DNA of 64,000 nt from the sequence record MK308675.1; one strand, 5' to 3'. Shown in pieces: positions 1 to 64,000 of this stretch (position 1 is the stretch's first letter; every line of letters starts with the position of its first letter). A program made the position numbers and the translations under genes. The notes beneath the pieces were generated by a model. That model saw only the letters and a program-made list of their open reading frames with translations, was not told where the DNA came from and did no database searches.

Positions 1-26
1 ACAATGTTTTTAGTTTTAGCGAACAT
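1..26 (-). CDS. 5' end of a CDS running off the window (MFAKTKNI...)
   Basis: ATG at 26 preceded by an AGGAG Shine-Dalgarno on the minus strand; only 8 codons visible. Confidence 0.35.
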
Positions 27-174
27 AGCAGTTCTCCTTTATGCCAAAAGAAAATTATACATACCCCTATCTGCTCGAGCAGATAGGAGGGGGTATGTTT
101 AAAGGATTAATATAAGAGTGAGAGCATAAAGATAATATGGGTTTTACTTTTTCTTGAAAACGTGAAATAGGTAA

Positions 175-198
175 GGATACGAGCCGAAGCCCGTATCC
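175..198 (-). terminator. intrinsic terminator hairpin
   Basis: GGATACGGGC-TTCG-GCTCGTATCC on the minus strand just after the stop at 209. Confidence 0.6.
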
Positions 199-208
199 CT
201 TTTATGCG

Positions 209-508
209 CTAGGCCACAAAGTAGGCAAATACAACAGCCACTATCCCGAGGAATAACTGAAGACCTACAAATGTTGTCTTAACTTCTTCTTTCACCAGAG
301 CATGTTTCAGGAAACTACCCCGAGGTCGCTTGAAGGTAACTGAGTTACCATTGGCACCGTAGTAGTGTTCGATGTTACATGCGTCGCACATAACCTTACG
401 GATAAATGCAACAGGCTTAGGCGCCTTAACGTTAGTGAAGTCAGAAAAAGCTTTTTGTAGTCCCCAGATAAGAAGAGCCGCAAAAGCTAGGATAAGAATA
501 GAGTACAT
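209..508 (-). CDS. hypothetical membrane protein (two predicted TM helices)
   Basis: Start moved to ATG 508 (GGAGG SD); hydrophobic N-terminal (SILILAFAALLIWGL) and C-terminal (FVGLQLFLGIVAVVFAYFVA) segments. Confidence 0.6.
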   Translation of the reverse strand: MYSILILAFAALLIWGLQKAFSDFTNVKAPKPVAFIRKVMCDACNIEHYYGANGNSVTFKRPRGSFLKHALVKEEVKTTFVGLQLFLGIVAVVFAYFVA

Positions 509-530
509 GGTAATTGCCTCCGTAGTGTGA

Positions 531-1337
531 TTACCAGAATGTTGAACTACGTGGGTCAATCAATTGAACTTTCTCCCAGCCCATGGCAGAGCGAATCATA
601 GTTGAAGTAACTAAGTCATCTCCTTCCATGCCGATGCCGTCGAGTAGTTTGGCTTCCTGCTCAGATTTAAATAGAGCAGCCTCACTGATAGCGATAGGTT
701 CATCTTTGTCAGGTGTCCAGATGCCTTCGTTAGAAGCATCGATACCTTCCATAGATGGCGTATCCCATTTGTTTGCTACAGCAATACCGCCATGGTTCAC
801 TTGGTCCCACGTAACGATTAGTTTGATACGTTTATTTGGAACGCCGCCTTCATAAGTAGTAGGGTGCGTTAGAGTACGTATCGAGAAGTCGACATTCTCT
901 TCTGGATTGTCAAACTTCTTCTCTAGTTGAGGACCATATAAGCCAGAGCCCTTAACCCAACCGAACACTTTAATAATGCGATTGCCTTTATCGTCTTTAC
1001 CTTCTTCTAGTCGTACTGACTTGATGTGGTGACCAACGAGTTCATTTGCAACGCGACCTACACGACTAACGAACATGCCGAAAGTCATACCAGGAACAGG
1101 ATAAGGGTGTTCAACCTCACCGTGTAGTTTACCGTTAGCGATTTGTTGCATTAGTCGAGAGCTAGGAGAGAACATAGCTTCAAGTTCTTTAGTGAAGCGG
1201 TAGAACTCGCCTTTCTCAGACATGCAGTTAAATGCACCTAAACAGATTTCACGATAACCATTGGCATCAATGGCCATCTTGCCAACTTTGTTGCGTGTCT
1301 GCAACACAGTGCTTTCATATAGAGCGATAGTAGACAT
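531..1337 (-). CDS. prohead maturation serine protease, phiKZ gp175-like
   Basis: GEVEHP (His motif, cf. T4 gp21 GELNHP) and FSIR (predicted catalytic Ser) motifs; acidic C-terminal tail with SME/GME sites; position next to vRNAP genes matches phiKZ gp175-gp182 order. Confidence 0.85.
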   Translation of the reverse strand: MSTIALYESTVLQTRNKVGKMAIDANGYREICLGAFNCMSEKGEFYRFTKELEAMFSPSSRLMQQIANGKLHGEVEHPYPVPGMTFGMFVSRVGRVANELVGHHIKSVRLEEGKDDKGNRIIKVFGWVKGSGLYGPQLEKKFDNPEENVDFSIRTLTHPTTYEGGVPNKRIKLIVTWDQVNHGGIAVANKWDTPSMEGIDASNEGIWTPDKDEPIAISEAALFKSEQEAKLLDGIGMEGDDLVTSTMIRSAMGWEKVQLIDPRSSTFW

Positions 1338-1340
1338 TGT

Positions 1341-2066
1341 TTACAACCTCAACAGCGATTCTATTTCTTCTGTGGTCTCACTTGGGTTCACTAGGGAAGA
1401 TGCGATACCTGTTTTAAGGTACGAGCCCAATAAGCGAGACGCTGTATTATCAGCACCGAACGCGACACTTCGCAGTGGGATAATGTCAACTTCGGCGTTG
1501 TCGTAATCTTCTTGTGTAGCGAAACCTTCGCGTGCCGGAATAGAGCGGTCTGCCGGGTCACGAATACAAGAAGAGGCAAAGATAGATTGTAGGGACTGAC
1601 CACCACCCAAGTCTACACCTGCAAACTTAGGAGCAGAATAAAACAGTTCAGCGCGAGCACGGTGACCGATATACCAAGGCTGTTTGCCTTTAGCAACGAT
1701 TTCATCGTATACTTCGAACACTAATGTCTTCTTCTGTGCCAAACGATAGTTAGGACAGATAACGCTACCTTTAGTCCAGCTAAGAACATAGTAGCTACCT
1801 TCCTTGACTTTCACGACGCCTACTTCTTCAGGAGTAAAAGGCATGATAGCGTGCACGCGACTTAATGCGTAAGAGCCACCAACAATCCAACCTACGAAAC
1901 AGGCGGCATTGTAACGGCCGTCAATAGTGCCTAACTTACCGTTGAAGTAGTGCTCTGGAATGTGAAGTGAGATATCTTCTTTAGCAATCAGCATGTGGTT
2001 TTCAGTATCCTTGTGGATAGCTGCATGGATTGCTTTAGGGTTATGGGTTAGACTTGAAACGTCCAT
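1341..2066 (-). CDS. virion structural protein, phiKZ gp176-like
   Basis: 241-aa ORF syntenic between the protease and the gp177-like gene. Confidence 0.6.
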   Translation of the reverse strand: MDVSSLTHNPKAIHAAIHKDTENHMLIAKEDISLHIPEHYFNGKLGTIDGRYNAACFVGWIVGGSYALSRVHAIMPFTPEEVGVVKVKEGSYYVLSWTKGSVICPNYRLAQKKTLVFEVYDEIVAKGKQPWYIGHRARAELFYSAPKFAGVDLGGGQSLQSIFASSCIRDPADRSIPAREGFATQEDYDNAEVDIIPLRSVAFGADNTASRLLGSYLKTGIASSLVNPSETTEEIESLLRL

Positions 2067-2089
2067 TACTTTTACCTACAGTTGAAAAA

Positions 2090-2113
2090 CCTCTCTTCCC
2101 GAAAGAAGAGAGG
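2090..2113 (-). terminator. intrinsic terminator hairpin
   Basis: CCTCTCTTC-TTTCGG-GAAGAGAGG followed by TTTTT on the minus strand. Confidence 0.65.
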
Positions 2114-2123
2114 TAAAGTCTTA

Positions 2124-3548
2124 TTACAGTTGAGCAAGGTCGAATTCAGGAGCAGTCGACTTAGTCACGGTCATCTGTGTTCCGGCCCATTGCCCTAATA
2201 GACGAACCATCGCACGAACACCAGCTTGACTACGCGTTAGCGTCTCGTCATCTTCCATGAATGCATCCATGTCGTTCAGTAACTGCAAACAAGCAGAGTT
2301 AGGAACGATTGCTACACAAACAGCTTCACGGACATATTGGCCGATGTCAGCATTTGACTGTAGGGGATGTTTACCGAAGAAACCTTGCGCACGAGCAATA
2401 TAAGTCGGAACTTGGTCTTTCTCAACTTCGCTATGAATGTGGTTATAAAGGCCACGTTCGATTACACCTTTCATCTCTGCTACTGTCGCTAGTCGCTGAC
2501 GAGTACGCGCAGAACTTTCAATACGACGGTATTCCGCTGTATACTTAGAAGGGTCTTTCATTAGCGCTTCAGAAACACCAACAACAGTTTCACGACCAGA
2601 CGCAAGAGCTCCGATTAGTGCTTCAGCTTCACCTTCGCCATCCAACCACTTAGTGTAGTTCTTAGCGTAGACGAAAACTTCTTTGTTGTTAGAACCGTTA
2701 GGAATGATAAACTTACCAGACTTGTTGAACTCCGTTACGTGACGGATTTGGTCAGCTAGACGGTTGCCGAAGTAAGCACGTGCTTTTGCTAACTCTGTAC
2801 GTTCATGTACAGTGATGTCGTTTAGAGAGACGTTAGTGAACGAGTTGTTCAATAGCGCATCTAAGAACAGGAAGTTCAATAGATTGATTGGTGAGTTAAA
2901 CATAGCCGGAGAGTTAGACTCGGGCTGTTCATTGCGCAATAGGATTTCAGATGCAGTAGTGAAACCTAACAGGTTAGCACCTTCGCCCATTGCTTGCTTG
3001 ATACCGGTGTTCCAGACTTCGTTACCGCGCTTAAGTCCTTCGAAAAGAAGGTCGTCAGTTAGACCACCAAGAATCTTAGAGCGTAATGGGCCACTAAGTT
3101 CTACAGGACGGAATGCGCCAACACGATACTTTTCATACATCGTCGCTAGTTCAGGAGATGTGAAAGTAGGAAGAACGGCTACAGAACGGATACCGATGTT
3201 AAGAGGCGAATCGCCTTCAATTGCACGCTTAGCGTTTTCACAATCACCAACGATTGCCCTGACTAGCGGATTAACAACAGTACGTGCCATCTTCAGGTTA
3301 GCGGATGCACGGTTTGCCATAAGTTGAGCTACGCGACGCTTCTCACCGGTGTGAGGGTCAAAACCTACGTTGATAGGCATAGCTGCTTGGCGTACTTGGT
3401 CAACGACAGAATCGTTTTCCATGAATGCGTTTAGAGAAGAATGCACGAGGTCTAAGTGAGTGTTTTGGTTTAGGCTCAACGTGATGTTAGACGCTGCCAA
3501 ACTTGTACCTAGTTGCATCGCGGCTTCTAGTGACTTATCCTTGAACAT
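2124..3548 (-). CDS. virion (head) protein, phiKZ gp177-like
   Basis: 474-aa ORF with GGAG SD, syntenic downstream of vRNAP beta; SLE site near the N-terminus. Confidence 0.55.
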   Translation of the reverse strand: MFKDKSLEAAMQLGTSLAASNITLSLNQNTHLDLVHSSLNAFMENDSVVDQVRQAAMPINVGFDPHTGEKRRVAQLMANRASANLKMARTVVNPLVRAIVGDCENAKRAIEGDSPLNIGIRSVAVLPTFTSPELATMYEKYRVGAFRPVELSGPLRSKILGGLTDDLLFEGLKRGNEVWNTGIKQAMGEGANLLGFTTASEILLRNEQPESNSPAMFNSPINLLNFLFLDALLNNSFTNVSLNDITVHERTELAKARAYFGNRLADQIRHVTEFNKSGKFIIPNGSNNKEVFVYAKNYTKWLDGEGEAEALIGALASGRETVVGVSEALMKDPSKYTAEYRRIESSARTRQRLATVAEMKGVIERGLYNHIHSEVEKDQVPTYIARAQGFFGKHPLQSNADIGQYVREAVCVAIVPNSACLQLLNDMDAFMEDDETLTRSQAGVRAMVRLLGQWAGTQMTVTKSTAPEFDLAQL

Positions 3549-3711
3549 TTGCTTTCTCCGAGATTACGATATGTAGTTCTTGTGAGAAGATTGCTTCCAG
3601 CTCTTTCATGTCAGAGCCATTCAAATCGTTACCCGCAAGTTCTTGAATTGCGTCCGTACAGACATCAATCGCTGTAGCGGCTACAGCAACATTCTGAAGT
3701 GCAGTAGTCAT
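3535..3711 (-). CDS. small hypothetical protein, 58 aa (MTTALQNVAVAATAIDVCTDAIQELAG...)
   Basis: Not in the ORF track; ATG 3711 with GGAG SD, stop TAA 3535-3537 overlapping the start of the next gene. Confidence 0.55.
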   Translation of the reverse strand: MTTALQNVAVAATAIDVCTDAIQELAGNDLNGSDMKELEAIFSQELHIVISEKANVQG

Positions 3712-3815
3712 GTTTATACTCCAGGGTTAGAGCGCCGCTTGTTGCAGCGTTTATTGAAAAGTTTCGATGTGCCCTCTATATAAGGGCTCATCTTATTTGT
3801 CCTTTAAGGAGGGCA

Positions 3816-6356
3816 TTACCCCTCCGAAAAGTACATGTCTACCAACTGCTGGTTCTTCTTACGAACAACGGCGTTGATAACACCTTGTGAAATACATGAG
3901 GTTACGATACGGTTGTTTACAGATTGCGCACCGAAGACTAAGTCGATATCGCGACCATCTTCCGTTCTGTTAATGCCTTCCATGATACGACCGTGTACAG
4001 TTTTAAGCTGATTACTAACAACCGACTTATCGCCGATACCTGATTCGAGTTCGCTATCGATGTAGACCGAAATAACAACCTTACCAGGAATAACTTTCTC
4101 ACCAGCAACGTAAGTAGGCTTACGCAATTCGCCAGTACGGCCAGCAGCGCCGCGATTAAGGTCACGGCTTTCTTCTGCACGGCGAGCATTGTCCGCTTCA
4201 ACGATTGCTCGTAGGGATTCGCTCATGTCGTCTATGTTACCCATGTAGAAAACTTCGATGCGAGTTACAACGCCACCCGTTTTCGCTTTAGGTGTTTGGT
4301 TAGAAAGTTTGCTTAACGCAAGAAGCGAAGCGTCAGTCTGCTCAAGTCCGGTTAGAGTACCTTCCTTGATTGTGCCCAAGATAGTATCGAACTCTACTTC
4401 TTGACCAACCGTTACCAACCCTTCAATCTCTTGGTCGAAGTCCAGGATAATGCCTTTATTCTTAGAGATGCGAGTAGATAGTTTCTTACGGAAGTTCTCA
4501 GAGATAGCCGAACCATCTTCTAACGTATCGTTACCTTCTTTAAGTACAACTGTTGCCAGTGCACCAGAAAGCATAGACACGTTTTCAGGAGCAGTTAGTT
4601 CACGAGCAAAGAAACCGCTGTTCCATGCTAGAACCCAACCTTCTTCAAAAGTACTACCAACAACTTTATCGGTTACATATTCATGCGGAATGAGTTCACC
4701 TGCTACGCTACCGTGTTTAACACCTAAGCGATACCCTTCTTCACGGCCACTTGCGTATTTAACGCGAATGACTTTATCTGTAACCTTAGTTACTTCCCCA
4801 GCTTCTTTCGCACGGTAAACGAAGAACTCAGAAACGCGAGATGCGATAATTGAATCGTAACCAGAACGATAAGGCATTGGGTGAGAACCCGCAGTAGGAA
4901 CAACGGCTGATTGTTGTACCGCACCCAAGTTAGCACGTTTACCGTCATCGCGGTCCATGTCTGGGAACAGAAGTGCCGTAGTAGATAGCAGCGCTGAAGA
5001 ACCATCTTCAGGCGTCCAAGTGCCCGCAGTACCACGTAAGTCGTTGATGCGCGCGTTAGGTGTAGCGAAACCACGGATACCTACTTTCGCAGAGTCCGGA
5101 GTGTGCTCACTAAGGATACCTAAGTCGTTCTCGTGGAATACACGGTTACGTTTAACCAGTGTACGTGCCGAACGTCCGCCTTCACCTGCTAAGGTAATAG
5201 CTTCCTGTTCTTTAAGGTTGTGAACTGGGTTGACTTCACTTACTAGCTGAACAGAACTGTCCGCATTCAGACGGTTACGTAGTTCAGAAGGCATTAGCGT
5301 TATAGCTTCGTTGCGAGAGTTAGGCATACGACGCTGAGCAGCAATTGCTTCATACATCGCCAAGTAAAGAAGACCACTGATACGTTCCATGCCGCGAACG
5401 CGCATGAATTTAGGGTCAGCTTCATCGGGAGCATCGTCTGTCTTAATCAATTCACAACAGCGAATGAACAAGTCAACTAGGTTGTCAGGTTCTTTCATGT
5501 CAGCCAATACTTCTAACGTAATCGGGTCTAGGAACAAATCGTTCATTAGAGTCCAGTTATCAGCATGACCTTTGTTTGCTTTATAGTAAGGCAGTGACAC
5601 TACCCAACCATCGCGACGGTTAAAGTCGGACACGTTAAAGCGACGTGTCATTTCTTCCATGTCTTTTAGGCCAGACCAAATCAAAGATTGCATCGGGTCT
5701 TTAACGTCGACATAGAGACGTTCATCTGCAAACGAGATAACGATTTCATTCTGCAAGGCTTGAACTCGGCGGTCCAAAGGTTCCCAACGGTGACGCACTT
5801 TCAGTTTACGCAATAGCTTATCCAAGCCTAGCGTATAACCTAAGAACATAACCACAGGAATCTTGCGGTTCAATGAACGGAAGATAGCTACGTCAGATGG
5901 AGGAGTCCCCCAACCGCCGCCAGTAAGCTCTAGGATGGAACCACCTGCGCTCTTAGGAACGTTAACGGTGTTATCCATATTCATTGTGATGATGGCACCG
6001 TCGTAAGTACCACAGACAACAGCACCGCTGCGCTCAGCATTGGCAACTGCTTTCTCACCGTAACGCTGCTCACGCTTCTCATATTCGAAGTCGAACTTGT
6101 AAGCACCAGAATCAAAGCCACTGATTTCACTCATGAAAGAAGTGTAGTGACGTGGAAGTGGAACGTTCGGTATTTTGTTTGTACCATAGCGCAGACTAGT
6201 AACGCGGTCGTCGCCGTTGGTTAATGCAGCAGCAGAGAAAGCTTTACGTAACCAACGTCCTTGGTCATGTTTAGCTAGCTCGCTACGGCTAATGAAGACT
6301 TTACCTGCGTAAGAAGTTAGAGCAGCCTGGTTAGGCTTAGTCTTACGGATTGGCAT
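3816..6356 (-). CDS. rpoB: virion RNA polymerase beta subunit, exon 2 (phiKZ gp178-like)
   Basis: PIRK..AALTSYAGK, RANLGAVQQS and GDKSVVSNQLKT motifs of phiKZ-type beta; begins directly after the terminal G of the intron; spliced product 462+846=1308 aa. Confidence 0.9.
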   Translation of the reverse strand: MPIRKTKPNQAALTSYAGKVFISRSELAKHDQGRWLRKAFSAAALTNGDDRVTSLRYGTNKIPNVPLPRHYTSFMSEISGFDSGAYKFDFEYEKREQRYGEKAVANAERSGAVVCGTYDGAIITMNMDNTVNVPKSAGGSILELTGGGWGTPPSDVAIFRSLNRKIPVVMFLGYTLGLDKLLRKLKVRHRWEPLDRRVQALQNEIVISFADERLYVDVKDPMQSLIWSGLKDMEEMTRRFNVSDFNRRDGWVVSLPYYKANKGHADNWTLMNDLFLDPITLEVLADMKEPDNLVDLFIRCCELIKTDDAPDEADPKFMRVRGMERISGLLYLAMYEAIAAQRRMPNSRNEAITLMPSELRNRLNADSSVQLVSEVNPVHNLKEQEAITLAGEGGRSARTLVKRNRVFHENDLGILSEHTPDSAKVGIRGFATPNARINDLRGTAGTWTPEDGSSALLSTTALLFPDMDRDDGKRANLGAVQQSAVVPTAGSHPMPYRSGYDSIIASRVSEFFVYRAKEAGEVTKVTDKVIRVKYASGREEGYRLGVKHGSVAGELIPHEYVTDKVVGSTFEEGWVLAWNSGFFARELTAPENVSMLSGALATVVLKEGNDTLEDGSAISENFRKKLSTRISKNKGIILDFDQEIEGLVTVGQEVEFDTILGTIKEGTLTGLEQTDASLLALSKLSNQTPKAKTGGVVTRIEVFYMGNIDDMSESLRAIVEADNARRAEESRDLNRGAAGRTGELRKPTYVAGEKVIPGKVVISVYIDSELESGIGDKSVVSNQLKTVHGRIMEGINRTEDGRDIDLVFGAQSVNNRIVTSCISQGVINAVVRKKNQQLVDMYFSEG

Positions 6357-7847
6357 CTACTCTCCAACCACGGAGAGCAGGACTATATCATGTCTTTCAT
6401 AATCTGCGAGAGATTAATCAGACCCTACCGTTTCGGCTTGCGCCTACTCTACTCGGTTATTCCCAGTAACATCGCTGTTAAAGGTATCCTTTCGATAGTC
6501 TCTGAACTCATCCCGTATCTTTCGACTTAGGGACTTCGTTGCGTCGGTCACTTCCTCGGCTAGCGTTTTTACCGTGCTTCTCACTTCCATTACTGGGAGA
6601 AGTATTACAGTGCGTTTCTGCCTGTAAGTGGTAGCTAGGGAGTTATAGAAGATTCCCGCAGTTAGGTAGGTTTATAGTGGACATGTCTTGTAAAAAGACT
6701 TTGTATTAAAATGTTTACTAGGTAAGGAACATCACTAACTTACTCAGCAAAGAACTCATCAAGTATTTCATCGACGGTTCGCTTGTCGAAACAACTTATA
6801 GTTAATTGAGATAAACCCATTTCTTTAACCAAAGCTAGTTTCTCTTTATCCCGCTTAACAGTCCCTAGGTGGCCTTCTAAGCCGCCAAAGCGTTCTACGG
6901 GTACAAAGTGTTGTTTACCGTGAAACTCTATCATTAGAGCTTGTTCAGGGACGTAGAAGTCCCAACGGTATTTGTAATCTGGAAATGAGTATTCTGGGAT
7001 ATACTTCTTACCGTTTCTTTCCAACCAAAGCCTAACTTCTCTTTCACCGATGCTTTCTTTGCAGCGAGGACAGCCAGCTTTAGCTTGTATATGTTCAAGG
7101 GGCGTTTTAGTAAACTCGCCATGAATGGGACAGTTAAGAGTAATCTTAACTCTCATTCCTTTATAGTCTATGACGGAATAGTCAAAGGCATCGCCGTGTA
7201 TTTCTTTTGCTTCCCGAACAAAGTCTTCTTTAGGACGCATCATGGTTTCATCTGAACAGCGCTTACAGCCGTAACCCTCTAGGAAAGAACTCACTCTCTT
7301 AGTGAATGGGCCGTGGCTTTTGCATTCAAGCTCAATTACGTCATCGGTATTGCCAAACGTGACGTTGCTAAGGTCATACGTGTCGCCAAACAACTCTTTG
7401 GCTTTCTGTAGGAACGCTTCTGTACTTAAACGCGTTTCTGCCATGGCGCAAATAAAGCACTTGGTGTCGCGCATGTGTTCGGCGGGCCTAGGAAAGAACG
7501 GCCCGTGGTCAGGACAAATGACTTTGACCGGACAGGTAGAATTAATAAACTCTACTTCGCTGTAGTCGTACTTACCCTTATGAATTCTTTTACTTTCCTC
7601 TAGGAAATCGCTAACATGTAAAAGAGCACCAGAACAGTAAGGACAGCCTTTAGACCTAGGCCTGGTTAGGTTACCGGGAATAACATCCCAGTCGCCATGT
7701 TTCTTGCACGTAACTGTGCAAGGGGTCTTGTTGTTTATGTAAACAAGCTTTTCAAAAGTAAACGCGTCCCCATAACGCTCTTTTACTCTTCTTATGAAAG
7801 CTTGCTGTGGTGTGATGTTTTGTTTCATTTTAATACTTAGGATTTTA
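6357..7847 (-). mobile_element. group I intron in vRNAP beta gene (1491 nt)
   Basis: 5' exon ends GTGGAT then TAA; terminal G at 6357 then ATGCCAATCCGT; P AACTGCGGGAA (6653-6663), R GTTCAGAGACTA (6496-6507), S ATGATATAGTC (6381-6391); P3 CCTACC/GGTAGG; IGS GTCCAC (6677-6682) pairs with GTGGAT giving the U.G wobble. Confidence 0.92.
6740..7828 (-). CDS. intron-encoded endonuclease: 4 CxxHG...CxxC zinc-binding repeats plus C-terminal Vsr/DUF559-like PD-(D/E)xK domain
   Basis: Start moved to ATG 7828 (inside intron); repeats CKKHG..CPYC, CPDHG..CFIC, CKSHG..CKRC, CPIHG..CPRC; nuclease motif RWDFYVP..IEFHGKQH. Confidence 0.8.
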   Translation of the reverse strand: MKQNITPQQAFIRRVKERYGDAFTFEKLVYINNKTPCTVTCKKHGDWDVIPGNLTRPRSKGCPYCSGALLHVSDFLEESKRIHKGKYDYSEVEFINSTCPVKVICPDHGPFFPRPAEHMRDTKCFICAMAETRLSTEAFLQKAKELFGDTYDLSNVTFGNTDDVIELECKSHGPFTKRVSSFLEGYGCKRCSDETMMRPKEDFVREAKEIHGDAFDYSVIDYKGMRVKITLNCPIHGEFTKTPLEHIQAKAGCPRCKESIGEREVRLWLERNGKKYIPEYSFPDYKYRWDFYVPEQALMIEFHGKQHFVPVERFGGLEGHLGTVKRDKEKLALVKEMGLSQLTISCFDKRTVDEILDEFFAE

Positions 7848-9233
7848 ATCCACTTTCTGAGCATCCATGGTGTAGCGAACGCCACCCATGGTGAAAGTAC
7901 CATCTTCATGAAAGACAGGAACTTCGATTTCAAACGTAGCTTCTTTACCATCAACTGGAAGAAGAGTGATGCGAAGTAATTGAGTTTCTTCTAATGCATC
8001 CGCTACGATTTCAGATTGGTAATCGCGAAGAATGTAACCGCCTCGGTTAAGAGACAAGAACACGTTCGCAATATCTTTCTGCATTACATCAGAGACATAC
8101 TTGCTACGCATCTTAGCAATGGTAGATTTCCTGGCGTGCTCTGGAACAACGTTATCGCCGATAGGCACTTTAAGGTCGTCGTCGTAAGCGATGTCTTCCT
8201 TAGAGACTTGGGCGTATTGTTGTAGTGGTTGGTCTGAGAAAGGAGAATCGATTCGAGCAATGTTACCGATAGCTTCAGCATAGCGACGTTGCTGTGCTTG
8301 AGTTAGTTGACCTGCTTCAATCTTTTCTTCTAGTTGGCGTTGCAAACCTTCCGGAATAAGTTTACGAGCTTCACTCTCTGAGATAGTAACAGTTTCATTT
8401 TCCATCTCAGCTGCTTCTTCTTCATCAACCGTCAAGGTAAGCATTAGCTTTTCCAGTAGGTCGTGGAACTTAGCAGCAGCACGGTCATCGGTATCTGCGT
8501 GATAGAACAATGTTTCTACCGGCAGGAATACCGCTTTAGTGCCGACAGTAATAACGAAGACAACATCGTCTGCTTCAATCTTACCAACAATTGAATCCAC
8601 GCCGCTCATCGCACGATAGATTTCTAGAACCCATTGCATCGCAGGGTCACGGAAAGCATCACGGTATTGAGCTTGTACTTCTTCAAGGTTAGCTTTGAAT
8701 ACAGCTTCGGTTTGCCAAGTGTTGCCTAAGTGAATCTGAAGGAACTGAGGACGTGTACCGCTGAACAGGTTCATGTTAGCGACAACAGTCTCGGCCATGT
8801 TAGCCCAGTAGTCTTGATAAACCGTCGGAGTCTCACCGTAGCGCGCCATACGAGGTACAAGAGTGTAGTCTGCTACAATCATGTCCTTTTCATCCATAAG
8901 GTCACGCTGGACGTTACGGGTGCGTTTTACGGTAGGAGTGTTAGCGTAGTAGTCTTTAATGTAACGACCGCTAGAGAACTGAACACGACGAACACGGCCA
9001 TGCTTGAATACGCCTTCTTCAATGAAAGAGTGACGGATTCGGTTAGGCCAGTTAACTGCCAGCAGACTGTCAGCTTTAAAGCCTCGGTCTTCAGCTGAAA
9101 GGGCCGAATGGTGAAGGATAGGCTTCTTAGGTAAAGTAATACCAATGAGGTCTACGAGCGGTGCTTGAGATAAGGCAAGATTTTCTCTTGCCCCGTATTC
9201 TCGGATAAATGCGTTTAAATGTAATAAAGACAT
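7848..9233 (-). CDS. rpoB: virion RNA polymerase beta subunit, exon 1
   Basis: 462 codons ending GGVRYTMDAQKVD, joins in frame to MPIRK of exon 2. Confidence 0.85.
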
Positions 9234-9249
9234 TTGTAATCCCTAGTTA

Positions 9250-9423
9250 TTAATCGTCGCCAGTCATGAAATTCAGAACAAGGTCTGACACGTCCGTGGT
9301 GATTGGGTAAGTTAGACCACCCGATGGAGAAAGGTAAGATGAAGAACGGGCTAACATCTCATCGATTTCTTTAACAGCATCGTCACTCGTAACCACGGTA
9401 AACGAAAGCGTATCGCCATCAAA
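9250..9423 (-). CDS. rpoC: virion RNA polymerase beta' subunit, exon 2 (FDGDTLSF...)
   Basis: Starts TTT GAT GGC GAT immediately after the intron terminal G (9424); completes the ADFDGD metal-binding motif. Confidence 0.92.
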   Translation of the reverse strand, partial: FDGDTLSFTVVTSDDAVKEIDEMLARSSSYLSPSGGLTYPITTDVSDLVLNFMTGDD

Positions 9424-10853
9424 CAGAATCTTCAACAGTATCGCTAATACTGCCCTGTTTATTAAACAGCTCCGGGTCTCCCCGAATGCTGAGACTATAT
9501 AATCACCCTCGTAAACTGTTACCGCTTATGAGGGGCTCCCCGTTTCCATTTAAGCCGTTAGGCACCCGCTTGGGCCGTACTCTACTCACTTCCCCTAAGC
9601 TATGTTGGGCTTAGGCTATCATCCCCTAAAGGCTTTCTCTTTAGGTTAAGCTTTCGATAGTCGTTGAACTCATCCCATATCTCTTAATAGACTTAGGGAC
9701 TTCGCTGCGTCGATTTTCTCTATTCTCAAGGTTTTCACTTTTTAAACCTGTCATTAACAGTTGTCACTTATCTGTGTTTCCACGATAAGGCAGTACTTGA
9801 GACTTTACAAGAACTTCCCGCAATTAGAGGAGTTTATTTTCTACACATTACTGCGTAGGCGGACTTATGTCCAATGGTGTAAAGGTATGGTCTCTGTAAG
9901 AGCCTTTAGAAACAACGCTTCTCTGTAGCGCAGCTATGCCATTTAAGTCAGGAAAAAGTTCTTTCCAAACATCGGATAAGCTACGGTAAAGAGTACGTGT
10001 TTTGTCTGGAGCAGTCACCCAATACGGGCGTATGTTACCGCGCATAGGGTTAGACCAGAGTTCTTCTTTGGACCAAGACTTAAAGACTACGGTCTCATCG
10101 CCTTTAATGCGCATGCTCCATCCGTTTAAAGGATAGTTAGACTTTTCTGTTAATCTACGCTTAATTGCGTTTTTGTCAGCAGAAAGAAATCTACGTATTT
10201 TAGACTCAGTAGGAAATTCTAAGACTTCCTTAGTTTCAACATTGTAAAGCTCAAAACCAGAACTAGCAGGACGCATATAAGCTTCCCTATTGCCGGCAGA
10301 CACATCATCCCATGGAGTTTCATCTGTCAGCAGCTTTGCAAGCCATCCTCTTCCTAGAATGCCATTAGCTAAAAATTTAACTCGATGGCTATCGGAAAGA
10401 TTGCGTTCTTTTAAAAACTTGTTGAAATTAGAATAGATGACCTGGTTACCGCTAGGGTCCCGAATAATAACATCGCCCCATCCGTCCTGCCTAAGAAGAG
10501 TATCCCAAGCATGCTGTAGGTTGGATGTCTGCGTTGCCCATTCTAAGTTGTCTAAATCGTAGTTGGTTTTATCGCCGTCCTTATGGTTGACGATGTGTTC
10601 CTCACTAGGCTTATCAGGACCATAGAGTTCCATGAGCGCCACGTGAAGTCTAACGTTCTTGCCGTAATAGGCAAGCTTAAAGTAAATGTAGTCATCTGAA
10701 CCTTTCCAAGGCTTTAGATAAGTTTTGGAGATTTCACTGTAACATTTACCATCTCTTTCAAAAAGGTAACCTTTTAAATTTCTGTAGACTTTCATACTAA
10801 TCTCCTTGTATAAGATTAGTCGAAGTCACATCCCATTGGAGGACATATTGTTA
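9424..10853 (-). mobile_element. group I intron in vRNAP beta' gene (1430 nt)
   Basis: GCGGAT|TAA 5' junction, CTG|TTTGAT 3' junction; P AATTGCGGGAA (9815-9825), R GTTCAACGACTA (9658-9669), S ATTATATAGTC (9493-9503); IGS GTCC at 10841-10844. Confidence 0.93.
9848..10795 (-). CDS. intron-encoded HNH homing endonuclease (I-HmuI-like HNH with C-terminal NUMOD1-like repeats)
   Basis: HVALMELY...VNHKDGDKTNYDLDNLEWATQTSNLQHA; AAGGAG SD. Confidence 0.9.
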   Translation of the reverse strand: MKVYRNLKGYLFERDGKCYSEISKTYLKPWKGSDDYIYFKLAYYGKNVRLHVALMELYGPDKPSEEHIVNHKDGDKTNYDLDNLEWATQTSNLQHAWDTLLRQDGWGDVIIRDPSGNQVIYSNFNKFLKERNLSDSHRVKFLANGILGRGWLAKLLTDETPWDDVSAGNREAYMRPASSGFELYNVETKEVLEFPTESKIRRFLSADKNAIKRRLTEKSNYPLNGWSMRIKGDETVVFKSWSKEELWSNPMRGNIRPYWVTAPDKTRTLYRSLSDVWKELFPDLNGIAALQRSVVSKGSYRDHTFTPLDISPPTQ

Positions 10854-12305
10854 ATCCGCACCTAGACCGCTTAGCATGTACGGAGACACACTCATTGTAT
10901 CAAAGAACGCTAGATTGTTGGAGGTGTCAGGGAACTCAACCGCACGGTTATCCGTCGGAGCCCAAGACTCGTCTAACTCAAGTAAGTTCAAACCACTGAC
11001 GGTAGTCTTGATGTAAACTTCTGAGGCGTAAATAGACGAAAGACCAGTAACCGGATAACGGGTACAGAATGCACGCGAGCGTGGCACTAAGTCCTTAGAA
11101 AGAAGATAGTACATCTCTGCCCAACTCATTGGGCGCACATTCGCAGGTTCCCAACCATCTGGCAATTCATCAATGGATTTCATAATTTTGTAATATTTGT
11201 CATCCTGATAAATCAACCTTAGGAAGTGGCCATCGATGGTTACAGGTCGATGTCTTAGTGTGGCATCGGCAAAACCGTTTATCATGTTTTCTAGACCATC
11301 AGAGGTCAGCCATTTTTCACGGACTTTATCCGAGAGGCTATGATAAACTGTTTTCAAAGTCTTGCGGTCCACTAACGGTACTTCATATTCGCCTTCCGCA
11401 TACATGTCGGAAAGGAACAGACTACGGAAAGCATATTCGGTTAAGTGAATCTGCGTTGCCTTCATGAACTGGAACAGACCAACCATTGTAGTGTTTAGGC
11501 CAGGCTGTCTTTCATCGCCTAATACTTCACTACCTACATCCATCGAACTCAATACGTTACGTGTAGAGCCCACGATGCGACGAGAAGCAAACTTACCTTG
11601 CAGTAGACCTTTCTTACCTTCCAGCATTTGGAAGATGTAATCATAGATTGCTGTAATATGGCGCTGCATAGATGCTTTGGCTTCATCGAGCAATTCTGAG
11701 TTACGAGATTCAAAGTCTACGTTAATGGTGTTTGAAACAGAAATCACTTTACGGTAAAGGTCATTGATTTCTTCTTCTTTAGGTTGTCCTTCTTCGGTCA
11801 GTTCGATATCGCGAAGACCAGCAGGGATTACGATGATGCGTTTAACGAAAGCTTGCTGACGATATTTCTCAAGCAAGTCAATGCGTAAGTCACGCTGTTG
11901 GGATTTGTTACGCTTAAAGATAAGCTTAGGGAAGTGACGTAGGAAAAAAGCAAAGCCAGTCTCACCTGTCATGATGTCGGAACGAACGAAGTCATTCTCG
12001 GCTTCATCAAACACAGCGTAAGCTTGACGGGTTAGAATCTCATTGTACAGCTGTTTAAGCGCAATGAGTTCTTTATAGTAAAGAGGATGAAAGACAGGAA
12101 CCTTCAAGTTAATGAAACCTTCTTTCTCATCACGTGCTTCTTCACCCTGCTTGCCGAAAACGACATTGGAGTAAAGCCCTTGAGGATGGTAATCGCCGTG
12201 ACGCCCTTCATAGAGCTGACCTGTTTGCACGGGCAACATACCAGCGTATGTGTTAGGTATGTCGGCTAGGAAGTCGATATTAAAGGGTAGTCGTTTGATT
12301 TTCAT
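10854..12305 (-). CDS. rpoC: virion RNA polymerase beta' subunit N-terminal part, exon 1 (phiKZ gp180-like)
   Basis: Start ATG 12305 (AAGGA SD); GLYSNVVFG, IIVIPAGLRD, KKGLLQGKFASRR, TRYP motifs; ends LGAD; spliced product 484+57=541 aa. Confidence 0.9.
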
Positions 12306-12402
12306 GTGGATTCCTTGCGTCGAATCTTTTGAGTCGCTAAACAACGGGGACGCCCGTAGCGACAGATTTTTATTCTTTCATTGTTCTCCGGAGAACAAAA
12401 CC

Positions 12403-15400
12403 ATGGCTGATGAAAACTACACACTAGATGACCTAGACTCGATAATTGCGAGTTTAGATGATTCTTCTGTGCCATCGAACCCAGACCCTCAGGAACTGGG
12501 TACGCGACAAGTCATCGAGGCTGTCGCTGCCGGGTCTTTTGATAGCATCAAAACCCGCGACAATTTGGCAAAGTATGGTGCAGCTATAGCCAAAGCAAGT
12601 TTACCCGAAGGATACCGTAATGCGGTTGATAAGGTAGACGATAGTGCGTCTTCTATTATAGACCTATACAATGACTCGAAGAAGGTTTTAGAAAAACCGT
12701 TAGCCGAGCTAAGAAAGGCTGTAGCAGCACGCGCAGACAACCTTCCGGACTTCTTATCCGAGAGTACGAAAAAGTCTATTAAGGACTGGGCAAATACGCC
12801 TGCTCCTGATAAAGGACCTTCTCGTGCAGACATTGACTACGACCAACTAAGAATCGATGCGGCCTTCCAATCTGTATTTGGCATGCAGCGCGGTCAAATG
12901 GAACAGAACCAAGTTCAAAGTCAACTGCAAGAAGTTCAAGCACAGAAAGACGATTCCTTCCAACGTTCCTCTCTAGTGGCCAGTGACGGCATGCTAGACC
13001 AGTTAGGAAGACTCGTAGGTTACAACGACACTATCAATTTCCGCTACCAGCAAAAGACATTGGAGCTACAGCACCTACAGTACTTTGCACAGCGTGACTT
13101 ATTGAAAGTGTTCTCAGCGTACGCCGAAGATACAGACGTACAGCTGGAAGCGATTATCCACAATACTGCTTTGCCTGAATTCCAGAAGGTGAAGATGTCT
13201 GAAGGTTTCCGTGCGGTTCAAGCACAGAGACTTTACGGCAACATCGGTGAATCTCTCGAAGAGTACCGTGACCAGTATTTTGGCGATGTGATGACTAACC
13301 TGAGACAGAGAGCTGACAAAGTTGCTCGTGATGTCGCAGGCGGCATTCAAGGCGTAGCCACAGCCCTTCAGTCGACGGAAGGTGTTTCGGACGGCCTGAA
13401 TGCTCGAGATAAGATTGCAGTGGGTGCCGGCGTAGCTGCCGATTATGCCGCTGAACAACTTAGTCCAGCTATCGGAAGAAAAATCCGTAAGCTACTCGAG
13501 TCTAACCCAGCAATCGCTAAGAAGTCCAATGAGCTAATGTACATCTTTGAGAATGCTCCTTCGATGTTCAACCAAGCTCTTAAGGACTGGGACGGTAAAG
13601 TATTCCCAGAGAGCGTTCTAAAGCGCATACCGGCGTTAGAACTGTTAAGCGCTAACTTCATTAAGCGTGAACTACAAAGCCTCTCTCCGTCCTCTCCAGA
13701 CGCTTCTATTAACTTAGGCAATGACTTCACTAACAGAATGTCAGACCCAGCCGTTTATTCTGAAATGGCTCAGAAGTCAATTGTCGAAATCATCCCTGGG
13801 CTTCTATCTCGTCAGTTAGCTGAACTCGAGATGATTCGCACAGGCGAGTATGCCGAACGCTTAGTTTACAATCCAGGCCAGCAAGGCATGGTGCGTATCT
13901 CAGACTTAGCCTCACAGGCTAACGAAGAAGCTTTCTTAGGCACAGGGCAGCGTCGTAACAAATACACTGACGCCTTGGTTAAACTCCTAGGTTCTGGTTC
14001 AGGAGTTCAGTTAGATGACGAAGCAACGCGTGTCCTTAAAGATACATTGCTACAAGACGCCATAGGCGGTCGAGTCTTTAACATCAATGACCTGGCCCGT
14101 CGTGATTTCGGTAACGATGAGATTACGGCTCAAATCCAAAACATGATTCAGAACTCTCGTGGCGATGACGCGAAGCGTAACCTAACAGGTGCCCGTGTAA
14201 GTCGTGAGTTAGTACGTGGTCAGCAACAGCTGAATAACGTTATCAATACGTTCGCGGAAGCAGGTAACCTAGACGTACTGAGAGAGATGGGTCTAATTGC
14301 CGTAGATGAATACGGTAATGTAAAAGTAAGTGAGGAGTATGTCAATACGGCGTCTCGAGAAGAGAACGTCCAAGGGTTTAGCCGCACTTTCAATAGTTCG
14401 CCTTCAATGGCAGGTATGGAAGACGCAGCGAAGACGGTAGATGAGTTCTTCTTCCAAGACATCGCCGGGCAACGAGCTATTCCGGTAGCTATCGTTAATG
14501 ACGGCATGTCTGAAACGTCTCCTCTCTTCCAAGTAACAAAAGAAGGTTTCGATTCTCAGATTAGTTTGTTAGATGCTTTATTAGGGGCAACTCTAAGAGC
14601 AGGACAAACAGAGCAGGAATCTTCAGCAGGCACAGAACGTCGCGGTAAGTGGTACGACGGTGCAACTAAGTGGTTGAGTCCTAGCGCAGTAATGGGCGGC
14701 TTAGCAAACTTCACAACGGCATGGTATAATGGCGTCTCTAATTTCACGCGCACTGGAGCGGACATCGTAGGTAACACTTTCAGCGGTGGTCTTAACATGC
14801 TTCGCGGTGGAGGCGGCGATAAAGGCCCTAAGGCAATCGACATTTACGTCGAAGGTCGAAGTGAGCCTATTCTGCTGGCCCGTGACTTACGAGCAGGTAT
14901 GTATGTCGATGCTGAAACTAAGAACCCTATCCGCGTAGTTGAAGACATCACTGGCCCAGTAGAAGACCTAGATGGTAACGTTGTTATCAGCGAAGTTGAC
15001 ATTGAGCGAGGTCTTTATTCTAAGACAGGTGAGAAGTTCGGCATCTTCGGCGCAGCGGCTTCAGGACTTAAGAACGTCACAAACCTACAGCTTAGTGCAA
15101 TCGCTTCAATTGCGAAAATGCCTGGTGCCTTCATTAAAGGTATAAATAGCAAAGTTCGCGACATTTATGTTCGCGGGGAAACTACACCTAGGCTGTACGC
15201 TAACCTAATGAAAAATGGTGCCTACTATTCTCATGCAACAGGTAAGCGAATCTACCATCCAGACGAGATTGACGGAGAAGTCAAAGACATCGACGGCAAT
15301 ACAATCGTGTCAATGGAAGATATCGGTCGAGGCTTAGTGGATAACCTAGGTACGCCTATTGGCGGCAGTCGGCTGGCTCAAGTAGCTAAGAACGTCTTGT

Positions 15401-17895
15401 TCGGAACGGTTAACTTTGGTCGTAACTTAGTAGCATCTAGTTTTGAATTCGGTAACCGCACAATGGCGGGAGCATACAACCTAGCCGAAGGCGGCCTCAG
15501 TGCTATCGCTGGTTTAGGTGGAACGAAGAACTACTACGAAGGTACAGGACAGGAAGATACTTTACAGGACATCTATTCTTACATGCAAGCGCGTTGGCCT
15601 CTTATGGATGGTCAGACCGTTGAGCCTGTAGGTGCCAGCGGTCTCTTCGGGGATACGGATGGTGACGGTGACCGTGATGGTAGCTTCCAAGATATCTTTG
15701 CAGAAAGGGCAGCGCGTGGCGATAACCCAGAAGGCCCAGCTCCGGCAGATGTAACTACGGGCGAGAAAGAAGGCAACGAAGGTAAAGGACTGTTCGGTTC
15801 TATGCTCGGCTTGTTCTCGAGTATCTCAACAGGCATCGGTTCTCTTATAGAGGGCATCGGTGGCATCGGTAGCTTATTGGCAGGATGGTTCGCTTGGACT
15901 AAAGGCGCAGACGCAGCGGAAGCAGCGGGTGACTTTGCAGGCGATATGCTAGATGGGGAAGATGGCAAGAAAGGACGCAAACGCGGCCCTCGTGGTGGCG
16001 GTAAGAAAGGCTTCTTTAGGAAGCTACTCGGTAAAGGCGCGTCTCTAGTTTCTAACATCGGCTCTAAGGCAGGTACGTTTGCAAGAGCAGCAGCTCCAGT
16101 TGCATTGGCTGTTGGCCGTAAGGCAGTAACAGCAGCAGCTTCAGCGGTCGCTACAGTAGCAGGTGCGCCAGCGGTTGGTACAGCCATCGCGGCAGCGGGC
16201 ATTGCTTATACGGGCTACCAAGCTTACAAGTATTTTGCACGCCGTGCTGATGTGGAACCTATCGAGAAACTCCGTTATCTACAGTACGGTATTAACCCAG
16301 ACATCACAGACGACCTTGTAGCGATACGTTACTTGGAAGACAAGATTATGAGTTATGTTTCTTGGGCAGGAGATGAACCTCGTTTAGACATTCCTTTGAA
16401 AGAAGCGGTGGAAGAATGGGCAGAAGACTTCGGCGTAGACCTTTCTAACGAAGGGCAGGTAACACAGTTTGCAACATGGTTCGCTAAACGCTTTGTTCCC
16501 GTACTGATGACGCACTTGCATGTGGCGCGTAAGATTGATAAGTCAATCGACTTGTTCGATATTGATGACGAAATCAGTCCTAAGCAAATCCCTGACTTTG
16601 TTCGTGGCGTTTCATTACGTTCTGCTTATAGAACTAAACATGACCCACTGAGCGTTATGGTATCTCCATTCCCTGGTCGCTTAGTTACGGCAGACACAGT
16701 TGCAATTCAAGCACTAGCTGATGCTCTTATTGCTAAACATGAAATCGATAAAGGTAACATGGCCGATGTCGAAGAAGTGCCTAACAAGGACATCGTCGTT
16801 GGAGCATCTTCCGCAGAAATCTCCGCACGTCAAGTGAAGGCGATGGAAGACCAGAAAGCCAAAGCGCAAAGAACTCAGGCAGCGGCAAACCAAAGCGGCA
16901 CGACAATGACCAATATGGAATTGCGTCGTACGGCAAACGCAGCAGGGGTAAGTACCACAATACTAAACGCAGCAGCTCGAGGTACCACGGGAACCTTCCG
17001 CCTCATCATGCCTATGGAAGGAAGAATCTCTTCCCCTTACGGTATGCGCGTGCACCCTATGCAAGGTACACGCAAGATGCATAAAGGTGTGGACATTGCG
17101 GCTCCTGAAGGTACTCCGGTACGTGTGGCAGCAGACGGCGTTATCTATCGTAAGTACTATTCTAAGTCCTACGGCAACGTTATCTATGTTTCGCACTCTA
17201 ACGGTAAGGCTACTCGCTACGCGCACATGTCTCGTTTCGAGCCAGGTTTAAACATCGGTTCCGAACTCAAAGCAGGTCAGGTAATCGGTTACTGTGGTAA
17301 CACGGGTAAGTCTAAAGGTGCACATCTTCACTGGGAACTTCGAATAGGTACAGGCCAATGGGCTGATACTGAAGACCCACTGAAGTACGTAGACCGAAGC
17401 GTAGCTCGTGACCTAGCTAAGGAAGAGAAGGCCATCCTTAAAGATGAGAAAGAGTCAGATAAAGAAACAATGGACACTACCCTAGAAGGGCTAGAAACCA
17501 TTCGTTCTACTCTTGTTCCGCCTCCGAAGGAATCTGCGAAGGAAGCACAAGAACGTAAGTCTGCTCCTCAGTCTTCTCAAGAAGCTCTAGCCAACCGAGA
17601 ACGTACTCGTGCTCCTCAACGAGAAGCCGAACGTGAACGTAAGGCAGCAGCAGCGAGCCAGAAAGCCCTAGCGAAAGCTATGGATGAACAGGCAACCGAA
17701 GCTAAGACTGCAACAGGTCAGCGCGAATCCATGATTGAGTTACTGGAAACCATGAACGCCACTATGGAACGAGTAGCCGTCGCATTGGAAGCTGAACCTA
17801 AGATGGCAACGTCTGGTCGAGCTACTACCGTACCGTCCCCTGAGCAATACAAACGCAGCACTACGGTCTCACCGGCCGTAAGCATGAAAGGTTAA
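12403..17895 (+). CDS. tail tip / tape-measure-like protein with M23 peptidase domain, phiKZ gp181-like
   Basis: Start moved to ATG 12403 (GGAG SD); YQQKTLELQHLQY and two DIYV.G...DGNVV repeats typical of the gp181 family; HKGVD and HLH zinc motifs at about 16999-17390; divergent from vRNAP beta' as in phiKZ. Confidence 0.8.
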   Translation: MADENYTLDDLDSIIASLDDSSVPSNPDPQELGTRQVIEAVAAGSFDSIKTRDNLAKYGAAIAKASLPEGYRNAVDKVDDSASSIIDLYNDSKKVLEKPLAELRKAVAARADNLPDFLSESTKKSIKDWANTPAPDKGPSRADIDYDQLRIDAAFQSVFGMQRGQMEQNQVQSQLQEVQAQKDDSFQRSSLVASDGMLDQLGRLVGYNDTINFRYQQKTLELQHLQYFAQRDLLKVFSAYAEDTDVQLEAIIHNTALPEFQKVKMSEGFRAVQAQRLYGNIGESLEEYRDQYFGDVMTNLRQRADKVARDVAGGIQGVATALQSTEGVSDGLNARDKIAVGAGVAADYAAEQLSPAIGRKIRKLLESNPAIAKKSNELMYIFENAPSMFNQALKDWDGKVFPESVLKRIPALELLSANFIKRELQSLSPSSPDASINLGNDFTNRMSDPAVYSEMAQKSIVEIIPGLLSRQLAELEMIRTGEYAERLVYNPGQQGMVRISDLASQANEEAFLGTGQRRNKYTDALVKLLGSGSGVQLDDEATRVLKDTLLQDAIGGRVFNINDLARRDFGNDEITAQIQNMIQNSRGDDAKRNLTGARVSRELVRGQQQLNNVINTFAEAGNLDVLREMGLIAVDEYGNVKVSEEYVNTASREENVQGFSRTFNSSPSMAGMEDAAKTVDEFFFQDIAGQRAIPVAIVNDGMSETSPLFQVTKEGFDSQISLLDALLGATLRAGQTEQESSAGTERRGKWYDGATKWLSPSAVMGGLANFTTAWYNGVSNFTRTGADIVGNTFSGGLNMLRGGGGDKGPKAIDIYVEGRSEPILLARDLRAGMYVDAETKNPIRVVEDITGPVEDLDGNVVISEVDIERGLYSKTGEKFGIFGAAASGLKNVTNLQLSAIASIAKMPGAFIKGINSKVRDIYVRGETTPRLYANLMKNGAYYSHATGKRIYHPDEIDGEVKDIDGNTIVSMEDIGRGLVDNLGTPIGGSRLAQVAKNVLFGTVNFGRNLVASSFEFGNRTMAGAYNLAEGGLSAIAGLGGTKNYYEGTGQEDTLQDIYSYMQARWPLMDGQTVEPVGASGLFGDTDGDGDRDGSFQDIFAERAARGDNPEGPAPADVTTGEKEGNEGKGLFGSMLGLFSSISTGIGSLIEGIGGIGSLLAGWFAWTKGADAAEAAGDFAGDMLDGEDGKKGRKRGPRGGGKKGFFRKLLGKGASLVSNIGSKAGTFARAAAPVALAVGRKAVTAAASAVATVAGAPAVGTAIAAAGIAYTGYQAYKYFARRADVEPIEKLRYLQYGINPDITDDLVAIRYLEDKIMSYVSWAGDEPRLDIPLKEAVEEWAEDFGVDLSNEGQVTQFATWFAKRFVPVLMTHLHVARKIDKSIDLFDIDDEISPKQIPDFVRGVSLRSAYRTKHDPLSVMVSPFPGRLVTADTVAIQALADALIAKHEIDKGNMADVEEVPNKDIVVGASSAEISARQVKAMEDQKAKAQRTQAAANQSGTTMTNMELRRTANAAGVSTTILNAAARGTTGTFRLIMPMEGRISSPYGMRVHPMQGTRKMHKGVDIAAPEGTPVRVAADGVIYRKYYSKSYGNVIYVSHSNGKATRYAHMSRFEPGLNIGSELKAGQVIGYCGNTGKSKGAHLHWELRIGTGQWADTEDPLKYVDRSVARDLAKEEKAILKDEKESDKETMDTTLEGLETIRSTLVPPPKESAKEAQERKSAPQSSQEALANRERTRAPQREAERERKAAAASQKALAKAMDEQATEAKTATGQRESMIELLETMNATMERVAVALEAEPKMATSGRATTVPSPEQYKRSTTVSPAVSMKG

Positions 17896-17897
17896 AT

Positions 17898-17917
17898 GGA
17901 GGCTTCGGCCTCCTTTT
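17898..17917 (+). terminator. intrinsic terminator hairpin
   Basis: GGAGGC-TTCG-GCCTCC-TTTT. Confidence 0.75.
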
Positions 17918-17932
17918 ATTTAGGAGTTAACA

Positions 17933-19927
17933 ATGGCATTTCTAACTGCCCCTAATGAAGTAAAAGACTCGGCTTGGATAAGCCAAGCATTCTTTGTGCC
18001 GAGAGGATTGGGCGGTGCAGGGCAACAACTTACTCGCCCGTTCGTTACAGCTGACATGAAGTATTACGATACGACACCAGGCGGTAATAAGGCGATAAAC
18101 CCTAAGTCCCAGTTTACTCGATATGCTGACCCTAAAGCACCTTCTCTTGCTGTGAATTCAGATGGGATGGGTCGCTACTATTCCAAGGCTTATGACGATA
18201 CGGCTACTCGAATCGCTTTACGCTTTGGTGGTCCTCGTAATAACGCTCTAAGCACCTTCTTGGCTAATGCCTACGATAAGGGCTTAGCTGACTTAGTGAA
18301 TAAAGGGAAAGTATCTACGGGTATCTTCTCTGCATACACAATCGGTAAAGCACTGGGTACAATCTACACGATGCCTTTACAGGTTTACTTCGGTATCTCT
18401 TATTTGTACCGTCGAGTGAATACGGCAATCACTGGAAGACCATATAGTAAGTTCTACTACATGGAACCTCAGATGCCTCTGTACTGGTCAACGGTAAATA
18501 CCATCGCTAACCAAATCGCAGCGAACATGGGCATCATCCATTCTTACGAAACGGGTGACCTACAAGACGCTGAGAATGGAGCAACGCCTGAGCAAGGTCT
18601 AACGACCGCGCAGGTACGTTCGCTTAACTCGATAATCCCTAGGGTTCTCTCTAACGGAGACGGCTCTAACCACATCGACGTTAAAGCTATCTCCTCGCGC
18701 GCTCAGAGGCTCCAGAACGAGTATTACGACGTAATTGATGCAATCTCTAAGGATACGTCTTTGGACGCTGACGGTTTCACTGAGGCCGTTCAAGCAGCAT
18801 TGAGAACTAAGTCATTAAGTTCCAATGCAAGAGTTGCGGATGACCTAGAAGGTTACATGAAAGCCTACAGCTCTTCTCCTATGGGTAAGTCTTCAGAAGC
18901 AACGACTGTTGTCCCTGTTGAAGATGGCGAAACGAAAGAGGCTACGGAAATAGCTCTCTATAGTGAGGCCATTCGTCCTAAGAAAGAAGAAGCGAGTTTC
19001 ATGGACTTGCTGCAAGCGGAGTTACGTGAAGGTTCTGCATTCATTAACTATGAGGTTACTTACAACGGACCAGTTAGCGAATCGTTCAGTAGTTCTACCC
19101 AGAAAACTGGATTGGAAGAAACAACGAACTCAACTGCGCAGAACATGCGTAATGCTTTCATTAACTTCGGCAATGGTAACGTAGGCGACAACTTCGCAGC
19201 AGATGCGTTGGAAGCAGCTATCGGTGGAGTTAAGAACCTTATTGCAGGTGCGGCAACATCGTTTGGATTTGGTGGTCTCGCTTTACTAGGCGGTTCAGCT
19301 TACATCGACATGCCGGAAGTATGGCAGAACAGTATCGCTGAAATGCCAACGGAGTCTTACACCATCAAGTTGCGCACACCTTACGGAAATAAGATGTCGG
19401 TGTTCCTTAAACTAATGTTACCTCTTTGCGGTATCTTAGCTGGTGCACTTCCTCGTTCCGCAGGTAAAGCAGCTTACGGTTCTCCTTTCCTTTGCAGTCT
19501 ACATTCGCAAGGTAGGGCTAAAGTCTCATTGGGTCTTATTGACAGCGTACAGATTCAGCGTGGTACTTCCAACATTGGGTTTAACAGTGCGAAGCTACCT
19601 ACTGCAATCGACATCACCATCAACATCAAGAACCTTGACCAAATTATGCACGTTCCGATTAGTGATAGTTTTACGTCACGGCTATTGTCTTTCTCACACT
19701 TTGATGAAGATACAGCCTTGACGGATTACTTGACAACAATCAGCGGGGTTGACCTATATAGTCAGTTCTACGCAGCCCCTCGTTTGAAACTAGCATGGTC
19801 TAAGACGGCAGCCGACTGGAACTCGTTTACTTCCCCGAGTTACTTCGCTCAGTACGCCGCACACAGTGCGCCCGGACAATTGGTGTCAGCCATACTGGCC
19901 GCCTCACCAAACTTGGAAGGCATATAG
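17933..19927 (+). CDS. tail/baseplate structural protein, phiKZ gp182-like
   Basis: 664 aa directly after the gp181-like gene; IKLRTPYGN, GSPFL..GRA, IQRG motifs. Confidence 0.65.
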   Translation: MAFLTAPNEVKDSAWISQAFFVPRGLGGAGQQLTRPFVTADMKYYDTTPGGNKAINPKSQFTRYADPKAPSLAVNSDGMGRYYSKAYDDTATRIALRFGGPRNNALSTFLANAYDKGLADLVNKGKVSTGIFSAYTIGKALGTIYTMPLQVYFGISYLYRRVNTAITGRPYSKFYYMEPQMPLYWSTVNTIANQIAANMGIIHSYETGDLQDAENGATPEQGLTTAQVRSLNSIIPRVLSNGDGSNHIDVKAISSRAQRLQNEYYDVIDAISKDTSLDADGFTEAVQAALRTKSLSSNARVADDLEGYMKAYSSSPMGKSSEATTVVPVEDGETKEATEIALYSEAIRPKKEEASFMDLLQAELREGSAFINYEVTYNGPVSESFSSSTQKTGLEETTNSTAQNMRNAFINFGNGNVGDNFAADALEAAIGGVKNLIAGAATSFGFGGLALLGGSAYIDMPEVWQNSIAEMPTESYTIKLRTPYGNKMSVFLKLMLPLCGILAGALPRSAGKAAYGSPFLCSLHSQGRAKVSLGLIDSVQIQRGTSNIGFNSAKLPTAIDITINIKNLDQIMHVPISDSFTSRLLSFSHFDEDTALTDYLTTISGVDLYSQFYAAPRLKLAWSKTAADWNSFTSPSYFAQYAAHSAPGQLVSAILAASPNLEGI

Positions 19928-19932
19928 ATATA

Positions 19933-19961
19933 GCTCTCTTCTCCTTTTGGGAGAAGAGAGC
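19933..19961. terminator. bidirectional terminator between convergent genes
   Basis: GCTCTCTTCTCC-TTTT-GGGAGAAGAGAGC. Confidence 0.75.
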
Positions 19962-19969
19962 ATAATCTT

Positions 19970-21043
19970 TTATAGCTGTAGGAACGCGTTCCTGTAAATG
20001 AAACGCTGAGCCAATGATGTTTCACTGACAGGTACTGCTGCAAAGGTACGGAAAGACAAAGCCATGTTTCTGGTTCTGTCATGTGCGGAAAGAATCGTAA
20101 CCGTATGTTCGGACGCATAGCGCATGAACTTCATAGAAGGCGTAGACACGCCGTTGCGGTCTATCTTATCCCAGTTAGCATCTAAAGCATCTAGTCTCGC
20201 TATAAGCTTTTCCGCCTCAGCGTGGTAGATGGATGGTGACGCTCCAACTGGAAGACGATAACCGTAGAGTAAACCCTTCACGGTATCCTTTCTTATCTTA
20301 GGACTTATGTTCGTCGGACCTTTAGATATTAAGTCGTCAATGTAGTCCCAAAGACCGGATTCAGCAAACGATGGTAGCAAGTCACCAAACAGAGTTTTCT
20401 TCTCTTCGGCACTCAGTGTGCTGTCGTCGTTAATCCAATCAATGATTTCTTGACCTAGGCCAGTTCTCGCTAACTTATCAGCGATAGAGAAACGGTTAGC
20501 TAACTGTAGGACCTTGTCCATAGTTACTGTATCGCGAGGTAAAACTCCGGCGGCCTTTCCCCATAGAGACTGGATGTTCTTAAAGTCCCAATTGCTGCCG
20601 AGTCTGTATTGGTCACGATACTTCTTAATGTTCGTAAGGAACGACTTATAGTCAATGTTGTCTAGACCAGAGAACAGATTAAAGTCGACCGACCCTTTAA
20701 ACTTCTCTGCCCACTCCGCTAAGAATGGAACGTCAAAGTCCCCGAGCAGACTGTTTAGGTCTACGCCCGAAGGGAGGTTACGTTTTATCCCATCCAGGGC
20801 GTTGTTTAAAGTGAGACCAGACTCAGCTAAGTATTCTTGCGTAAGTGGGTCGTTGATGATGTCTAAAAGCTTATCGGCTTTTAAATCTGGATATTGTTCT
20901 GACAGGATTTGTAACCCGGCGTCAGAGGTAGGGTTCTGGATAAACTTATCTAGCTCCCCTTGCTTATAGGCGTCTATTACTTCGAGCCCCTGCGTTGGCT
21001 TCGTGCCAAAGCTAGTTCTACTAAGAATGGATTTGGCAGACAT
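19970..21043 (-). CDS. hypothetical protein, possibly virion structural
   Basis: 357-aa ORF with AAGGAG SD; no recognised motif. Confidence 0.6.
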   Translation of the reverse strand: MSAKSILSRTSFGTKPTQGLEVIDAYKQGELDKFIQNPTSDAGLQILSEQYPDLKADKLLDIINDPLTQEYLAESGLTLNNALDGIKRNLPSGVDLNSLLGDFDVPFLAEWAEKFKGSVDFNLFSGLDNIDYKSFLTNIKKYRDQYRLGSNWDFKNIQSLWGKAAGVLPRDTVTMDKVLQLANRFSIADKLARTGLGQEIIDWINDDSTLSAEEKKTLFGDLLPSFAESGLWDYIDDLISKGPTNISPKIRKDTVKGLLYGYRLPVGASPSIYHAEAEKLIARLDALDANWDKIDRNGVSTPSMKFMRYASEHTVTILSAHDRTRNMALSFRTFAAVPVSETSLAQRFIYRNAFLQL

Positions 21044-21089
21044 TGTAATCTCCTTTTGTACTACTAGATTTTACGAAAAAAAAATAAGT

Positions 21090-21111
21090 TAGTCTCCCCG
21101 AAGGGAGACTA
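21090..21111 (-). terminator. intrinsic terminator hairpin
   Basis: TAGTCTCCC-TTCG-GGGAGACTA followed by a T-run on the minus strand. Confidence 0.75.
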
Positions 21112-21115
21112 GCGA

Positions 21116-21424
21116 CTAGTAGGTAAGCTTATAGACGACTACTTCGCCTTGCTTAGCTCTGCGATTGAACCAAAGCTCGTTACCTATTTTAGTGATGGTA
21201 TTAAAGACATGCTTCTCTGTAACAGACTTCATCTCTTTGTCCCATGCTTTAATAAGCAGCGTGCTTCCGTTGTACTCGATTGAGTAAATGCCGGGGTCCC
21301 CTGTGCCAGTAAAGTAAAGGTCGCGTAAAAGCCCCTTCCCTTTAACCGGTAACATAAAGGCATCCTTTCTCGGCATGTTAACGCCGTACTTCTCTAAGGT
21401 TCTTACTAGGTCTGATGCCATCAT
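21116..21424 (-). CDS. hypothetical protein
   Basis: 102-aa ORF with GGAG SD. Confidence 0.6.
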   Translation of the reverse strand: MMASDLVRTLEKYGVNMPRKDAFMLPVKGKGLLRDLYFTGTGDPGIYSIEYNGSTLLIKAWDKEMKSVTEKHVFNTITKIGNELWFNRRAKQGEVVVYKLTY

Positions 21425-21436
21425 AATTGGGTACTC

Positions 21437-21916
21437 CTATAAAGCCAAACAAATAAGCGCAGTCTTTGTATGCGCCAAGTGATTAGGCAGCGAATCCACG
21501 CGATAGCTCTTGCGGTCACTCCACGGGAAAATTTCTTTACAGTTTAGACACATACAGTCTCGGTGTGAGACGCAGCACCATTCGGTTTCAGAAAGACCAA
21601 CGGTATGAACGCCATTGAAACGAACGACAAGTCCATGGTCGCATTTCGGACATGCTGTAAAGCGAGTGCTCTTAGTCTTCATATTCTGAAGCTTAGAGAG
21701 TTCTAAAGTAGGATAACGCGCAAGAATACTTTTCACATCCAGCCCCATCCCGTGGAACGTCTCTATCGCCCATGCTTGAGCGTCTACTCGGATTTTCCCC
21801 AAGGTCTTCATGTACTGGATTGCCTCGAAGCGGCGTACGCCGTTAGCCATCGCGGAGAAAGCATGCATTCGCTTCCATAGTTCTACGCGAACATCTTCCG
21901 GTATTCTGTTTTCCAT
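21437..21916 (-). CDS. hypothetical protein with zinc-ribbon-like CxxC...CxCxxC motif
   Basis: CPKCDH and CMCLNC; start ATG 21916 after GGAG. Confidence 0.6.
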   Translation of the reverse strand: MENRIPEDVRVELWKRMHAFSAMANGVRRFEAIQYMKTLGKIRVDAQAWAIETFHGMGLDVKSILARYPTLELSKLQNMKTKSTRFTACPKCDHGLVVRFNGVHTVGLSETEWCCVSHRDCMCLNCKEIFPWSDRKSYRVDSLPNHLAHTKTALICLAL

Positions 21917-21973
21917 TTTCTTCTCCAAAATTAAGTATAAAGAAAAGGAGAGTTCCGAAGAACCCTCCTCCCT

Positions 21974-22639
21974 TTAACGCAGATTTAGATAGACAAGTTC
22001 GTACGGTCGGCCCTTCGGCTTCAGTGCGACTTCCATCTTAATGTTGTCAAAAGCGCAAACCATAAGACCACGATAAAACATATTCCACATCATGCTATCT
22101 CTTACCAGAGCTCGCTTGAGGTTGGATTTGAGCCATTCGGGAACCTTACCAGTCTCCTCTTTGAACTTACGCTCATATGCCTTCTGTAGCTTAGGCCAGT
22201 CTTCCCCTATCTTCTCTGGGTACTCTTTGTGAATAAGGTCCCAAAGTACGCGCAAGATTTCACCTGGGTTCTGTTCATGAATAATCGGAATGTTGATTGA
22301 GACTCGCTTAGTCTCCCCGTTTTCAGTAAGCTCCATAGAGAAGCGAACATCTTCGAAGTTAAACACGCTGAGTCCCTGACAAAAACGTTCCCAGGTCATC
22401 TTATCCTTAGCCAGGTCTTTAGGGATGTTTCCCTTAAGGTTTGTCGCTTTAGATTTCCCTATCGCCATGTTCAAGTCATAGATATAGTTCTGAAATAAAG
22501 CTTCCCAGATAGGAGCACGTACGTCAAGGTTATAGAGTGACAAACGCCAGAGTCTAGAAAGTACACAATTCACATTGCTGATAAGAGAGACGTCATTCTC
22601 CATCAGCTTGTATATTTCCTTCTTCTTATCTTCTGCCAT
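21974..22639 (-). CDS. conserved phiKZ-like hypothetical protein with internal duplication
   Basis: Start moved to ATG 22639 (GAGG SD); two copies of L..LW.L...NL.K.L....MxW..F..GL. Confidence 0.65.
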   Translation of the reverse strand: MAEDKKKEIYKLMENDVSLISNVNCVLSRLWRLSLYNLDVRAPIWEALFQNYIYDLNMAIGKSKATNLKGNIPKDLAKDKMTWERFCQGLSVFNFEDVRFSMELTENGETKRVSINIPIIHEQNPGEILRVLWDLIHKEYPEKIGEDWPKLQKAYERKFKEETGKVPEWLKSNLKRALVRDSMMWNMFYRGLMVCAFDNIKMEVALKPKGRPYELVYLNLR

Positions 22640-22646
22640 TTTTACC

Positions 22647-23138
22647 TCACGGTTGAGAAATGCATCGTAACCACATAAGTGTATCGTGGGCGATGCGGTA
22701 ATAACAGCCATTAACCCGGCTGTTGTGGGGACCGGTTTCTTCTAACGTCTTAGACAGTTTTACGATAGCTCGCAAAAGTCGTTCAGTTAGAACTTCGGCA
22801 TTGGTTCCTTCTTCATCAGTTCCCCACGGACCAACACTTCTAGCAGTAGCTACTGTGCCTTCAGGTTGGTAGGGTCCCTGTTCGACAGTGCGGTTACTAA
22901 CATGTTCCGCTTCGCGCACTAGGTGCCCGAGTTTATCGAAAAAGAAAACCTGTTCGTTTTCGCGCAGAGCCAAGAGATTAATCTCTATGTCTCTGAACCA
23001 TTTGTGCTGCTTAGAGATTGCCTCCAAAGCTTCCAATGAAGGAAAGTCAATCCTACCATGTTCATAGTAAGACTTCATTTCCCAGAGTGAAATCTTTCGC
23101 TGTAATCCCGCAAGCCGCTTTTTAACTAGCTTTAACAT
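22647..23138 (-). CDS. hypothetical protein
   Basis: 163-aa ORF filling the gap in a co-oriented run. Confidence 0.55.
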   Translation of the reverse strand: MLKLVKKRLAGLQRKISLWEMKSYYEHGRIDFPSLEALEAISKQHKWFRDIEINLLALRENEQVFFFDKLGHLVREAEHVSNRTVEQGPYQPEGTVATARSVGPWGTDEEGTNAEVLTERLLRAIVKLSKTLEETGPHNSRVNGCYYRIAHDTLMWLRCISQP

Positions 23139-23235
23139 AGGCCTATGTCTCTAATTAAGTAGTGGACGTAAGCATTTATAGAATGCTACATAATAGTAAT
23201 ATAGGTTTTATTTTTACTTGATTGAGGAACCTACC

Positions 23236-23688
23236 ATGGCAGAAATTAGCCCCGAGCAAGCTGAAGAGCTTGCAAACCAAGCCGCAGCCGACACTCAGAA
23301 TTCTTACCAGCTTTTAGACTGGTTAGAGGAAGACCCTGCGAAACGAATCGCTCGAGTGCAGCAGGTCCGTATGCACTTATTGCAGACCAACGGCTACATC
23401 GACAAAGAACAAGCGAAGATGTTGAAAGATATCACATCTACCGACTTAGGCCTAATGCGTCTGGATGTAGACAAAGACAATGCCAATGGTTTGGCGGCAC
23501 TTTCTACAGCCGTGGCAGAAATGTTCATGCAGCGTACAGAAGCTCCTTTCCGTACAATTGATGGTCCAGCAACAGCTGACGCCGCTCCTCAGTTGGAAGC
23601 CGAAGAGTTAGGCGATAAGGAAGTTCCAAATTGGGCCCTTAGCCAAGAACTCGCCGATATCCAATACGAAGAAATCATAACGAAATAA
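23236..23688 (+). CDS. hypothetical acidic protein
   Basis: ATG 23236 with GAGG SD, followed by a terminator. Confidence 0.65.
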   Translation: MAEISPEQAEELANQAAADTQNSYQLLDWLEEDPAKRIARVQQVRMHLLQTNGYIDKEQAKMLKDITSTDLGLMRLDVDKDNANGLAALSTAVAEMFMQRTEAPFRTIDGPATADAAPQLEAEELGDKEVPNWALSQELADIQYEEIITK

Positions 23689-23694
23689 TAAAAG

Positions 23695-23724
23695 ACCTCT
23701 GTCTCCCGCAAAGGAGACAGAGGT
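23695..23724. terminator. bidirectional terminator
   Basis: ACCTCTGTCTCC-CGCAAA-GGAGACAGAGGT between convergent genes. Confidence 0.8.
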
Positions 23725-23735
23725 AATACATCACC

Positions 23736-24419
23736 CTAGGCTGGGATGATAAACGAGAAGTCATCCAGGGGCACTGGAGTGACATCTATTGCAACGCGCA
23801 ATGTCCGTTTAACCTCTTCTACGACCTCAGCAGGCGGTAGGCCCATATCCTTATGTTGGATGTAGGGGTGGATAGTTTCCACTCGAGGTATAGGACACTT
23901 CGCGAGTGCCTGGTTATGAACATTCAACCAGCTGTCGAAGTCGTAAGTAATGAACAACTCAAACTCGCTTAGTAATGAAGGCGTTATGAGTCCCAAGTCT
24001 AACGAGACGAAATCCACAGCATGGAACTCGGTCGCATAGAGCAATGTTTCTCTTAACTGCTTTCTATGTTCATCGGGTAACTTGTACGGATACAGGTTAA
24101 CCACAAGGGTTGTCACAGACTCATTAACTTTGCTAACGTTCTGTGCGTAAGTGGCGCGGGCAAACATCTTTAGTCGGCTCACAATTGAAGTCATTGCAGA
24201 CTTTGTGATATGTCCGTATGTTCTGCCCGCATATGTGTCTTCGAAGTCCTTTTGAGGAAACCCCGGAATGAGTCTGTCAAACTTATCGTCCAGACGCTTG
24301 AAGTAACGTTCGTCCTTTGCTAACACTTCGGCATGCTGTGGCCACAGGCCAGCGATAATACCGATGCGTGTGTCCAATAAGCTATCCAAGTCAACGAAGG
24401 CTTTAACGTTTTCTATCAT
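23736..24419 (-). CDS. conserved hypothetical protein with N-terminal DxD (HAD-like) motif
   Basis: FVDLDSLLDTR at the N-terminus. Confidence 0.55.
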   Translation of the reverse strand: MIENVKAFVDLDSLLDTRIGIIAGLWPQHAEVLAKDERYFKRLDDKFDRLIPGFPQKDFEDTYAGRTYGHITKSAMTSIVSRLKMFARATYAQNVSKVNESVTTLVVNLYPYKLPDEHRKQLRETLLYATEFHAVDFVSLDLGLITPSLLSEFELFITYDFDSWLNVHNQALAKCPIPRVETIHPYIQHKDMGLPPAEVVEEVKRTLRVAIDVTPVPLDDFSFIIPA

Positions 24420-24850
24420 TGGTCAAGGTCCATGAGTTCGAGCATTCGACAGAAGATAAGCTCTGGAAATTTAGAGAGCTCTTCTCGCAGTGCTTTCTGT
24501 TCTTCTTCCTTTAGACGGAAAGAACATGAAACTCCGTCTAAGAAACGTGCCAGTTCATCAGGTGACTGGATGCCGCGCGTAACGGCTTTGTCCATGTACT
24601 GACGCATCGTAGTATGAATGCCATAACTGCGAAGCTTCTCCAATAGTTCTGTTTTACGAGAACTAGAAGGGTCAGGGCCACAGATGTCATACTTAACTTT
24701 AGAGATTTCGATAACAAGCTCTAAGGTAGAAGTGTCTTCGATGAAAGGCTGTGAAAGGAAGTGCAGGACTTCCTTATTGAAAGCCGGAAGCATGTCCAGA
24801 TATTCTCTGCGCGGTCCCGGCATTTCGATTTTCTTATCTTTGTTAAACAT
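24416..24850 (-). CDS. hypothetical protein
   Basis: 144-aa ORF, 4-nt overlap with next gene. Confidence 0.6.
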   Translation of the reverse strand: MFNKDKKIEMPGPRREYLDMLPAFNKEVLHFLSQPFIEDTSTLELVIEISKVKYDICGPDPSSSRKTELLEKLRSYGIHTTMRQYMDKAVTRGIQSPDELARFLDGVSCSFRLKEEEQKALREELSKFPELIFCRMLELMDLDQ

Positions 24851-24858
24851 AGTTTATC

Positions 24859-25524
24859 CTACAAGGTTGAGGACAGACCCATGCCTCGCAATAGCTTGTT
24901 AGTCGTACTGATAATCTTCGGACGACTATTAGCGTCGATGATTGGGCCTAGAGAGAAACCGCCGGTATCTCGAATCTGTTCCATCATAGAACGATAAGCT
25001 TCTTTATCACCGCCACGGACTTTAATCAGCTCAATGATGCCTTGGGCATTGCCCTTAGCATTAAGTGCTGTTAGTTCCGGTAGCGACATAGACGCTGATT
25101 TAGAGTCACCAGTAACCTGACCTGAAAGTTGGTCAACCACTTTGTTAGACGATGCGGTACTGCGCTTCTTAACCAAGTGTTGAATCTGTCGACGTACCTG
25201 CAATTCCAAGATAAGATAACGGACAGGAGATAAGCTTGTCTCACGTGTAACTGAGTCAGTCATTTCGATACGCTGGAACCAGCTAATACCTAATTTTTCA
25301 CCGACCTTCATTACATGTTCGTAATCCATGCCTTCACCTTCCATATTGAAAGAGCGAATAGCGAGTACGTCTTTCTCGTCACGAATGAGCTGCATCATTG
25401 CATCGAACTCTTCGTCCGTTAAGCGAGCAAAGAGTTCTTTATACAGTTCTTTGTTACGAACTGGGGCTTTAACTTCATCTAGAAATTTAAGCCATTCAGT
25501 TTCTACCTTTTTACGGTTAGCCAT
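24859..25524 (-). CDS. virion RNA polymerase beta C-terminal fragment, phiKZ gp149-like
   Basis: LILELQVRRQIQHLVKKRST..VVDQLSGQVTGDSKSASMSLPELTALNAKG aligns by eye with RpoB [48 protein letters not shown]. Confidence 0.8.
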   Translation of the reverse strand: MANRKKVETEWLKFLDEVKAPVRNKELYKELFARLTDEEFDAMMQLIRDEKDVLAIRSFNMEGEGMDYEHVMKVGEKLGISWFQRIEMTDSVTRETSLSPVRYLILELQVRRQIQHLVKKRSTASSNKVVDQLSGQVTGDSKSASMSLPELTALNAKGNAQGIIELIKVRGGDKEAYRSMMEQIRDTGGFSLGPIIDANSRPKIISTTNKLLRGMGLSSTL

Positions 25525-25533
25525 GTCGACTCC

Positions 25534-25800
25534 TTAGAAAGTTTTCAGTGAAGGGAGCCAAACATTATTGAATTGGTGTTTGAAATGCTTATCGTCAGTA
25601 ATGCCGATAAACGTAGGCTCCAGGGCAGCCTTCTCATTGGCAGTGAGAGAAGACTGGGTCACGGCGAGTCTGACGACTTCCGTTAGCCATAAAATTTGAC
25701 TATCTTTGGAAACCTTTACTTCTTCAAATAACTTCCACGTGGCCGACTGACCTATCGCGTCGGAAAGACCCCGCGCGACGTGGCCTTCTAACTTCTTCAT
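25534..25800 (-). CDS. hypothetical protein
   Basis: 88 aa, stop/start overlap with upstream gene. Confidence 0.55.
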   Translation of the reverse strand: MKKLEGHVARGLSDAIGQSATWKLFEEVKVSKDSQILWLTEVVRLAVTQSSLTANEKAALEPTFIGITDDKHFKHQFNNVWLPSLKTF

Positions 25801-26168
25801 TATTTGAGTTCTCCACAGTACTCAAAGTCAATGCCTCGTTCTTTACACATGGCCTCTATTATGTCGACTAATAGAAGCCTGTGACAGAACTTACCTGCCT
25901 TACACCAACAGCCTAAACAAAGCGTTTCAGAAGTCAACAAGTCTTCCCAGAAGTCTGGGTCTAATTCATAACTCTTCCTCATCATCTCGTTAAACACGGC
26001 CGCGTATCTCTCATCGGTCCAATAAGGGTCATTGTTTTTATGACCCATGACCATCTCCCATGAGGGAGCGAGTTGAGACCAGCCAGACTTTATTGATGTG
26101 TCAATGAAAGGAACGCCTATCTCTCTAGGCAGTTCCGGTTTCGTGACTTGGCAGGTATATAGTTGCAT
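25800..26168 (-). CDS. DUF488/YeaO-like protein
   Basis: LAPSWEMV and CLGCWCKAGKFCHRLLL motifs. Confidence 0.55.
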   Translation of the reverse strand: MQLYTCQVTKPELPREIGVPFIDTSIKSGWSQLAPSWEMVMGHKNNDPYWTDERYAAVFNEMMRKSYELDPDFWEDLLTSETLCLGCWCKAGKFCHRLLLVDIIEAMCKERGIDFEYCGELK

Positions 26169-27631
26169 TACTTACGGTCGCCAATTTTCCAGTGTTCTTC
26201 GATAAGAGTTTTCTTATCGTCTTTTAGGAAGTAAGGATGGTATTCACCTGCTGCAACGCGAAGTAAGTCTAGAGTAGACAGGAATGGCTTCTGGCCTTCT
26301 TCGTCTTCTAGGTACATCCAGTAACCGCGTGTATCAAGCAGTTGCTCAATGTCATAACCTTGCTTAGCGATGCGGTCAAATACTTCCGCCGGTTCAACGT
26401 GTAGGTTCTCGTCTACATTACGCCAAATCTTGCGCATCTGTAGCATTTCAGATGTGAACTCTAGAGCACGTTTAACTTTAGGGTTCTCTTCAATGATGCG
26501 GCGAATAGTCGTACGCTCCATTGTTACATCTGGGTAGAGGTCAAGGTGATAACGACGGTCATTGCCGCCAATGCCGAACTTCTTGTTCTCTTTCAAGTAC
26601 AAGTATTCAGTTAGACCAACTTTAATACCTTCAGTCTGAGAAACAACAATAGGGAAGTAGATACCAGACTGACCACCTTTGTTACGAGAGTTAACCGCAG
26701 TGATGAGGAAAAGGTCATTACCTTCTTCACGGTCAGCAGCGATTAGCGGGAACAGAGGAGCTTTGTCTGCTTGGTTCTTAAGCGGTTTAGTGTTAAGCAC
26801 TTCTACTAAGTGGTCGTTGATGTATTGGAACTTCTCAGGTACACCTTTCGCTTTCGCACCGTTCTTAGAGAACGTTAGTTCGATAGGCTTAGGAGCGTAC
26901 GGGTCCATTTCAATACGGTTACCGATGTGAGCAGTACAGCTGAAGTAAACATCACCTTGCACAGTAACGTTAGGCAGCTGGATAATCATTTGCGTTTTAG
27001 CAGCACCATCTTTCATGAACATGGTGTTGTTCTTCGCATCGCCGATTTCGTTCTTGTCAACAATCTTGTCGTCAACAGAAGCTACAGAGAACGCAGACAG
27101 AGAGTCACAGACAGCGTGAGTCGCAGCCATGCGCTGCATCATGTCGCCTTTAGAGTCACGAATAGGGAGAGTACGCATAATGCTTCTAGCATTCTTCTGC
27201 TTCTCTTTAGACATGTCTTTAACAAGGTCGAACCATTTCTCACCACCTAGGTCAGCTTTCTGCATGAACATAAGTAGTGGGTCTTCGCTGTATGCTTGCT
27301 GAGCAAAGTCCGTACCACGCAGATTAGGCATGTTCATTGCAATACGGTTAAAGCGAGTGTATTTCAGTGAGTTCTCTGTATCGTACACAACGGCACGGTG
27401 AGAAGGGTAGCGGTCTAGACACGTCATTGTCGGGAATAGAACCAAGTCCGTCTTAAACGAGTTACCTGGGCCTGTAAACGAGGTGACGAAAGACTGACCG
27501 CCCATGAGTACCATTTCACCACGAATACCTTTTACATAAGTGCCCTGAGGAATGTCAAAAAGGCAACCGATATTAAAGGCAGGGCGAATAGGTGGTGCAA
27601 TGAATTCTTGCCCTTTAAATAGGTTAAGCAT
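26168..27631 (-). CDS. uvsX: RecA/UvsX-like recombinase, phiKZ gp152-like
   Basis: RPAFNIGCLFDIP..G N-terminus, Walker A GPGNSFKT, Walker B VCDSLS. Confidence 0.85.
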   Translation of the reverse strand: MLNLFKGQEFIAPPIRPAFNIGCLFDIPQGTYVKGIRGEMVLMGGQSFVTSFTGPGNSFKTDLVLFPTMTCLDRYPSHRAVVYDTENSLKYTRFNRIAMNMPNLRGTDFAQQAYSEDPLLMFMQKADLGGEKWFDLVKDMSKEKQKNARSIMRTLPIRDSKGDMMQRMAATHAVCDSLSAFSVASVDDKIVDKNEIGDAKNNTMFMKDGAAKTQMIIQLPNVTVQGDVYFSCTAHIGNRIEMDPYAPKPIELTFSKNGAKAKGVPEKFQYINDHLVEVLNTKPLKNQADKAPLFPLIAADREEGNDLFLITAVNSRNKGGQSGIYFPIVVSQTEGIKVGLTEYLYLKENKKFGIGGNDRRYHLDLYPDVTMERTTIRRIIEENPKVKRALEFTSEMLQMRKIWRNVDENLHVEPAEVFDRIAKQGYDIEQLLDTRGYWMYLEDEEGQKPFLSTLDLLRVAAGEYHPYFLKDDKKTLIEEHWKIGDRK

Positions 27632-27717
27632 GAGGTGTCTCCGTTTGTCAAATATTGTAGGTAATACTTTCCTAGACCATTGGCCAGGTCTATTTCAAAT
27701 CACAAGAGTACTCTAAA

Positions 27718-28584
27718 ATGAACATTCATCAATTAGCTAACCAGTTAGCACGAGAAGTTCAAGAAGGTGATGAAATTTCCATGGAATCTTTCGATTCTTT
27801 CTTTGGATATTTGAGCGCCTTCCGAAACAAACTCTCAGTACAAATCACAAAGCTTTTTAACGAAGATTTTAAAGCGCTTGACGTTACTCCAGAGACATAC
27901 GCTAAGCTCGAGTCTCTCCTGTCTCAAAAAGGACTTGATTACAACGACATTGCTAAAGTAGTCATCTACCGCCCAGAAGCAATGACTAGCCCTATGGTGG
28001 ATTTCACCAAAGAGCTTTACCAACAGTTTGCTTTGATGGGTTCACTACAAGACCGCCTATATCGCCCTGCGATTAGCTGGTTCGCTCAAGCAGCTTCCCG
28101 TGATGAGTTCATGGAGAAGGTGTGGAAAGACAAAAACCTTCTTATGGTTGATGTCGAGAAACTGCAGAAAGAAATGCGTCGTCACTATAAGAACGACCGT
28201 GGACGTGAAGGTCCAGACATGGAATCTGTAGCGAAGCTTTATGGGTCACTTCGTCAGTTTGACCAAACACAACAGAACCTACATCTTTTAGCCGAAGCTG
28301 GTAAGCAATTCGACTTGAAGATTCTTAAGGATGCGGAAGAAACTCTTTCTATGCACATCATGGAACTTATTAAAGCGACTGATGAGCGTCAGGAAGAAGG
28401 TCAGGAAATCAAAGACATTCCTGAAGGTACCCGTAAGCGCCTTGCCGAAGTGTTGCGCCATATCGCCATGGAGACCGAATACTTCTCGAGTCTAACCTTC
28501 CTTGCTACTACGGCAATCACATCTTGGAACGACAGCCTAGCTAAAATCGAAGCTGCGTCAGACGAACTTAAGAAAGAGAAATAA
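27718..28584 (+). CDS. head protein with short acidic propeptide
   Basis: SME at residues 21-23 matches the phiKZ gp175 S/A/G-X-E cleavage rule. Confidence 0.6.
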   Translation: MNIHQLANQLAREVQEGDEISMESFDSFFGYLSAFRNKLSVQITKLFNEDFKALDVTPETYAKLESLLSQKGLDYNDIAKVVIYRPEAMTSPMVDFTKELYQQFALMGSLQDRLYRPAISWFAQAASRDEFMEKVWKDKNLLMVDVEKLQKEMRRHYKNDRGREGPDMESVAKLYGSLRQFDQTQQNLHLLAEAGKQFDLKILKDAEETLSMHIMELIKATDERQEEGQEIKDIPEGTRKRLAEVLRHIAMETEYFSSLTFLATTAITSWNDSLAKIEAASDELKKEK

Positions 28585-28587
28585 GAA

Positions 28588-29808
28588 ATGAACTTATTAC
28601 GTCAAGCGATTGCTGAGTCGCTCAAAAAACAAGCAGACGAAGAAAAATACCTTGCGCCGGAAGGCTCAATGGAACCTGAACTAAAAGAAGATGAGATTGC
28701 AACTATCTTCGCCGAATACGAGCAAGAGAACGCAGACCTTGTCGACGCGATGCATATTTATGCTAAGCTGGAAGAGATTGAAGCTCGCGCTGGCAACTCT
28801 TCTCCTGAAATGATTATCTACGCTGTTAACGAAGCACTAGTGAAAGTTCCTGAACTTCAACTGGATACTGTTTCTATGGAATCGGCTAACGACGAGTTAA
28901 CCACTGAAGTTGCAATGCTGGGTCTGGAAGACGTTAAGACTAAACTAAAAGACTTTATCTCTGGCGCTATGAAAACAGTAAAAGAGAAAATGTCTAAGAT
29001 TGGTCGCGCAGTTAAAGATACGTTCCGTACTGAGTATGGCCGTGCTAAGTCTATGTTAGAAGTATTAGACCAAGGCAAGGGCATGAAAGACGCTGCGGTT
29101 AAAGTATCTTCTGGTTACGTTCCTTACTTCCAGGTTAACGGTAAAGCGATTAGTCTGCAAGACGGCCTTAAGCGCATGGCGGCTTCTAGCGTTTACAAGA
29201 ACCACAAAGCAATCACTGGCGGCTTCTACGCAGCAGCTAAAGACGTAACGTTTGATGAAGCAGCAACTGTAGGTACTGGCGTGGCTCGCGCATCTCGTGC
29301 TATTCTGGAAGGTGCTAACGCTAAGATGGTGAAAGAAGTAGACGGCGTACGTGCTGGTCCTGACATCACTCTTTACGTAGCAGACGAAGGTCTACCTAAC
29401 GGCCACAAAACGGTGTTCGCCGTGAAAGAGTCTACTCAAGGCGGCGAAGATACTACGTTCCTAGCATGGGGCCGTACAATAAATGATGGGCGTAAAGCTA
29501 AGAAACTAGCAGGCGACATCACTCTACAGCTAGGCGAGTCTGATGCGCGTACCGCACTTAAGACTATTATGCAGCTTTCCATGAACAACGATAAGCAGTA
29601 TGATGAGTACGCTAAAGGCTACTGGGATGCTATCAGTGCTTACTGGAAGATGATTGATTCTAATACCTTCAATGGTGAACGTGCGCTTGCTATCTCTCGC
29701 ATGGAGAAGAACTTCTTTGCTATGGCCGCTCACTTAGACGGCTTCTTCTTTGCACAAGGCTCAGCTTACAAAGCGTATGTTGGCGCTATCAAAGCGTGCA
29801 TGAACTAA
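28588..29808 (+). CDS. internal head (inner-body-type) protein
   Basis: Acidic N-terminal 114 aa with SME (27-29), SME (96-98), GLE (112-114) followed by a basic helix, as in phiKZ internal head proteins. Confidence 0.7.
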   Translation: MNLLRQAIAESLKKQADEEKYLAPEGSMEPELKEDEIATIFAEYEQENADLVDAMHIYAKLEEIEARAGNSSPEMIIYAVNEALVKVPELQLDTVSMESANDELTTEVAMLGLEDVKTKLKDFISGAMKTVKEKMSKIGRAVKDTFRTEYGRAKSMLEVLDQGKGMKDAAVKVSSGYVPYFQVNGKAISLQDGLKRMAASSVYKNHKAITGGFYAAAKDVTFDEAATVGTGVARASRAILEGANAKMVKEVDGVRAGPDITLYVADEGLPNGHKTVFAVKESTQGGEDTTFLAWGRTINDGRKAKKLAGDITLQLGESDARTALKTIMQLSMNNDKQYDEYAKGYWDAISAYWKMIDSNTFNGERALAISRMEKNFFAMAAHLDGFFFAQGSAYKAYVGAIKACMN

Positions 29809-29820
29809 GATACAAAGTTA

Positions 29821-29848
29821 TCTCCTATCTCCCTCGGGAGATAGGAGG
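29821..29848. terminator. bidirectional terminator
   Basis: CTCCTATCTCC-CTC-GGGAGATAGGAG. Confidence 0.7.
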
Positions 29849-29852
29849 TTTC

Positions 29853-30146
29853 TTATTGCTTCAGTAGCATACTTAGAGAGTCTAGCTTAGCCGCTAACTG
29901 TTCTTTATGGCCTGCGTCCATATGAGTGATTTCCATCTTACCCACAAAGATGCGTCCTTGTTCAAACATCTGGTCATTGAACCATACTAGACAAGGATAG
30001 GAATGAGGCCAGTTAGTCACAGCGTTGCGTACTTCCTTTCGACTGTAACCGCTATCTTTAATACCCATCGATTGATAGAGGGCTTGGTTAAAGCCCGCCT
30101 GTGTGTGGACGAGGTAAACCCCGCCAACGATTTTCTCAAAGTTCAT
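29853..30146 (-). CDS. hypothetical protein
   Basis: 97 aa, start overlaps SbcC stop. Confidence 0.6.
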   Translation of the reverse strand: MNFEKIVGGVYLVHTQAGFNQALYQSMGIKDSGYSRKEVRNAVTNWPHSYPCLVWFNDQMFEQGRIFVGKMEITHMDAGHKEQLAAKLDSLSMLLKQ

Positions 30147-32629
30147 TAACTCATCTCCACTACAGTGTTGTACTCGCCATGGATTTGAACATTGTTCGTA
30201 TTCATAGCGATAACGTCACAGTTAGCAATGCCGCCGTATTCGGAAGCGAAGTGCGAAATCATGATAAGCTGAGAGATAGCGCCCGTGCTAATTAACTTAC
30301 GAATAAACGCAAGCAGATTAGCTCGGTGAGCATAGTCAAAGCTACTGCCGATTTCGTCCATAAATAAAGGATAGCCCGCAAGTTCTTTCTGAGCCATGAT
30401 GACTAGAGTAGCCGCTAGGTTAATGACGTCCTGTTCGCCAGTACTACCTACTTTAATGTCGGGACGTTCATCGCCATCCACGTGCATCGTAAAGTTGAAC
30501 GATAGTTTCTTCTCATCTTTAGGAACCGAGATTAGAAGTTCGTGTTCCCAAATCTCACCCAAGATAGAGTTAACGCTAGCACAGAACTGGTTCAAGCTTT
30601 CTCTTAACTGACGACCGATAAAGCCATGTTGAGGAGAGATAGCTTTAACTAGTCGGTCAAATGCTTTCTTACGCTGAGCTAGTTGCTCGTTCTCTGAAGC
30701 CAGGAACTGACGGCGCTTCTCTAAGTCTTCCCAACGAGTCAAAGAGTTACGCATTGTACCTAGACGGCTTTGCATCTCTTTTACCTTGTTGGTAATTTCT
30801 AGAGTCGCTTCGTTATCAACCCACTCATGGAACAAACGGTCACGCTCTTCTACAAGCTTATCCATTTGGTTCTTGTAAGAAGTCAGCGCAGAGAACATTT
30901 GCTCTAGTTTACCATAGACGCGTACAGTATTGCCCCAGTTAACTTTCTGGACAATCATTTCATCGTAGCGTTTAGTTAGCTCAGTGAAACGACCTTCAGC
31001 GTTATCTGTTTCAGATAGCTTGATGAGGTATTGATATTCCTTCATCTTCTCTAGTTCGCGTTCTAAGCGTAGTTTCTCGTTCTCCTTAGCCAATCCATCT
31101 AACTCATCAGAGAAAGCCTGCATGAGAACGTGAGGCGCTCTAAGGATGTCATCTGCCTTACCAATCTCCGTCCAGATTTTACTGAACATAGGGTATTGCC
31201 CTAAAAGACCAGTAACACGAGTCCGGTTAGCCATATAAAGGTCAACCTTATCCTGTTCAGCTACTCGTGCTTCTAACGTCTTCTCTGCTTCATCCAAAGC
31301 ATTGCGTCCATTCTGAATGTTCGCTTCCAACTGGGCCATCTTCTCGTCTGACATAGAGTCGTTACCCAGAATGCGAGTATCACAATTAGGACAGACAGTG
31401 TCAGACTGCTTAGCTAACACAGCATGATGATGGATGGTTTCAGCACGGTCTAGCTTCTGTTTAATTTCAGCCACACGAGTCTTAGCCGCTGCGGTGGCAT
31501 CGGTAATAGTCTTTACTTCTTCCTGACTAAAGAAGTCTAGAGAAGTAGGAATGTGGTCAGCCACAGAAGCAAAGTTACCGATTAGCAACTTAAGAGAGTT
31601 GGTCGCATCCGTGTAGTTCGTGTAAACACCGATAATGGAAGAAGACCATGACTCTAGTTTTTCAGTAAGCGCTTTAATCTGAGCATCCAACTGAGACGCA
31701 TCGATGGTGTCAGGGCATTCTTCCAAGCGCGCCATGACGTCGGAGAGTTCAGCTAGTTCTTTCTGTACGACTTCAATATCACCATCTACTGCTTCCAGTT
31801 TTTCTTTAGCTGAAGCAATGTTTGCTTTAAACTCTTCAAAGCTAGAGAACTGCTGAGGGAAGATAATCTGTTCTTCTTCGTAGTTAAGAATCTGTTTACG
31901 TAACTGCTGTGCTTTTGGCAAGATAGCTTCTAACTCGCGTTGGTTATTCGCTAACTTAGTTTCAATCGGATTGATGCCATTTAACGACAGATTAGTCAGA
32001 GGCAACAGACTAGTCACCGTTTCCTCTTCTTCCTTTAGACGCATCGCTAACTCTTCCATGTCGCCCATGGAGTCTAACTGAGCACAAAGGTCAGAGTACT
32101 TAACTGAAAGGTGCTTAGAAGCGCCTACAGCGTCACGCAGTGCTTGTTTTAGCTTATCGTAAGTAGCCAGTGCAAAATCGAAATTAACGCCAGAGATGTC
32201 GATAAGCATATTCTCGCGCTGAGACTTAGACATCGAAGTGAAACGAATATCCTGTGTAAGGATGCGATGCAAGTGAGCGGTGTAGCCCATGTGTTGCTCA
32301 ACGAGTTGGTTCTGTACCATTGCGGTACCGCCATCATTAAGTTCCTTACCGTCACGGATAAAGCTATGGTGTGGCTTCTTACCATAATGACTTTCTAGTT
32401 CGAATAGCACGTTATCTATCGATAGCCAGCGAGACTTCTTACAGCCGCCTTCACGAAACTCATTGCGGTCAGTCGTGGTCGGTGTCGCTGCACGGCTGAT
32501 ACTAGATTTACCAGAACCGTTTGTGCCCAAGATTAACTGCCAAGGCTGAGCAGGTGTCCAACGGAAGTAATTAATGTTGGATAATGACAACGGTTTAAAG
32601 CCCGTTAGTTCTAGTTCTAAAAGTTTCAT
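30146..32629 (-). CDS. sbcC: SbcC/Rad50-like ATPase, phiKZ gp165-like
   Basis: Walker A GTNGSGKS, long coiled coil with CPNC zinc hook, signature STGEQ, Walker B FMDE. Confidence 0.92.
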   Translation of the reverse strand: MKLLELELTGFKPLSLSNINYFRWTPAQPWQLILGTNGSGKSSISRAATPTTTDRNEFREGGCKKSRWLSIDNVLFELESHYGKKPHHSFIRDGKELNDGGTAMVQNQLVEQHMGYTAHLHRILTQDIRFTSMSKSQRENMLIDISGVNFDFALATYDKLKQALRDAVGASKHLSVKYSDLCAQLDSMGDMEELAMRLKEEEETVTSLLPLTNLSLNGINPIETKLANNQRELEAILPKAQQLRKQILNYEEEQIIFPQQFSSFEEFKANIASAKEKLEAVDGDIEVVQKELAELSDVMARLEECPDTIDASQLDAQIKALTEKLESWSSSIIGVYTNYTDATNSLKLLIGNFASVADHIPTSLDFFSQEEVKTITDATAAAKTRVAEIKQKLDRAETIHHHAVLAKQSDTVCPNCDTRILGNDSMSDEKMAQLEANIQNGRNALDEAEKTLEARVAEQDKVDLYMANRTRVTGLLGQYPMFSKIWTEIGKADDILRAPHVLMQAFSDELDGLAKENEKLRLERELEKMKEYQYLIKLSETDNAEGRFTELTKRYDEMIVQKVNWGNTVRVYGKLEQMFSALTSYKNQMDKLVEERDRLFHEWVDNEATLEITNKVKEMQSRLGTMRNSLTRWEDLEKRRQFLASENEQLAQRKKAFDRLVKAISPQHGFIGRQLRESLNQFCASVNSILGEIWEHELLISVPKDEKKLSFNFTMHVDGDERPDIKVGSTGEQDVINLAATLVIMAQKELAGYPLFMDEIGSSFDYAHRANLLAFIRKLISTGAISQLIMISHFASEYGGIANCDVIAMNTNNVQIHGEYNTVVEMS

Positions 32630-32701
32630 AATAAAATCTATTTTAAATGAATTTCCACTAGACGAATTGTCTAGATAGTTAATCTTAACAAAGGGTTACC
32701 G

Positions 32702-33784
32702 ATGATTAGTCAAGGCTCTCAGTTCAGAGTCGTCTCGATGGGTATTGTTGCAGAGAACAAACCAAGAGGCGAGAACGAAATCAGAATATGGCCTATTGAA
32801 CTCTATAGCGAACTGAATGACGAAGTACGTCAAGACAGTGACGTGGTTGAGGCAACAGGTACAAAGGAGTCGGGCGAGAGATACCGATTCGAATTAAGAC
32901 GCTCTGCTACTGTCCCTGCTGAATGGTTGGGAGAGAACAACAGAAGAACTTCACCGGATGTCCGTCGAGGCGAGCAGGTCTTCCTATGGCAATCTTCGGA
33001 TGCCGATAAGTATTACTGGACCACTCTGGGACGTAAGAAAGACTTAGACTTACGTCGCTTGGAAACTATCGTCTACGCTTGGTCGGGAGACCCGAATAAC
33101 GAAGACACGGAGTTCAACCTAGACAATGCTTACTACTTTGAGTTGTCTACTCACGATAAGTTAGTAACGTTCCGTACGTCTCAAGCCAATGGCGAGAAAG
33201 TTTCTTATCTTACTCAGTATAACACTGGCGACGGATATTACATTCTGGAAGATTCAGAAGAGAACCGTTTCTCTATCGATTCCATGGAACATCATCTTCG
33301 TTTAGAGAACGCTGACGAGTCTGTGATTGAAATCAATAAGACTGTAGCAAACATCTTTACTAAAGACGAAGTAAACATCCGAACCGATAAGTATACTCTG
33401 GAAGCAACCTCGTCGATTGATGTTAAGACCTCCTCATATACAGAAAAGTCGGATACCTATAAACATTCCGGTGGAACAGTATCGTGGTCCTCTCAGTCCT
33501 TCGACAACACTACCGACAAGTATAACCGCAAAGCTTCTGTGAACACAGTCGGTGGGCCGGTGACATACGACTCCATGAATGCTTTCCCTGCATTTACATG
33601 TGGCCCTGGCGCTACGGCATCAAGCGGCGGAGGCGGAGGCGACTTCGTAGGCGAAATGAAAGGCGGGCTTAACCATACCGAAGGTAAGATTAAGTCTGTT
33701 GAAATGGAAGTAGATAAACTGGACGTAGGCGCTGGTAAGTTCCAATCCATCGAATGGTCTTCTGCGTCTGGCCCATTGCCATAA
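32702..33784 (+). CDS. baseplate central spike/hub protein, phiKZ gp164-like
   Basis: N-terminal OB-fold-like region (GIVAENKP...PDVRRGEQV) followed by short beta-strand repeats and a Gly-rich tip. Confidence 0.7.
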   Translation: MISQGSQFRVVSMGIVAENKPRGENEIRIWPIELYSELNDEVRQDSDVVEATGTKESGERYRFELRRSATVPAEWLGENNRRTSPDVRRGEQVFLWQSSDADKYYWTTLGRKKDLDLRRLETIVYAWSGDPNNEDTEFNLDNAYYFELSTHDKLVTFRTSQANGEKVSYLTQYNTGDGYYILEDSEENRFSIDSMEHHLRLENADESVIEINKTVANIFTKDEVNIRTDKYTLEATSSIDVKTSSYTEKSDTYKHSGGTVSWSSQSFDNTTDKYNRKASVNTVGGPVTYDSMNAFPAFTCGPGATASSGGGGGDFVGEMKGGLNHTEGKIKSVEMEVDKLDVGAGKFQSIEWSSASGPLP

Positions 33785-33799
33785 AAAGAAAATAAGCTT

Positions 33800-33825
33800 C
33801 TCCCTTACCCGCAAAGGTAAGGGAG
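33800..33825. terminator. bidirectional terminator
   Basis: CTCCCTTACC-CGCAAA-GGTAAGGGAG. Confidence 0.75.
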
Positions 33826-33831
33826 GAGTTA

Positions 33832-35286
33832 TTATGGCACTAGTCGCAGTGAAGAGAACGGAGCATTATAGATGCCCAAGTTATCTTTACCTTGCACAAT
33901 GATTGCATGGCGGAAAGAGACCGGAGTCTTCGTGAACTTCACAAAGTAAATCTTGATTTCTTTCTCTTGCTCGAACATTCGTTTGAATGCAGAAACCTGA
34001 GGCATATGTATGCCCTGCGTTAAACGAACCGTCAGCTTCTTACCTTCGTACTCTGTATCCAGAAGAATCAGTCTATCGAACTCAGTTGACTTGATGGGTA
34101 CAGTTTTACCTTTCGCATTCTCTTCAAAGAACATAGCCGTGATGTCTTGAATGTCGTCATCTAAGTCGCCCGCTTCGAATTGTTCTAACAGGTCTAGTTT
34201 GCGCATACAAGAGTCAACGGCATCATCGGCTAGGCGAGGAATGTCTAGGTAGTAAGTCAACATGACTTTCTTATCTTGAGATAAGATGTTCTTGTTAGAC
34301 TTCTTAAACTTCTGGTTCTCAGAACGAACGAACTCTTCCCAACGTGCCTTCGAAGTGAACGCTGCCCAATCTACTACAAATGGGTAGTCCGCCACACGTG
34401 GTGCAATTTCGTTTTGGTACTGACGCAACTTCGCATACTGCAAACATTGCTCTTTCGCTAAGATAAGACCTTCAGCAGCATCTGGGTCAATCTGCCCCAA
34501 GTTACGCGTCTTCGCTTCAATCTTCTTAGCTTTAGTTGCTTCGTCATCGTCTCCTGATTTAGCTTTAGTTGAGAACGCATGGTTCATGTAAATGGTGCGC
34601 CCATCTACTGTCATAGCTTGTGGACGATGCGAGATGTCTAGCAACTTACCGAAACAAAGGAAAGCGTTAGCCGGAGCTACCTTCTCTTTCTTCGGTTTCT
34701 TAGTCGCTGGTTTCTCGTCTGCTGTTGGCGGAACATCTTCTGTTGCTGGTTCTTCTGGCTCAGAAACATAAAAAGACTTCTCCGTACGGAACTTTTCACC
34801 TGCTTTCCCTCCCTCTTGGGCGAGTCGCTTACCTTCAGTAGCAGCAGAGTCAGCGTGTTCGTTACCTAGAATGCCAGAGTGACCTTTCACCCACGTGTAC
34901 TGATAACCGACCTTCTTCGCATCGAGCTGCGTTTGTAGCTTATCGATGTCTTCCCAAAGTTCTCGGTTCTTAACGTCAGTGCCCATGCGGGTCATAAAGT
35001 CATTCTGTTTCCACTTCTGTAATGGGCCACGACAGTTATCCATTACGTACTTAGAATCCATGTAGTAGTGCGCTTCTTTATAGTCGCCTTCTAACACTTC
35101 TTCCATTGCGTACTTATAGGCCATTAGTTCCGCAGCGTTGTTTGTACAACCTACGCCACCCGGCCCGTAAACGCCATATTCATTCTTGCCTTCTTCGGAA
35201 GGGTAACACCACGTGCCCCAGCCGCCTACCCAATTATCATCGATAAGGGACGACCCGCCGTCGGTATAAATTTCAATTTTACTCAT
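33832..35286 (-). CDS. rnhA: ribonuclease HI with C-terminal extension, phiKZ gp155-like
   Basis: IYTDGG, NNAAEL, DSKYV, WVKGHSGILGNEHAD catalytic motifs. Confidence 0.92.
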   Translation of the reverse strand: MSKIEIYTDGGSSLIDDNWVGGWGTWCYPSEEGKNEYGVYGPGGVGCTNNAAELMAYKYAMEEVLEGDYKEAHYYMDSKYVMDNCRGPLQKWKQNDFMTRMGTDVKNRELWEDIDKLQTQLDAKKVGYQYTWVKGHSGILGNEHADSAATEGKRLAQEGGKAGEKFRTEKSFYVSEPEEPATEDVPPTADEKPATKKPKKEKVAPANAFLCFGKLLDISHRPQAMTVDGRTIYMNHAFSTKAKSGDDDEATKAKKIEAKTRNLGQIDPDAAEGLILAKEQCLQYAKLRQYQNEIAPRVADYPFVVDWAAFTSKARWEEFVRSENQKFKKSNKNILSQDKKVMLTYYLDIPRLADDAVDSCMRKLDLLEQFEAGDLDDDIQDITAMFFEENAKGKTVPIKSTEFDRLILLDTEYEGKKLTVRLTQGIHMPQVSAFKRMFEQEKEIKIYFVKFTKTPVSFRHAIIVQGKDNLGIYNAPFSSLRLVP

Positions 35287-35632
35287 TACAGTTAAACCTT
35301 CCTAAGTTAAAATCTTCAACAATGGATTCTAACAGAGCATTATTTTTCTCAAGTGCCTTAACATAAGAACGCACGCTTTCTTTTGGATTACTTGCTGATT
35401 TGAATTCTTCTTTATCTAAGGCACGGAAACTTTTAAGTTGGCTAAACGCTTTCGGATAGCACGGAACTTTAACTTCTTTAGGAACGTTCACCGGTACTTC
35501 TACGCGCTCCGGTATGCGCACTATGATAGGTTCACTTGGTACTTCGACTACAACTGGCTCTGGTTGTATGACTCTAACAGTACAGCCACTTAAAAGTATT
35601 ACTGCTGCTAAGGCGCTAATCAAATATCGCAT
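35279..35632 (-). CDS. outer-membrane lipoprotein, putative o-spanin (Rz1-like)
   Basis: Signal peptide with lipobox LSGC at Cys17, Pro-rich mature region; overlaps the end of a TM/coiled-coil gene. Confidence 0.7.
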   Translation of the reverse strand: MRYLISALAAVILLSGCTVRVIQPEPVVVEVPSEPIIVRIPERVEVPVNVPKEVKVPCYPKAFSQLKSFRALDKEEFKSASNPKESVRSYVKALEKNNALLESIVEDFNLGRFNCNE

Positions 35633-36095
35633 TGTACACTTCTCCTATATCGTCGGCTTTGACGGCTAAAACTTTTATGAGCGTTTCTTTATTCTCTACG
35701 TCATTGCTTAACCGTGCATTTTCGATTCGCAGTTCGGTCATCTGCTCACGTAGATTTATCTTCTCTGTTTTAACTTCCTCCAAAGCGTCTGTTAGGGAAA
35801 CGGTTTTAGATTTGTATTTGGTCGCTTCTTTAGTTTGAGTGTCGACCTTCTCTTTAAGAGAAGCTATCTCTTTCTCATATTTGGCGACTTCCTTTGCATG
35901 GTCTTCTTTTAACTGTGCAATCTCGGCTTTAGCTAATGCGAGTTCTGTTTCTAAATCGCTCTGAGCGATTCCGTTAGACAGGGCCGAACTACCCATGCCA
36001 ATCATAACCATAAGTAAGAGGATGCCTAAGGCTGCTCCGCCTATTTTAAAGTAGTTGGTATAGTTGGCGTAGTAATAGTCGAATATACGTTTCAT
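35616..36095 (-). CDS. inner-membrane coiled-coil protein, putative i-spanin (Rz-like)
   Basis: Single N-terminal TM (IGGAALGILLLMVMIGMG) then about 110-aa heptad coiled coil. Confidence 0.65.
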   Translation of the reverse strand: MKRIFDYYYANYTNYFKIGGAALGILLLMVMIGMGSSALSNGIAQSDLETELALAKAEIAQLKEDHAKEVAKYEKEIASLKEKVDTQTKEATKYKSKTVSLTDALEEVKTEKINLREQMTELRIENARLSNDVENKETLIKVLAVKADDIGEVYNAIFD

Positions 36096-36194
36096 GGGAT
36101 ATCTCCAGTAATAACTTAGTTGTCTAACAAATTCTTTGAGCCTGTATTAATAAAAGCGCTTACAGGCAATATATATATAAATGGGAGCTCTCTT

Positions 36195-37490
36195 ATGGCC
36201 TTAACAATACGCGGCTTTATCCAAATCCCAACCAACGCCAATAACACTGCGAATGCGGTAGCTGGTCTAGGTGAACTGTCGGATAAGGCTTACACGTACT
36301 CCCGAAACAAACAGTTTGTTTCGGACCCAGATAATGCACCGGATATCGACTTAGTCGTGTTCAATGCCGTTAACGAGTCGGACGCGGCCGTTAATGGACT
36401 AGACACTGCTGATGTAGCACCTGGTCTTAAACTGATTAATGACATCCACGATAACTTCGACAACTCAGGCTCTTTAACTGACTGGTTGACGGCTAATGCG
36501 GATGCAAGTCTTTCTAACTTCTCACATGGTAACATCATAGTAGAAGGCGGCATTAATATGCCTAACTACATTGAGTTTACCCATACGGATGCGGATACCA
36601 CGACTTACAAGCTATGGATATCTGACGCGACATTCTTAACGGATTACGATTTAAGTGAGACCGTTATTGTGCCTGCTATTTTGCCTGTGACCGACCTATA
36701 TGCCGATTACACCACAGTGCAAGCCTCCCTAGCTAATTGGTCTAAAATCGATGAGATTAATGCTTTACAAGCAGCAACCGATTCGACTAAGTACACTGAA
36801 GTTACCACTTATGAACTTAAATGGAACGAGCCCACCAACCTAAGTAATCAGATTCAAACTACTTGGATGGTACTAGGCTATGGCCCTGACGGTACTCGTA
36901 CTGACCGTGTGTTAGAAGCTATCCGTAACTACCTAACGGCTAACTCTTCTTACACGGTAGACCAGTGGAAAGAATATCTGCCTGACATCCAAACGCTAGA
37001 CGTGTACAACTTCATTCCTTTATGGGAGAACACGGCACTGGCAGCGGGTCCAGGTATTGACTCTTTACAGCGCCCCGTGTTTAAACAGTCTTCTCTAGCA
37101 AACATCATGACCCAGGTTCTAGTAGGCCGCGATGCAGCGGACTGGACGGACTTCGGTGAGTCTCTGGTAGCTCTGTTCCGTAACATGCCTATCTTAATGA
37201 TAGCAGGTGAAGCAAACGACCCGGCGCGTAACTCTTTCGAGGCATCGTTCCCGGACTACACCATGGTAGCGCTGAACGACCAATCGGCTAACCGCATTTC
37301 TGGTGCAACTCAAGATGCCATCTCGGCACTCGATAGTCTCCTGCGTGCGGCAGAAATAGATGACGGCACCCAGACACTACCTTCGGGCATGACACGTAAC
37401 CAAGTAGCGTCTCGCCGGTTCCTAGAGCGTTCTGTCGGCGGCATTGTTTTCCGTCTAGTAACGAAGTCGTCATTTGAAGAGGTGACCTAA
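36195..37490 (+). CDS. virion structural protein
   Basis: Start moved to ATG 36195 (GGGAG SD); GELS...TYS N-terminal motif recalled from phiKZ-like structural proteins. Confidence 0.6.
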   Translation: MALTIRGFIQIPTNANNTANAVAGLGELSDKAYTYSRNKQFVSDPDNAPDIDLVVFNAVNESDAAVNGLDTADVAPGLKLINDIHDNFDNSGSLTDWLTANADASLSNFSHGNIIVEGGINMPNYIEFTHTDADTTTYKLWISDATFLTDYDLSETVIVPAILPVTDLYADYTTVQASLANWSKIDEINALQAATDSTKYTEVTTYELKWNEPTNLSNQIQTTWMVLGYGPDGTRTDRVLEAIRNYLTANSSYTVDQWKEYLPDIQTLDVYNFIPLWENTALAAGPGIDSLQRPVFKQSSLANIMTQVLVGRDAADWTDFGESLVALFRNMPILMIAGEANDPARNSFEASFPDYTMVALNDQSANRISGATQDAISALDSLLRAAEIDDGTQTLPSGMTRNQVASRRFLERSVGGIVFRLVTKSSFEEVT

Positions 37491-38089
37491 TGCCAACTCC
37501 AGTCCATCAGGCTGTGGGTTTGTATGAAGTAAAATCTCCCTTCTCCGTTACGCCCAATGCAGCATATATCTGTGAATCGATTCAAGGCTTCGAGGCTTTA
37601 ATTGATAAAGGCGTCAATGTCTATGAGACGTACTACTCGCCTCATAGTTTAACTCAAGCGGATTACGAGAGAGACTTAAAGAATAACGAGAACATCGTTA
37701 CTCTCCTATCTTCAACTGAAGATACGGTTATCTTACCGTCTAGCTACATCCTAAGCTTCCCTGACGAGAAAGCGGTTCCCTATAGCCGAACTTTGTTAGT
37801 GGTAGACTTAGGTGCGTTACCAGACGGCTTTGCAATGACAGCAACTCAAGAACATGTTAAAGAGGTCATAGACCACAACATCGGCATTGAGTCTGTCTCG
37901 AGTTTGGTAGTTGGACCAATTACCAACTATGTAGACTATGCTACGCACGGTGACCGTGAACAAGCCAGACGCGCGAAGATTGATTATGAAGATTCTCCGT
38001 TACGTCAGTTAGCTATTGCGAATGAAACAATCGCAGAGCAAGCCGAACGCATTAAGTTACTTCAAGCACAGCTGTTGAAATACATTTAA
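37490..38089 (+). CDS. virion structural protein
   Basis: Stop/start overlap with upstream gene; conserved-looking LVVDLGALPD motif. Confidence 0.55.
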   Translation: MPTPVHQAVGLYEVKSPFSVTPNAAYICESIQGFEALIDKGVNVYETYYSPHSLTQADYERDLKNNENIVTLLSSTEDTVILPSSYILSFPDEKAVPYSRTLLVVDLGALPDGFAMTATQEHVKEVIDHNIGIESVSSLVVGPITNYVDYATHGDREQARRAKIDYEDSPLRQLAIANETIAEQAERIKLLQAQLLKYI

Positions 38090-38094
38090 GAAAC

Positions 38095-38126
38095 TATACT
38101 CTCTGGCCGCAAAGCCAGAGAGTATA
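38095..38126. terminator. bidirectional terminator
   Basis: TATACTCTCTGGC-CGCAAA-GCCAGAGAGTATA (13-bp stem). Confidence 0.8.
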
Positions 38127-38135
38127 ATATTCTTT

Positions 38136-39374
38136 TTATGCGAACGAATAGATTTCTAAAACGTGTGCGTCTTTATACCCTTCTTTAGGGCGACTGTAGC
38201 CTTGCTCAGCAAAAGCATTCAGTTTAGGTAAAGGCACAACTTCATAAGTCCACGTAGGTCGTCTATTGTCGCCTGTGATGATTTGGACTTCATGTTCGTT
38301 GTAGTCGTTGATTGCAGCATTGGCCATTAACATGTCATCGAAGAACACAATGCCTTTCGGTGCACGATAATGGTAGTAGGTGCGATACAAAGCATTTTTA
38401 CCTAGAGGCTCACGCATGAACGCAAGGTCCGTATTCTTAACCAGCACGATAAAACTATTGTTGTCCACCAGATACTGTTTAGAATCGAAAGTAGAAACGT
38501 TTACGCCATTCCCTTGTAGGTTGGCTGGACTAATCCAACTACGGGTGTGCTCTGGTTTACGAGCCGCACGCTGCATTGCTAAGTAATGGTCCACTTCTAG
38601 AAGAATCTTATCTCGGTCTACAATCTCGTACGAGCCATCGTCTATAGTGTGAAGGTAGCCATCTAGCACTAACAGCGGAACGCAGCCGGACATGTCCTTA
38701 CCAGCATTGATAACCATGCGAGTAACATGGCGCTGTTGGTCATTAAGCGTTCTCGTAACTTCAGTCACAGAACTCTCTTCAATGTTGATGGTTTCAATGC
38801 CGCCAATCTCGGAGAAGTCGATAAGGTTAATGAGTTGGTCTTCTTCCACTTTAAAGCGCTCGTAAGCGCCCAGGATGTACAAGTACTCGCCTTGTAATGT
38901 CATTGGGTGGATAAGTCCGTTGACCATCGCTAAGGACGTCTCAGCGAGTTTAGCGGTGGCTCTCTTATCGAAAGAAGGATAACCCGTCTTAAACTTGATG
39001 TCTGTTTCCGCACCTTCTGGAATAGGGTTGCCTGCACCATAAAGAACATTAGCGCGGGTTACTTCTGAAGCAACGTCATAGACGTCGAAGACAGAAACGA
39101 CATTTGAGTCACGCAAGCCATTAGCTTTAGTGGTGAGCTGTAAAGCGTCCTCACTTAAAGTTTGTACCCAAGCCGAAAGCGTTAGGGTAGTGTCGGAGCT
39201 TACCATCAAACTGCGATTAACACTGACGTAGAAATCTCTTTCGTACTCGCCATTCCAGTCTACGGTAAAGCGCCCGTTTTGTAGTTTCAGAACTTCGTTA
39301 AGAGTCCAAGAACTAATGTCCTTTTCTTCCCAAGCGTAGTCCTGTTTAACATAGGTTGTTACAATAGTGAACAT
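38136..39374 (-). CDS. virion structural protein (tail region)
   Basis: 412-aa ORF in structural cluster; VNGLIH and PLLVLDGYLH repeated motifs. Confidence 0.55.
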   Translation of the reverse strand: MFTIVTTYVKQDYAWEEKDISSWTLNEVLKLQNGRFTVDWNGEYERDFYVSVNRSLMVSSDTTLTLSAWVQTLSEDALQLTTKANGLRDSNVVSVFDVYDVASEVTRANVLYGAGNPIPEGAETDIKFKTGYPSFDKRATAKLAETSLAMVNGLIHPMTLQGEYLYILGAYERFKVEEDQLINLIDFSEIGGIETINIEESSVTEVTRTLNDQQRHVTRMVINAGKDMSGCVPLLVLDGYLHTIDDGSYEIVDRDKILLEVDHYLAMQRAARKPEHTRSWISPANLQGNGVNVSTFDSKQYLVDNNSFIVLVKNTDLAFMREPLGKNALYRTYYHYRAPKGIVFFDDMLMANAAINDYNEHEVQIITGDNRRPTWTYEVVPLPKLNAFAEQGYSRPKEGYKDAHVLEIYSFA

Positions 39375-39433
39375 TTCGAGTTCCTTGGGTTAATAAAACT
39401 AAGCATAGGATTCGCCACTCCGTTATCTCAGAG

Positions 39434-39552
39434 CGGGCCTAATTTTATGAGCATTCTTGCCTTCCTTATATATAAAGAGGAAGAAGCGAGACTGATAATT
39501 AGGTCCGTCTAGCACTCTGGCAATTGCGACGGCAATCGCTGGACTAAGACGG
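39434..39552 (+). promoter_or_regulatory. structured leader / candidate ncRNA element (two adjoining long hairpins)
   Basis: Hairpin 39434-39507 (11-bp basal stem CGGGCCTAATT/AATTAGGTCCG plus inner stems) and hairpin 39505-39552 (GACG tetraloop); G.U pairs favour the + strand. Confidence 0.45.
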
Positions 39553-39611
39553 GCACCATCTTTTTCGCCATTAGACTTAGCGCGCACAACCTTTTAAAAG
39601 GAGTCTTACTC

Positions 39612-40610
39612 ATGGCTTTATTACCGTTTGATGAAACCGGTAAACTCGCATCTAACTTGAAGCGAGAATCCCATACCGTTAACAGTGTAAACGTTAACTT
39701 CCATAACTTTATCCTTCCGGACTGGGCACCGTTCTTTAAGACGGGCTTTACAGTCTTCCATGTAGAGTCAGGTCGTTACCTGGACGAAGGCGTAGATTTC
39801 TTCTTCTCGCATTACTTCGAACTGGCCGATGACAAACTGGCCGATAAAGTTTATAGTTCCATTACTTTCTTTGATAAGAACATTACTGGTACATTCCAGC
39901 TATCAATGCAGTCGTTAGGCGGAGACTTTGTAGACTCTGCAACTCAGGCTTTAGAAAGTGGCTTAGATACTCTGGCAAACCTTAGTGCGGTACGCTGGGA
40001 AGATATTGTTACTCCTCCTACTTTCCCCGTGACTTCGCACGAACACGTAGTGACTGGCGTGGAAGGCGTAAACCGTCACCTAGAAGAGATGACGAAGATT
40101 CGTGAAGCAATTGAGAAGATGTGGGATGAGCTTACTCTTTCCGACATCACGGATTTCGATTCAGAGTTCCGTGCTCCGCTGCTATCTAGCTTAAGTGCCT
40201 TAACCGCAGCAATCGTTGCTGACAGTCGTCCACGTGACCTGCCGCATTACTACTCGCTGTTGTTCACCGACGACGCCTCAGGCGCAAGTGATGTGGATTT
40301 AGGCGTAGTAACTCAAGGTTCTTGGGTACAGCTACCTCTGACTATGTTAGTCGCCCAACCTGGCGAGTACAAGCTAACGCACAACATCGGTGCGGAGATT
40401 GAAGCTCCAGCCGACATTAAAGTGCTGTATCGTTGGACCTTTAACGGTGTCCCTGTTGGACGCTCAATGGCAAACGGCGCTATACACACCATCAATGCAA
40501 ATACGCAAGTTCGCTTAGAAGCGAAAGTAATTGGTGCGGATACCACTAAGTTCCTACTAGCGTCCGCTGAACATGCTTCTGGCATCGAAGGCACGTTCCT
40601 TTCAAACTAA
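39612..40610 (+). CDS. baseplate/tail-fibre attachment protein (phiKZ-type FD.TG..ASN family), paralog 1
   Basis: N-terminus LPFDETGKLASNL..E.H...ILPDWAPFF; W..I..PPTFPV..HEH motif. Confidence 0.7.
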   Translation: MALLPFDETGKLASNLKRESHTVNSVNVNFHNFILPDWAPFFKTGFTVFHVESGRYLDEGVDFFFSHYFELADDKLADKVYSSITFFDKNITGTFQLSMQSLGGDFVDSATQALESGLDTLANLSAVRWEDIVTPPTFPVTSHEHVVTGVEGVNRHLEEMTKIREAIEKMWDELTLSDITDFDSEFRAPLLSSLSALTAAIVADSRPRDLPHYYSLLFTDDASGASDVDLGVVTQGSWVQLPLTMLVAQPGEYKLTHNIGAEIEAPADIKVLYRWTFNGVPVGRSMANGAIHTINANTQVRLEAKVIGADTTKFLLASAEHASGIEGTFLSN

Positions 40611-40620
40611 GGTGATTTAA

Positions 40621-41547
40621 ATGGCTTACACAGATTATAACTTCGACCCTACAGCCGAAGCGCCTGCCAACCTCATCTCTCAAGAGGTACATGCGTTGGA
40701 CATGGCTACGTTTGTAGGCGTCATTCCTGACCAAGGTGCCTTCTTTGAAAAGGGACTGGTCGTGGAAGCACGAGCGAGTTCGTCTGACCCTTGGGTTGAA
40801 CTAACTCCTTATTTCGACTTTGTCTTCTCTCCTCCATTCGTAGATGCCGGTGCGAGAACAACCCGTAAACAGGTATTCTCTTACATCGTGTTGAATGAAG
40901 ACCGAGGCGTCTATTCCGACGTCCGTTTAACATACCAAGCAATCGGTAAGTACCGCGATTCAGAAATGTTCACTTTACTAAATGCAGCTACTTTCGACCG
41001 CAGCCTGTCTGCTGAATGGGTAGCGTTCTCGAGCTACATCGACACGATGTCGCACGTGACGCGCGAAGAGACATTGGTTGGGAAGGGTACTCTAGAAGTT
41101 CTAGCCGCAATGGTAGATAAGTGGACTGAAGCTATCCAGAACCCGCACGCTCAAGGGAAGAACCTAGGGCAAGACGTGGCTCGCTTAGAACAGAAAGTCG
41201 CCAAAGCACTAACGACAGATGCTTACGCCGAACTAACCGCACAGAATGACTTCAGTCAGGCAGTTGTTTCAGGTACAGCATACGAAGTGAAAGTTACTGA
41301 CGACGAAGTAGAGCTACATAAAGGCATGCTTCTAATCAAGTCGTCAACAGGGGATGCGTATAGCGTAGACGTACTAGGCCGTAAAGCCGGCTCTACTGTG
41401 CACTCTGCTTTATTTAGCCAGAGCCATAACAACGGGGTTTTAGGGACCGTAGCCGTCACTCGCTCTTCTGACGCAATTGTTATCCGCGTGACTCCTTCTG
41501 TCGCAGGCACCATGTACTATAAAACTGTTTCAGAAATCAGAGGCTAG
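40621..41547 (+). CDS. baseplate/tail-fibre attachment protein, paralog 2
   Basis: N-terminus YNFDPTAEAPANLISQEVH..IPDQGAFF. Confidence 0.65.
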   Translation: MAYTDYNFDPTAEAPANLISQEVHALDMATFVGVIPDQGAFFEKGLVVEARASSSDPWVELTPYFDFVFSPPFVDAGARTTRKQVFSYIVLNEDRGVYSDVRLTYQAIGKYRDSEMFTLLNAATFDRSLSAEWVAFSSYIDTMSHVTREETLVGKGTLEVLAAMVDKWTEAIQNPHAQGKNLGQDVARLEQKVAKALTTDAYAELTAQNDFSQAVVSGTAYEVKVTDDEVELHKGMLLIKSSTGDAYSVDVLGRKAGSTVHSALFSQSHNNGVLGTVAVTRSSDAIVIRVTPSVAGTMYYKTVSEIRG

Positions 41548-41552
41548 TAAAG

Positions 41553-43115
41553 ATGAATAATCTTCGTAAATACATAGGGCTAAAGTTAGCCCATTGGGGT
41601 AAGTTCGTGTTCCCTTACGGCGCGATGACCGCCCAAAGAACCACTGACGGAGAAGACGGCGCCGCATTTATCGACTCCGACTTAAACGCTTTAAGACTGC
41701 ATTTGGGCGGGACATATAAACAGCAAGCCTCGTTGGTTTATAATCCTGCGGCCATTGTCTCCGATACGAACGAAACCGTCCCAGGTATGCTCCGTGCGGT
41801 TGATACATCTGGCGGCCCTATTGTTGTAGACCTAGACCCGACTCTTCCTGCGGGCTCAATGGTGGGCTATATTGACGTTACGGGTACGTGGGCAACGAAT
41901 AAGTTTTCTCTAAGGGCAGCCGCGAATATCCAAGGCGAAGCCGTTAAGGAGTATACCACGGCGTTTGGGTCCATTCAGTTAATCAAGCATGCGACTGCCG
42001 GCTGGATTCCATTTGGTGGCGGAGTAGGTGGCGGAGAAGGAGGCTCGGGAATTGGCCTCCCGGAAGGGGAGCTGGTCCATGGTACGTCCTATACCTTAAA
42101 GGTAGGTGTCCCTGCGTTACTCGACTTAGGCAAGACCTTCACAACGACCGGGTTTAACGTTCACTTTGAAAGAACGATGGATTACACTGCGGCCGATTGG
42201 GAATATACGCTGCCGAACGTCACATCGCTCCACTTACCTGAAGTCTATAACGTGAAAGCCGACCCCACGCAATCCGGTGACGCTGTGGCCGACCCAGAAG
42301 CCGGCCACTGGAAACTACCTGCCGACCCTGGACGTGCTATCCTAAAGCACCCTACCTTAAAGAAATGGATGCTCGTCCGTTTGGATGTCGCTCAAGAGTT
42401 CTTCCTTCAGATTGACGAAGAAGAATACGACCACCCTGCGAGAGTACAGACATGGGCATCAGTCGATGCCGGTACGGGCGAAAGGACTATTCTGCCAAAC
42501 GCCGAAATAAAACTAACAGACCTGACTTTAACTCTGCCTTTACCACCAAGTGGCGCAGTGGGAGATACGGTCGCATTCTACGACATATGGAAACTCGCTT
42601 CATTCGCGAATGTGATTCTAGAGGTAGACGGCGCGCGGTCTTTAGACATGGACGGGAGAAGCTTTGCTATCGACGTCGATGGTGCCTCCGCCGAAATACA
42701 AGCCGTGCAACAGCGTGGCTGGGTAGCGGTCCGCTGGAACGTCGGCGCCGACCCGATGAATGACGAAGCCCCACATAGTAACTTAGTCGTAGGCAGCATA
42801 AGTCACGACTCTACTGACGACTACACGTCATCCAATGGTTCAATCGAGCCAACTACGGAAGGCAGTGACGTCAAAGTAATGAATATTACCGAAGCAACCA
42901 CAATTCAGCCCCCACTTTTGAAGTCAGGTCCTGTTACTTGGCTCACTTACAAAATCGTACAAGGCAACACAGCATACCCTGTGGAGTTTACTAGCGATTA
43001 CGTAATCGTTGATGGGGTAGAGGCCTCCAAGGCACCTAACTCAGTTACGTGGGCCAGAGTTCTGGTCTCGGGTGACGGTAAGTACGATGTGTGGTTGTCT
43101 TCACGTCCTTTATAA
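41553..43115 (+). CDS. tail fibre adaptor/anchor protein
   Basis: Two DTSGG..V.L P....G..V...D...(W/F)ATN-type domains; C-terminal domain resembles the 139-aa protein at 48842. Confidence 0.55.
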   Translation: MNNLRKYIGLKLAHWGKFVFPYGAMTAQRTTDGEDGAAFIDSDLNALRLHLGGTYKQQASLVYNPAAIVSDTNETVPGMLRAVDTSGGPIVVDLDPTLPAGSMVGYIDVTGTWATNKFSLRAAANIQGEAVKEYTTAFGSIQLIKHATAGWIPFGGGVGGGEGGSGIGLPEGELVHGTSYTLKVGVPALLDLGKTFTTTGFNVHFERTMDYTAADWEYTLPNVTSLHLPEVYNVKADPTQSGDAVADPEAGHWKLPADPGRAILKHPTLKKWMLVRLDVAQEFFLQIDEEEYDHPARVQTWASVDAGTGERTILPNAEIKLTDLTLTLPLPPSGAVGDTVAFYDIWKLASFANVILEVDGARSLDMDGRSFAIDVDGASAEIQAVQQRGWVAVRWNVGADPMNDEAPHSNLVVGSISHDSTDDYTSSNGSIEPTTEGSDVKVMNITEATTIQPPLLKSGPVTWLTYKIVQGNTAYPVEFTSDYVIVDGVEASKAPNSVTWARVLVSGDGKYDVWLSSRPL

Positions 43116-43125
43116 GGAGTAAGGA

Positions 43126-46100
43126 ATGAATCCCGAAGCCAAGCAAGTTGGCCATTTAGAGAGCGACGTTAAAGGTCGCTCTTTTGACCGATACAAAATA
43201 AAAGGCTCTCTGTCTTTAAACCCGCCTTTGGGCGGAGTGCAACCGCCTTTTCTAGCATATACGCAAAAGGATGGAAACCGCCAAATAGGCACTGTCTCAC
43301 TTTGGATACGTCGAAGAGGTGTGGCAAACAAGTCCCCCTCTACAACGGACGAGACTATATTTAGCCATCAGGCGTCATCGACTACGGCCTCTTACGGCGG
43401 AATGGGATTCGATTCCAGCGGCCATCTAGCCCACTTCATGTCTGACGGCACCGCTACGCAGTACGGCATGATAACGAAAGAGCGCTTTGTAGACTGTTCT
43501 CGCTTCTACCATATTGTGGTTCACTGGAATACATGGATATCGGATGCTAACCAACGCATGCGCATGTTCGTTGACGGCAAGGAAATCAAATCGTTCATTC
43601 ACTTTACCATGCCGCCGCTCGGCTACCAGGGGAAAGTGCATAATGCGGCTTATCCGTTTACCATCGGTCACGTTCCGGGACTGTCTGCTTATAATTACTT
43701 CGCTTTAAATGCCGAGATTGCAGACTTTGCCCTAGTTGATGGCCAGGCACTATTCCCGAAAGACTTTGGGCACTTTGATACCCAAGATAACTGGCGTCCA
43801 AGCTTCCCGAGCTTCGAAGGATGGGGACCTAACTCTCTGTTTTTGACCTGGGATAAACAGGCTAACGGAATGACCTCGCATGTCATTAATCGCCCTTCGC
43901 AATATGCCCCGGATGAGACCGACGATAAGAAGCCTATCTCTACGGTGCCTACGCCAGGTATTAAAGCCGACATCACCATACACAAGTCGTACAACCACAC
44001 GTCAAACCAACATATGTTCTTGCAGGACTCAGTCCGCGGAGACGGCTGGTTCACTACGTTCTCAGAAGCTACGATTAACTCGCGCTACCATGGTCGACCT
44101 GCGCCGGCACCCAATGGGGAAGATGAACACTTAAGGTTCAGCGGCTCCTTTAACTGGGAGAAACGTACGGATAATGAGCCGACATATTGGACACACTTCC
44201 TCTTTGCTACGGGACCCGAACACGGCATCAGTATCGTTCCTCACGATGGTACCGCCGCAGAAAAGAGAATTGAGCACGGTCTGGGGCGTAAGCCGGACTT
44301 AGCCATAAACGTGGTCCAGGAATCCGGAGCAAGCTACCCGATGTATACTTGGGCCAAAGGCTTTACGGATACTAACGACGATTCTCGCCTAAATCTCCAT
44401 AATGGCTCAGGGGTCTTTACAGCACCTGGAGCAGACCACTGGCGAAACTCCTTAACGGACGAAACCTATTTCGGATTCGGTAGTGGGAGCGCGAACAACA
44501 GCGCATCTGGTAGAAACTTCATCACGTATTTCTTTGCGTCCGTTCCCGGAAAGTCCCAGTACTTTAAATGGGAACATCGCGGGTCTAACACTAGGACGCG
44601 TTTTGAATGCGGTTTCCGCCCGCGCTTCTTCTTCTGGAAGACGGCAACGCCGTCGGGTGAGACTGCCGATGTCGGTGCTTGGGTGGTTGTTGACTGTCGA
44701 GACGGTACGGCTTGGGAATTCGACCGCACGCGCGGCGGATACTACTCTTACAGTGCGACTTACTTCAATCCGGCTGAGGTAGACGATACCGGTTTCTCAA
44801 TGGGCCACGACCTGGCCAGCATAGACGGCATTATCATGGCCTTCGCGGACGAGTCGGACCTAAACCGCTGTGCCAAGTCAATAATGAACGATAACCGTGT
44901 TCGGCCGATTAACTTCCATGGCACGGCGGACATCAGTGACGCAACTCCAGATAACCCAGGTGTAATCCTTAGCTGGAATAATGCTAACCGCTGGGCATCC
45001 GCAAACGGAGCAGCTCACCAGAGCCAGAGAGCCACGGAAGGCGGTTATCGCCTAGAGCTTTCACATACGCGTACCAATACCGCGGTAGGCTTAGGGCTTT
45101 CTCGCTCATTGCCGGAAAGCGGTAAGTGGTACTTTGAGGTAGATAGTTGCTATACGTTCGTTTTATGCGGCTACCAATTCATGGACGGTGCCCAGAACGG
45201 ATACGACTACTACGACTACGTCAAAGATACGCCGGGGTACGTATATGCTGGCGGCGTAAAGAACACACGCAGAAGTCACTACATTGCCTTGGATATGGAT
45301 GCGCGGACATTACATGTCACTACCTCCGACGGCAAGGTGTTCACTCTACCGGTTCCAGACGCCGACGAACGCACTACGGGCGATTATCAGTTCTTCGTAT
45401 CCTCTAACGTCGCGTCTAAAGATACGGCCTCCATCAACTTAGGGCAGCGCCCTTTTGTAAATGAGATGCCAGTGGGCTACCGTCCTCTGAACGACCTCGG
45501 CAACTATCAGGAAAACTCGATTGAGCCTGAGAAATACTTCGACAACTTCATTTACAATGGCCTGCAAGCTTGCCATCAGGACATGTCGTCTACGTGGGCT
45601 TACTGGGGCGTGAAGTCTTTTGAAATCGACGGCGAACTTTACCTAGCCCGCCGCCGCACGCACAGGATAGCGAACCCGCCGGTTGCCGCGGACTGGGTTA
45701 ACCAAGGACATGTGGAAATATGGCTCTGGAACAGACATACTAAGAAGTTCAACGAACATCATACCTTGGCCATGCCTTCGGGCGGATACGCAATAGATGT
45801 GAAGTCGATAGATGGAGAGACGTATCTTTCTGCGGGGTCACACTACAACGGCTCACACGACATCACTGGCGGAGCATACCTCTTTAGATGGAACCGGACA
45901 CACAAGAGATTCGAAACATTAGTTCGCCGCAATGAAGGTACCGGGCACATAGGAACCGAGATTTTCGACATCGATGAAGACCATTTGGGCTGGATAATGT
46001 CATCTCACCGCAACGGTACTGTCTTTGACTTGGATTCTCACTTCTTTAAAGTGGAGAAACAAACAGGCAATGTTGTAAAGGTCCAGGCTATCCATACGGC

Positions 46101-48831
46101 CGGGGCACACGGCGTATCGACTGAGGTCTTTGAGGGAGAAACGTGGGTCACTATTTCGGAGTATCGTACTGGCGCAAATGGAGCTCAACTTGGAAACATT
46201 CCGCAAAGAAGTTGGCGCTATGACCCGACCACCAGCGAGTTAGTGGCCGCCCCAGGTCTAACTACTGGACAGTATGCCGCAGTGGTACAGAATAAACTAT
46301 TCGCGCACTCGGGTAACTTATATTGCCTGGTTTCATCTCGTCATACGGCCAACGTTTGGACGGAGTATACTAGCCTGGGCATGTTTAAGCTAAATGCCGC
46401 TAAAGACGGCTGGGACCAAATCACCTCTATGGGCTCAATTGGCGCCAGCGAAGTAAGCGTACTGAAGAAAGATGACGGAGTTTACATCAGTGTCCCTTGT
46501 TATTACAACGGCACGTCAGTAGCATCCCGTCAGAACTACGTAGCGTTTAGCACGATTGCTTTCTTTAACCCGCAAACAGAGACGTTGATTTCCCACGAGA
46601 CGTGGCGTGGTGTGGCTCAGACAGGTGCCGACTTCTTTGAGGACGATGGTGACTTCTATTTGGCCACGACGTCTACTTTGGACGATAGCTACAGCGCGAC
46701 ATGGATGGGCGTGCAAAAGTTTGCCGATAAGAACTTATCTGGATTCATTACTCGGGCCCAGTTCGGCAGTGACTCAGTCTACGACTCTGTGCGCATTGAT
46801 GACGCCGACGGAGAGTACGTCCTGATGGTAGAACACGTGAAAGAATCTTCTCGCAGTCAAAGATTGTCAGACATTCAAATTCACGAGTACAACCCGACCA
46901 CAAAGAGTATATCGCGCATAGGCACGCGCTCATCTCACGGCTGTCATGCCTTGGACGCTAAGAAGATTGGCGGCAAGTGGTACCTCGCGTCGGTCAATCA
47001 TTCAAACGCCAGTACCGACACTACCGGCGGCGCCATTAACATTTATGTCTGGAATGAAACTACCAAAGACTTAGACTTCGTCATATCGTCACCCGTACAC
47101 GGCTGTATAGAGGCGAAGTGGTTCGAGTCCGACGGTAAGACATATGTTTCCATTACGTCTAATCGCAGCGGTTCGAACTATGGACAGCCACTGGGTACGT
47201 TCTTGTTCGACCCAGCGTCTGTAGGTAGCGAGCTCACAGTCAAACCGACTTTGTCGGGCTCAGGCCATTTCGGTCTAGACCTTTATGAGTTCAAAGGAGA
47301 AACCTTCGGCTTTATCGGCGGTTCAGCCGCGTCTTCTTCTGGCGGCTATCATACGGCCTTTATAAAGTGGTATCCTGACTCGGAGACTTGGGGCGTTCAT
47401 CAAAACCAAATCGCAGGTTCCAATATTCCGCATGGTTACGGTCGCTTCTTTGAAGCGAATGGACGACTGTATCTTCTTCTGGGCGCAGACCGCATCGGAG
47501 GCACACCAAACGCAACAACGGTTTGCCAGCTTTACCGTTACAGCGAAGCGACGCAGAGGATGTATTTCGTCAATGAGGTTCATGCTCCCGGAGCACGAAA
47601 CTTCAATGTCGTTGAATACGAGGGCGACATCTATGCGGCCATGGCTACGTGGGGTACGCCCGAGAGTAACAATCGCGGACTGGACCCGTATGACTGGACG
47701 GACAACCTCCTGCTTAAGTTTGATGCAGCAGACGAGACGTTCTACCTAGAAGCGGTTTATCCAGCGCACCATTCGGTTTGTCATAAGTTACACCTGATGA
47801 ACGACGGTAATCTGTTCATAGCGGCGCATAGCCACACGACGAACAATACCTTTAGTGCTCCTAACTTATGGCTACAAGTTAAGAAAGGTGCAGCGGCGAT
47901 GCAGCACAACACCTTGACGGTCCCGACCGACTTTGTCTGGCTCAAGTCGCTTTCTGGCCCTGCTAACTCACATAAGCAGTTCGCTAAGAAGGTAGGTTGG
48001 GAAAGGCAACTAACGTCCGACACGGCAGACGCGGCAAGCTTTACTAACGGCCAGCATATTTTCGGTGTCTACAAACACGGAGTTCGTTTAGCGTATTCGT
48101 CATCAGCAAACGTCGCGCGCCTAGCTTACTCGGTGTATGCCTGGAAAGCTGCCCCAGAGGCGGGCTTTGATTGTACAGTCCACGAAGGTAGTGGCGGCAC
48201 ACAGCATGCCCTCCCTTACGATATGGGCGACAAGCAAGCCACGCTCGGCATCATTAAGAGCATCGATGTTTCCGGCAACTGGATGGTTCAAGGACCTATC
48301 TTGAAATCTGTAAACAACCGAGTGCTTTACTTAAATGGTACCGGGGCCGCACAAGACAACTCATCCGACGGCTACATGTCTATGTTCTACAACGTAGGCC
48401 ACTACGTTCTCGGGAACCAGGATGTGTCTAACGACCACGTAAACCGCAATGGGCAGAAATACATGGGCCTATGGTTCCGTAGTATAGAAGGCCAGGTTAA
48501 AGTGGGTCGCTATTCGGGCACGGGCCAAGTCGATGGCGATTTCGTTCCGCTGTCATTTAGCGCCCGCTGGATAATGATAAAGAGTGAAGCGAGTTCCAAC
48601 AACTGGGCGGTCTATGACTTGAACAACGGAGCTAACGTTCGAAACGACGTGACGCACATCATCTATCCTAATCTCTCGCAGAGTATGGGAGAGCCGGTAA
48701 CGGATAAGATAGAAGTAAGTGCCGGCGGTTTCCGCCCTATCGGTGCCGGTAACATCCATAACCAAAACGGACAGCCTTATGTCTTCATCGCCATAGCGGA
48801 CGACCCGTTTGGTACATCTAACGCTTACTAA
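43126..48831 (+). CDS. large tail fibre / receptor-binding protein: LamG, beta-rich repeat, SPRY, 14 EAR/EPTP-like repeats, beta-rich repeat
   Basis: LamG TVSLWIRR...YHIVVHW..RMFVDG..IADFALVDG; SPRY SGKWYFEV; 14 repeats of about 55 aa at about 45580-47890; C-terminus YVFIAIADDPF. Confidence 0.75.
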   Translation: MNPEAKQVGHLESDVKGRSFDRYKIKGSLSLNPPLGGVQPPFLAYTQKDGNRQIGTVSLWIRRRGVANKSPSTTDETIFSHQASSTTASYGGMGFDSSGHLAHFMSDGTATQYGMITKERFVDCSRFYHIVVHWNTWISDANQRMRMFVDGKEIKSFIHFTMPPLGYQGKVHNAAYPFTIGHVPGLSAYNYFALNAEIADFALVDGQALFPKDFGHFDTQDNWRPSFPSFEGWGPNSLFLTWDKQANGMTSHVINRPSQYAPDETDDKKPISTVPTPGIKADITIHKSYNHTSNQHMFLQDSVRGDGWFTTFSEATINSRYHGRPAPAPNGEDEHLRFSGSFNWEKRTDNEPTYWTHFLFATGPEHGISIVPHDGTAAEKRIEHGLGRKPDLAINVVQESGASYPMYTWAKGFTDTNDDSRLNLHNGSGVFTAPGADHWRNSLTDETYFGFGSGSANNSASGRNFITYFFASVPGKSQYFKWEHRGSNTRTRFECGFRPRFFFWKTATPSGETADVGAWVVVDCRDGTAWEFDRTRGGYYSYSATYFNPAEVDDTGFSMGHDLASIDGIIMAFADESDLNRCAKSIMNDNRVRPINFHGTADISDATPDNPGVILSWNNANRWASANGAAHQSQRATEGGYRLELSHTRTNTAVGLGLSRSLPESGKWYFEVDSCYTFVLCGYQFMDGAQNGYDYYDYVKDTPGYVYAGGVKNTRRSHYIALDMDARTLHVTTSDGKVFTLPVPDADERTTGDYQFFVSSNVASKDTASINLGQRPFVNEMPVGYRPLNDLGNYQENSIEPEKYFDNFIYNGLQACHQDMSSTWAYWGVKSFEIDGELYLARRRTHRIANPPVAADWVNQGHVEIWLWNRHTKKFNEHHTLAMPSGGYAIDVKSIDGETYLSAGSHYNGSHDITGGAYLFRWNRTHKRFETLVRRNEGTGHIGTEIFDIDEDHLGWIMSSHRNGTVFDLDSHFFKVEKQTGNVVKVQAIHTAGAHGVSTEVFEGETWVTISEYRTGANGAQLGNIPQRSWRYDPTTSELVAAPGLTTGQYAAVVQNKLFAHSGNLYCLVSSRHTANVWTEYTSLGMFKLNAAKDGWDQITSMGSIGASEVSVLKKDDGVYISVPCYYNGTSVASRQNYVAFSTIAFFNPQTETLISHETWRGVAQTGADFFEDDGDFYLATTSTLDDSYSATWMGVQKFADKNLSGFITRAQFGSDSVYDSVRIDDADGEYVLMVEHVKESSRSQRLSDIQIHEYNPTTKSISRIGTRSSHGCHALDAKKIGGKWYLASVNHSNASTDTTGGAINIYVWNETTKDLDFVISSPVHGCIEAKWFESDGKTYVSITSNRSGSNYGQPLGTFLFDPASVGSELTVKPTLSGSGHFGLDLYEFKGETFGFIGGSAASSSGGYHTAFIKWYPDSETWGVHQNQIAGSNIPHGYGRFFEANGRLYLLLGADRIGGTPNATTVCQLYRYSEATQRMYFVNEVHAPGARNFNVVEYEGDIYAAMATWGTPESNNRGLDPYDWTDNLLLKFDAADETFYLEAVYPAHHSVCHKLHLMNDGNLFIAAHSHTTNNTFSAPNLWLQVKKGAAAMQHNTLTVPTDFVWLKSLSGPANSHKQFAKKVGWERQLTSDTADAASFTNGQHIFGVYKHGVRLAYSSSANVARLAYSVYAWKAAPEAGFDCTVHEGSGGTQHALPYDMGDKQATLGIIKSIDVSGNWMVQGPILKSVNNRVLYLNGTGAAQDNSSDGYMSMFYNVGHYVLGNQDVSNDHVNRNGQKYMGLWFRSIEGQVKVGRYSGTGQVDGDFVPLSFSARWIMIKSEASSNNWAVYDLNNGANVRNDVTHIIYPNLSQSMGEPVTDKIEVSAGGFRPIGAGNIHNQNGQPYVFIAIADDPFGTSNAY

Positions 48832-48841
48832 GGAGTAAGAA

Positions 48842-49261
48842 ATGCGTTCATTTTCTAAGAAATTTGGACGCGGCCCTGCCTCTCAAATCAGTAAAGGCAC
48901 CAAGAGCGCGGGTTTCCGCGCCGATGGTGCGCTCCTGGTCACAGGCAGTGTCGTAAACACCCCTATCACTTTGCCCTATGCTGCAAACGTGGAGCTATCC
49001 TTAGCAGATAGCGATACGCAGCATCTAGAACTAGCTGGCGATGTGCATATTACTGCGCCGGAGCTAAGAGTAGGTGGGTCCTGGAAAATCTATATAAGGC
49101 AAGATGCGACAGGCGGACACGATGTAACCTTCGGGGCTAACCTAAAGAACATCTATGGTACACCGGTGTTGTCTGCCGCAAACGCGACGACGTTAATGAC
49201 CCTAATCGGTCGAGGGGATGGTAATTTTGATTACACCCTAACGGCCGTTGCCACGATTTAA
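48842..49261 (+). CDS. small tail fibre anchor/adaptor protein
   Basis: GGSWKIYIRQDATGGHDVTF motif seen in phage fibre N-terminal domains. Confidence 0.6.
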   Translation: MRSFSKKFGRGPASQISKGTKSAGFRADGALLVTGSVVNTPITLPYAANVELSLADSDTQHLELAGDVHITAPELRVGGSWKIYIRQDATGGHDVTFGANLKNIYGTPVLSAANATTLMTLIGRGDGNFDYTLTAVATI

Positions 49262-49281
49262 ACTAAACAAACGAGGTTAAC

Positions 49282-52200
49282 ATGCTTCTACCAAACATTG
49301 ACGGTGGGGTTGTTAGTAAAGCAAGGGGCGATATCAATGTCGCCCCTCCTCTTTACGACCCGGAAGGCTCAATATTCCTAGATGGCCGCGACGGCGAAGG
49401 CGGCATGTTACAGTTCCGCCCGGAAACTCCATCGGACTCTACGAAATGGTGTTATTCTATCTGGATAAAGAATGGTGGGTTCAGCTACAGTGACCGGCAC
49501 TTCACGCTGCTTGGCGCTGTAAACCAGAACGGTATTCCGTCGGCACTTAACACTTCTCGGCTTGACGACAACATGGCATATATAGCCATCGACGATTCGA
49601 GCACCTTTAAGTTAAGTAATATTACGAATAACGCAACTATTGACACCTACACTCTCCCGATTAAATTTAAAGACTCGGCCGACTGGCAGCATTTGTTTGT
49701 TCGTTTTGACACCACTCGCGACATACTAGAACTGTTCGTCAATGGGGTTTTCGCAGGCGATGTCGTCGTGGCTAAAGATATCTTGAGGTTCGGCGATACT
49801 TCCCACTATCACTACATCGGAGCAGATTCGTATTCTCGTACTCGAGATGCCTATTTTACAGACCCAGCACTTATCTTCGGGGAGGGGCAGCTGGATGTTA
49901 ATGATTTTGGTTACACTGACGAACACGGCGTGTGGCGTCCGAAGGACCTAACGCAATCTTTACCGAAAAGTATTTGGAAAGGGAGCTCTTTTTACCTACA
50001 GCCGGGTAAAACGCCTAGGTTTACCGAAGAGGCCGAAGGCGGCATCGCGCATGGTCACAAATATCAACGTGGTTTCCAGAGATTCAGAGTCGGCTTTGAG
50101 CCAGACATGGTTATGGTTTTCTCTACCAAGTATGGTTTTGCCGAAGGCGCCGACTTTACCTTTAAAGAGTTGCCAGAACTCTCCATCAATGCATCAAACG
50201 AAGTGGGTGCCGTCGCGGACCCAAATGGGGTAAAATATTTCCACGATGGTTTTTCCATGGGAACTTCCGGGAACTTCCATAACGAGAACGGTTTCCCTTA
50301 CTCTTACTTGGCCTTTAAGAAAGGAGCTAAGTACGGCATCGACATCATTCATTATACGGGTGACGGCCAAGACAATCGCCGGGTCGCCCACGAGCTGGAA
50401 CAGCGCCCGCTTTCTACTTGGATTATTCCAGTCGACGTCAACGCCAACCGAACATATAACCATATCGAGTTAGGACCCAATCGCGTCATGACCCTTGAGG
50501 ATGGCGAGCTAACCGCAAGCACGGGCTACATACGTAACCTGACGGACAAAGAAGTTGTGGTCAGCAACTCAGCGAACGTCAATGCCAGCGGCGTACGCTA
50601 CGCAATGATTTGTTTTGGTAATAAACAGGGCGTTATGTCCGTGGAACATCTTGTTGGTCCCGGCAATAGTCTACATTCTGGGTCCACTGAGACGCCGATT
50701 GATTTCCACGGGCTGGTTGCATTTACTCGCCGGATGGCAGGTAGCGGTAATCGCGCACTAGACATTATTACCAACGACTCCGTGCGTTCTATTTCGAGCG
50801 CGTACGCGGTGGCCTATCCGAACAACAGTGCCAATAACCCCCAGTTCTTCAGCAGCAATCAGTTAAACTGGTTAACGACCGTCGCCGAAACAATCGGCTA
50901 TGCCGCTAGGGCAGATACGCGGTCAATCTTTAAGGCATGTAAGTCTGTAGTCAACGACGTTCAGTTAATCCCTCGTCGTATGTCGACGCATGATGCTTTG
51001 TCCGACGATAGTCCTTTCAGGAACTTAGGCGTCTGGAAAAACGCAGAGACGAATAGCACTTCGAGCTTCCACAGCGGCGGGCTTGGGGCGCACCTAGGCA
51101 ATGGCGCGACGGCACAGGCCAAATGGAGCAAGTCGATACGCGGACGCTGTTACTGGGAAGTCAACGTCGAGTCCTCAGGCAGCGGCTACTACTATTTGGT
51201 CGGCTTAACGGGCAACCCGGGCTACACTTCGGCTGCTTACATCGACTGGTCGTACTATGTCGTTTATTACGCTAATAATGGAACAATACTCAGTTCTCCT
51301 CCAGGCACTGGCGGTGAGCAATTAGGGACGACAACCGGCGGCGGTCATAGACATATTTACAGTATGTTGTGGGACCCGGAAATACGTACGCTTAAAATGT
51401 ATCGTGACGGAAGCCTTCTTTTCGAACAAGACATGAGTGCTTATGATTTACCGGACTCGATATATCCGTACATACGCCACGCCTCGGGAGCACAATCCAC
51501 AGTCTTCGCGATGAACGACGGGCGCTTCCCGTTTTTGTATCCTGAGCTTGCCGATAATGCACCTTCTCTTATGGAGGATGGCCTTAAGCCAATCGCGGAC
51601 ATAAAGAACAGCCAGGTAGCTTTTAAGCCGGTTGCGTACAAAGCGGGCGATAACTCGGGCCATCTGTTCTCTTATACTGGACAGCCGGCATCCACGACAT
51701 GTAACATGTTCGAGGCAGACGGTAAACTGTATCTCTATAAGGCCAACTTCGGTGATGGTTCGACGCACCACGTCAACGATGAGCTAATTCGCATTAATGA
51801 GGACGGCTCTTTCGAAGTAGTGCTGGAAGGGCAGTACGGCAGCGCCACCTATGACACTCGCCATTTCGAGTCCAACGGCAGACATTTCCTCATTGTCTGC
51901 GACTACAATAAGGGGGCCTGGGGGAGCGCTAACACAGGTATCGGCATAATCACTTACGAGTTTCATCCTAAGACAGAAACGCTAACGACTATCTCGGTTT
52001 TACCTAACGGTGGCGTGAACAGGCTATCGCTTTACGAGTTTAACGGTGAACTGTTCTTAGCTCGTTGTGTGTGGGGCACCTCGTATGAAAACATCCGCAT
52101 TTACAAATGGCAGCCGGACCACTTAACCTGGAAGGAAGGAGGCTACGAGGCTCTTACAAATGCCACCGCGGCACAGTTCTGGGAACGTGACGGAACACTC

Positions 52201-53649
52201 TATCTGTCTTGTGCTGCTTTGATGACGGCGGGCCGTAAGAGTGCGACGTATCGAGTCGACCCGGAAACAGGGAACCTTGCTCTCGTGTTCGCAGGGCCTA
52301 ACGTAAACCAAGCGCGCTCTTTGGCAGTCAATACGGCTAAAGACGGTAACACCTACATGTTGATGTCATACACGGGAACGAGCAACAAGCTCTTCAAGTG
52401 GGACCCTGTTAACGAGGACTGGATTGAGGATGTCGCGCCTGGGTCCTGGGCAAACTGCTACGGAATGAGCACCTTCAAAGAAGGAGAAGAGGTTTACTTC
52501 GCAATGGCGAATGCGGAATATACTTCCTCAAACGTACTGCATCACTTTGACCCGGTTACGAAGGGGCTGACTCCTATCGTTACGGCGGCTTCACAAAACG
52601 CACACGATGCTCAAAGCATTAAGTATCGCGGCGTGTGGTATACGGCATTCGCGAACCACCGCACGTCGAGCAGCTATGCCCAAGGCTACATCACTGTGGT
52701 GACCTCTAAAGTTGACCCCGACACAGGAATATTGAAAGCAGGTCGCTTCATTGAGATGCCTAAGGGCGCTGACTTAATGTGGGTTAAGGACAGAACCACA
52801 CCGGGCATTGCTCATCGTTTGTACAGTCCTAAGATGGTAGATAAGGAACTCTATCCGGGCCTAAACCTACCTGCTGGAAATTCGGCCACCGTAGACTGGC
52901 ACGATGACGGCGTGTTGTTACAAGGCGGTTATACCGGACACAATACCGGCAACATTAACCACGTGGCATACTTCTGGAAAACTGGCCCTGAGTACGGCAT
53001 TGATTTCTCTTTGCAAACCTCGGGGCCGGATGGAACAACCGCGGTGACACACGAACACAATTGCGGCGACATCCCGGAAGTTTTGATGATAAAAGGACTA
53101 ACGAATAACTCATCGTGGCATGTCAGGTTTGAGGATTTTGCGGATACCGATACCTTGCTCTTGGACACGAACACCGTAAGGTATACGTTGCCTGGCGCTA
53201 AGTATTGGGATAAGGCAAACTTCAATGAGAAGTCCGTATCGCTGTTCGCAGCGAATGCAATTGGTGTCAACCAAGGATTCGCAATGTTGGCTATTCGTTC
53301 CGTCCCGGGCTATTCAAAAACCGGTTTTTATTGGGGCAATGGCAACGCGTCGGGTATCGATTTTAACCTTGGATTTAAACCAGCATGGATGTTGGTCAAG
53401 ATTGAAAACGTCGTCGGTAACGATTGGGTAATCTTCGATTCGTCGCGTTCACCGTTTAACAAGGACGGGATGGCGAGATTGCGAGTTAACGGTACTCAGG
53501 TTGAGGACGCAGCGGAAAATAACGACATCTTCTTTACGTCAACTGGCTTTAAGTGTGACGGTACGGGAAGTTCCATGAACCGACTGAATGCTAAGTACAC
53601 ATTCATCGCGTTTGCGGAAAACCCGTTCGAACACACCAACGCTCGATAA
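49282..53649 (+). CDS. large tail fibre / receptor-binding protein: LamG, beta-rich repeat, SPRY, 7 EAR/EPTP-like repeats, beta-rich repeat
   Basis: LamG CYSIWIK..WQHLFVRFD..LFVNG; SPRY GRCYWEV..LWDPEIRTLKMYRDG; 7 repeats at about 51670-52700; C-terminus YTFIAFAENPF. Confidence 0.75.
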   Translation: MLLPNIDGGVVSKARGDINVAPPLYDPEGSIFLDGRDGEGGMLQFRPETPSDSTKWCYSIWIKNGGFSYSDRHFTLLGAVNQNGIPSALNTSRLDDNMAYIAIDDSSTFKLSNITNNATIDTYTLPIKFKDSADWQHLFVRFDTTRDILELFVNGVFAGDVVVAKDILRFGDTSHYHYIGADSYSRTRDAYFTDPALIFGEGQLDVNDFGYTDEHGVWRPKDLTQSLPKSIWKGSSFYLQPGKTPRFTEEAEGGIAHGHKYQRGFQRFRVGFEPDMVMVFSTKYGFAEGADFTFKELPELSINASNEVGAVADPNGVKYFHDGFSMGTSGNFHNENGFPYSYLAFKKGAKYGIDIIHYTGDGQDNRRVAHELEQRPLSTWIIPVDVNANRTYNHIELGPNRVMTLEDGELTASTGYIRNLTDKEVVVSNSANVNASGVRYAMICFGNKQGVMSVEHLVGPGNSLHSGSTETPIDFHGLVAFTRRMAGSGNRALDIITNDSVRSISSAYAVAYPNNSANNPQFFSSNQLNWLTTVAETIGYAARADTRSIFKACKSVVNDVQLIPRRMSTHDALSDDSPFRNLGVWKNAETNSTSSFHSGGLGAHLGNGATAQAKWSKSIRGRCYWEVNVESSGSGYYYLVGLTGNPGYTSAAYIDWSYYVVYYANNGTILSSPPGTGGEQLGTTTGGGHRHIYSMLWDPEIRTLKMYRDGSLLFEQDMSAYDLPDSIYPYIRHASGAQSTVFAMNDGRFPFLYPELADNAPSLMEDGLKPIADIKNSQVAFKPVAYKAGDNSGHLFSYTGQPASTTCNMFEADGKLYLYKANFGDGSTHHVNDELIRINEDGSFEVVLEGQYGSATYDTRHFESNGRHFLIVCDYNKGAWGSANTGIGIITYEFHPKTETLTTISVLPNGGVNRLSLYEFNGELFLARCVWGTSYENIRIYKWQPDHLTWKEGGYEALTNATAAQFWERDGTLYLSCAALMTAGRKSATYRVDPETGNLALVFAGPNVNQARSLAVNTAKDGNTYMLMSYTGTSNKLFKWDPVNEDWIEDVAPGSWANCYGMSTFKEGEEVYFAMANAEYTSSNVLHHFDPVTKGLTPIVTAASQNAHDAQSIKYRGVWYTAFANHRTSSSYAQGYITVVTSKVDPDTGILKAGRFIEMPKGADLMWVKDRTTPGIAHRLYSPKMVDKELYPGLNLPAGNSATVDWHDDGVLLQGGYTGHNTGNINHVAYFWKTGPEYGIDFSLQTSGPDGTTAVTHEHNCGDIPEVLMIKGLTNNSSWHVRFEDFADTDTLLLDTNTVRYTLPGAKYWDKANFNEKSVSLFAANAIGVNQGFAMLAIRSVPGYSKTGFYWGNGNASGIDFNLGFKPAWMLVKIENVVGNDWVIFDSSRSPFNKDGMARLRVNGTQVEDAAENNDIFFTSTGFKCDGTGSSMNRLNAKYTFIAFAENPFEHTNAR

Positions 53650-53661
53650 GTAAAAAGAATA

Positions 53662-53689
53662 CCTCCCTAGTCTCTCGGGACTAGGGAGG
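53662..53689 (+). terminator. intrinsic terminator closing the fibre cassette
   Basis: CCTCCCTAGTC-TCTCGG-GACTAGGGAGG then TCTTTATTTTT. Confidence 0.8.
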
Positions 53690-53754
53690 GTCTTTATTTT
53701 TTAACAAATCAAATAGTGCTATACACTTATTTCTTCTGGCCGGAGAACTATTAA

Positions 53755-54744
53755 ATGTCAATCCAAACGCTATACAAATACCAGTTCGACAAGTACGGAA
53801 ATAACTCCGCTAACTTGATTCCAAATGAACCGGTGAAGTTCGATACTCCGCGTATCGTTCCTTTCGTACTGAGAGAAGGTAACTTCTATCAGAAAGACTT
53901 AACTATCCGAGATAAAGCAGACAACAGTTTATTGGTCTTAGGTACCGACTATAACCTAGTTGGCCTAGATGCTGACCTTACAGCAGAGACAGGCTTAACT
54001 GTAGCAGGCGGTATCGAGTTAGCCGATAAAACATTCATCGGTGAATTGGAAGTTACCTATCGCTGCGTAGGTGGACCGCAAGGCGAATCGCGCGCTCTTT
54101 ATCTGGAACTAATCGAAGCAATCACAAACGCAGGAACTAACCCTAGTGTTCTTTGGGAATCCATCATTGGTCGCCCTCAGCGCTTCCCGCCTGAAATCCA
54201 CTCACACTTACTGAGCGAACTGACTGAACTTGAGAAACTCTATCAGTCAATGCAGGACATGACTAATGCAATCGTCAACTCTAAGCCGATGTATGGTTCC
54301 AACCAAAACATCTTAGAACAGATTGAAGGCATCATTCAAATCCAGGCAGCGATGCAGTTAGCACTTAACCGTGTGGCTACAGGCGTAGGCTCAGTCGCGT
54401 TAATTAACCAAGTGCGTGATAATCTCGCTAACGTTCATAAGCAGTTCGATAAGACGACCAACACCGTTGGCGTTACTTGGGCAGACGTAGCAGTTATCCC
54501 TGAAGCGGACTTCAACAACGCACGCGGCGTCATCTCTATTGTTGATGCAACCGACTCCATGCAGATGGATTTCGATATTTCGTGGACTACCGCGAAAGAC
54601 CCGTCTTACACACACTATGGCCATATCGGCACAGATGAACTCATCAACGCGATGCAAGTCATTAAACAGTCAGGTAACGTTGTAGTTCAAATTCGAACCA
54701 CTAAAGACGCAACCGTCAAGACTAAATTTACTCACCTGCTTTAA
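53755..54744 (+). CDS. baseplate/tail-fibre attachment protein, paralog 3
   Basis: N-terminus YQFDKYGNNSANLIPNE...GNFY; WESIIGRPQRFPPEIHSH motif. Confidence 0.7.
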   Translation: MSIQTLYKYQFDKYGNNSANLIPNEPVKFDTPRIVPFVLREGNFYQKDLTIRDKADNSLLVLGTDYNLVGLDADLTAETGLTVAGGIELADKTFIGELEVTYRCVGGPQGESRALYLELIEAITNAGTNPSVLWESIIGRPQRFPPEIHSHLLSELTELEKLYQSMQDMTNAIVNSKPMYGSNQNILEQIEGIIQIQAAMQLALNRVATGVGSVALINQVRDNLANVHKQFDKTTNTVGVTWADVAVIPEADFNNARGVISIVDATDSMQMDFDISWTTAKDPSYTHYGHIGTDELINAMQVIKQSGNVVVQIRTTKDATVKTKFTHLL

Positions 54745-54753
54745 GGAGCACCC

Positions 54754-55200
54754 ATGAAGATTACTTTTCATTTCTTCGATAACCGCGCAATCGGTTCGCT
54801 ACTTATCAAAGCACGCCTTTCCGAGCATTTCTCTCATGTGGGAATGGAGTTTGAGAACGGCGCGTTTATTCACAGCACTATGCTGCACGGCACCGTCATG
54901 CAGAAACTTAGCGACCAGCCAACTGAGCCTCTTGCGTCGGTAACTATCGATGTAGACGAAGAAGCGTACATGGAAGCGTACGAATGGGCAGTTCATCAAG
55001 TGGGTGGCAAATACGACTACAAGGGAATCATTGGTTTCATGTTCGCTAAGAAATGGAACGATGAGAATGCGTTCTTCTGTTCTGAGCTAGGACGTAAAGT
55101 ATTTGAAATCGCGACAGGGAAAATCCTGAAGTATTATAATTTGGTTACGCCCGGCGAATTACGCATGCTTGTAGCTATGCACAATCTAGACGGCAAGTAA
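54754..55200 (+). CDS. permuted papain-like amidase (YaeF/YiiX-type permuted NlpC/P60)
   Basis: SHVG (His) before G.KYD and FCSEL (Cys) motifs in permuted order. Confidence 0.8.
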   Translation: MKITFHFFDNRAIGSLLIKARLSEHFSHVGMEFENGAFIHSTMLHGTVMQKLSDQPTEPLASVTIDVDEEAYMEAYEWAVHQVGGKYDYKGIIGFMFAKKWNDENAFFCSELGRKVFEIATGKILKYYNLVTPGELRMLVAMHNLDGK

Positions 55201-55216
55201 CTTAAGGGAAAAGACT

Positions 55217-58200
55217 ATGAGTAGCAAATTAATCTTTACCATGCAATATTTCCGCGGGGAGAAAAAGCGCGAATATCTCGCTGACCCTGAAACCGGACTT
55301 ATTCCTGGTACTGGTGAAACGGGCGGAGGTCTAGAAGAATACGACCGCGCCAAAGCATGGGATAAAGACGACGTCGTTATTCGCGACGGCGCTATCTTCC
55401 AAGCGAACGAAGACATTCCTGCGGGCTCTTCTTTCATTGAAGGCCTTACTGGCCCGACTTGGCTTAAGTTAGGCGCAGAAGCGGTAGCGACACTTCCCGA
55501 CTACGCTGTAGGCATTCGTTATCTTAAAGACCAAGCGATTGCCCGTGGTCGAGTTATCTACCGTGCGAAGAATGACTTTACTTCTGCCGCGTGGAATCCA
55601 GCACAATGGGAAACGGTCTTCTCTGAAGACGCAGTTCGCGATAAGGTAGCGGACTTCAGTACTGCACAGTCTTACGTAACGCATGAATTAGTTGCCTACA
55701 ACGGTGACATCTATGCGGCAAACGAAGATATGGCGGCAGGGGCCTTTGACGCATCTAAATGGCAGAATCTAACTACGCCTAACGTAACATACGTCGATGA
55801 CTATGCCCCGGGCACAGTCTATACCAAAGACGCTGTAGTTATGCGCAATGGTCAATTGTTCCGTGCAACGCAACAAACTGCGACAGCATGGGATGAAGGC
55901 GATTGGCAAGCGGTTTCTTCAGTTTCTACTGTTCGTGGTTACTGGGACCTTAATGCAACCTATAAAGCAAACGAAATAGTTATCGCTAATGACCGCTTCT
56001 ATCGTGCTAACGGCGATATCGGTTCAGGCACTACGTTCACTGTAGGTACTGGTACTGAAGAATGGACTGAGGTGTCGGGCCCTGTTACTCCGCCTATCAC
56101 GGCAGATGACTTTAAAGCTTCTACGCTTTATGCTAAGAATCAGGTTATTGTAGTTAACGGCATCCTTTATCGGGCTAAGGCAGAGTTCACTTCACTCTCT
56201 GCATTTAGCATCGCGGATTGGGACCCTGTCTCTTATGACCCAGAAACGGCCGTAGACGCATGGCAAGCTAATACTGACTATAAAGCAGGGCAGTTAGCCA
56301 CGTTAGTTGTAAATGGTCGTAACACGCTTTACAGAGCGCGTGCGGACATCACAGGCGGAGCGAGTTTCGTAGCGGCCGAATGGGACGACCTAACTCAAAC
56401 GTCGACCTGGCGTGCTGAGTGGGATATCTCGAACATCTATGCTAAGGACGACGTTGTGTGGCGTGCAGGGCATCTGTACATTGCCAACGATGCGGTACCT
56501 ATCAACACTGCATGGGTAGAAGGCATCACCGGCGCTACGTGGGCTCGTTTGTTGGCCGAACCAGTATCTAAGATTTCTGTTTGGGCAGCAACAACTTCTT
56601 ATCAGAAAGATGAACTTCTAGCTTATGATGGCAACATCTATCGCGTGGAAGCCCCTTTCGTTTCTGGCGCGGCATTTACAAGCGGTGGCCTAGAACTGCT
56701 CACTGCCGGTAAGTATACTAAGATTCCTGCATTCCGTGGCTCTAACGCTTACGTCCAAGACGAGACGATTGCCGAAGGCGGAATCCTTTACCGCGCTAAA
56801 GCGGACTTTACGTCAGCTACAAACTTCAATGAAGCAGACTGGGAAGTTATCGCGGACATCGCGACAAACATCCTGTACGACTTCAGTATCACAGAAGACT
56901 ATGTAGAAAATGAAATCGTTTTCCACTTAGACTCCATCTGGCGTGCTAAAGGCGACCTTGCTCCTGGGGCTTGGGACGAGTCCGATTGGGAATTCGTTTC
57001 TGAATACTCAACCTTTAAAGGTCAGCACGTCCAGGCACGTGACTACAAGCAAGACGACGTGGTAATCCACAACAACCGATTATATCGAGCAAACTCGAAT
57101 ATTGCGGGCGGCACTGCTTTCTTGGCAGGTAGCGGAGGTAACCAATGGACTGAGGTTTCCCCTCCAGGAAATCCTTCTGCTCCGGACTGGGCAAGCTCAA
57201 CGGCATATGTTCAGCACAACTTGGTCATTCACGGTGGCGTCCTTTACCGCTGTAAGACAGACCATACTTCAGGAAGTAGCTTCCTCGCTTCTCAGTGGGA
57301 GACATTGAAAGCAGAAGCGGCTACCTTGGCTTCGACTTACCAGAATGGCCAAGAATATGTCCTTGACCAACTGATTGAATACAACGGCATTCTTTACCGC
57401 TGTATCGAAGCGATGCTAAGTTCACCTGTAACGTTCGAGCCAGACAAATGGCAAGGCGTATCGGTTTCTTATATCCGCATCTCTGCGCATAGTGCTTCAG
57501 CCGTTTATCGTGAAGGCGAATTGATTTGGCACGTGAATCGCTTGTATCGTGCTAAGGCAGGCATTAACCCAGGTCGTGCTTTCTCGCTTAACGATTGGGC
57601 TATCTCTGAAGATACCAACTACGTGAGCGAATATGCGGAGAATGAAGACTACCGCCTAGGCCAACTTATCCGTTCAGGTGTTGACTTATATATCGCAAAC
57701 GAAGCTATTACCGGTGCTCCTGCTGTACTTGACGAAACTAAGTGGAACCGCGTAGGTTACCGCCCAACCGTTCAAGGCGCGCATGACGATACTCTTGCGT
57801 ATAAGCAAGGGGACATTGTTCTTAAGGAAGGTACTTGGTACGAAGCTAACGCGGACATCGCGGCTAACGTGGCCCTGTCTGAAGGTACTACTGGCGCCAC
57901 ATGGAAACGTGTAACCGACAGCATGACCATCAAGGCACATGCGGCAGACGCAATCTTCTTCCCTGGTCAGCTCTGTCTACATGAAGAGCGCGTTTACACA
58001 GCGAAGGAATTCCTAACGGTAGACAGCTCTAATACGTTCCAGTCTATCAAGTGGGAGAAGCTAGGTTCGTTTGTTACTCTAGCGGAAGACTACCAAGACA
58101 ACATCGAATACAAGAAAGACCAAATCATCTTCCATCTGAGCGTTCTTTACCGCCGCATTGCGACGGGCACCGATACGACTTGGACGGCAGCAAATTGGCA

Positions 58201-59551
58201 AGCTCTTTCTTTAACCGCGGCGATTCTAAACGACTTCGACAACACGAAGAACTATGCTGCCAACGAGGTCATCACTCGCGGAGGTGCTACCTACCGTGTT
58301 AAGACTCCTGGCATTAAAGCTAGCTTCGTAGAAAGCGATTGGGACCGCATCGATGAGCGTCCTACGTTCCGTGGCGAATGGGCTCAGGCTAATGCTTATA
58401 AAGCAGCTGACTTCGTAGTTCGCGACAGTATCCTTTACACTGCCAACGATGATGTTCCGGCAACAACTGCATTCTCAGTCGGCACTACCGGCGCTACATG
58501 GAAACGTCAGTCGCCAGAGAACATTGCAGTTGAGCACGTAGGTGCTGAGATTACGGTAACTGAGGGACAACCTGTTCTTCATCGCCGTGTTCTTTACTTC
58601 GCAACACAGACGGTAACCATTCCTGATGCGTTCGATGAAACCGGACTTAAGAAGATTGGTCGCTTCGGCATGACCGAGCAAACCTTCGAAGCCGATACTT
58701 GGTTCCCTGCTGGTTGGTTAATGCGTCAAGACGATAAAGTCTACAAAGCGAAAACGGACTTTACCACTGCGACGGCCTTTGATGTTGCTGACTGGGATTT
58801 AGTTTCTCATGACTACGCGTTCATTGTAGAGTTCAGCACAGCTGACACTTACTACAAAGACCAAATCGTTATCAACTCTAAACTACTTTACCGTGCTAAT
58901 ACAGACGTTACTGTAGCGGGTGCTTGGGACTCTGCCCAATGGGACCAATTGGCTCCAGCTGAAGCAGCTCGTATCGAGACTCATGACGAGACTAACGAAT
59001 ACCTACTTGACGACATTGTCTTCAAAGACGGTATGTTGTGGCGTGCTAACTCTGCCATCGCAGCGAACACTCCGTTCGTTAAGGGCACGAGTGCCAACGA
59101 ATGGCGTGCAGCCATTGAACTTAAGATTAAAGCGTTTGCTGAAGGTGAGAACATTCTTACCGGAGAGTACCGCTTAATCGAAGGTCACTTAGCCGTAGCA
59201 AAAGAAGACATTGCATCTACTGCTGCGTACGCTACGGAAACTGAGAAGTGGAGTATTCTGTCTCACGACATCTCCAAACTTAAGATGGTTTACCCAGTCC
59301 GCGAATACTTACCGGCCGAGACAAACATCAACTATGATGGTTCAATCGACGGTTCAGTATCCGACACTTGGGTAGTCACGGGTAGCTTACCGACTACAGA
59401 ACTTTCAGTGTTACTATGGTTAGGTTACGAGTTCCACTTAGGTGGCCTAGACGTAACTGACAAAGTAGTACAGAAGGGTTCGTCAGCACCGTATGGTTTC
59501 GGCATTAGCGGTGTCTGGATTGAGTCAGGCGACGTCCTAGAGGTACGATAA
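55217..59551 (+). CDS. 1444-aa protein with about 26 tandem CBM5/12-like carbohydrate-binding modules
   Basis: Repeat consensus W/Y/F-x5-Y-x4-V-x2-NG-x-LY-x-A...W; repeat 7 AWQANTDYKAGQL..LYRA closely matches Bacillus ChiA1 chitin-binding domain AWQVNTAYTAGQLVTYNGKTYKC. Confidence 0.8.
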   Translation: MSSKLIFTMQYFRGEKKREYLADPETGLIPGTGETGGGLEEYDRAKAWDKDDVVIRDGAIFQANEDIPAGSSFIEGLTGPTWLKLGAEAVATLPDYAVGIRYLKDQAIARGRVIYRAKNDFTSAAWNPAQWETVFSEDAVRDKVADFSTAQSYVTHELVAYNGDIYAANEDMAAGAFDASKWQNLTTPNVTYVDDYAPGTVYTKDAVVMRNGQLFRATQQTATAWDEGDWQAVSSVSTVRGYWDLNATYKANEIVIANDRFYRANGDIGSGTTFTVGTGTEEWTEVSGPVTPPITADDFKASTLYAKNQVIVVNGILYRAKAEFTSLSAFSIADWDPVSYDPETAVDAWQANTDYKAGQLATLVVNGRNTLYRARADITGGASFVAAEWDDLTQTSTWRAEWDISNIYAKDDVVWRAGHLYIANDAVPINTAWVEGITGATWARLLAEPVSKISVWAATTSYQKDELLAYDGNIYRVEAPFVSGAAFTSGGLELLTAGKYTKIPAFRGSNAYVQDETIAEGGILYRAKADFTSATNFNEADWEVIADIATNILYDFSITEDYVENEIVFHLDSIWRAKGDLAPGAWDESDWEFVSEYSTFKGQHVQARDYKQDDVVIHNNRLYRANSNIAGGTAFLAGSGGNQWTEVSPPGNPSAPDWASSTAYVQHNLVIHGGVLYRCKTDHTSGSSFLASQWETLKAEAATLASTYQNGQEYVLDQLIEYNGILYRCIEAMLSSPVTFEPDKWQGVSVSYIRISAHSASAVYREGELIWHVNRLYRAKAGINPGRAFSLNDWAISEDTNYVSEYAENEDYRLGQLIRSGVDLYIANEAITGAPAVLDETKWNRVGYRPTVQGAHDDTLAYKQGDIVLKEGTWYEANADIAANVALSEGTTGATWKRVTDSMTIKAHAADAIFFPGQLCLHEERVYTAKEFLTVDSSNTFQSIKWEKLGSFVTLAEDYQDNIEYKKDQIIFHLSVLYRRIATGTDTTWTAANWQALSLTAAILNDFDNTKNYAANEVITRGGATYRVKTPGIKASFVESDWDRIDERPTFRGEWAQANAYKAADFVVRDSILYTANDDVPATTAFSVGTTGATWKRQSPENIAVEHVGAEITVTEGQPVLHRRVLYFATQTVTIPDAFDETGLKKIGRFGMTEQTFEADTWFPAGWLMRQDDKVYKAKTDFTTATAFDVADWDLVSHDYAFIVEFSTADTYYKDQIVINSKLLYRANTDVTVAGAWDSAQWDQLAPAEAARIETHDETNEYLLDDIVFKDGMLWRANSAIAANTPFVKGTSANEWRAAIELKIKAFAEGENILTGEYRLIEGHLAVAKEDIASTAAYATETEKWSILSHDISKLKMVYPVREYLPAETNINYDGSIDGSVSDTWVVTGSLPTTELSVLLWLGYEFHLGGLDVTDKVVQKGSSAPYGFGISGVWIESGDVLEVR

Positions 59552-59555
59552 AGTC

Positions 59556-59583
59556 ATAGAGGAGGGCTTCGGCCCTCCTCTAT
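59556..59583 (+). terminator. intrinsic terminator
   Basis: ATAGAGGAGGGC-TTCG-GCCCTCCTCTAT. Confidence 0.8.
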
Positions 59584-59661
59584 TCTTCTCTTTCGTCAAA
59601 TCCTCTGAGAAGGCCCGTTTTCCCTAATCCTAGGCTAACTCAACGTCAGAGGTAAACAGGT

Positions 59662-60075
59662 ATGTTTTCTACGACTATATATAACAATATCTTTAAAGTC
59701 GACATCCAGGGGCAAGACATGGCCGAGACATACTCTCGCTCAGGTCAAGACGATGTCGGTCTCGAATGGTTAGGAAGACTTTCACTTCGCTTAGCGCATT
59801 ACGTGGCATATCTGCGCGTCGTGCAATCTGCTGAAGATGCTTGTCTTTTCGTTAATGAACAGGTGGACTTACTCTTAACAGAGCTTTCATCCTCAAATGT
59901 GTTCCCCGACCGTGACTCCGATGTGATTACGGTAGAAACAATGCAAGCTTTGAGATTTCTAATGGAAGAAGTTCCCACTGCACAAGACCACTTCATTAAT
60001 CAAATCGCTCAAGAGATTGAAAGCGGCCAAGTCAGCAAGGAAGCTGAGTTCTTGCGCCCTCTCGGTTCTTTTTAA
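59662..60075 (+). CDS. hypothetical protein
   Basis: 137-aa ORF (alternative start ATG about 59719) followed by a terminator. Confidence 0.55.
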   Translation: MFSTTIYNNIFKVDIQGQDMAETYSRSGQDDVGLEWLGRLSLRLAHYVAYLRVVQSAEDACLFVNEQVDLLLTELSSSNVFPDRDSDVITVETMQALRFLMEEVPTAQDHFINQIAQEIESGQVSKEAEFLRPLGSF

Positions 60076-60103
60076 GATTGAGATAAAACAATAATAAAAT
60101 AAA

Positions 60104-60127
60104 GCAGGAAGGTTTCGGCCTTCCTGC
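60104..60127 (+). terminator. intrinsic terminator
   Basis: GCAGGAAGG-TTTCGG-CCTTCCTGC. Confidence 0.7.
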
Positions 60128-60166
60128 ATTTATACTATTTTTCATCAAAAAAAAAATAAGTCATGT

Positions 60167-60200
60167 CTCTTCCCTAAGCCCATTAAGGCTTAGGGAAGAG
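60167..60200 (-). terminator. intrinsic terminator
   Basis: CTCTTCCCTAAGCC/GGCTTAGGGAAGAG 14-bp stem with a T-run downstream on the minus strand. Confidence 0.7.
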
Positions 60201-60742
60201 TTAGACTCTTAAAGTTAAAATCCATGTGGCGTCTACGCCATTAAAAGTTTGGTTAGTTTAGGGTTGTGCTTTTGAAGGTGGTGTCACGAATGTTTATAGC
60301 CTTTAGACACACGATATTATCCCGTGGCTTTTGCCCGTGTGGCGGACTTGTTTTTGTCTGCACTGGCATGGCGAGTGCAGCGAGACATGCAGTTGACCTT
60401 TGAGAGGTTTGTGTTTGCATGCATATAGACAATATGGGTCTTACTTTTCCTTCAAACCCAAATCCTCGGAACGCTGGTGTTATCTTGTCGATATCCTTGG
60501 ACTCGATGAACAGGCGTGGCGAAGTACTACTCACGTTTTGTTTCCTCCTTATATTAAGTCCCCTACCTTCAACGCTAAAGGAACGAGAGGGACAGTAAAT
60601 GTTTCCAGAGACAATGACAATAAATCCGTTATCCGTCAAGCGTACGTGCAGCTCTGAGAAACCTAGCCGGTTATTACTTTTCTAATTTTTAAACAAATAG
60701 GCGGTGTGGTTCGCCATAGAATTAAACAAAATAAAAACATAC

Positions 60743-60768
60743 AGGACGGTACCCGAAGGCACCGTCCT
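60743..60768 (-). terminator. intrinsic terminator
   Basis: AGGACGGT-GCC-TTCG-GGT-ACCGTCCT after the stop at 60788. Confidence 0.7.
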
Positions 60769-60787
60769 ATCTAGGTAAAACTAAGAC

Positions 60788-61735
60788 TTAGTATTCCGCT
60801 GGAGCGGTCCAGAATTTAGTGAAGTCGTAAAGAATATCTTCCGGAGCTTCTTCTTCTGCACCTTCAGTTTGGTCAGCGATACCAACACGTACAAGCTTAA
60901 GTACGCGACCTTCATCGTCGTACTCGTTGCGACCAGTACAGCTAACTGTACCTTGGGTGCATTGCTCTAGCATGTTGCCTTTGTCATCCCACTTGAATGT
61001 GATAACGGTGTCGCCTACTGGTGGCGGAGCGTAGTAAGTAGCCGTTTCCATCAGACCAGTATCTTCGTTATGGGCGAAGGTAGCGTGATGACGGAACATA
61101 TCGCGGTCTAGTTTAGCGGGTAGTTTGCCTTTACTAGTCGCATCGAATTCACCTACGTGATGTTCTACTGGCCAGTCTTTACCGTTGTAGATATGACGGT
61201 CAACAGAAATCTTACCGGTCTCTTGGAAAGAACGACCGTCTTCGCCATGAACAAGAATAGGTTGATGTTCTTCTTTAACGCGACCTTGCTTGTCGTAGAT
61301 TACGTTATAGATGACCATGTGCACTTTCTTAGTAGCACGGTCTACAACTGCCTGTTCAATAGTCAGGCCGCTGTCTGCACGATAACGTGTACGAGTTAGA
61401 CTACCGTCGGCATAGTGCGACCAACCGATGATTTCATCTTTCTCTGCATCGATTTCAAATGTTTCACGATGTGTAGGATAGATGACCATCATTGGAACGC
61501 CATCTTCTAACCACGTTGTTTGCGTAATGATTCCGCGAATATGGTCAGACCAAATGCCTTCGATAGAAAGGAAGCGACCTACCGTAGTAGGGATGATGTT
61601 ATTACGCTTAAGTACTTCTACCTGAGCCGGGTCCATACCTAACAAGATTAATGCTCGCGCATCGATTGGTGCATTAAGAACTTGCTTTTGTGCTTCGGTT
61701 GGATTTTCAGGAAGAGTGATTTGTGGCTTATCCAT
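60788..61735 (-). CDS. hypothetical protein with YD/RHS-like beta-hairpin motifs
   Basis: YDKQGRV, YNGKDWP, WDDKGNM, YDDEGRV. Confidence 0.6.
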   Translation of the reverse strand: MDKPQITLPENPTEAQKQVLNAPIDARALILLGMDPAQVEVLKRNNIIPTTVGRFLSIEGIWSDHIRGIITQTTWLEDGVPMMVIYPTHRETFEIDAEKDEIIGWSHYADGSLTRTRYRADSGLTIEQAVVDRATKKVHMVIYNVIYDKQGRVKEEHQPILVHGEDGRSFQETGKISVDRHIYNGKDWPVEHHVGEFDATSKGKLPAKLDRDMFRHHATFAHNEDTGLMETATYYAPPPVGDTVITFKWDDKGNMLEQCTQGTVSCTGRNEYDDEGRVLKLVRVGIADQTEGAEEEAPEDILYDFTKFWTAPAEY

Positions 61736-61769
61736 TTTGGGTTCCTTCTATAGTAACAAAGAATTAGGG

Positions 61770-62351
61770 TTAGGCGTTTTTATTGACTTCGCAGATAGCT
61801 TCTTCAACTTGCAAGTCTAAAGCATCATAGTTATCACGGAAATGAAACGCACGGATGTGTGGATTGGGATGGTTGTTGACTTGGTCGCAGTTACGGATGA
61901 AGTCGTCTAATAACCAAACCTCATCCCACTGATGGGACTGCTGAAGTTGATTCATGACAGCAGCCTTCTCTCCACTGCCTTGAACGATATGGAAATGTTC
62001 CAGCGTATGGGCACTATTAGGAAGGTTACGAATAATCCACTGCTGTTTAGTCGACTTGGCTAACGTAGGGTTCGGATATAGGCCGAAAGCCGTTAACCAA
62101 CCTAAAGTAAAGAAACCTTGCGCTTCTAGAGAAAGCTGACTTTCCCATAGCTCTTTAAAGCCGGGTAAGATTTCTAGATGTTTAAAAGCGCTTGGGTTTT
62201 CAGCATAGTAATGCTGCATGATTTCTTGACGCTCTTCAGGAGACTTGTCGTTGAATTCTCGGATGTTCTCGTAGCCGTAACGTTCGCAGACGGGACCTCG
62301 CCAGTTACAAGCGAATTCGTCCATGTCATTAAGTAGTAGAATCTTTTTCAT
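61770..62351 (-). CDS. HAD-family phosphatase / 5'(3')-deoxyribonucleotidase-like
   Basis: LNDMDE motif I and LLDDFIRN motif IV. Confidence 0.7.
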   Translation of the reverse strand: MKKILLLNDMDEFACNWRGPVCERYGYENIREFNDKSPEERQEIMQHYYAENPSAFKHLEILPGFKELWESQLSLEAQGFFTLGWLTAFGLYPNPTLAKSTKQQWIIRNLPNSAHTLEHFHIVQGSGEKAAVMNQLQQSHQWDEVWLLDDFIRNCDQVNNHPNPHIRAFHFRDNYDALDLQVEEAICEVNKNA

Positions 62352-63034
62352 TACATCGTCTCTATTTTGATTTTGTAACCGATGGAGTTCAATAACTTCT
62401 GCATGTCGTCAAAAGTAATCTTACCGCCGGTTGCTGCCGTAGACACAGCCGCTGCTGTTAGTCCACTTTTAAAGGATAGGTCTTCTTCAGTTAAGTTCCG
62501 TTCATCCATGTAATCTTTTAAATGAATCGAAAGCTCGTCTGACGAAGACTTGTATGTCTTAGGTAGTTGAATATCTAGGTAGTAGCCATAATATGCCATG
62601 TATTGCATTGCAGATACAAAGGCCTTAGTTGGACCATAACCTAGAAGATGATGGAACGTATTCTCAGAGATACCATAAGCAGGGACATCCCGATACGTTA
62701 GCTCTGAAGTCTTGGAAAGCTCTCGGATAACAGAAGGCGTTAACCAATCGCAGTTCCAACTAAGTTCCGCACCTAAGTGATTGAGTAGCCCGTCAGGAAT
62801 TACCCAACATGTCATCTTAAGTCCTAAGGTACTAAAGAAGCGAAGCATTCGAGGCACTTGCTTATCGAAGCTTTTATTCTTCTCAAACTTATAGACCGCA
62901 CCTTCTGTGTGGCCCATAAGTTTACTAAGGCGTGTAGCAGCAATTCCTCGCTCCAACCGCCTTTCCTTTAGACGTTCTGACGTCAGGTAGTTCCAAGGGA
63001 CCTTTTCTTCCAGTAGGACGCCTTGGAGTTTCAT
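62351..63034 (-). CDS. multi-HTH (XRE-like) DNA-binding protein
   Basis: Start moved to ATG 63034; LKERRLERGIAATRLSKLMGHTEGAVYKFEK and LKDYMDERNLTEEDLSFKSGLTAAAVS, plus a degenerate middle copy. Confidence 0.65.
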   Translation of the reverse strand: MKLQGVLLEEKVPWNYLTSERLKERRLERGIAATRLSKLMGHTEGAVYKFEKNKSFDKQVPRMLRFFSTLGLKMTCWVIPDGLLNHLGAELSWNCDWLTPSVIRELSKTSELTYRDVPAYGISENTFHHLLGYGPTKAFVSAMQYMAYYGYYLDIQLPKTYKSSSDELSIHLKDYMDERNLTEEDLSFKSGLTAAAVSTAATGGKITFDDMQKLLNSIGYKIKIETM

Positions 63035-63036
63035 AC

Positions 63037-63474
63037 CTATAGCTCCACGTCGCACTCAGGAGCAAGAGAGCGCATGTTAGAGGCGTTCTCTACTAAGTGT
63101 AGTACGTTCTCCTCAGTAACAGCGAACTTAAGGTTCACGTCCTTTTGGAGAGGCTTATAGAAGCAAGGAACGACTACGTTCACGATGCCGCCATACGGTA
63201 CAGTGATTTCGTCGGTGCCGAGCTCACTATAAATCTGCGTACGCAGTAACGTCTCGCCAAACAACTGGTCAGACGCAATAATGTCCGAGTTAGGCAAGTA
63301 GATAACTAACGGCCAAAACAGGTAGTTTTTATCTTGCGAGTCTAACCAAGCTGCCATAGGCTGATTGCTTTCACTCTTATACTCAACGGTCTCCGTCAGT
63401 ACTTTCATGAAGGCATTCATTTTGTGGGACTTAACGTGCACCACTAACGTTTCAAACGGATTAGATAAAGCCAC
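63037..63474 (-). CDS. hypothetical protein
   Basis: Start moved to GTG 63474 (AAGGAGG SD) to remove overlap with the upstream gene. Confidence 0.6.
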   Translation of the reverse strand: MALSNPFETLVVHVKSHKMNAFMKVLTETVEYKSESNQPMAAWLDSQDKNYLFWPLVIYLPNSDIIASDQLFGETLLRTQIYSELGTDEITVPYGGIVNVVVPCFYKPLQKDVNLKFAVTEENVLHLVENASNMRSLAPECDVEL

Positions 63475-63484
63475 AGAGGCCTCC

Positions 63485-63979
63485 TTATTTCTTCTTGCGG
63501 TTTGCTTTACGTCCTTGCTTGCTTTTAGCGCGGGACTTCTTAATTGCTGCACGAGAGCGCTTATGTGGGTTTACTTCCAAACCCATTGCGTCGTTCTGTG
63601 CTTTCTTCTCATCTTCCCATGGTTTAGGGGCAACATGTGAATAGGTCCACTGAGGACGACTAAAGAGAGGGTCACGGAAGAAGTTCTCGTCTCCCGTAGG
63701 GCAGATAGCCCATGGGCCAACATCTACGTCTGGTAGTAAATCGTCAACCATGGATTTGCAGCCAGGAGTCAGCGCCACGGTCGGATTAGCCATCATAGAA
63801 GCAGTAGCCAAAGCCATCGCCGTCTTCATGCTCATTCCGCCAGAGTTAACGCGTCCTCCGCGAGGAATGAAACCTACCGCGGTTGAACCGATTTCTCCTA
63901 CTAGGGCTTGGGCTACTTCTGGAAGAATGCCTTTCTCCGTAAGAACGCCAACTCGACTACTAAACTCAGCAGCTTTCAT
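63485..63979 (-). CDS. hypothetical protein with basic C-terminal tail
   Basis: 164 aa ending HKRSRAAIKKSRAKSKQGRKANRKKK. Confidence 0.55.
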   Translation of the reverse strand: MKAAEFSSRVGVLTEKGILPEVAQALVGEIGSTAVGFIPRGGRVNSGGMSMKTAMALATASMMANPTVALTPGCKSMVDDLLPDVDVGPWAICPTGDENFFRDPLFSRPQWTYSHVAPKPWEDEKKAQNDAMGLEVNPHKRSRAAIKKSRAKSKQGRKANRKKK

Positions 63980-64000
63980 TTCACTTACGGTTCTTGCTGC

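What the first reader, a model, noticed from the sequence alone, without database searches (positions are those of the whole stretch)
55330..59270. Protein made almost entirely of about 26 tandem CBM12-like chitin-binding modules
Seen: 26 consecutive about 50-aa repeats with no catalytic domain; repeats 7 and 13 (AWQANTDYKAGQL..., DWASSTAY...LYRCKTDHTS) mirror the Bacillus circulans ChiA1 chitin-binding domain. Established: CBM5/12 usually occur in 1-3 copies on chitinases; Vibrionaceae colonise chitin. Inference: a high-avidity virion tether to chitin or mucus that parks the phage where hosts gather, a chitin analogue of Ig-domain adherence to mucus.
Basis: partly seen in the sequence, partly recalled or inferred. 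Interest (0 to 1): 0.75.

Follow-up and report, generated by a model that had tools for sequence, protein, structure and literature searches.

The report
Tail fibre built from CBM12 modules
A jumbo Vibrio phage encodes a 1444-residue protein made of 26 small chitin-binding-type modules in a row; it sits in the tail-fibre gene cluster and is most likely a long fibre used to reach the host, and nothing yet shows that it binds chitin.

Summary
ORF 55217-59551 (+) encodes 1444 aa: a 38-aa N-terminal peptide, 26 tandem modules of 45-52 aa (aa 39-1351, nt 55331-59269) and a 93-aa C-terminal domain. No catalytic domain was found. Pfam CBM_5_12 scores 118 bits (cut-off 26.2). An AlphaFold model of two modules (pLDDT 89) superposes on the B. 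circulans ChiA1 chitin-binding domain (1.9 A).

The window is Vibrio phage vB_VmeM-Yong, a phiKZ-like jumbo phage; the gene is annotated "hypothetical".

The closest solved relatives are the N-terminal tail-binding modules of the Agrobacterium phage Milano and 7-7-1 tail fibres, not chitinases. T4 gp34 and an F2-pyocin fibre carry the module too.

The gene lies in the tail-fibre cluster. It shares a terminator-bounded three-gene unit with a phiKZ gp131-like fibre-anchor paralogue. Homologues with 13-31 modules sit in the tail modules of unrelated phages.

Best reading: a long virion tail fibre with a shaft of CBM12-like modules. Glycan binding is possible, and chitin binding specifically is untested. 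The conserved aromatic at the ChiA1 W687 position is also present in the Agrobacterium phage fibres, so it does not argue for chitin. This is a new variant of a known kind.

The parts
53662..53689 (+). Terminator-like hairpin (12-bp stem) closing the upstream 1455-aa fibre gene. It marks the 5' boundary of the three-gene unit.
53755..54744 (+). 329-aa protein whose N-terminal 145-175 aa form the phiKZ gp131-like fibre-anchor domain. It is the first gene of the unit and the candidate adaptor that fixes the repeat fibre to the baseplate.
   Evidence: phrog_2163/13857. tblastn hits in 173 jumbo-phage records, including PhiPA3 gp150. In the phiKZ atlas paper PMC13250141, gp131-like N-termini anchor the fibres. 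PDB 9d93 'tail collar fibers gp4', E=3.6e-6. 34% identical orthologue at the same position in L003.
54754..55200 (+). 148-aa conserved small protein and second gene of the unit. It has faint similarity to permuted papain-like (YiiX/YaeF, NlpC/P60) enzymes. Its role is unknown; a fibre assembly or maturation factor, or a lytic accessory, is possible.
   Evidence: phrog_1128 E=1.5e-14. NCBIfam YiiX E=0.034 and Pfam NLPC_P60 E=0.13, both below cut-off. 41% identical orthologue directly upstream of the repeat gene in L003.
55217..59551 (+). The repeat-protein gene, 1444 aa (GenBank QAX96166.1, 'hypothetical protein').
55217..55330 (+). N-terminal 38 aa: a conserved peptide followed by a Gly-rich hinge (GTGETGGG). 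Proposed attachment end.
   Evidence: The same kind of N-terminus is seen in orthologues P0023, P0025 and BONAISHI ORF141. Its role as an attachment end is an inference.
55331..59269 (+). 26 tandem CBM12-like modules (aa 39-1351). The long sub-type units are repeats 1, 5, 8, 12, 17, 21 and 25.
59270..59548 (+). C-terminal 93-aa beta-rich domain with no recognisable fold. Proposed distal tip.
   Evidence: Found only in a few orthologues (mainly Vibrio jumbo-phage fibre proteins) among 1.84 billion representatives. AF2 pLDDT 75. No significant Foldseek match for this part. No Pfam hit.
59556..59583 (+). Terminator-like hairpin (12-bp stem) 5 nt after the stop codon. It marks the 3' boundary of the unit.

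Best explanation
The gene encodes a long virion fibre of the tail apparatus of the phiKZ-like jumbo phage vB_VmeM-Yong. The short conserved N-terminal peptide would fix it to the baseplate fibre complex, probably through the gp131-like 329-aa protein encoded two genes upstream in the same unit. The 26 CBM12-like beta-modules form the extended shaft; at roughly 2.5-3.5 nm per module this gives several tens of nanometres (my estimate). The shaft is probably a homotrimer, as in the Milano and 7-7-1 fibres that carry the same module. The 93-aa C-terminal domain would be the distal tip. The fibre serves first contact with the host cell. The modules may add weak multivalent binding to a surface glycan. 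Shown: module identity, number, fold, gene neighbourhood and homologues in tail modules. Inferred: virion location, attachment mode, oligomeric state and ligand.
For: PHROG 9851 'tail fiber protein', E=3e-43. The best PDB matches of both the whole protein and the repeat profile are the Milano gp124 and 7-7-1 tail fibres, where residues 27-125 lie in the N-terminal tail-binding module of a trimer. T4 gp34 residues 46-91 and an F2-pyocin fibre also match. All upstream neighbours from 39612 to 54744 hit tail-fibre or virion-structural PHROGs. The 329-aa neighbour carries the phiKZ gp131-like fibre-anchor domain. The three genes are spaced 9 and 16 nt apart between two strong terminator-like hairpins, and the same triplet is conserved in L003. 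In L004/L005, a homologue with 19 modules sits between a Phage-tail_3 protein and a DGR-diversified protein. In L007, two giant CBM_5_12 proteins precede a Peptidase_S74 protein. In L006, the homologue lies beside Gp10_C and a tape-measure protein. The sm033 homologue is annotated as a tail fiber. GC content matches the neighbourhood. Only core positions are conserved among the repeats. Orthologues differ in module number, 16-17 against 26, as expected for a shaft of adjustable length.
Against: No virion proteomics or imaging exists for this phage or its relatives. The BONAISHI paper reports no mass spectrometry and lists ORF141 as hypothetical. The protein itself lacks the gp131-like N-terminal domain. 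In BONAISHI and sm033 no homologue of the 329-aa or 148-aa proteins lies within the fetched flanks. The trimeric state could not be modelled. In Milano and T4 the module occurs in only 1-2 copies at the attachment end, so a whole shaft made of it has no solved precedent.
Confidence: 0.7

Rival explanations
1. One reading: the 26 modules are working chitin-binding (or mucin-binding) domains. They would tether the virion with high avidity to chitin particles or mucus where vibrios gather. This would be a sit-and-wait strategy independent of host recognition.
For: True CBM12-like sequence and fold, closest among cellular proteins to the ChiA1 chitin-binding domain and the tandem CBM12 of Vibrio chitin oligosaccharide deacetylases. 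An aromatic residue (17 Phe, 6 Trp, 1 Tyr of 26) sits at the column aligned with ChiA1 W687, which from my own knowledge is the pivotal chitin-contacting Trp. The host is a Vibrio. Twenty-six copies would give avidity.
Against: The same aromatic is conserved in the Milano and 7-7-1 fibre modules of soil Agrobacterium phages. It is mostly Phe rather than Trp or Tyr. The other surface positions are not conserved among the repeats. Homologous multi-module proteins occur in phages with Gram-positive-type lysis genes (XkdX, Amidase_2). The gene is placed in the tail-fibre cluster. No published chitin binding by a phage CBM5/12 protein was found.
Confidence: 0.15
2. A fibre on the head or neck (a decoration or whisker) rather than on the baseplate. 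It would stabilise or shield the particle, or act as a sensor in the manner of T4 fibritin whiskers.
For: phiKZ-like phages have elaborate neck whiskers. Several neighbour PHROGs are labelled 'head and packaging / virion structural protein'. The protein lacks the gp131-like anchor domain.
Against: The immediate operon partner is a gp131-like fibre-anchor paralogue. The homologues in other phages are in tail modules. All solved relatives of the module are in tail fibres.
Confidence: 0.1
3. Not a virion protein: a soluble or released glycan-binding protein made during infection, for instance to coat the host or chitin surfaces.
For: No direct evidence of virion association exists.
Against: There is no signal peptide-like N-terminus (read directly). 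It is a tail-fibre PHROG member. It sits in a structural gene neighbourhood in every homologue examined.
Confidence: 0.05

Closest known systems
N-terminal tail-binding module of Agrobacterium phage Milano tail spike gp124 (PDB 8FQC) and phage 7-7-1 long tail fibre gp015 (PDB 9RKV)
   Same: Best sequence match (profile E 8e-18 and 2.5e-17; about 32% identity) and best structural match to a module pair. Same motif: Y..(D/G)..V...G.LY.A..D...G..F....W. Part of a trimeric baseplate-attached fibre.
   Different: Those proteins have two modules followed by a beta-helix and a jelly-roll tip. Here 26 modules make up 91% of the protein, there is no beta-helix, and the tip domain is unrelated. The papers do not describe the modules as CBMs.
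Chitin-binding domain of Bacillus circulans chitinase A1 (CBM12, PDB 1ED7) and CBM5 of Serratia ChiB / Streptomyces ChiC
   Same: Same fold (rmsd 1.9-2.2 A over 43-44 columns). Same core residues and an aromatic at the W687 column.
   Different: Those are single modules attached to a glycoside hydrolase with demonstrated chitin binding. Here there is no enzyme, there are 26 copies, the aromatic is mostly Phe, and the ligand is unknown.
Tandem CBM12 pair of Vibrio chitin oligosaccharide deacetylase (PDB 3WX7, 4NY2, 8YH4)
   Same: Two consecutive modules match a module pair of the phage protein (Foldseek E about 1e-5; phmmer E about 2e-3). Same bacterial genus as the phage's host.
   Different: 16-19% identity only. 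Appended to a CE4 catalytic domain.
phiKZ tail-fibre complex (gp131 and paralogues gp132-135)
   Same: Same phage lineage. The cluster here has three paralogues of the gp131-like N-terminal anchor domain and two giant proteins with propeller-type (EPTP) repeats, as gp131 has a propeller tip.
   Different: Homologues of the repeat protein in the annotated phage collection were found only in Vibrio, Aeromonas and Agrobacterium phages, with no Pseudomonas (phiKZ-type) record among them. The repeat protein lacks the gp131-like domain.
T4 Hoc and the 'bacteriophage adherence to mucus' model
   Different: Hoc has Ig-like domains, is monomeric and sits on the capsid. Here the fold is CBM12-like and the gene context is the tail fibre. 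No adherence data exist.

Membership tests
CBM5/12 superfamily (Pfam PF02839) | Sequence match to the family model above the curated threshold | tested here: met
   118 bits against a cut-off of 26.2, E=1.7e-34, 10 independent stretches
CBM5/12 superfamily (Pfam PF02839) | Small three-stranded beta fold of about 45 residues | tested here: met
   AF2 model of modules 13-14, pLDDT 89. Foldseek: 1ed7 rmsd 1.9 A, 2d49 2.1 A, ChiB 2.2 A. Module 26 superposes on CBM12 of Vibrio chitin deacetylase at 2.3-2.4 A.
CBM5/12 superfamily (Pfam PF02839) | Surface aromatic residue at the ligand-contacting position (ChiA1 W687) | tested here: inconclusive
   Aromatic in 24 of 26 modules, mostly Phe, and aligned with W687. 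It is equally conserved in the Agrobacterium phage fibre modules.
CBM5/12 superfamily (Pfam PF02839) | Binding to chitin or another insoluble polysaccharide | not testable with these tools
   Needs a pull-down with recombinant modules or virions
Phage tail fibre | Gene located in the tail or baseplate fibre module | tested here: met
   for the window; for homologues
Phage tail fibre | Homology to a protein seen as a fibre in a solved virion structure | tested here: met
   This holds at module level only: 8FQC gp124, 9RKV, T4 gp34 (9X3R), F2-pyocin fibre
Phage tail fibre | Presence in the virion, attached to the baseplate | not tested
   No proteomics or EM data were found for Yong, BONAISHI or pir03
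Phage tail fibre | Homotrimeric fibrous assembly | not testable with these tools
   Only monomer prediction was available
phiKZ gp131-like fibre proteins | gp131-like N-terminal anchor domain | tested here: not met
   The repeat protein has only a 38-aa N-terminus and hits no such PHROG. The domain is in the upstream 329-aa protein.
Hoc-type mucus-adherence decoration | Ig-like domains displayed on the capsid | tested here: not met
   No Ig-like Pfam hit. The fold is CBM12-like. The context is the tail, not the head.

The most novel reading that the evidence does not exclude
The 26 modules are functional chitin-binding (or other GlcNAc-polymer-binding) domains. The fibre would then park the jumbo phage on chitin particles or exoskeletons where vibrios settle. 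This would be the first virion-borne adhesin for an environmental substrate rather than for the host, and would extend the adherence-to-mucus idea to marine chitin.
Probability: 0.15. Interest if true: 0.75.

Novelty: new variant of a known kind. Interest (0 to 1): 0.45.

Why it matters
Tail fibres of phiKZ-like jumbo phages are poorly resolved, and the genes of this phage are all annotated as hypothetical. This finding assigns a fibre role to a 1444-aa protein. It defines a small family of fibres whose shaft is a string of 13-31 CBM12-like modules. It also shows that the module solved in the Milano, 7-7-1 and T4 gp34 fibres is a CBM5/12 domain, which the structure papers did not note.

The finding gives a cheap and direct test of whether phage virions can carry working chitin-binding modules: a chitin-bead pull-down of recombinant repeats or virions. 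A positive result would bear on phage ecology on marine particles and on phage use in aquaculture.

Tried and rejected
- **DNA-level tandem repeats:** Tandem Repeats Finder found none. The repeats are visible only at protein level.
- **Pseudo-alignment of shifted six-repeat windows for AlphaFold:** this failed because MAFFT aligned the overlapping identical parts (A2). I replaced it with non-overlapping module pairs from the window and three homologous loci (A3).
- **Relatives of the C-terminal domain:** The search for related loci found none in IMG/VR. The exhaustive HMMER search found only a few orthologues, mainly Vibrio jumbo-phage fibre proteins. Its AF2 model has no significant PDB match, so its fold and function stay unknown. 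The diphtheria toxin and C1q rows in that list have probability 0.05-0.15 and were disregarded.
- **Cassette conservation:** no homologue of the 329-aa or 148-aa proteins lies within the fetched flanks of BONAISHI or sm033. The cassette is shared only with L003.
- **Literature:** no report of chitin binding by phage CBM5/12 proteins. The 'CBM_5' in PMC8540738 means 'fifth CBM', not family 5. The BONAISHI paper has no virion proteomics.
- **Weak Pfam hits on the repeat protein:** Tmp39 and Kelch are below threshold and were rejected.
Full report
[quoted passage not shown] These are jumbo myophages of about 290 kb (278 kb for MS32) that infect Vibrio mediterranei. Window base 55217 corresponds to base 179217 of MK308674. 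The gene is QAX96166.1, 'hypothetical protein', and all but one of the 46 features in the surrounding 44 kb are likewise 'hypothetical protein'. Published comparisons place these phages beside BONAISHI and pir03 among phiKZ-related jumbo phages.

**The observation.** A single ORF, 55217-59551 on the + strand, encodes 1444 aa. A profile built from its own repeats finds 26 units between aa 39 and 1351. Twenty-five are clear and one is weak.

The check is not circular. The independent Pfam model CBM_5_12 scores 118 bits (cut-off 26.2, E=1.7e-34), with ten stretches significant on their own. Nothing else passes in Pfam or NCBIfam.

The repeats share 23% identity on average and leave no trace as DNA tandem repeats, so the array is old. 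The conserved columns are Y11, V/I 20-21, G25, L27-Y28-R29-A30, D33, A41, F/W43, W52 and L/V55.

Seven units (1, 5, 8, 12, 17, 21, 25) carry a four-residue G-T/S-x-G insertion before the last Trp. Their closest matches are nearly all other long units, at 35-49% identity apart from repeat 1's third-best match at 32%. They recur every 3-5 units, which gives the array a loose higher-order period.

**Fold.** I aligned module pair 13-14 (aa 654-752) with 28 other non-overlapping pairs from this protein and from homologues in L003, L004 and L006 (A3). AlphaFold2 gave mean pLDDT 89, with three strands and a short helical turn per module.

Foldseek against the PDB ranks the matches as follows:
- First, the tail fibres of Agrobacterium phage 7-7-1 (9RKV) and Milano (8FQC gp124).
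- Next, the tandem CBM12 of the Vibrio chitin de-N-acetylases.
- For single modules: ChiC CBM5 (2D49, 2.1 A), ChiA1 ChBD (1ED7, 1.9 A over 43 columns, 30% identity) and Serratia ChiB CBM5 (2.2 A).

The repeat profile searched against PDB sequences gives the same order:

| PDB entry | Protein | E-value |
|---|---|---|
| 8FQC | Milano gp124 | 8e-18 |
| 9RKV | 7-7-1 tail fibre | 2.5e-17 |
| 1ED7 | ChiA1 ChBD | 3.7e-7 |
| 3WX7 | Vibrio chitin oligosaccharide deacetylase | 3.4e-6 |
| 9X3R | T4 gp34, residues 46-91 | 2.4e-4 |
| 25VF | F2-pyocin tail fibre | 0.018 |

The modules are therefore true CBM12-like domains, and their nearest kin are modules already embedded in phage fibres. In the viral structure library, 57 predicted phage proteins match at E<=0.001. 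Many are auto-named 'ChiA1_BD' or 'chitin-binding type-3'.

**What the solved relatives do.** In Milano gp124, residues 1-175 are described as the N-terminal tail-binding module of a trimeric spike. In 7-7-1 gp015, residues 1-120 anchor the long fibre to the baseplate. The two CBM12-like modules occupy residues 27-125 of both proteins. Neither paper mentions carbohydrate or chitin binding. In these phages the module is a structural part of a fibre.

**Ends of the protein.** The first 38 aa form a short peptide followed by a Gly-rich hinge. Orthologues (P0023, P0025, BONAISHI ORF141) have the same kind of start.

The last 93 aa form a beta-rich domain. Among 1.84 billion representative proteins it occurs in only a few orthologues, mainly Vibrio jumbo-phage fibre proteins, at 33-49% identity. 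It has no Pfam match. Its AF2 model (pLDDT 75) has no significant structural neighbour. The orthologues have 16-17 modules against 26 here.

**Neighbourhood.** From 39612 to 59551 every gene on the + strand is fibre-like:
- Three paralogues share an N-terminal domain (phrog_2163/13857): 39612-40610, 40621-41547 and 53755-54744.
- Two giant paralogues carry DUF7483, and one of them has an EPTP propeller repeat: 43126-48831 and 49282-53649.
- Two proteins share a tail-fibre C-terminal segment: 41553-43115 and 48842-49261.

The shared N-terminal domain is found in 173 jumbo-phage records, including PhiPA3 gp150. The phiKZ structural atlas names PhiPA3 gp150 as the gp131 homologue. It shows that gp131-like N-termini of several paralogues form the bundle that anchors the fibres to the outer baseplate.

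The 329-aa paralogue, a 148-aa protein and the repeat gene are separated by 9 and 16 nt. They lie between two 12-bp-stem terminator-like hairpins at 53662-53689 and 59556-59583. The same triplet (326 aa, 156 aa, 2129-aa repeat protein) recurs in the metagenomic contig L003, at 34% and 41% identity for the two small proteins. GC content is uniform with the surroundings.

**Homologues elsewhere.** Only 20 proteins in the 5.8-billion-sequence collection match, all with PF02839. Counted with the window protein's repeat profile, the closer ones have 13-31 modules. Their contexts are all phage structural or tail modules:
- L004/L005: the 1519-aa homologue follows a Phage-tail_3 protein. It precedes a 665-aa protein whose C-terminus is the variable repeat of a diversity-generating retroelement. 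The VR is at 16454-16545, the TR at 16663-16754, all mismatches fall at TR adenines, and the reverse transcriptase is at 16888.
- L006: the homologue lies beside Gp10_C and a tape-measure protein.
- L007: two consecutive giant CBM_5_12 proteins lie downstream of a T4-type capsid gene (Gp23) and are followed by a Peptidase_S74 protein.
- Vibrio phage sm033: the 2351-aa homologue is annotated as a tail fiber.

**Interpretation.** The weight of evidence is for a long tail fibre whose shaft is a string of CBM12-like modules. The N-terminus would be the attachment end and the C-terminal domain the tip. The 329-aa gp131-like protein in the same unit is the obvious candidate adaptor.

Virion location, trimeric state, attachment and ligand are all inferences. 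No proteomics exist for this phage group, and only monomer modelling was possible.

**The chitin idea.** It cannot be dismissed, because the fold is that of chitin-binding modules and an aromatic sits at the column of ChiA1 W687 in 24 of 26 units. That W687 is the key chitin contact is from my own knowledge of the ChiA1 literature, not from a tool result.

Several points weigh against it:
- The same aromatic, also Phe, is conserved in the Agrobacterium phage fibres.
- No other putative surface position is conserved.
- Related multi-module fibres occur in phages with Gram-positive-type lysis genes.
- No publication in the library reports chitin binding by such a phage protein.

I put the chitin-tether reading at about 0.15. 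Weak multivalent binding to a host surface glycan along the shaft is compatible with the main explanation.

**Novelty.** The module and its presence in phage fibres are known, at least to automatic annotation and in solved structures. A fibre made almost wholly of 26 such modules, in a phiKZ-like phage, is not described. I rate it a new variant of a known kind, of moderate interest, with an easy experiment attached.

Noticed in passing
window 54754-55200 (+): 148-aa protein wedged between the gp131-like gene and the repeat gene. It has an FCSELG motif and faint, below-threshold similarity to YiiX/YaeF permuted papain-like and NlpC/P60 enzymes. It is conserved at the same position in L003 (41% identity). 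It could be a fibre maturation or assembly factor, or a tail-borne hydrolase.
   Followed up: partly
window 39612-40610, 40621-41547, 53755-54744 (+): Three paralogues share the phiKZ gp131-like N-terminal fibre-anchor domain but have different C-terminal halves. This suggests a hetero-oligomeric fibre base as in phiKZ, each paralogue perhaps docking a different fibre.
   Followed up: partly
window 43126-48831 and 49282-53649 (+): Two giant paralogous proteins (1901 and 1455 aa) end in DUF7483. The larger has an EPTP (propeller-type) repeat hit. They are probably the main receptor-binding proteins of this phage.
   Followed up: no
window 41553-43115 and 48842-49261 (+): The C-terminus of the 520-aa protein and the 139-aa protein both match the C-terminal end of phrog_4549 (tail fiber protein). 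The small protein looks like a detached copy of a fibre tip segment.
   Followed up: no
L004 16454-16545 (VR), 16663-16754 (TR), 16888-17973 (RVT_1): A diversity-generating retroelement lies next to the homologous multi-CBM fibre gene. The 92-nt TR/VR pair is 89% identical, with every mismatch at a TR adenine. The target is the C-terminus of the 665-aa protein just downstream of the CBM-repeat protein.
   Followed up: partly
L003 10001-16390: The closest homologue's gene has two in-frame TAG codons, at codons 2111 and 2120, near its 3' end. The database protein P0002 (2129 aa) was read through them. Either the gene caller used a TAG-recoded table for this contig, or the true protein ends at residue 2110.
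   Followed up: no
L007 10001-15595 and 15622-22953: Two consecutive giant proteins (1864 and 2443 aa), each starting with several CBM5/12-like modules, lie in a T4-like phage contig (Gp23 capsid). They are followed by a Peptidase_S74 (fibre intramolecular chaperone) protein.
   Followed up: no
outside the window (BFVD entries A0A6B7EV62, A0A6B7ERK0, A0A6B7EZN9, A0A6B7ERW8; BONAISHI A0A385A144, A0A385A1C8, A0A385A134, A0A385A154): Several further proteins, whose UniProt accession prefixes match those of the Yong and BONAISHI entries, match the CBM12-like module pair structurally. tblastn also reported a second matching place in each Yong genome. If they do belong to those phages, the module is used repeatedly in these phages.
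   Followed up: no
GenBank MK308677 (MS32) against MK308674-6: The MS32 isolate genome is about 12 kb shorter (278,116 against about 290,530 bp) although the fibre gene is identical. There is a deletion somewhere else in the genome.
   Followed up: no
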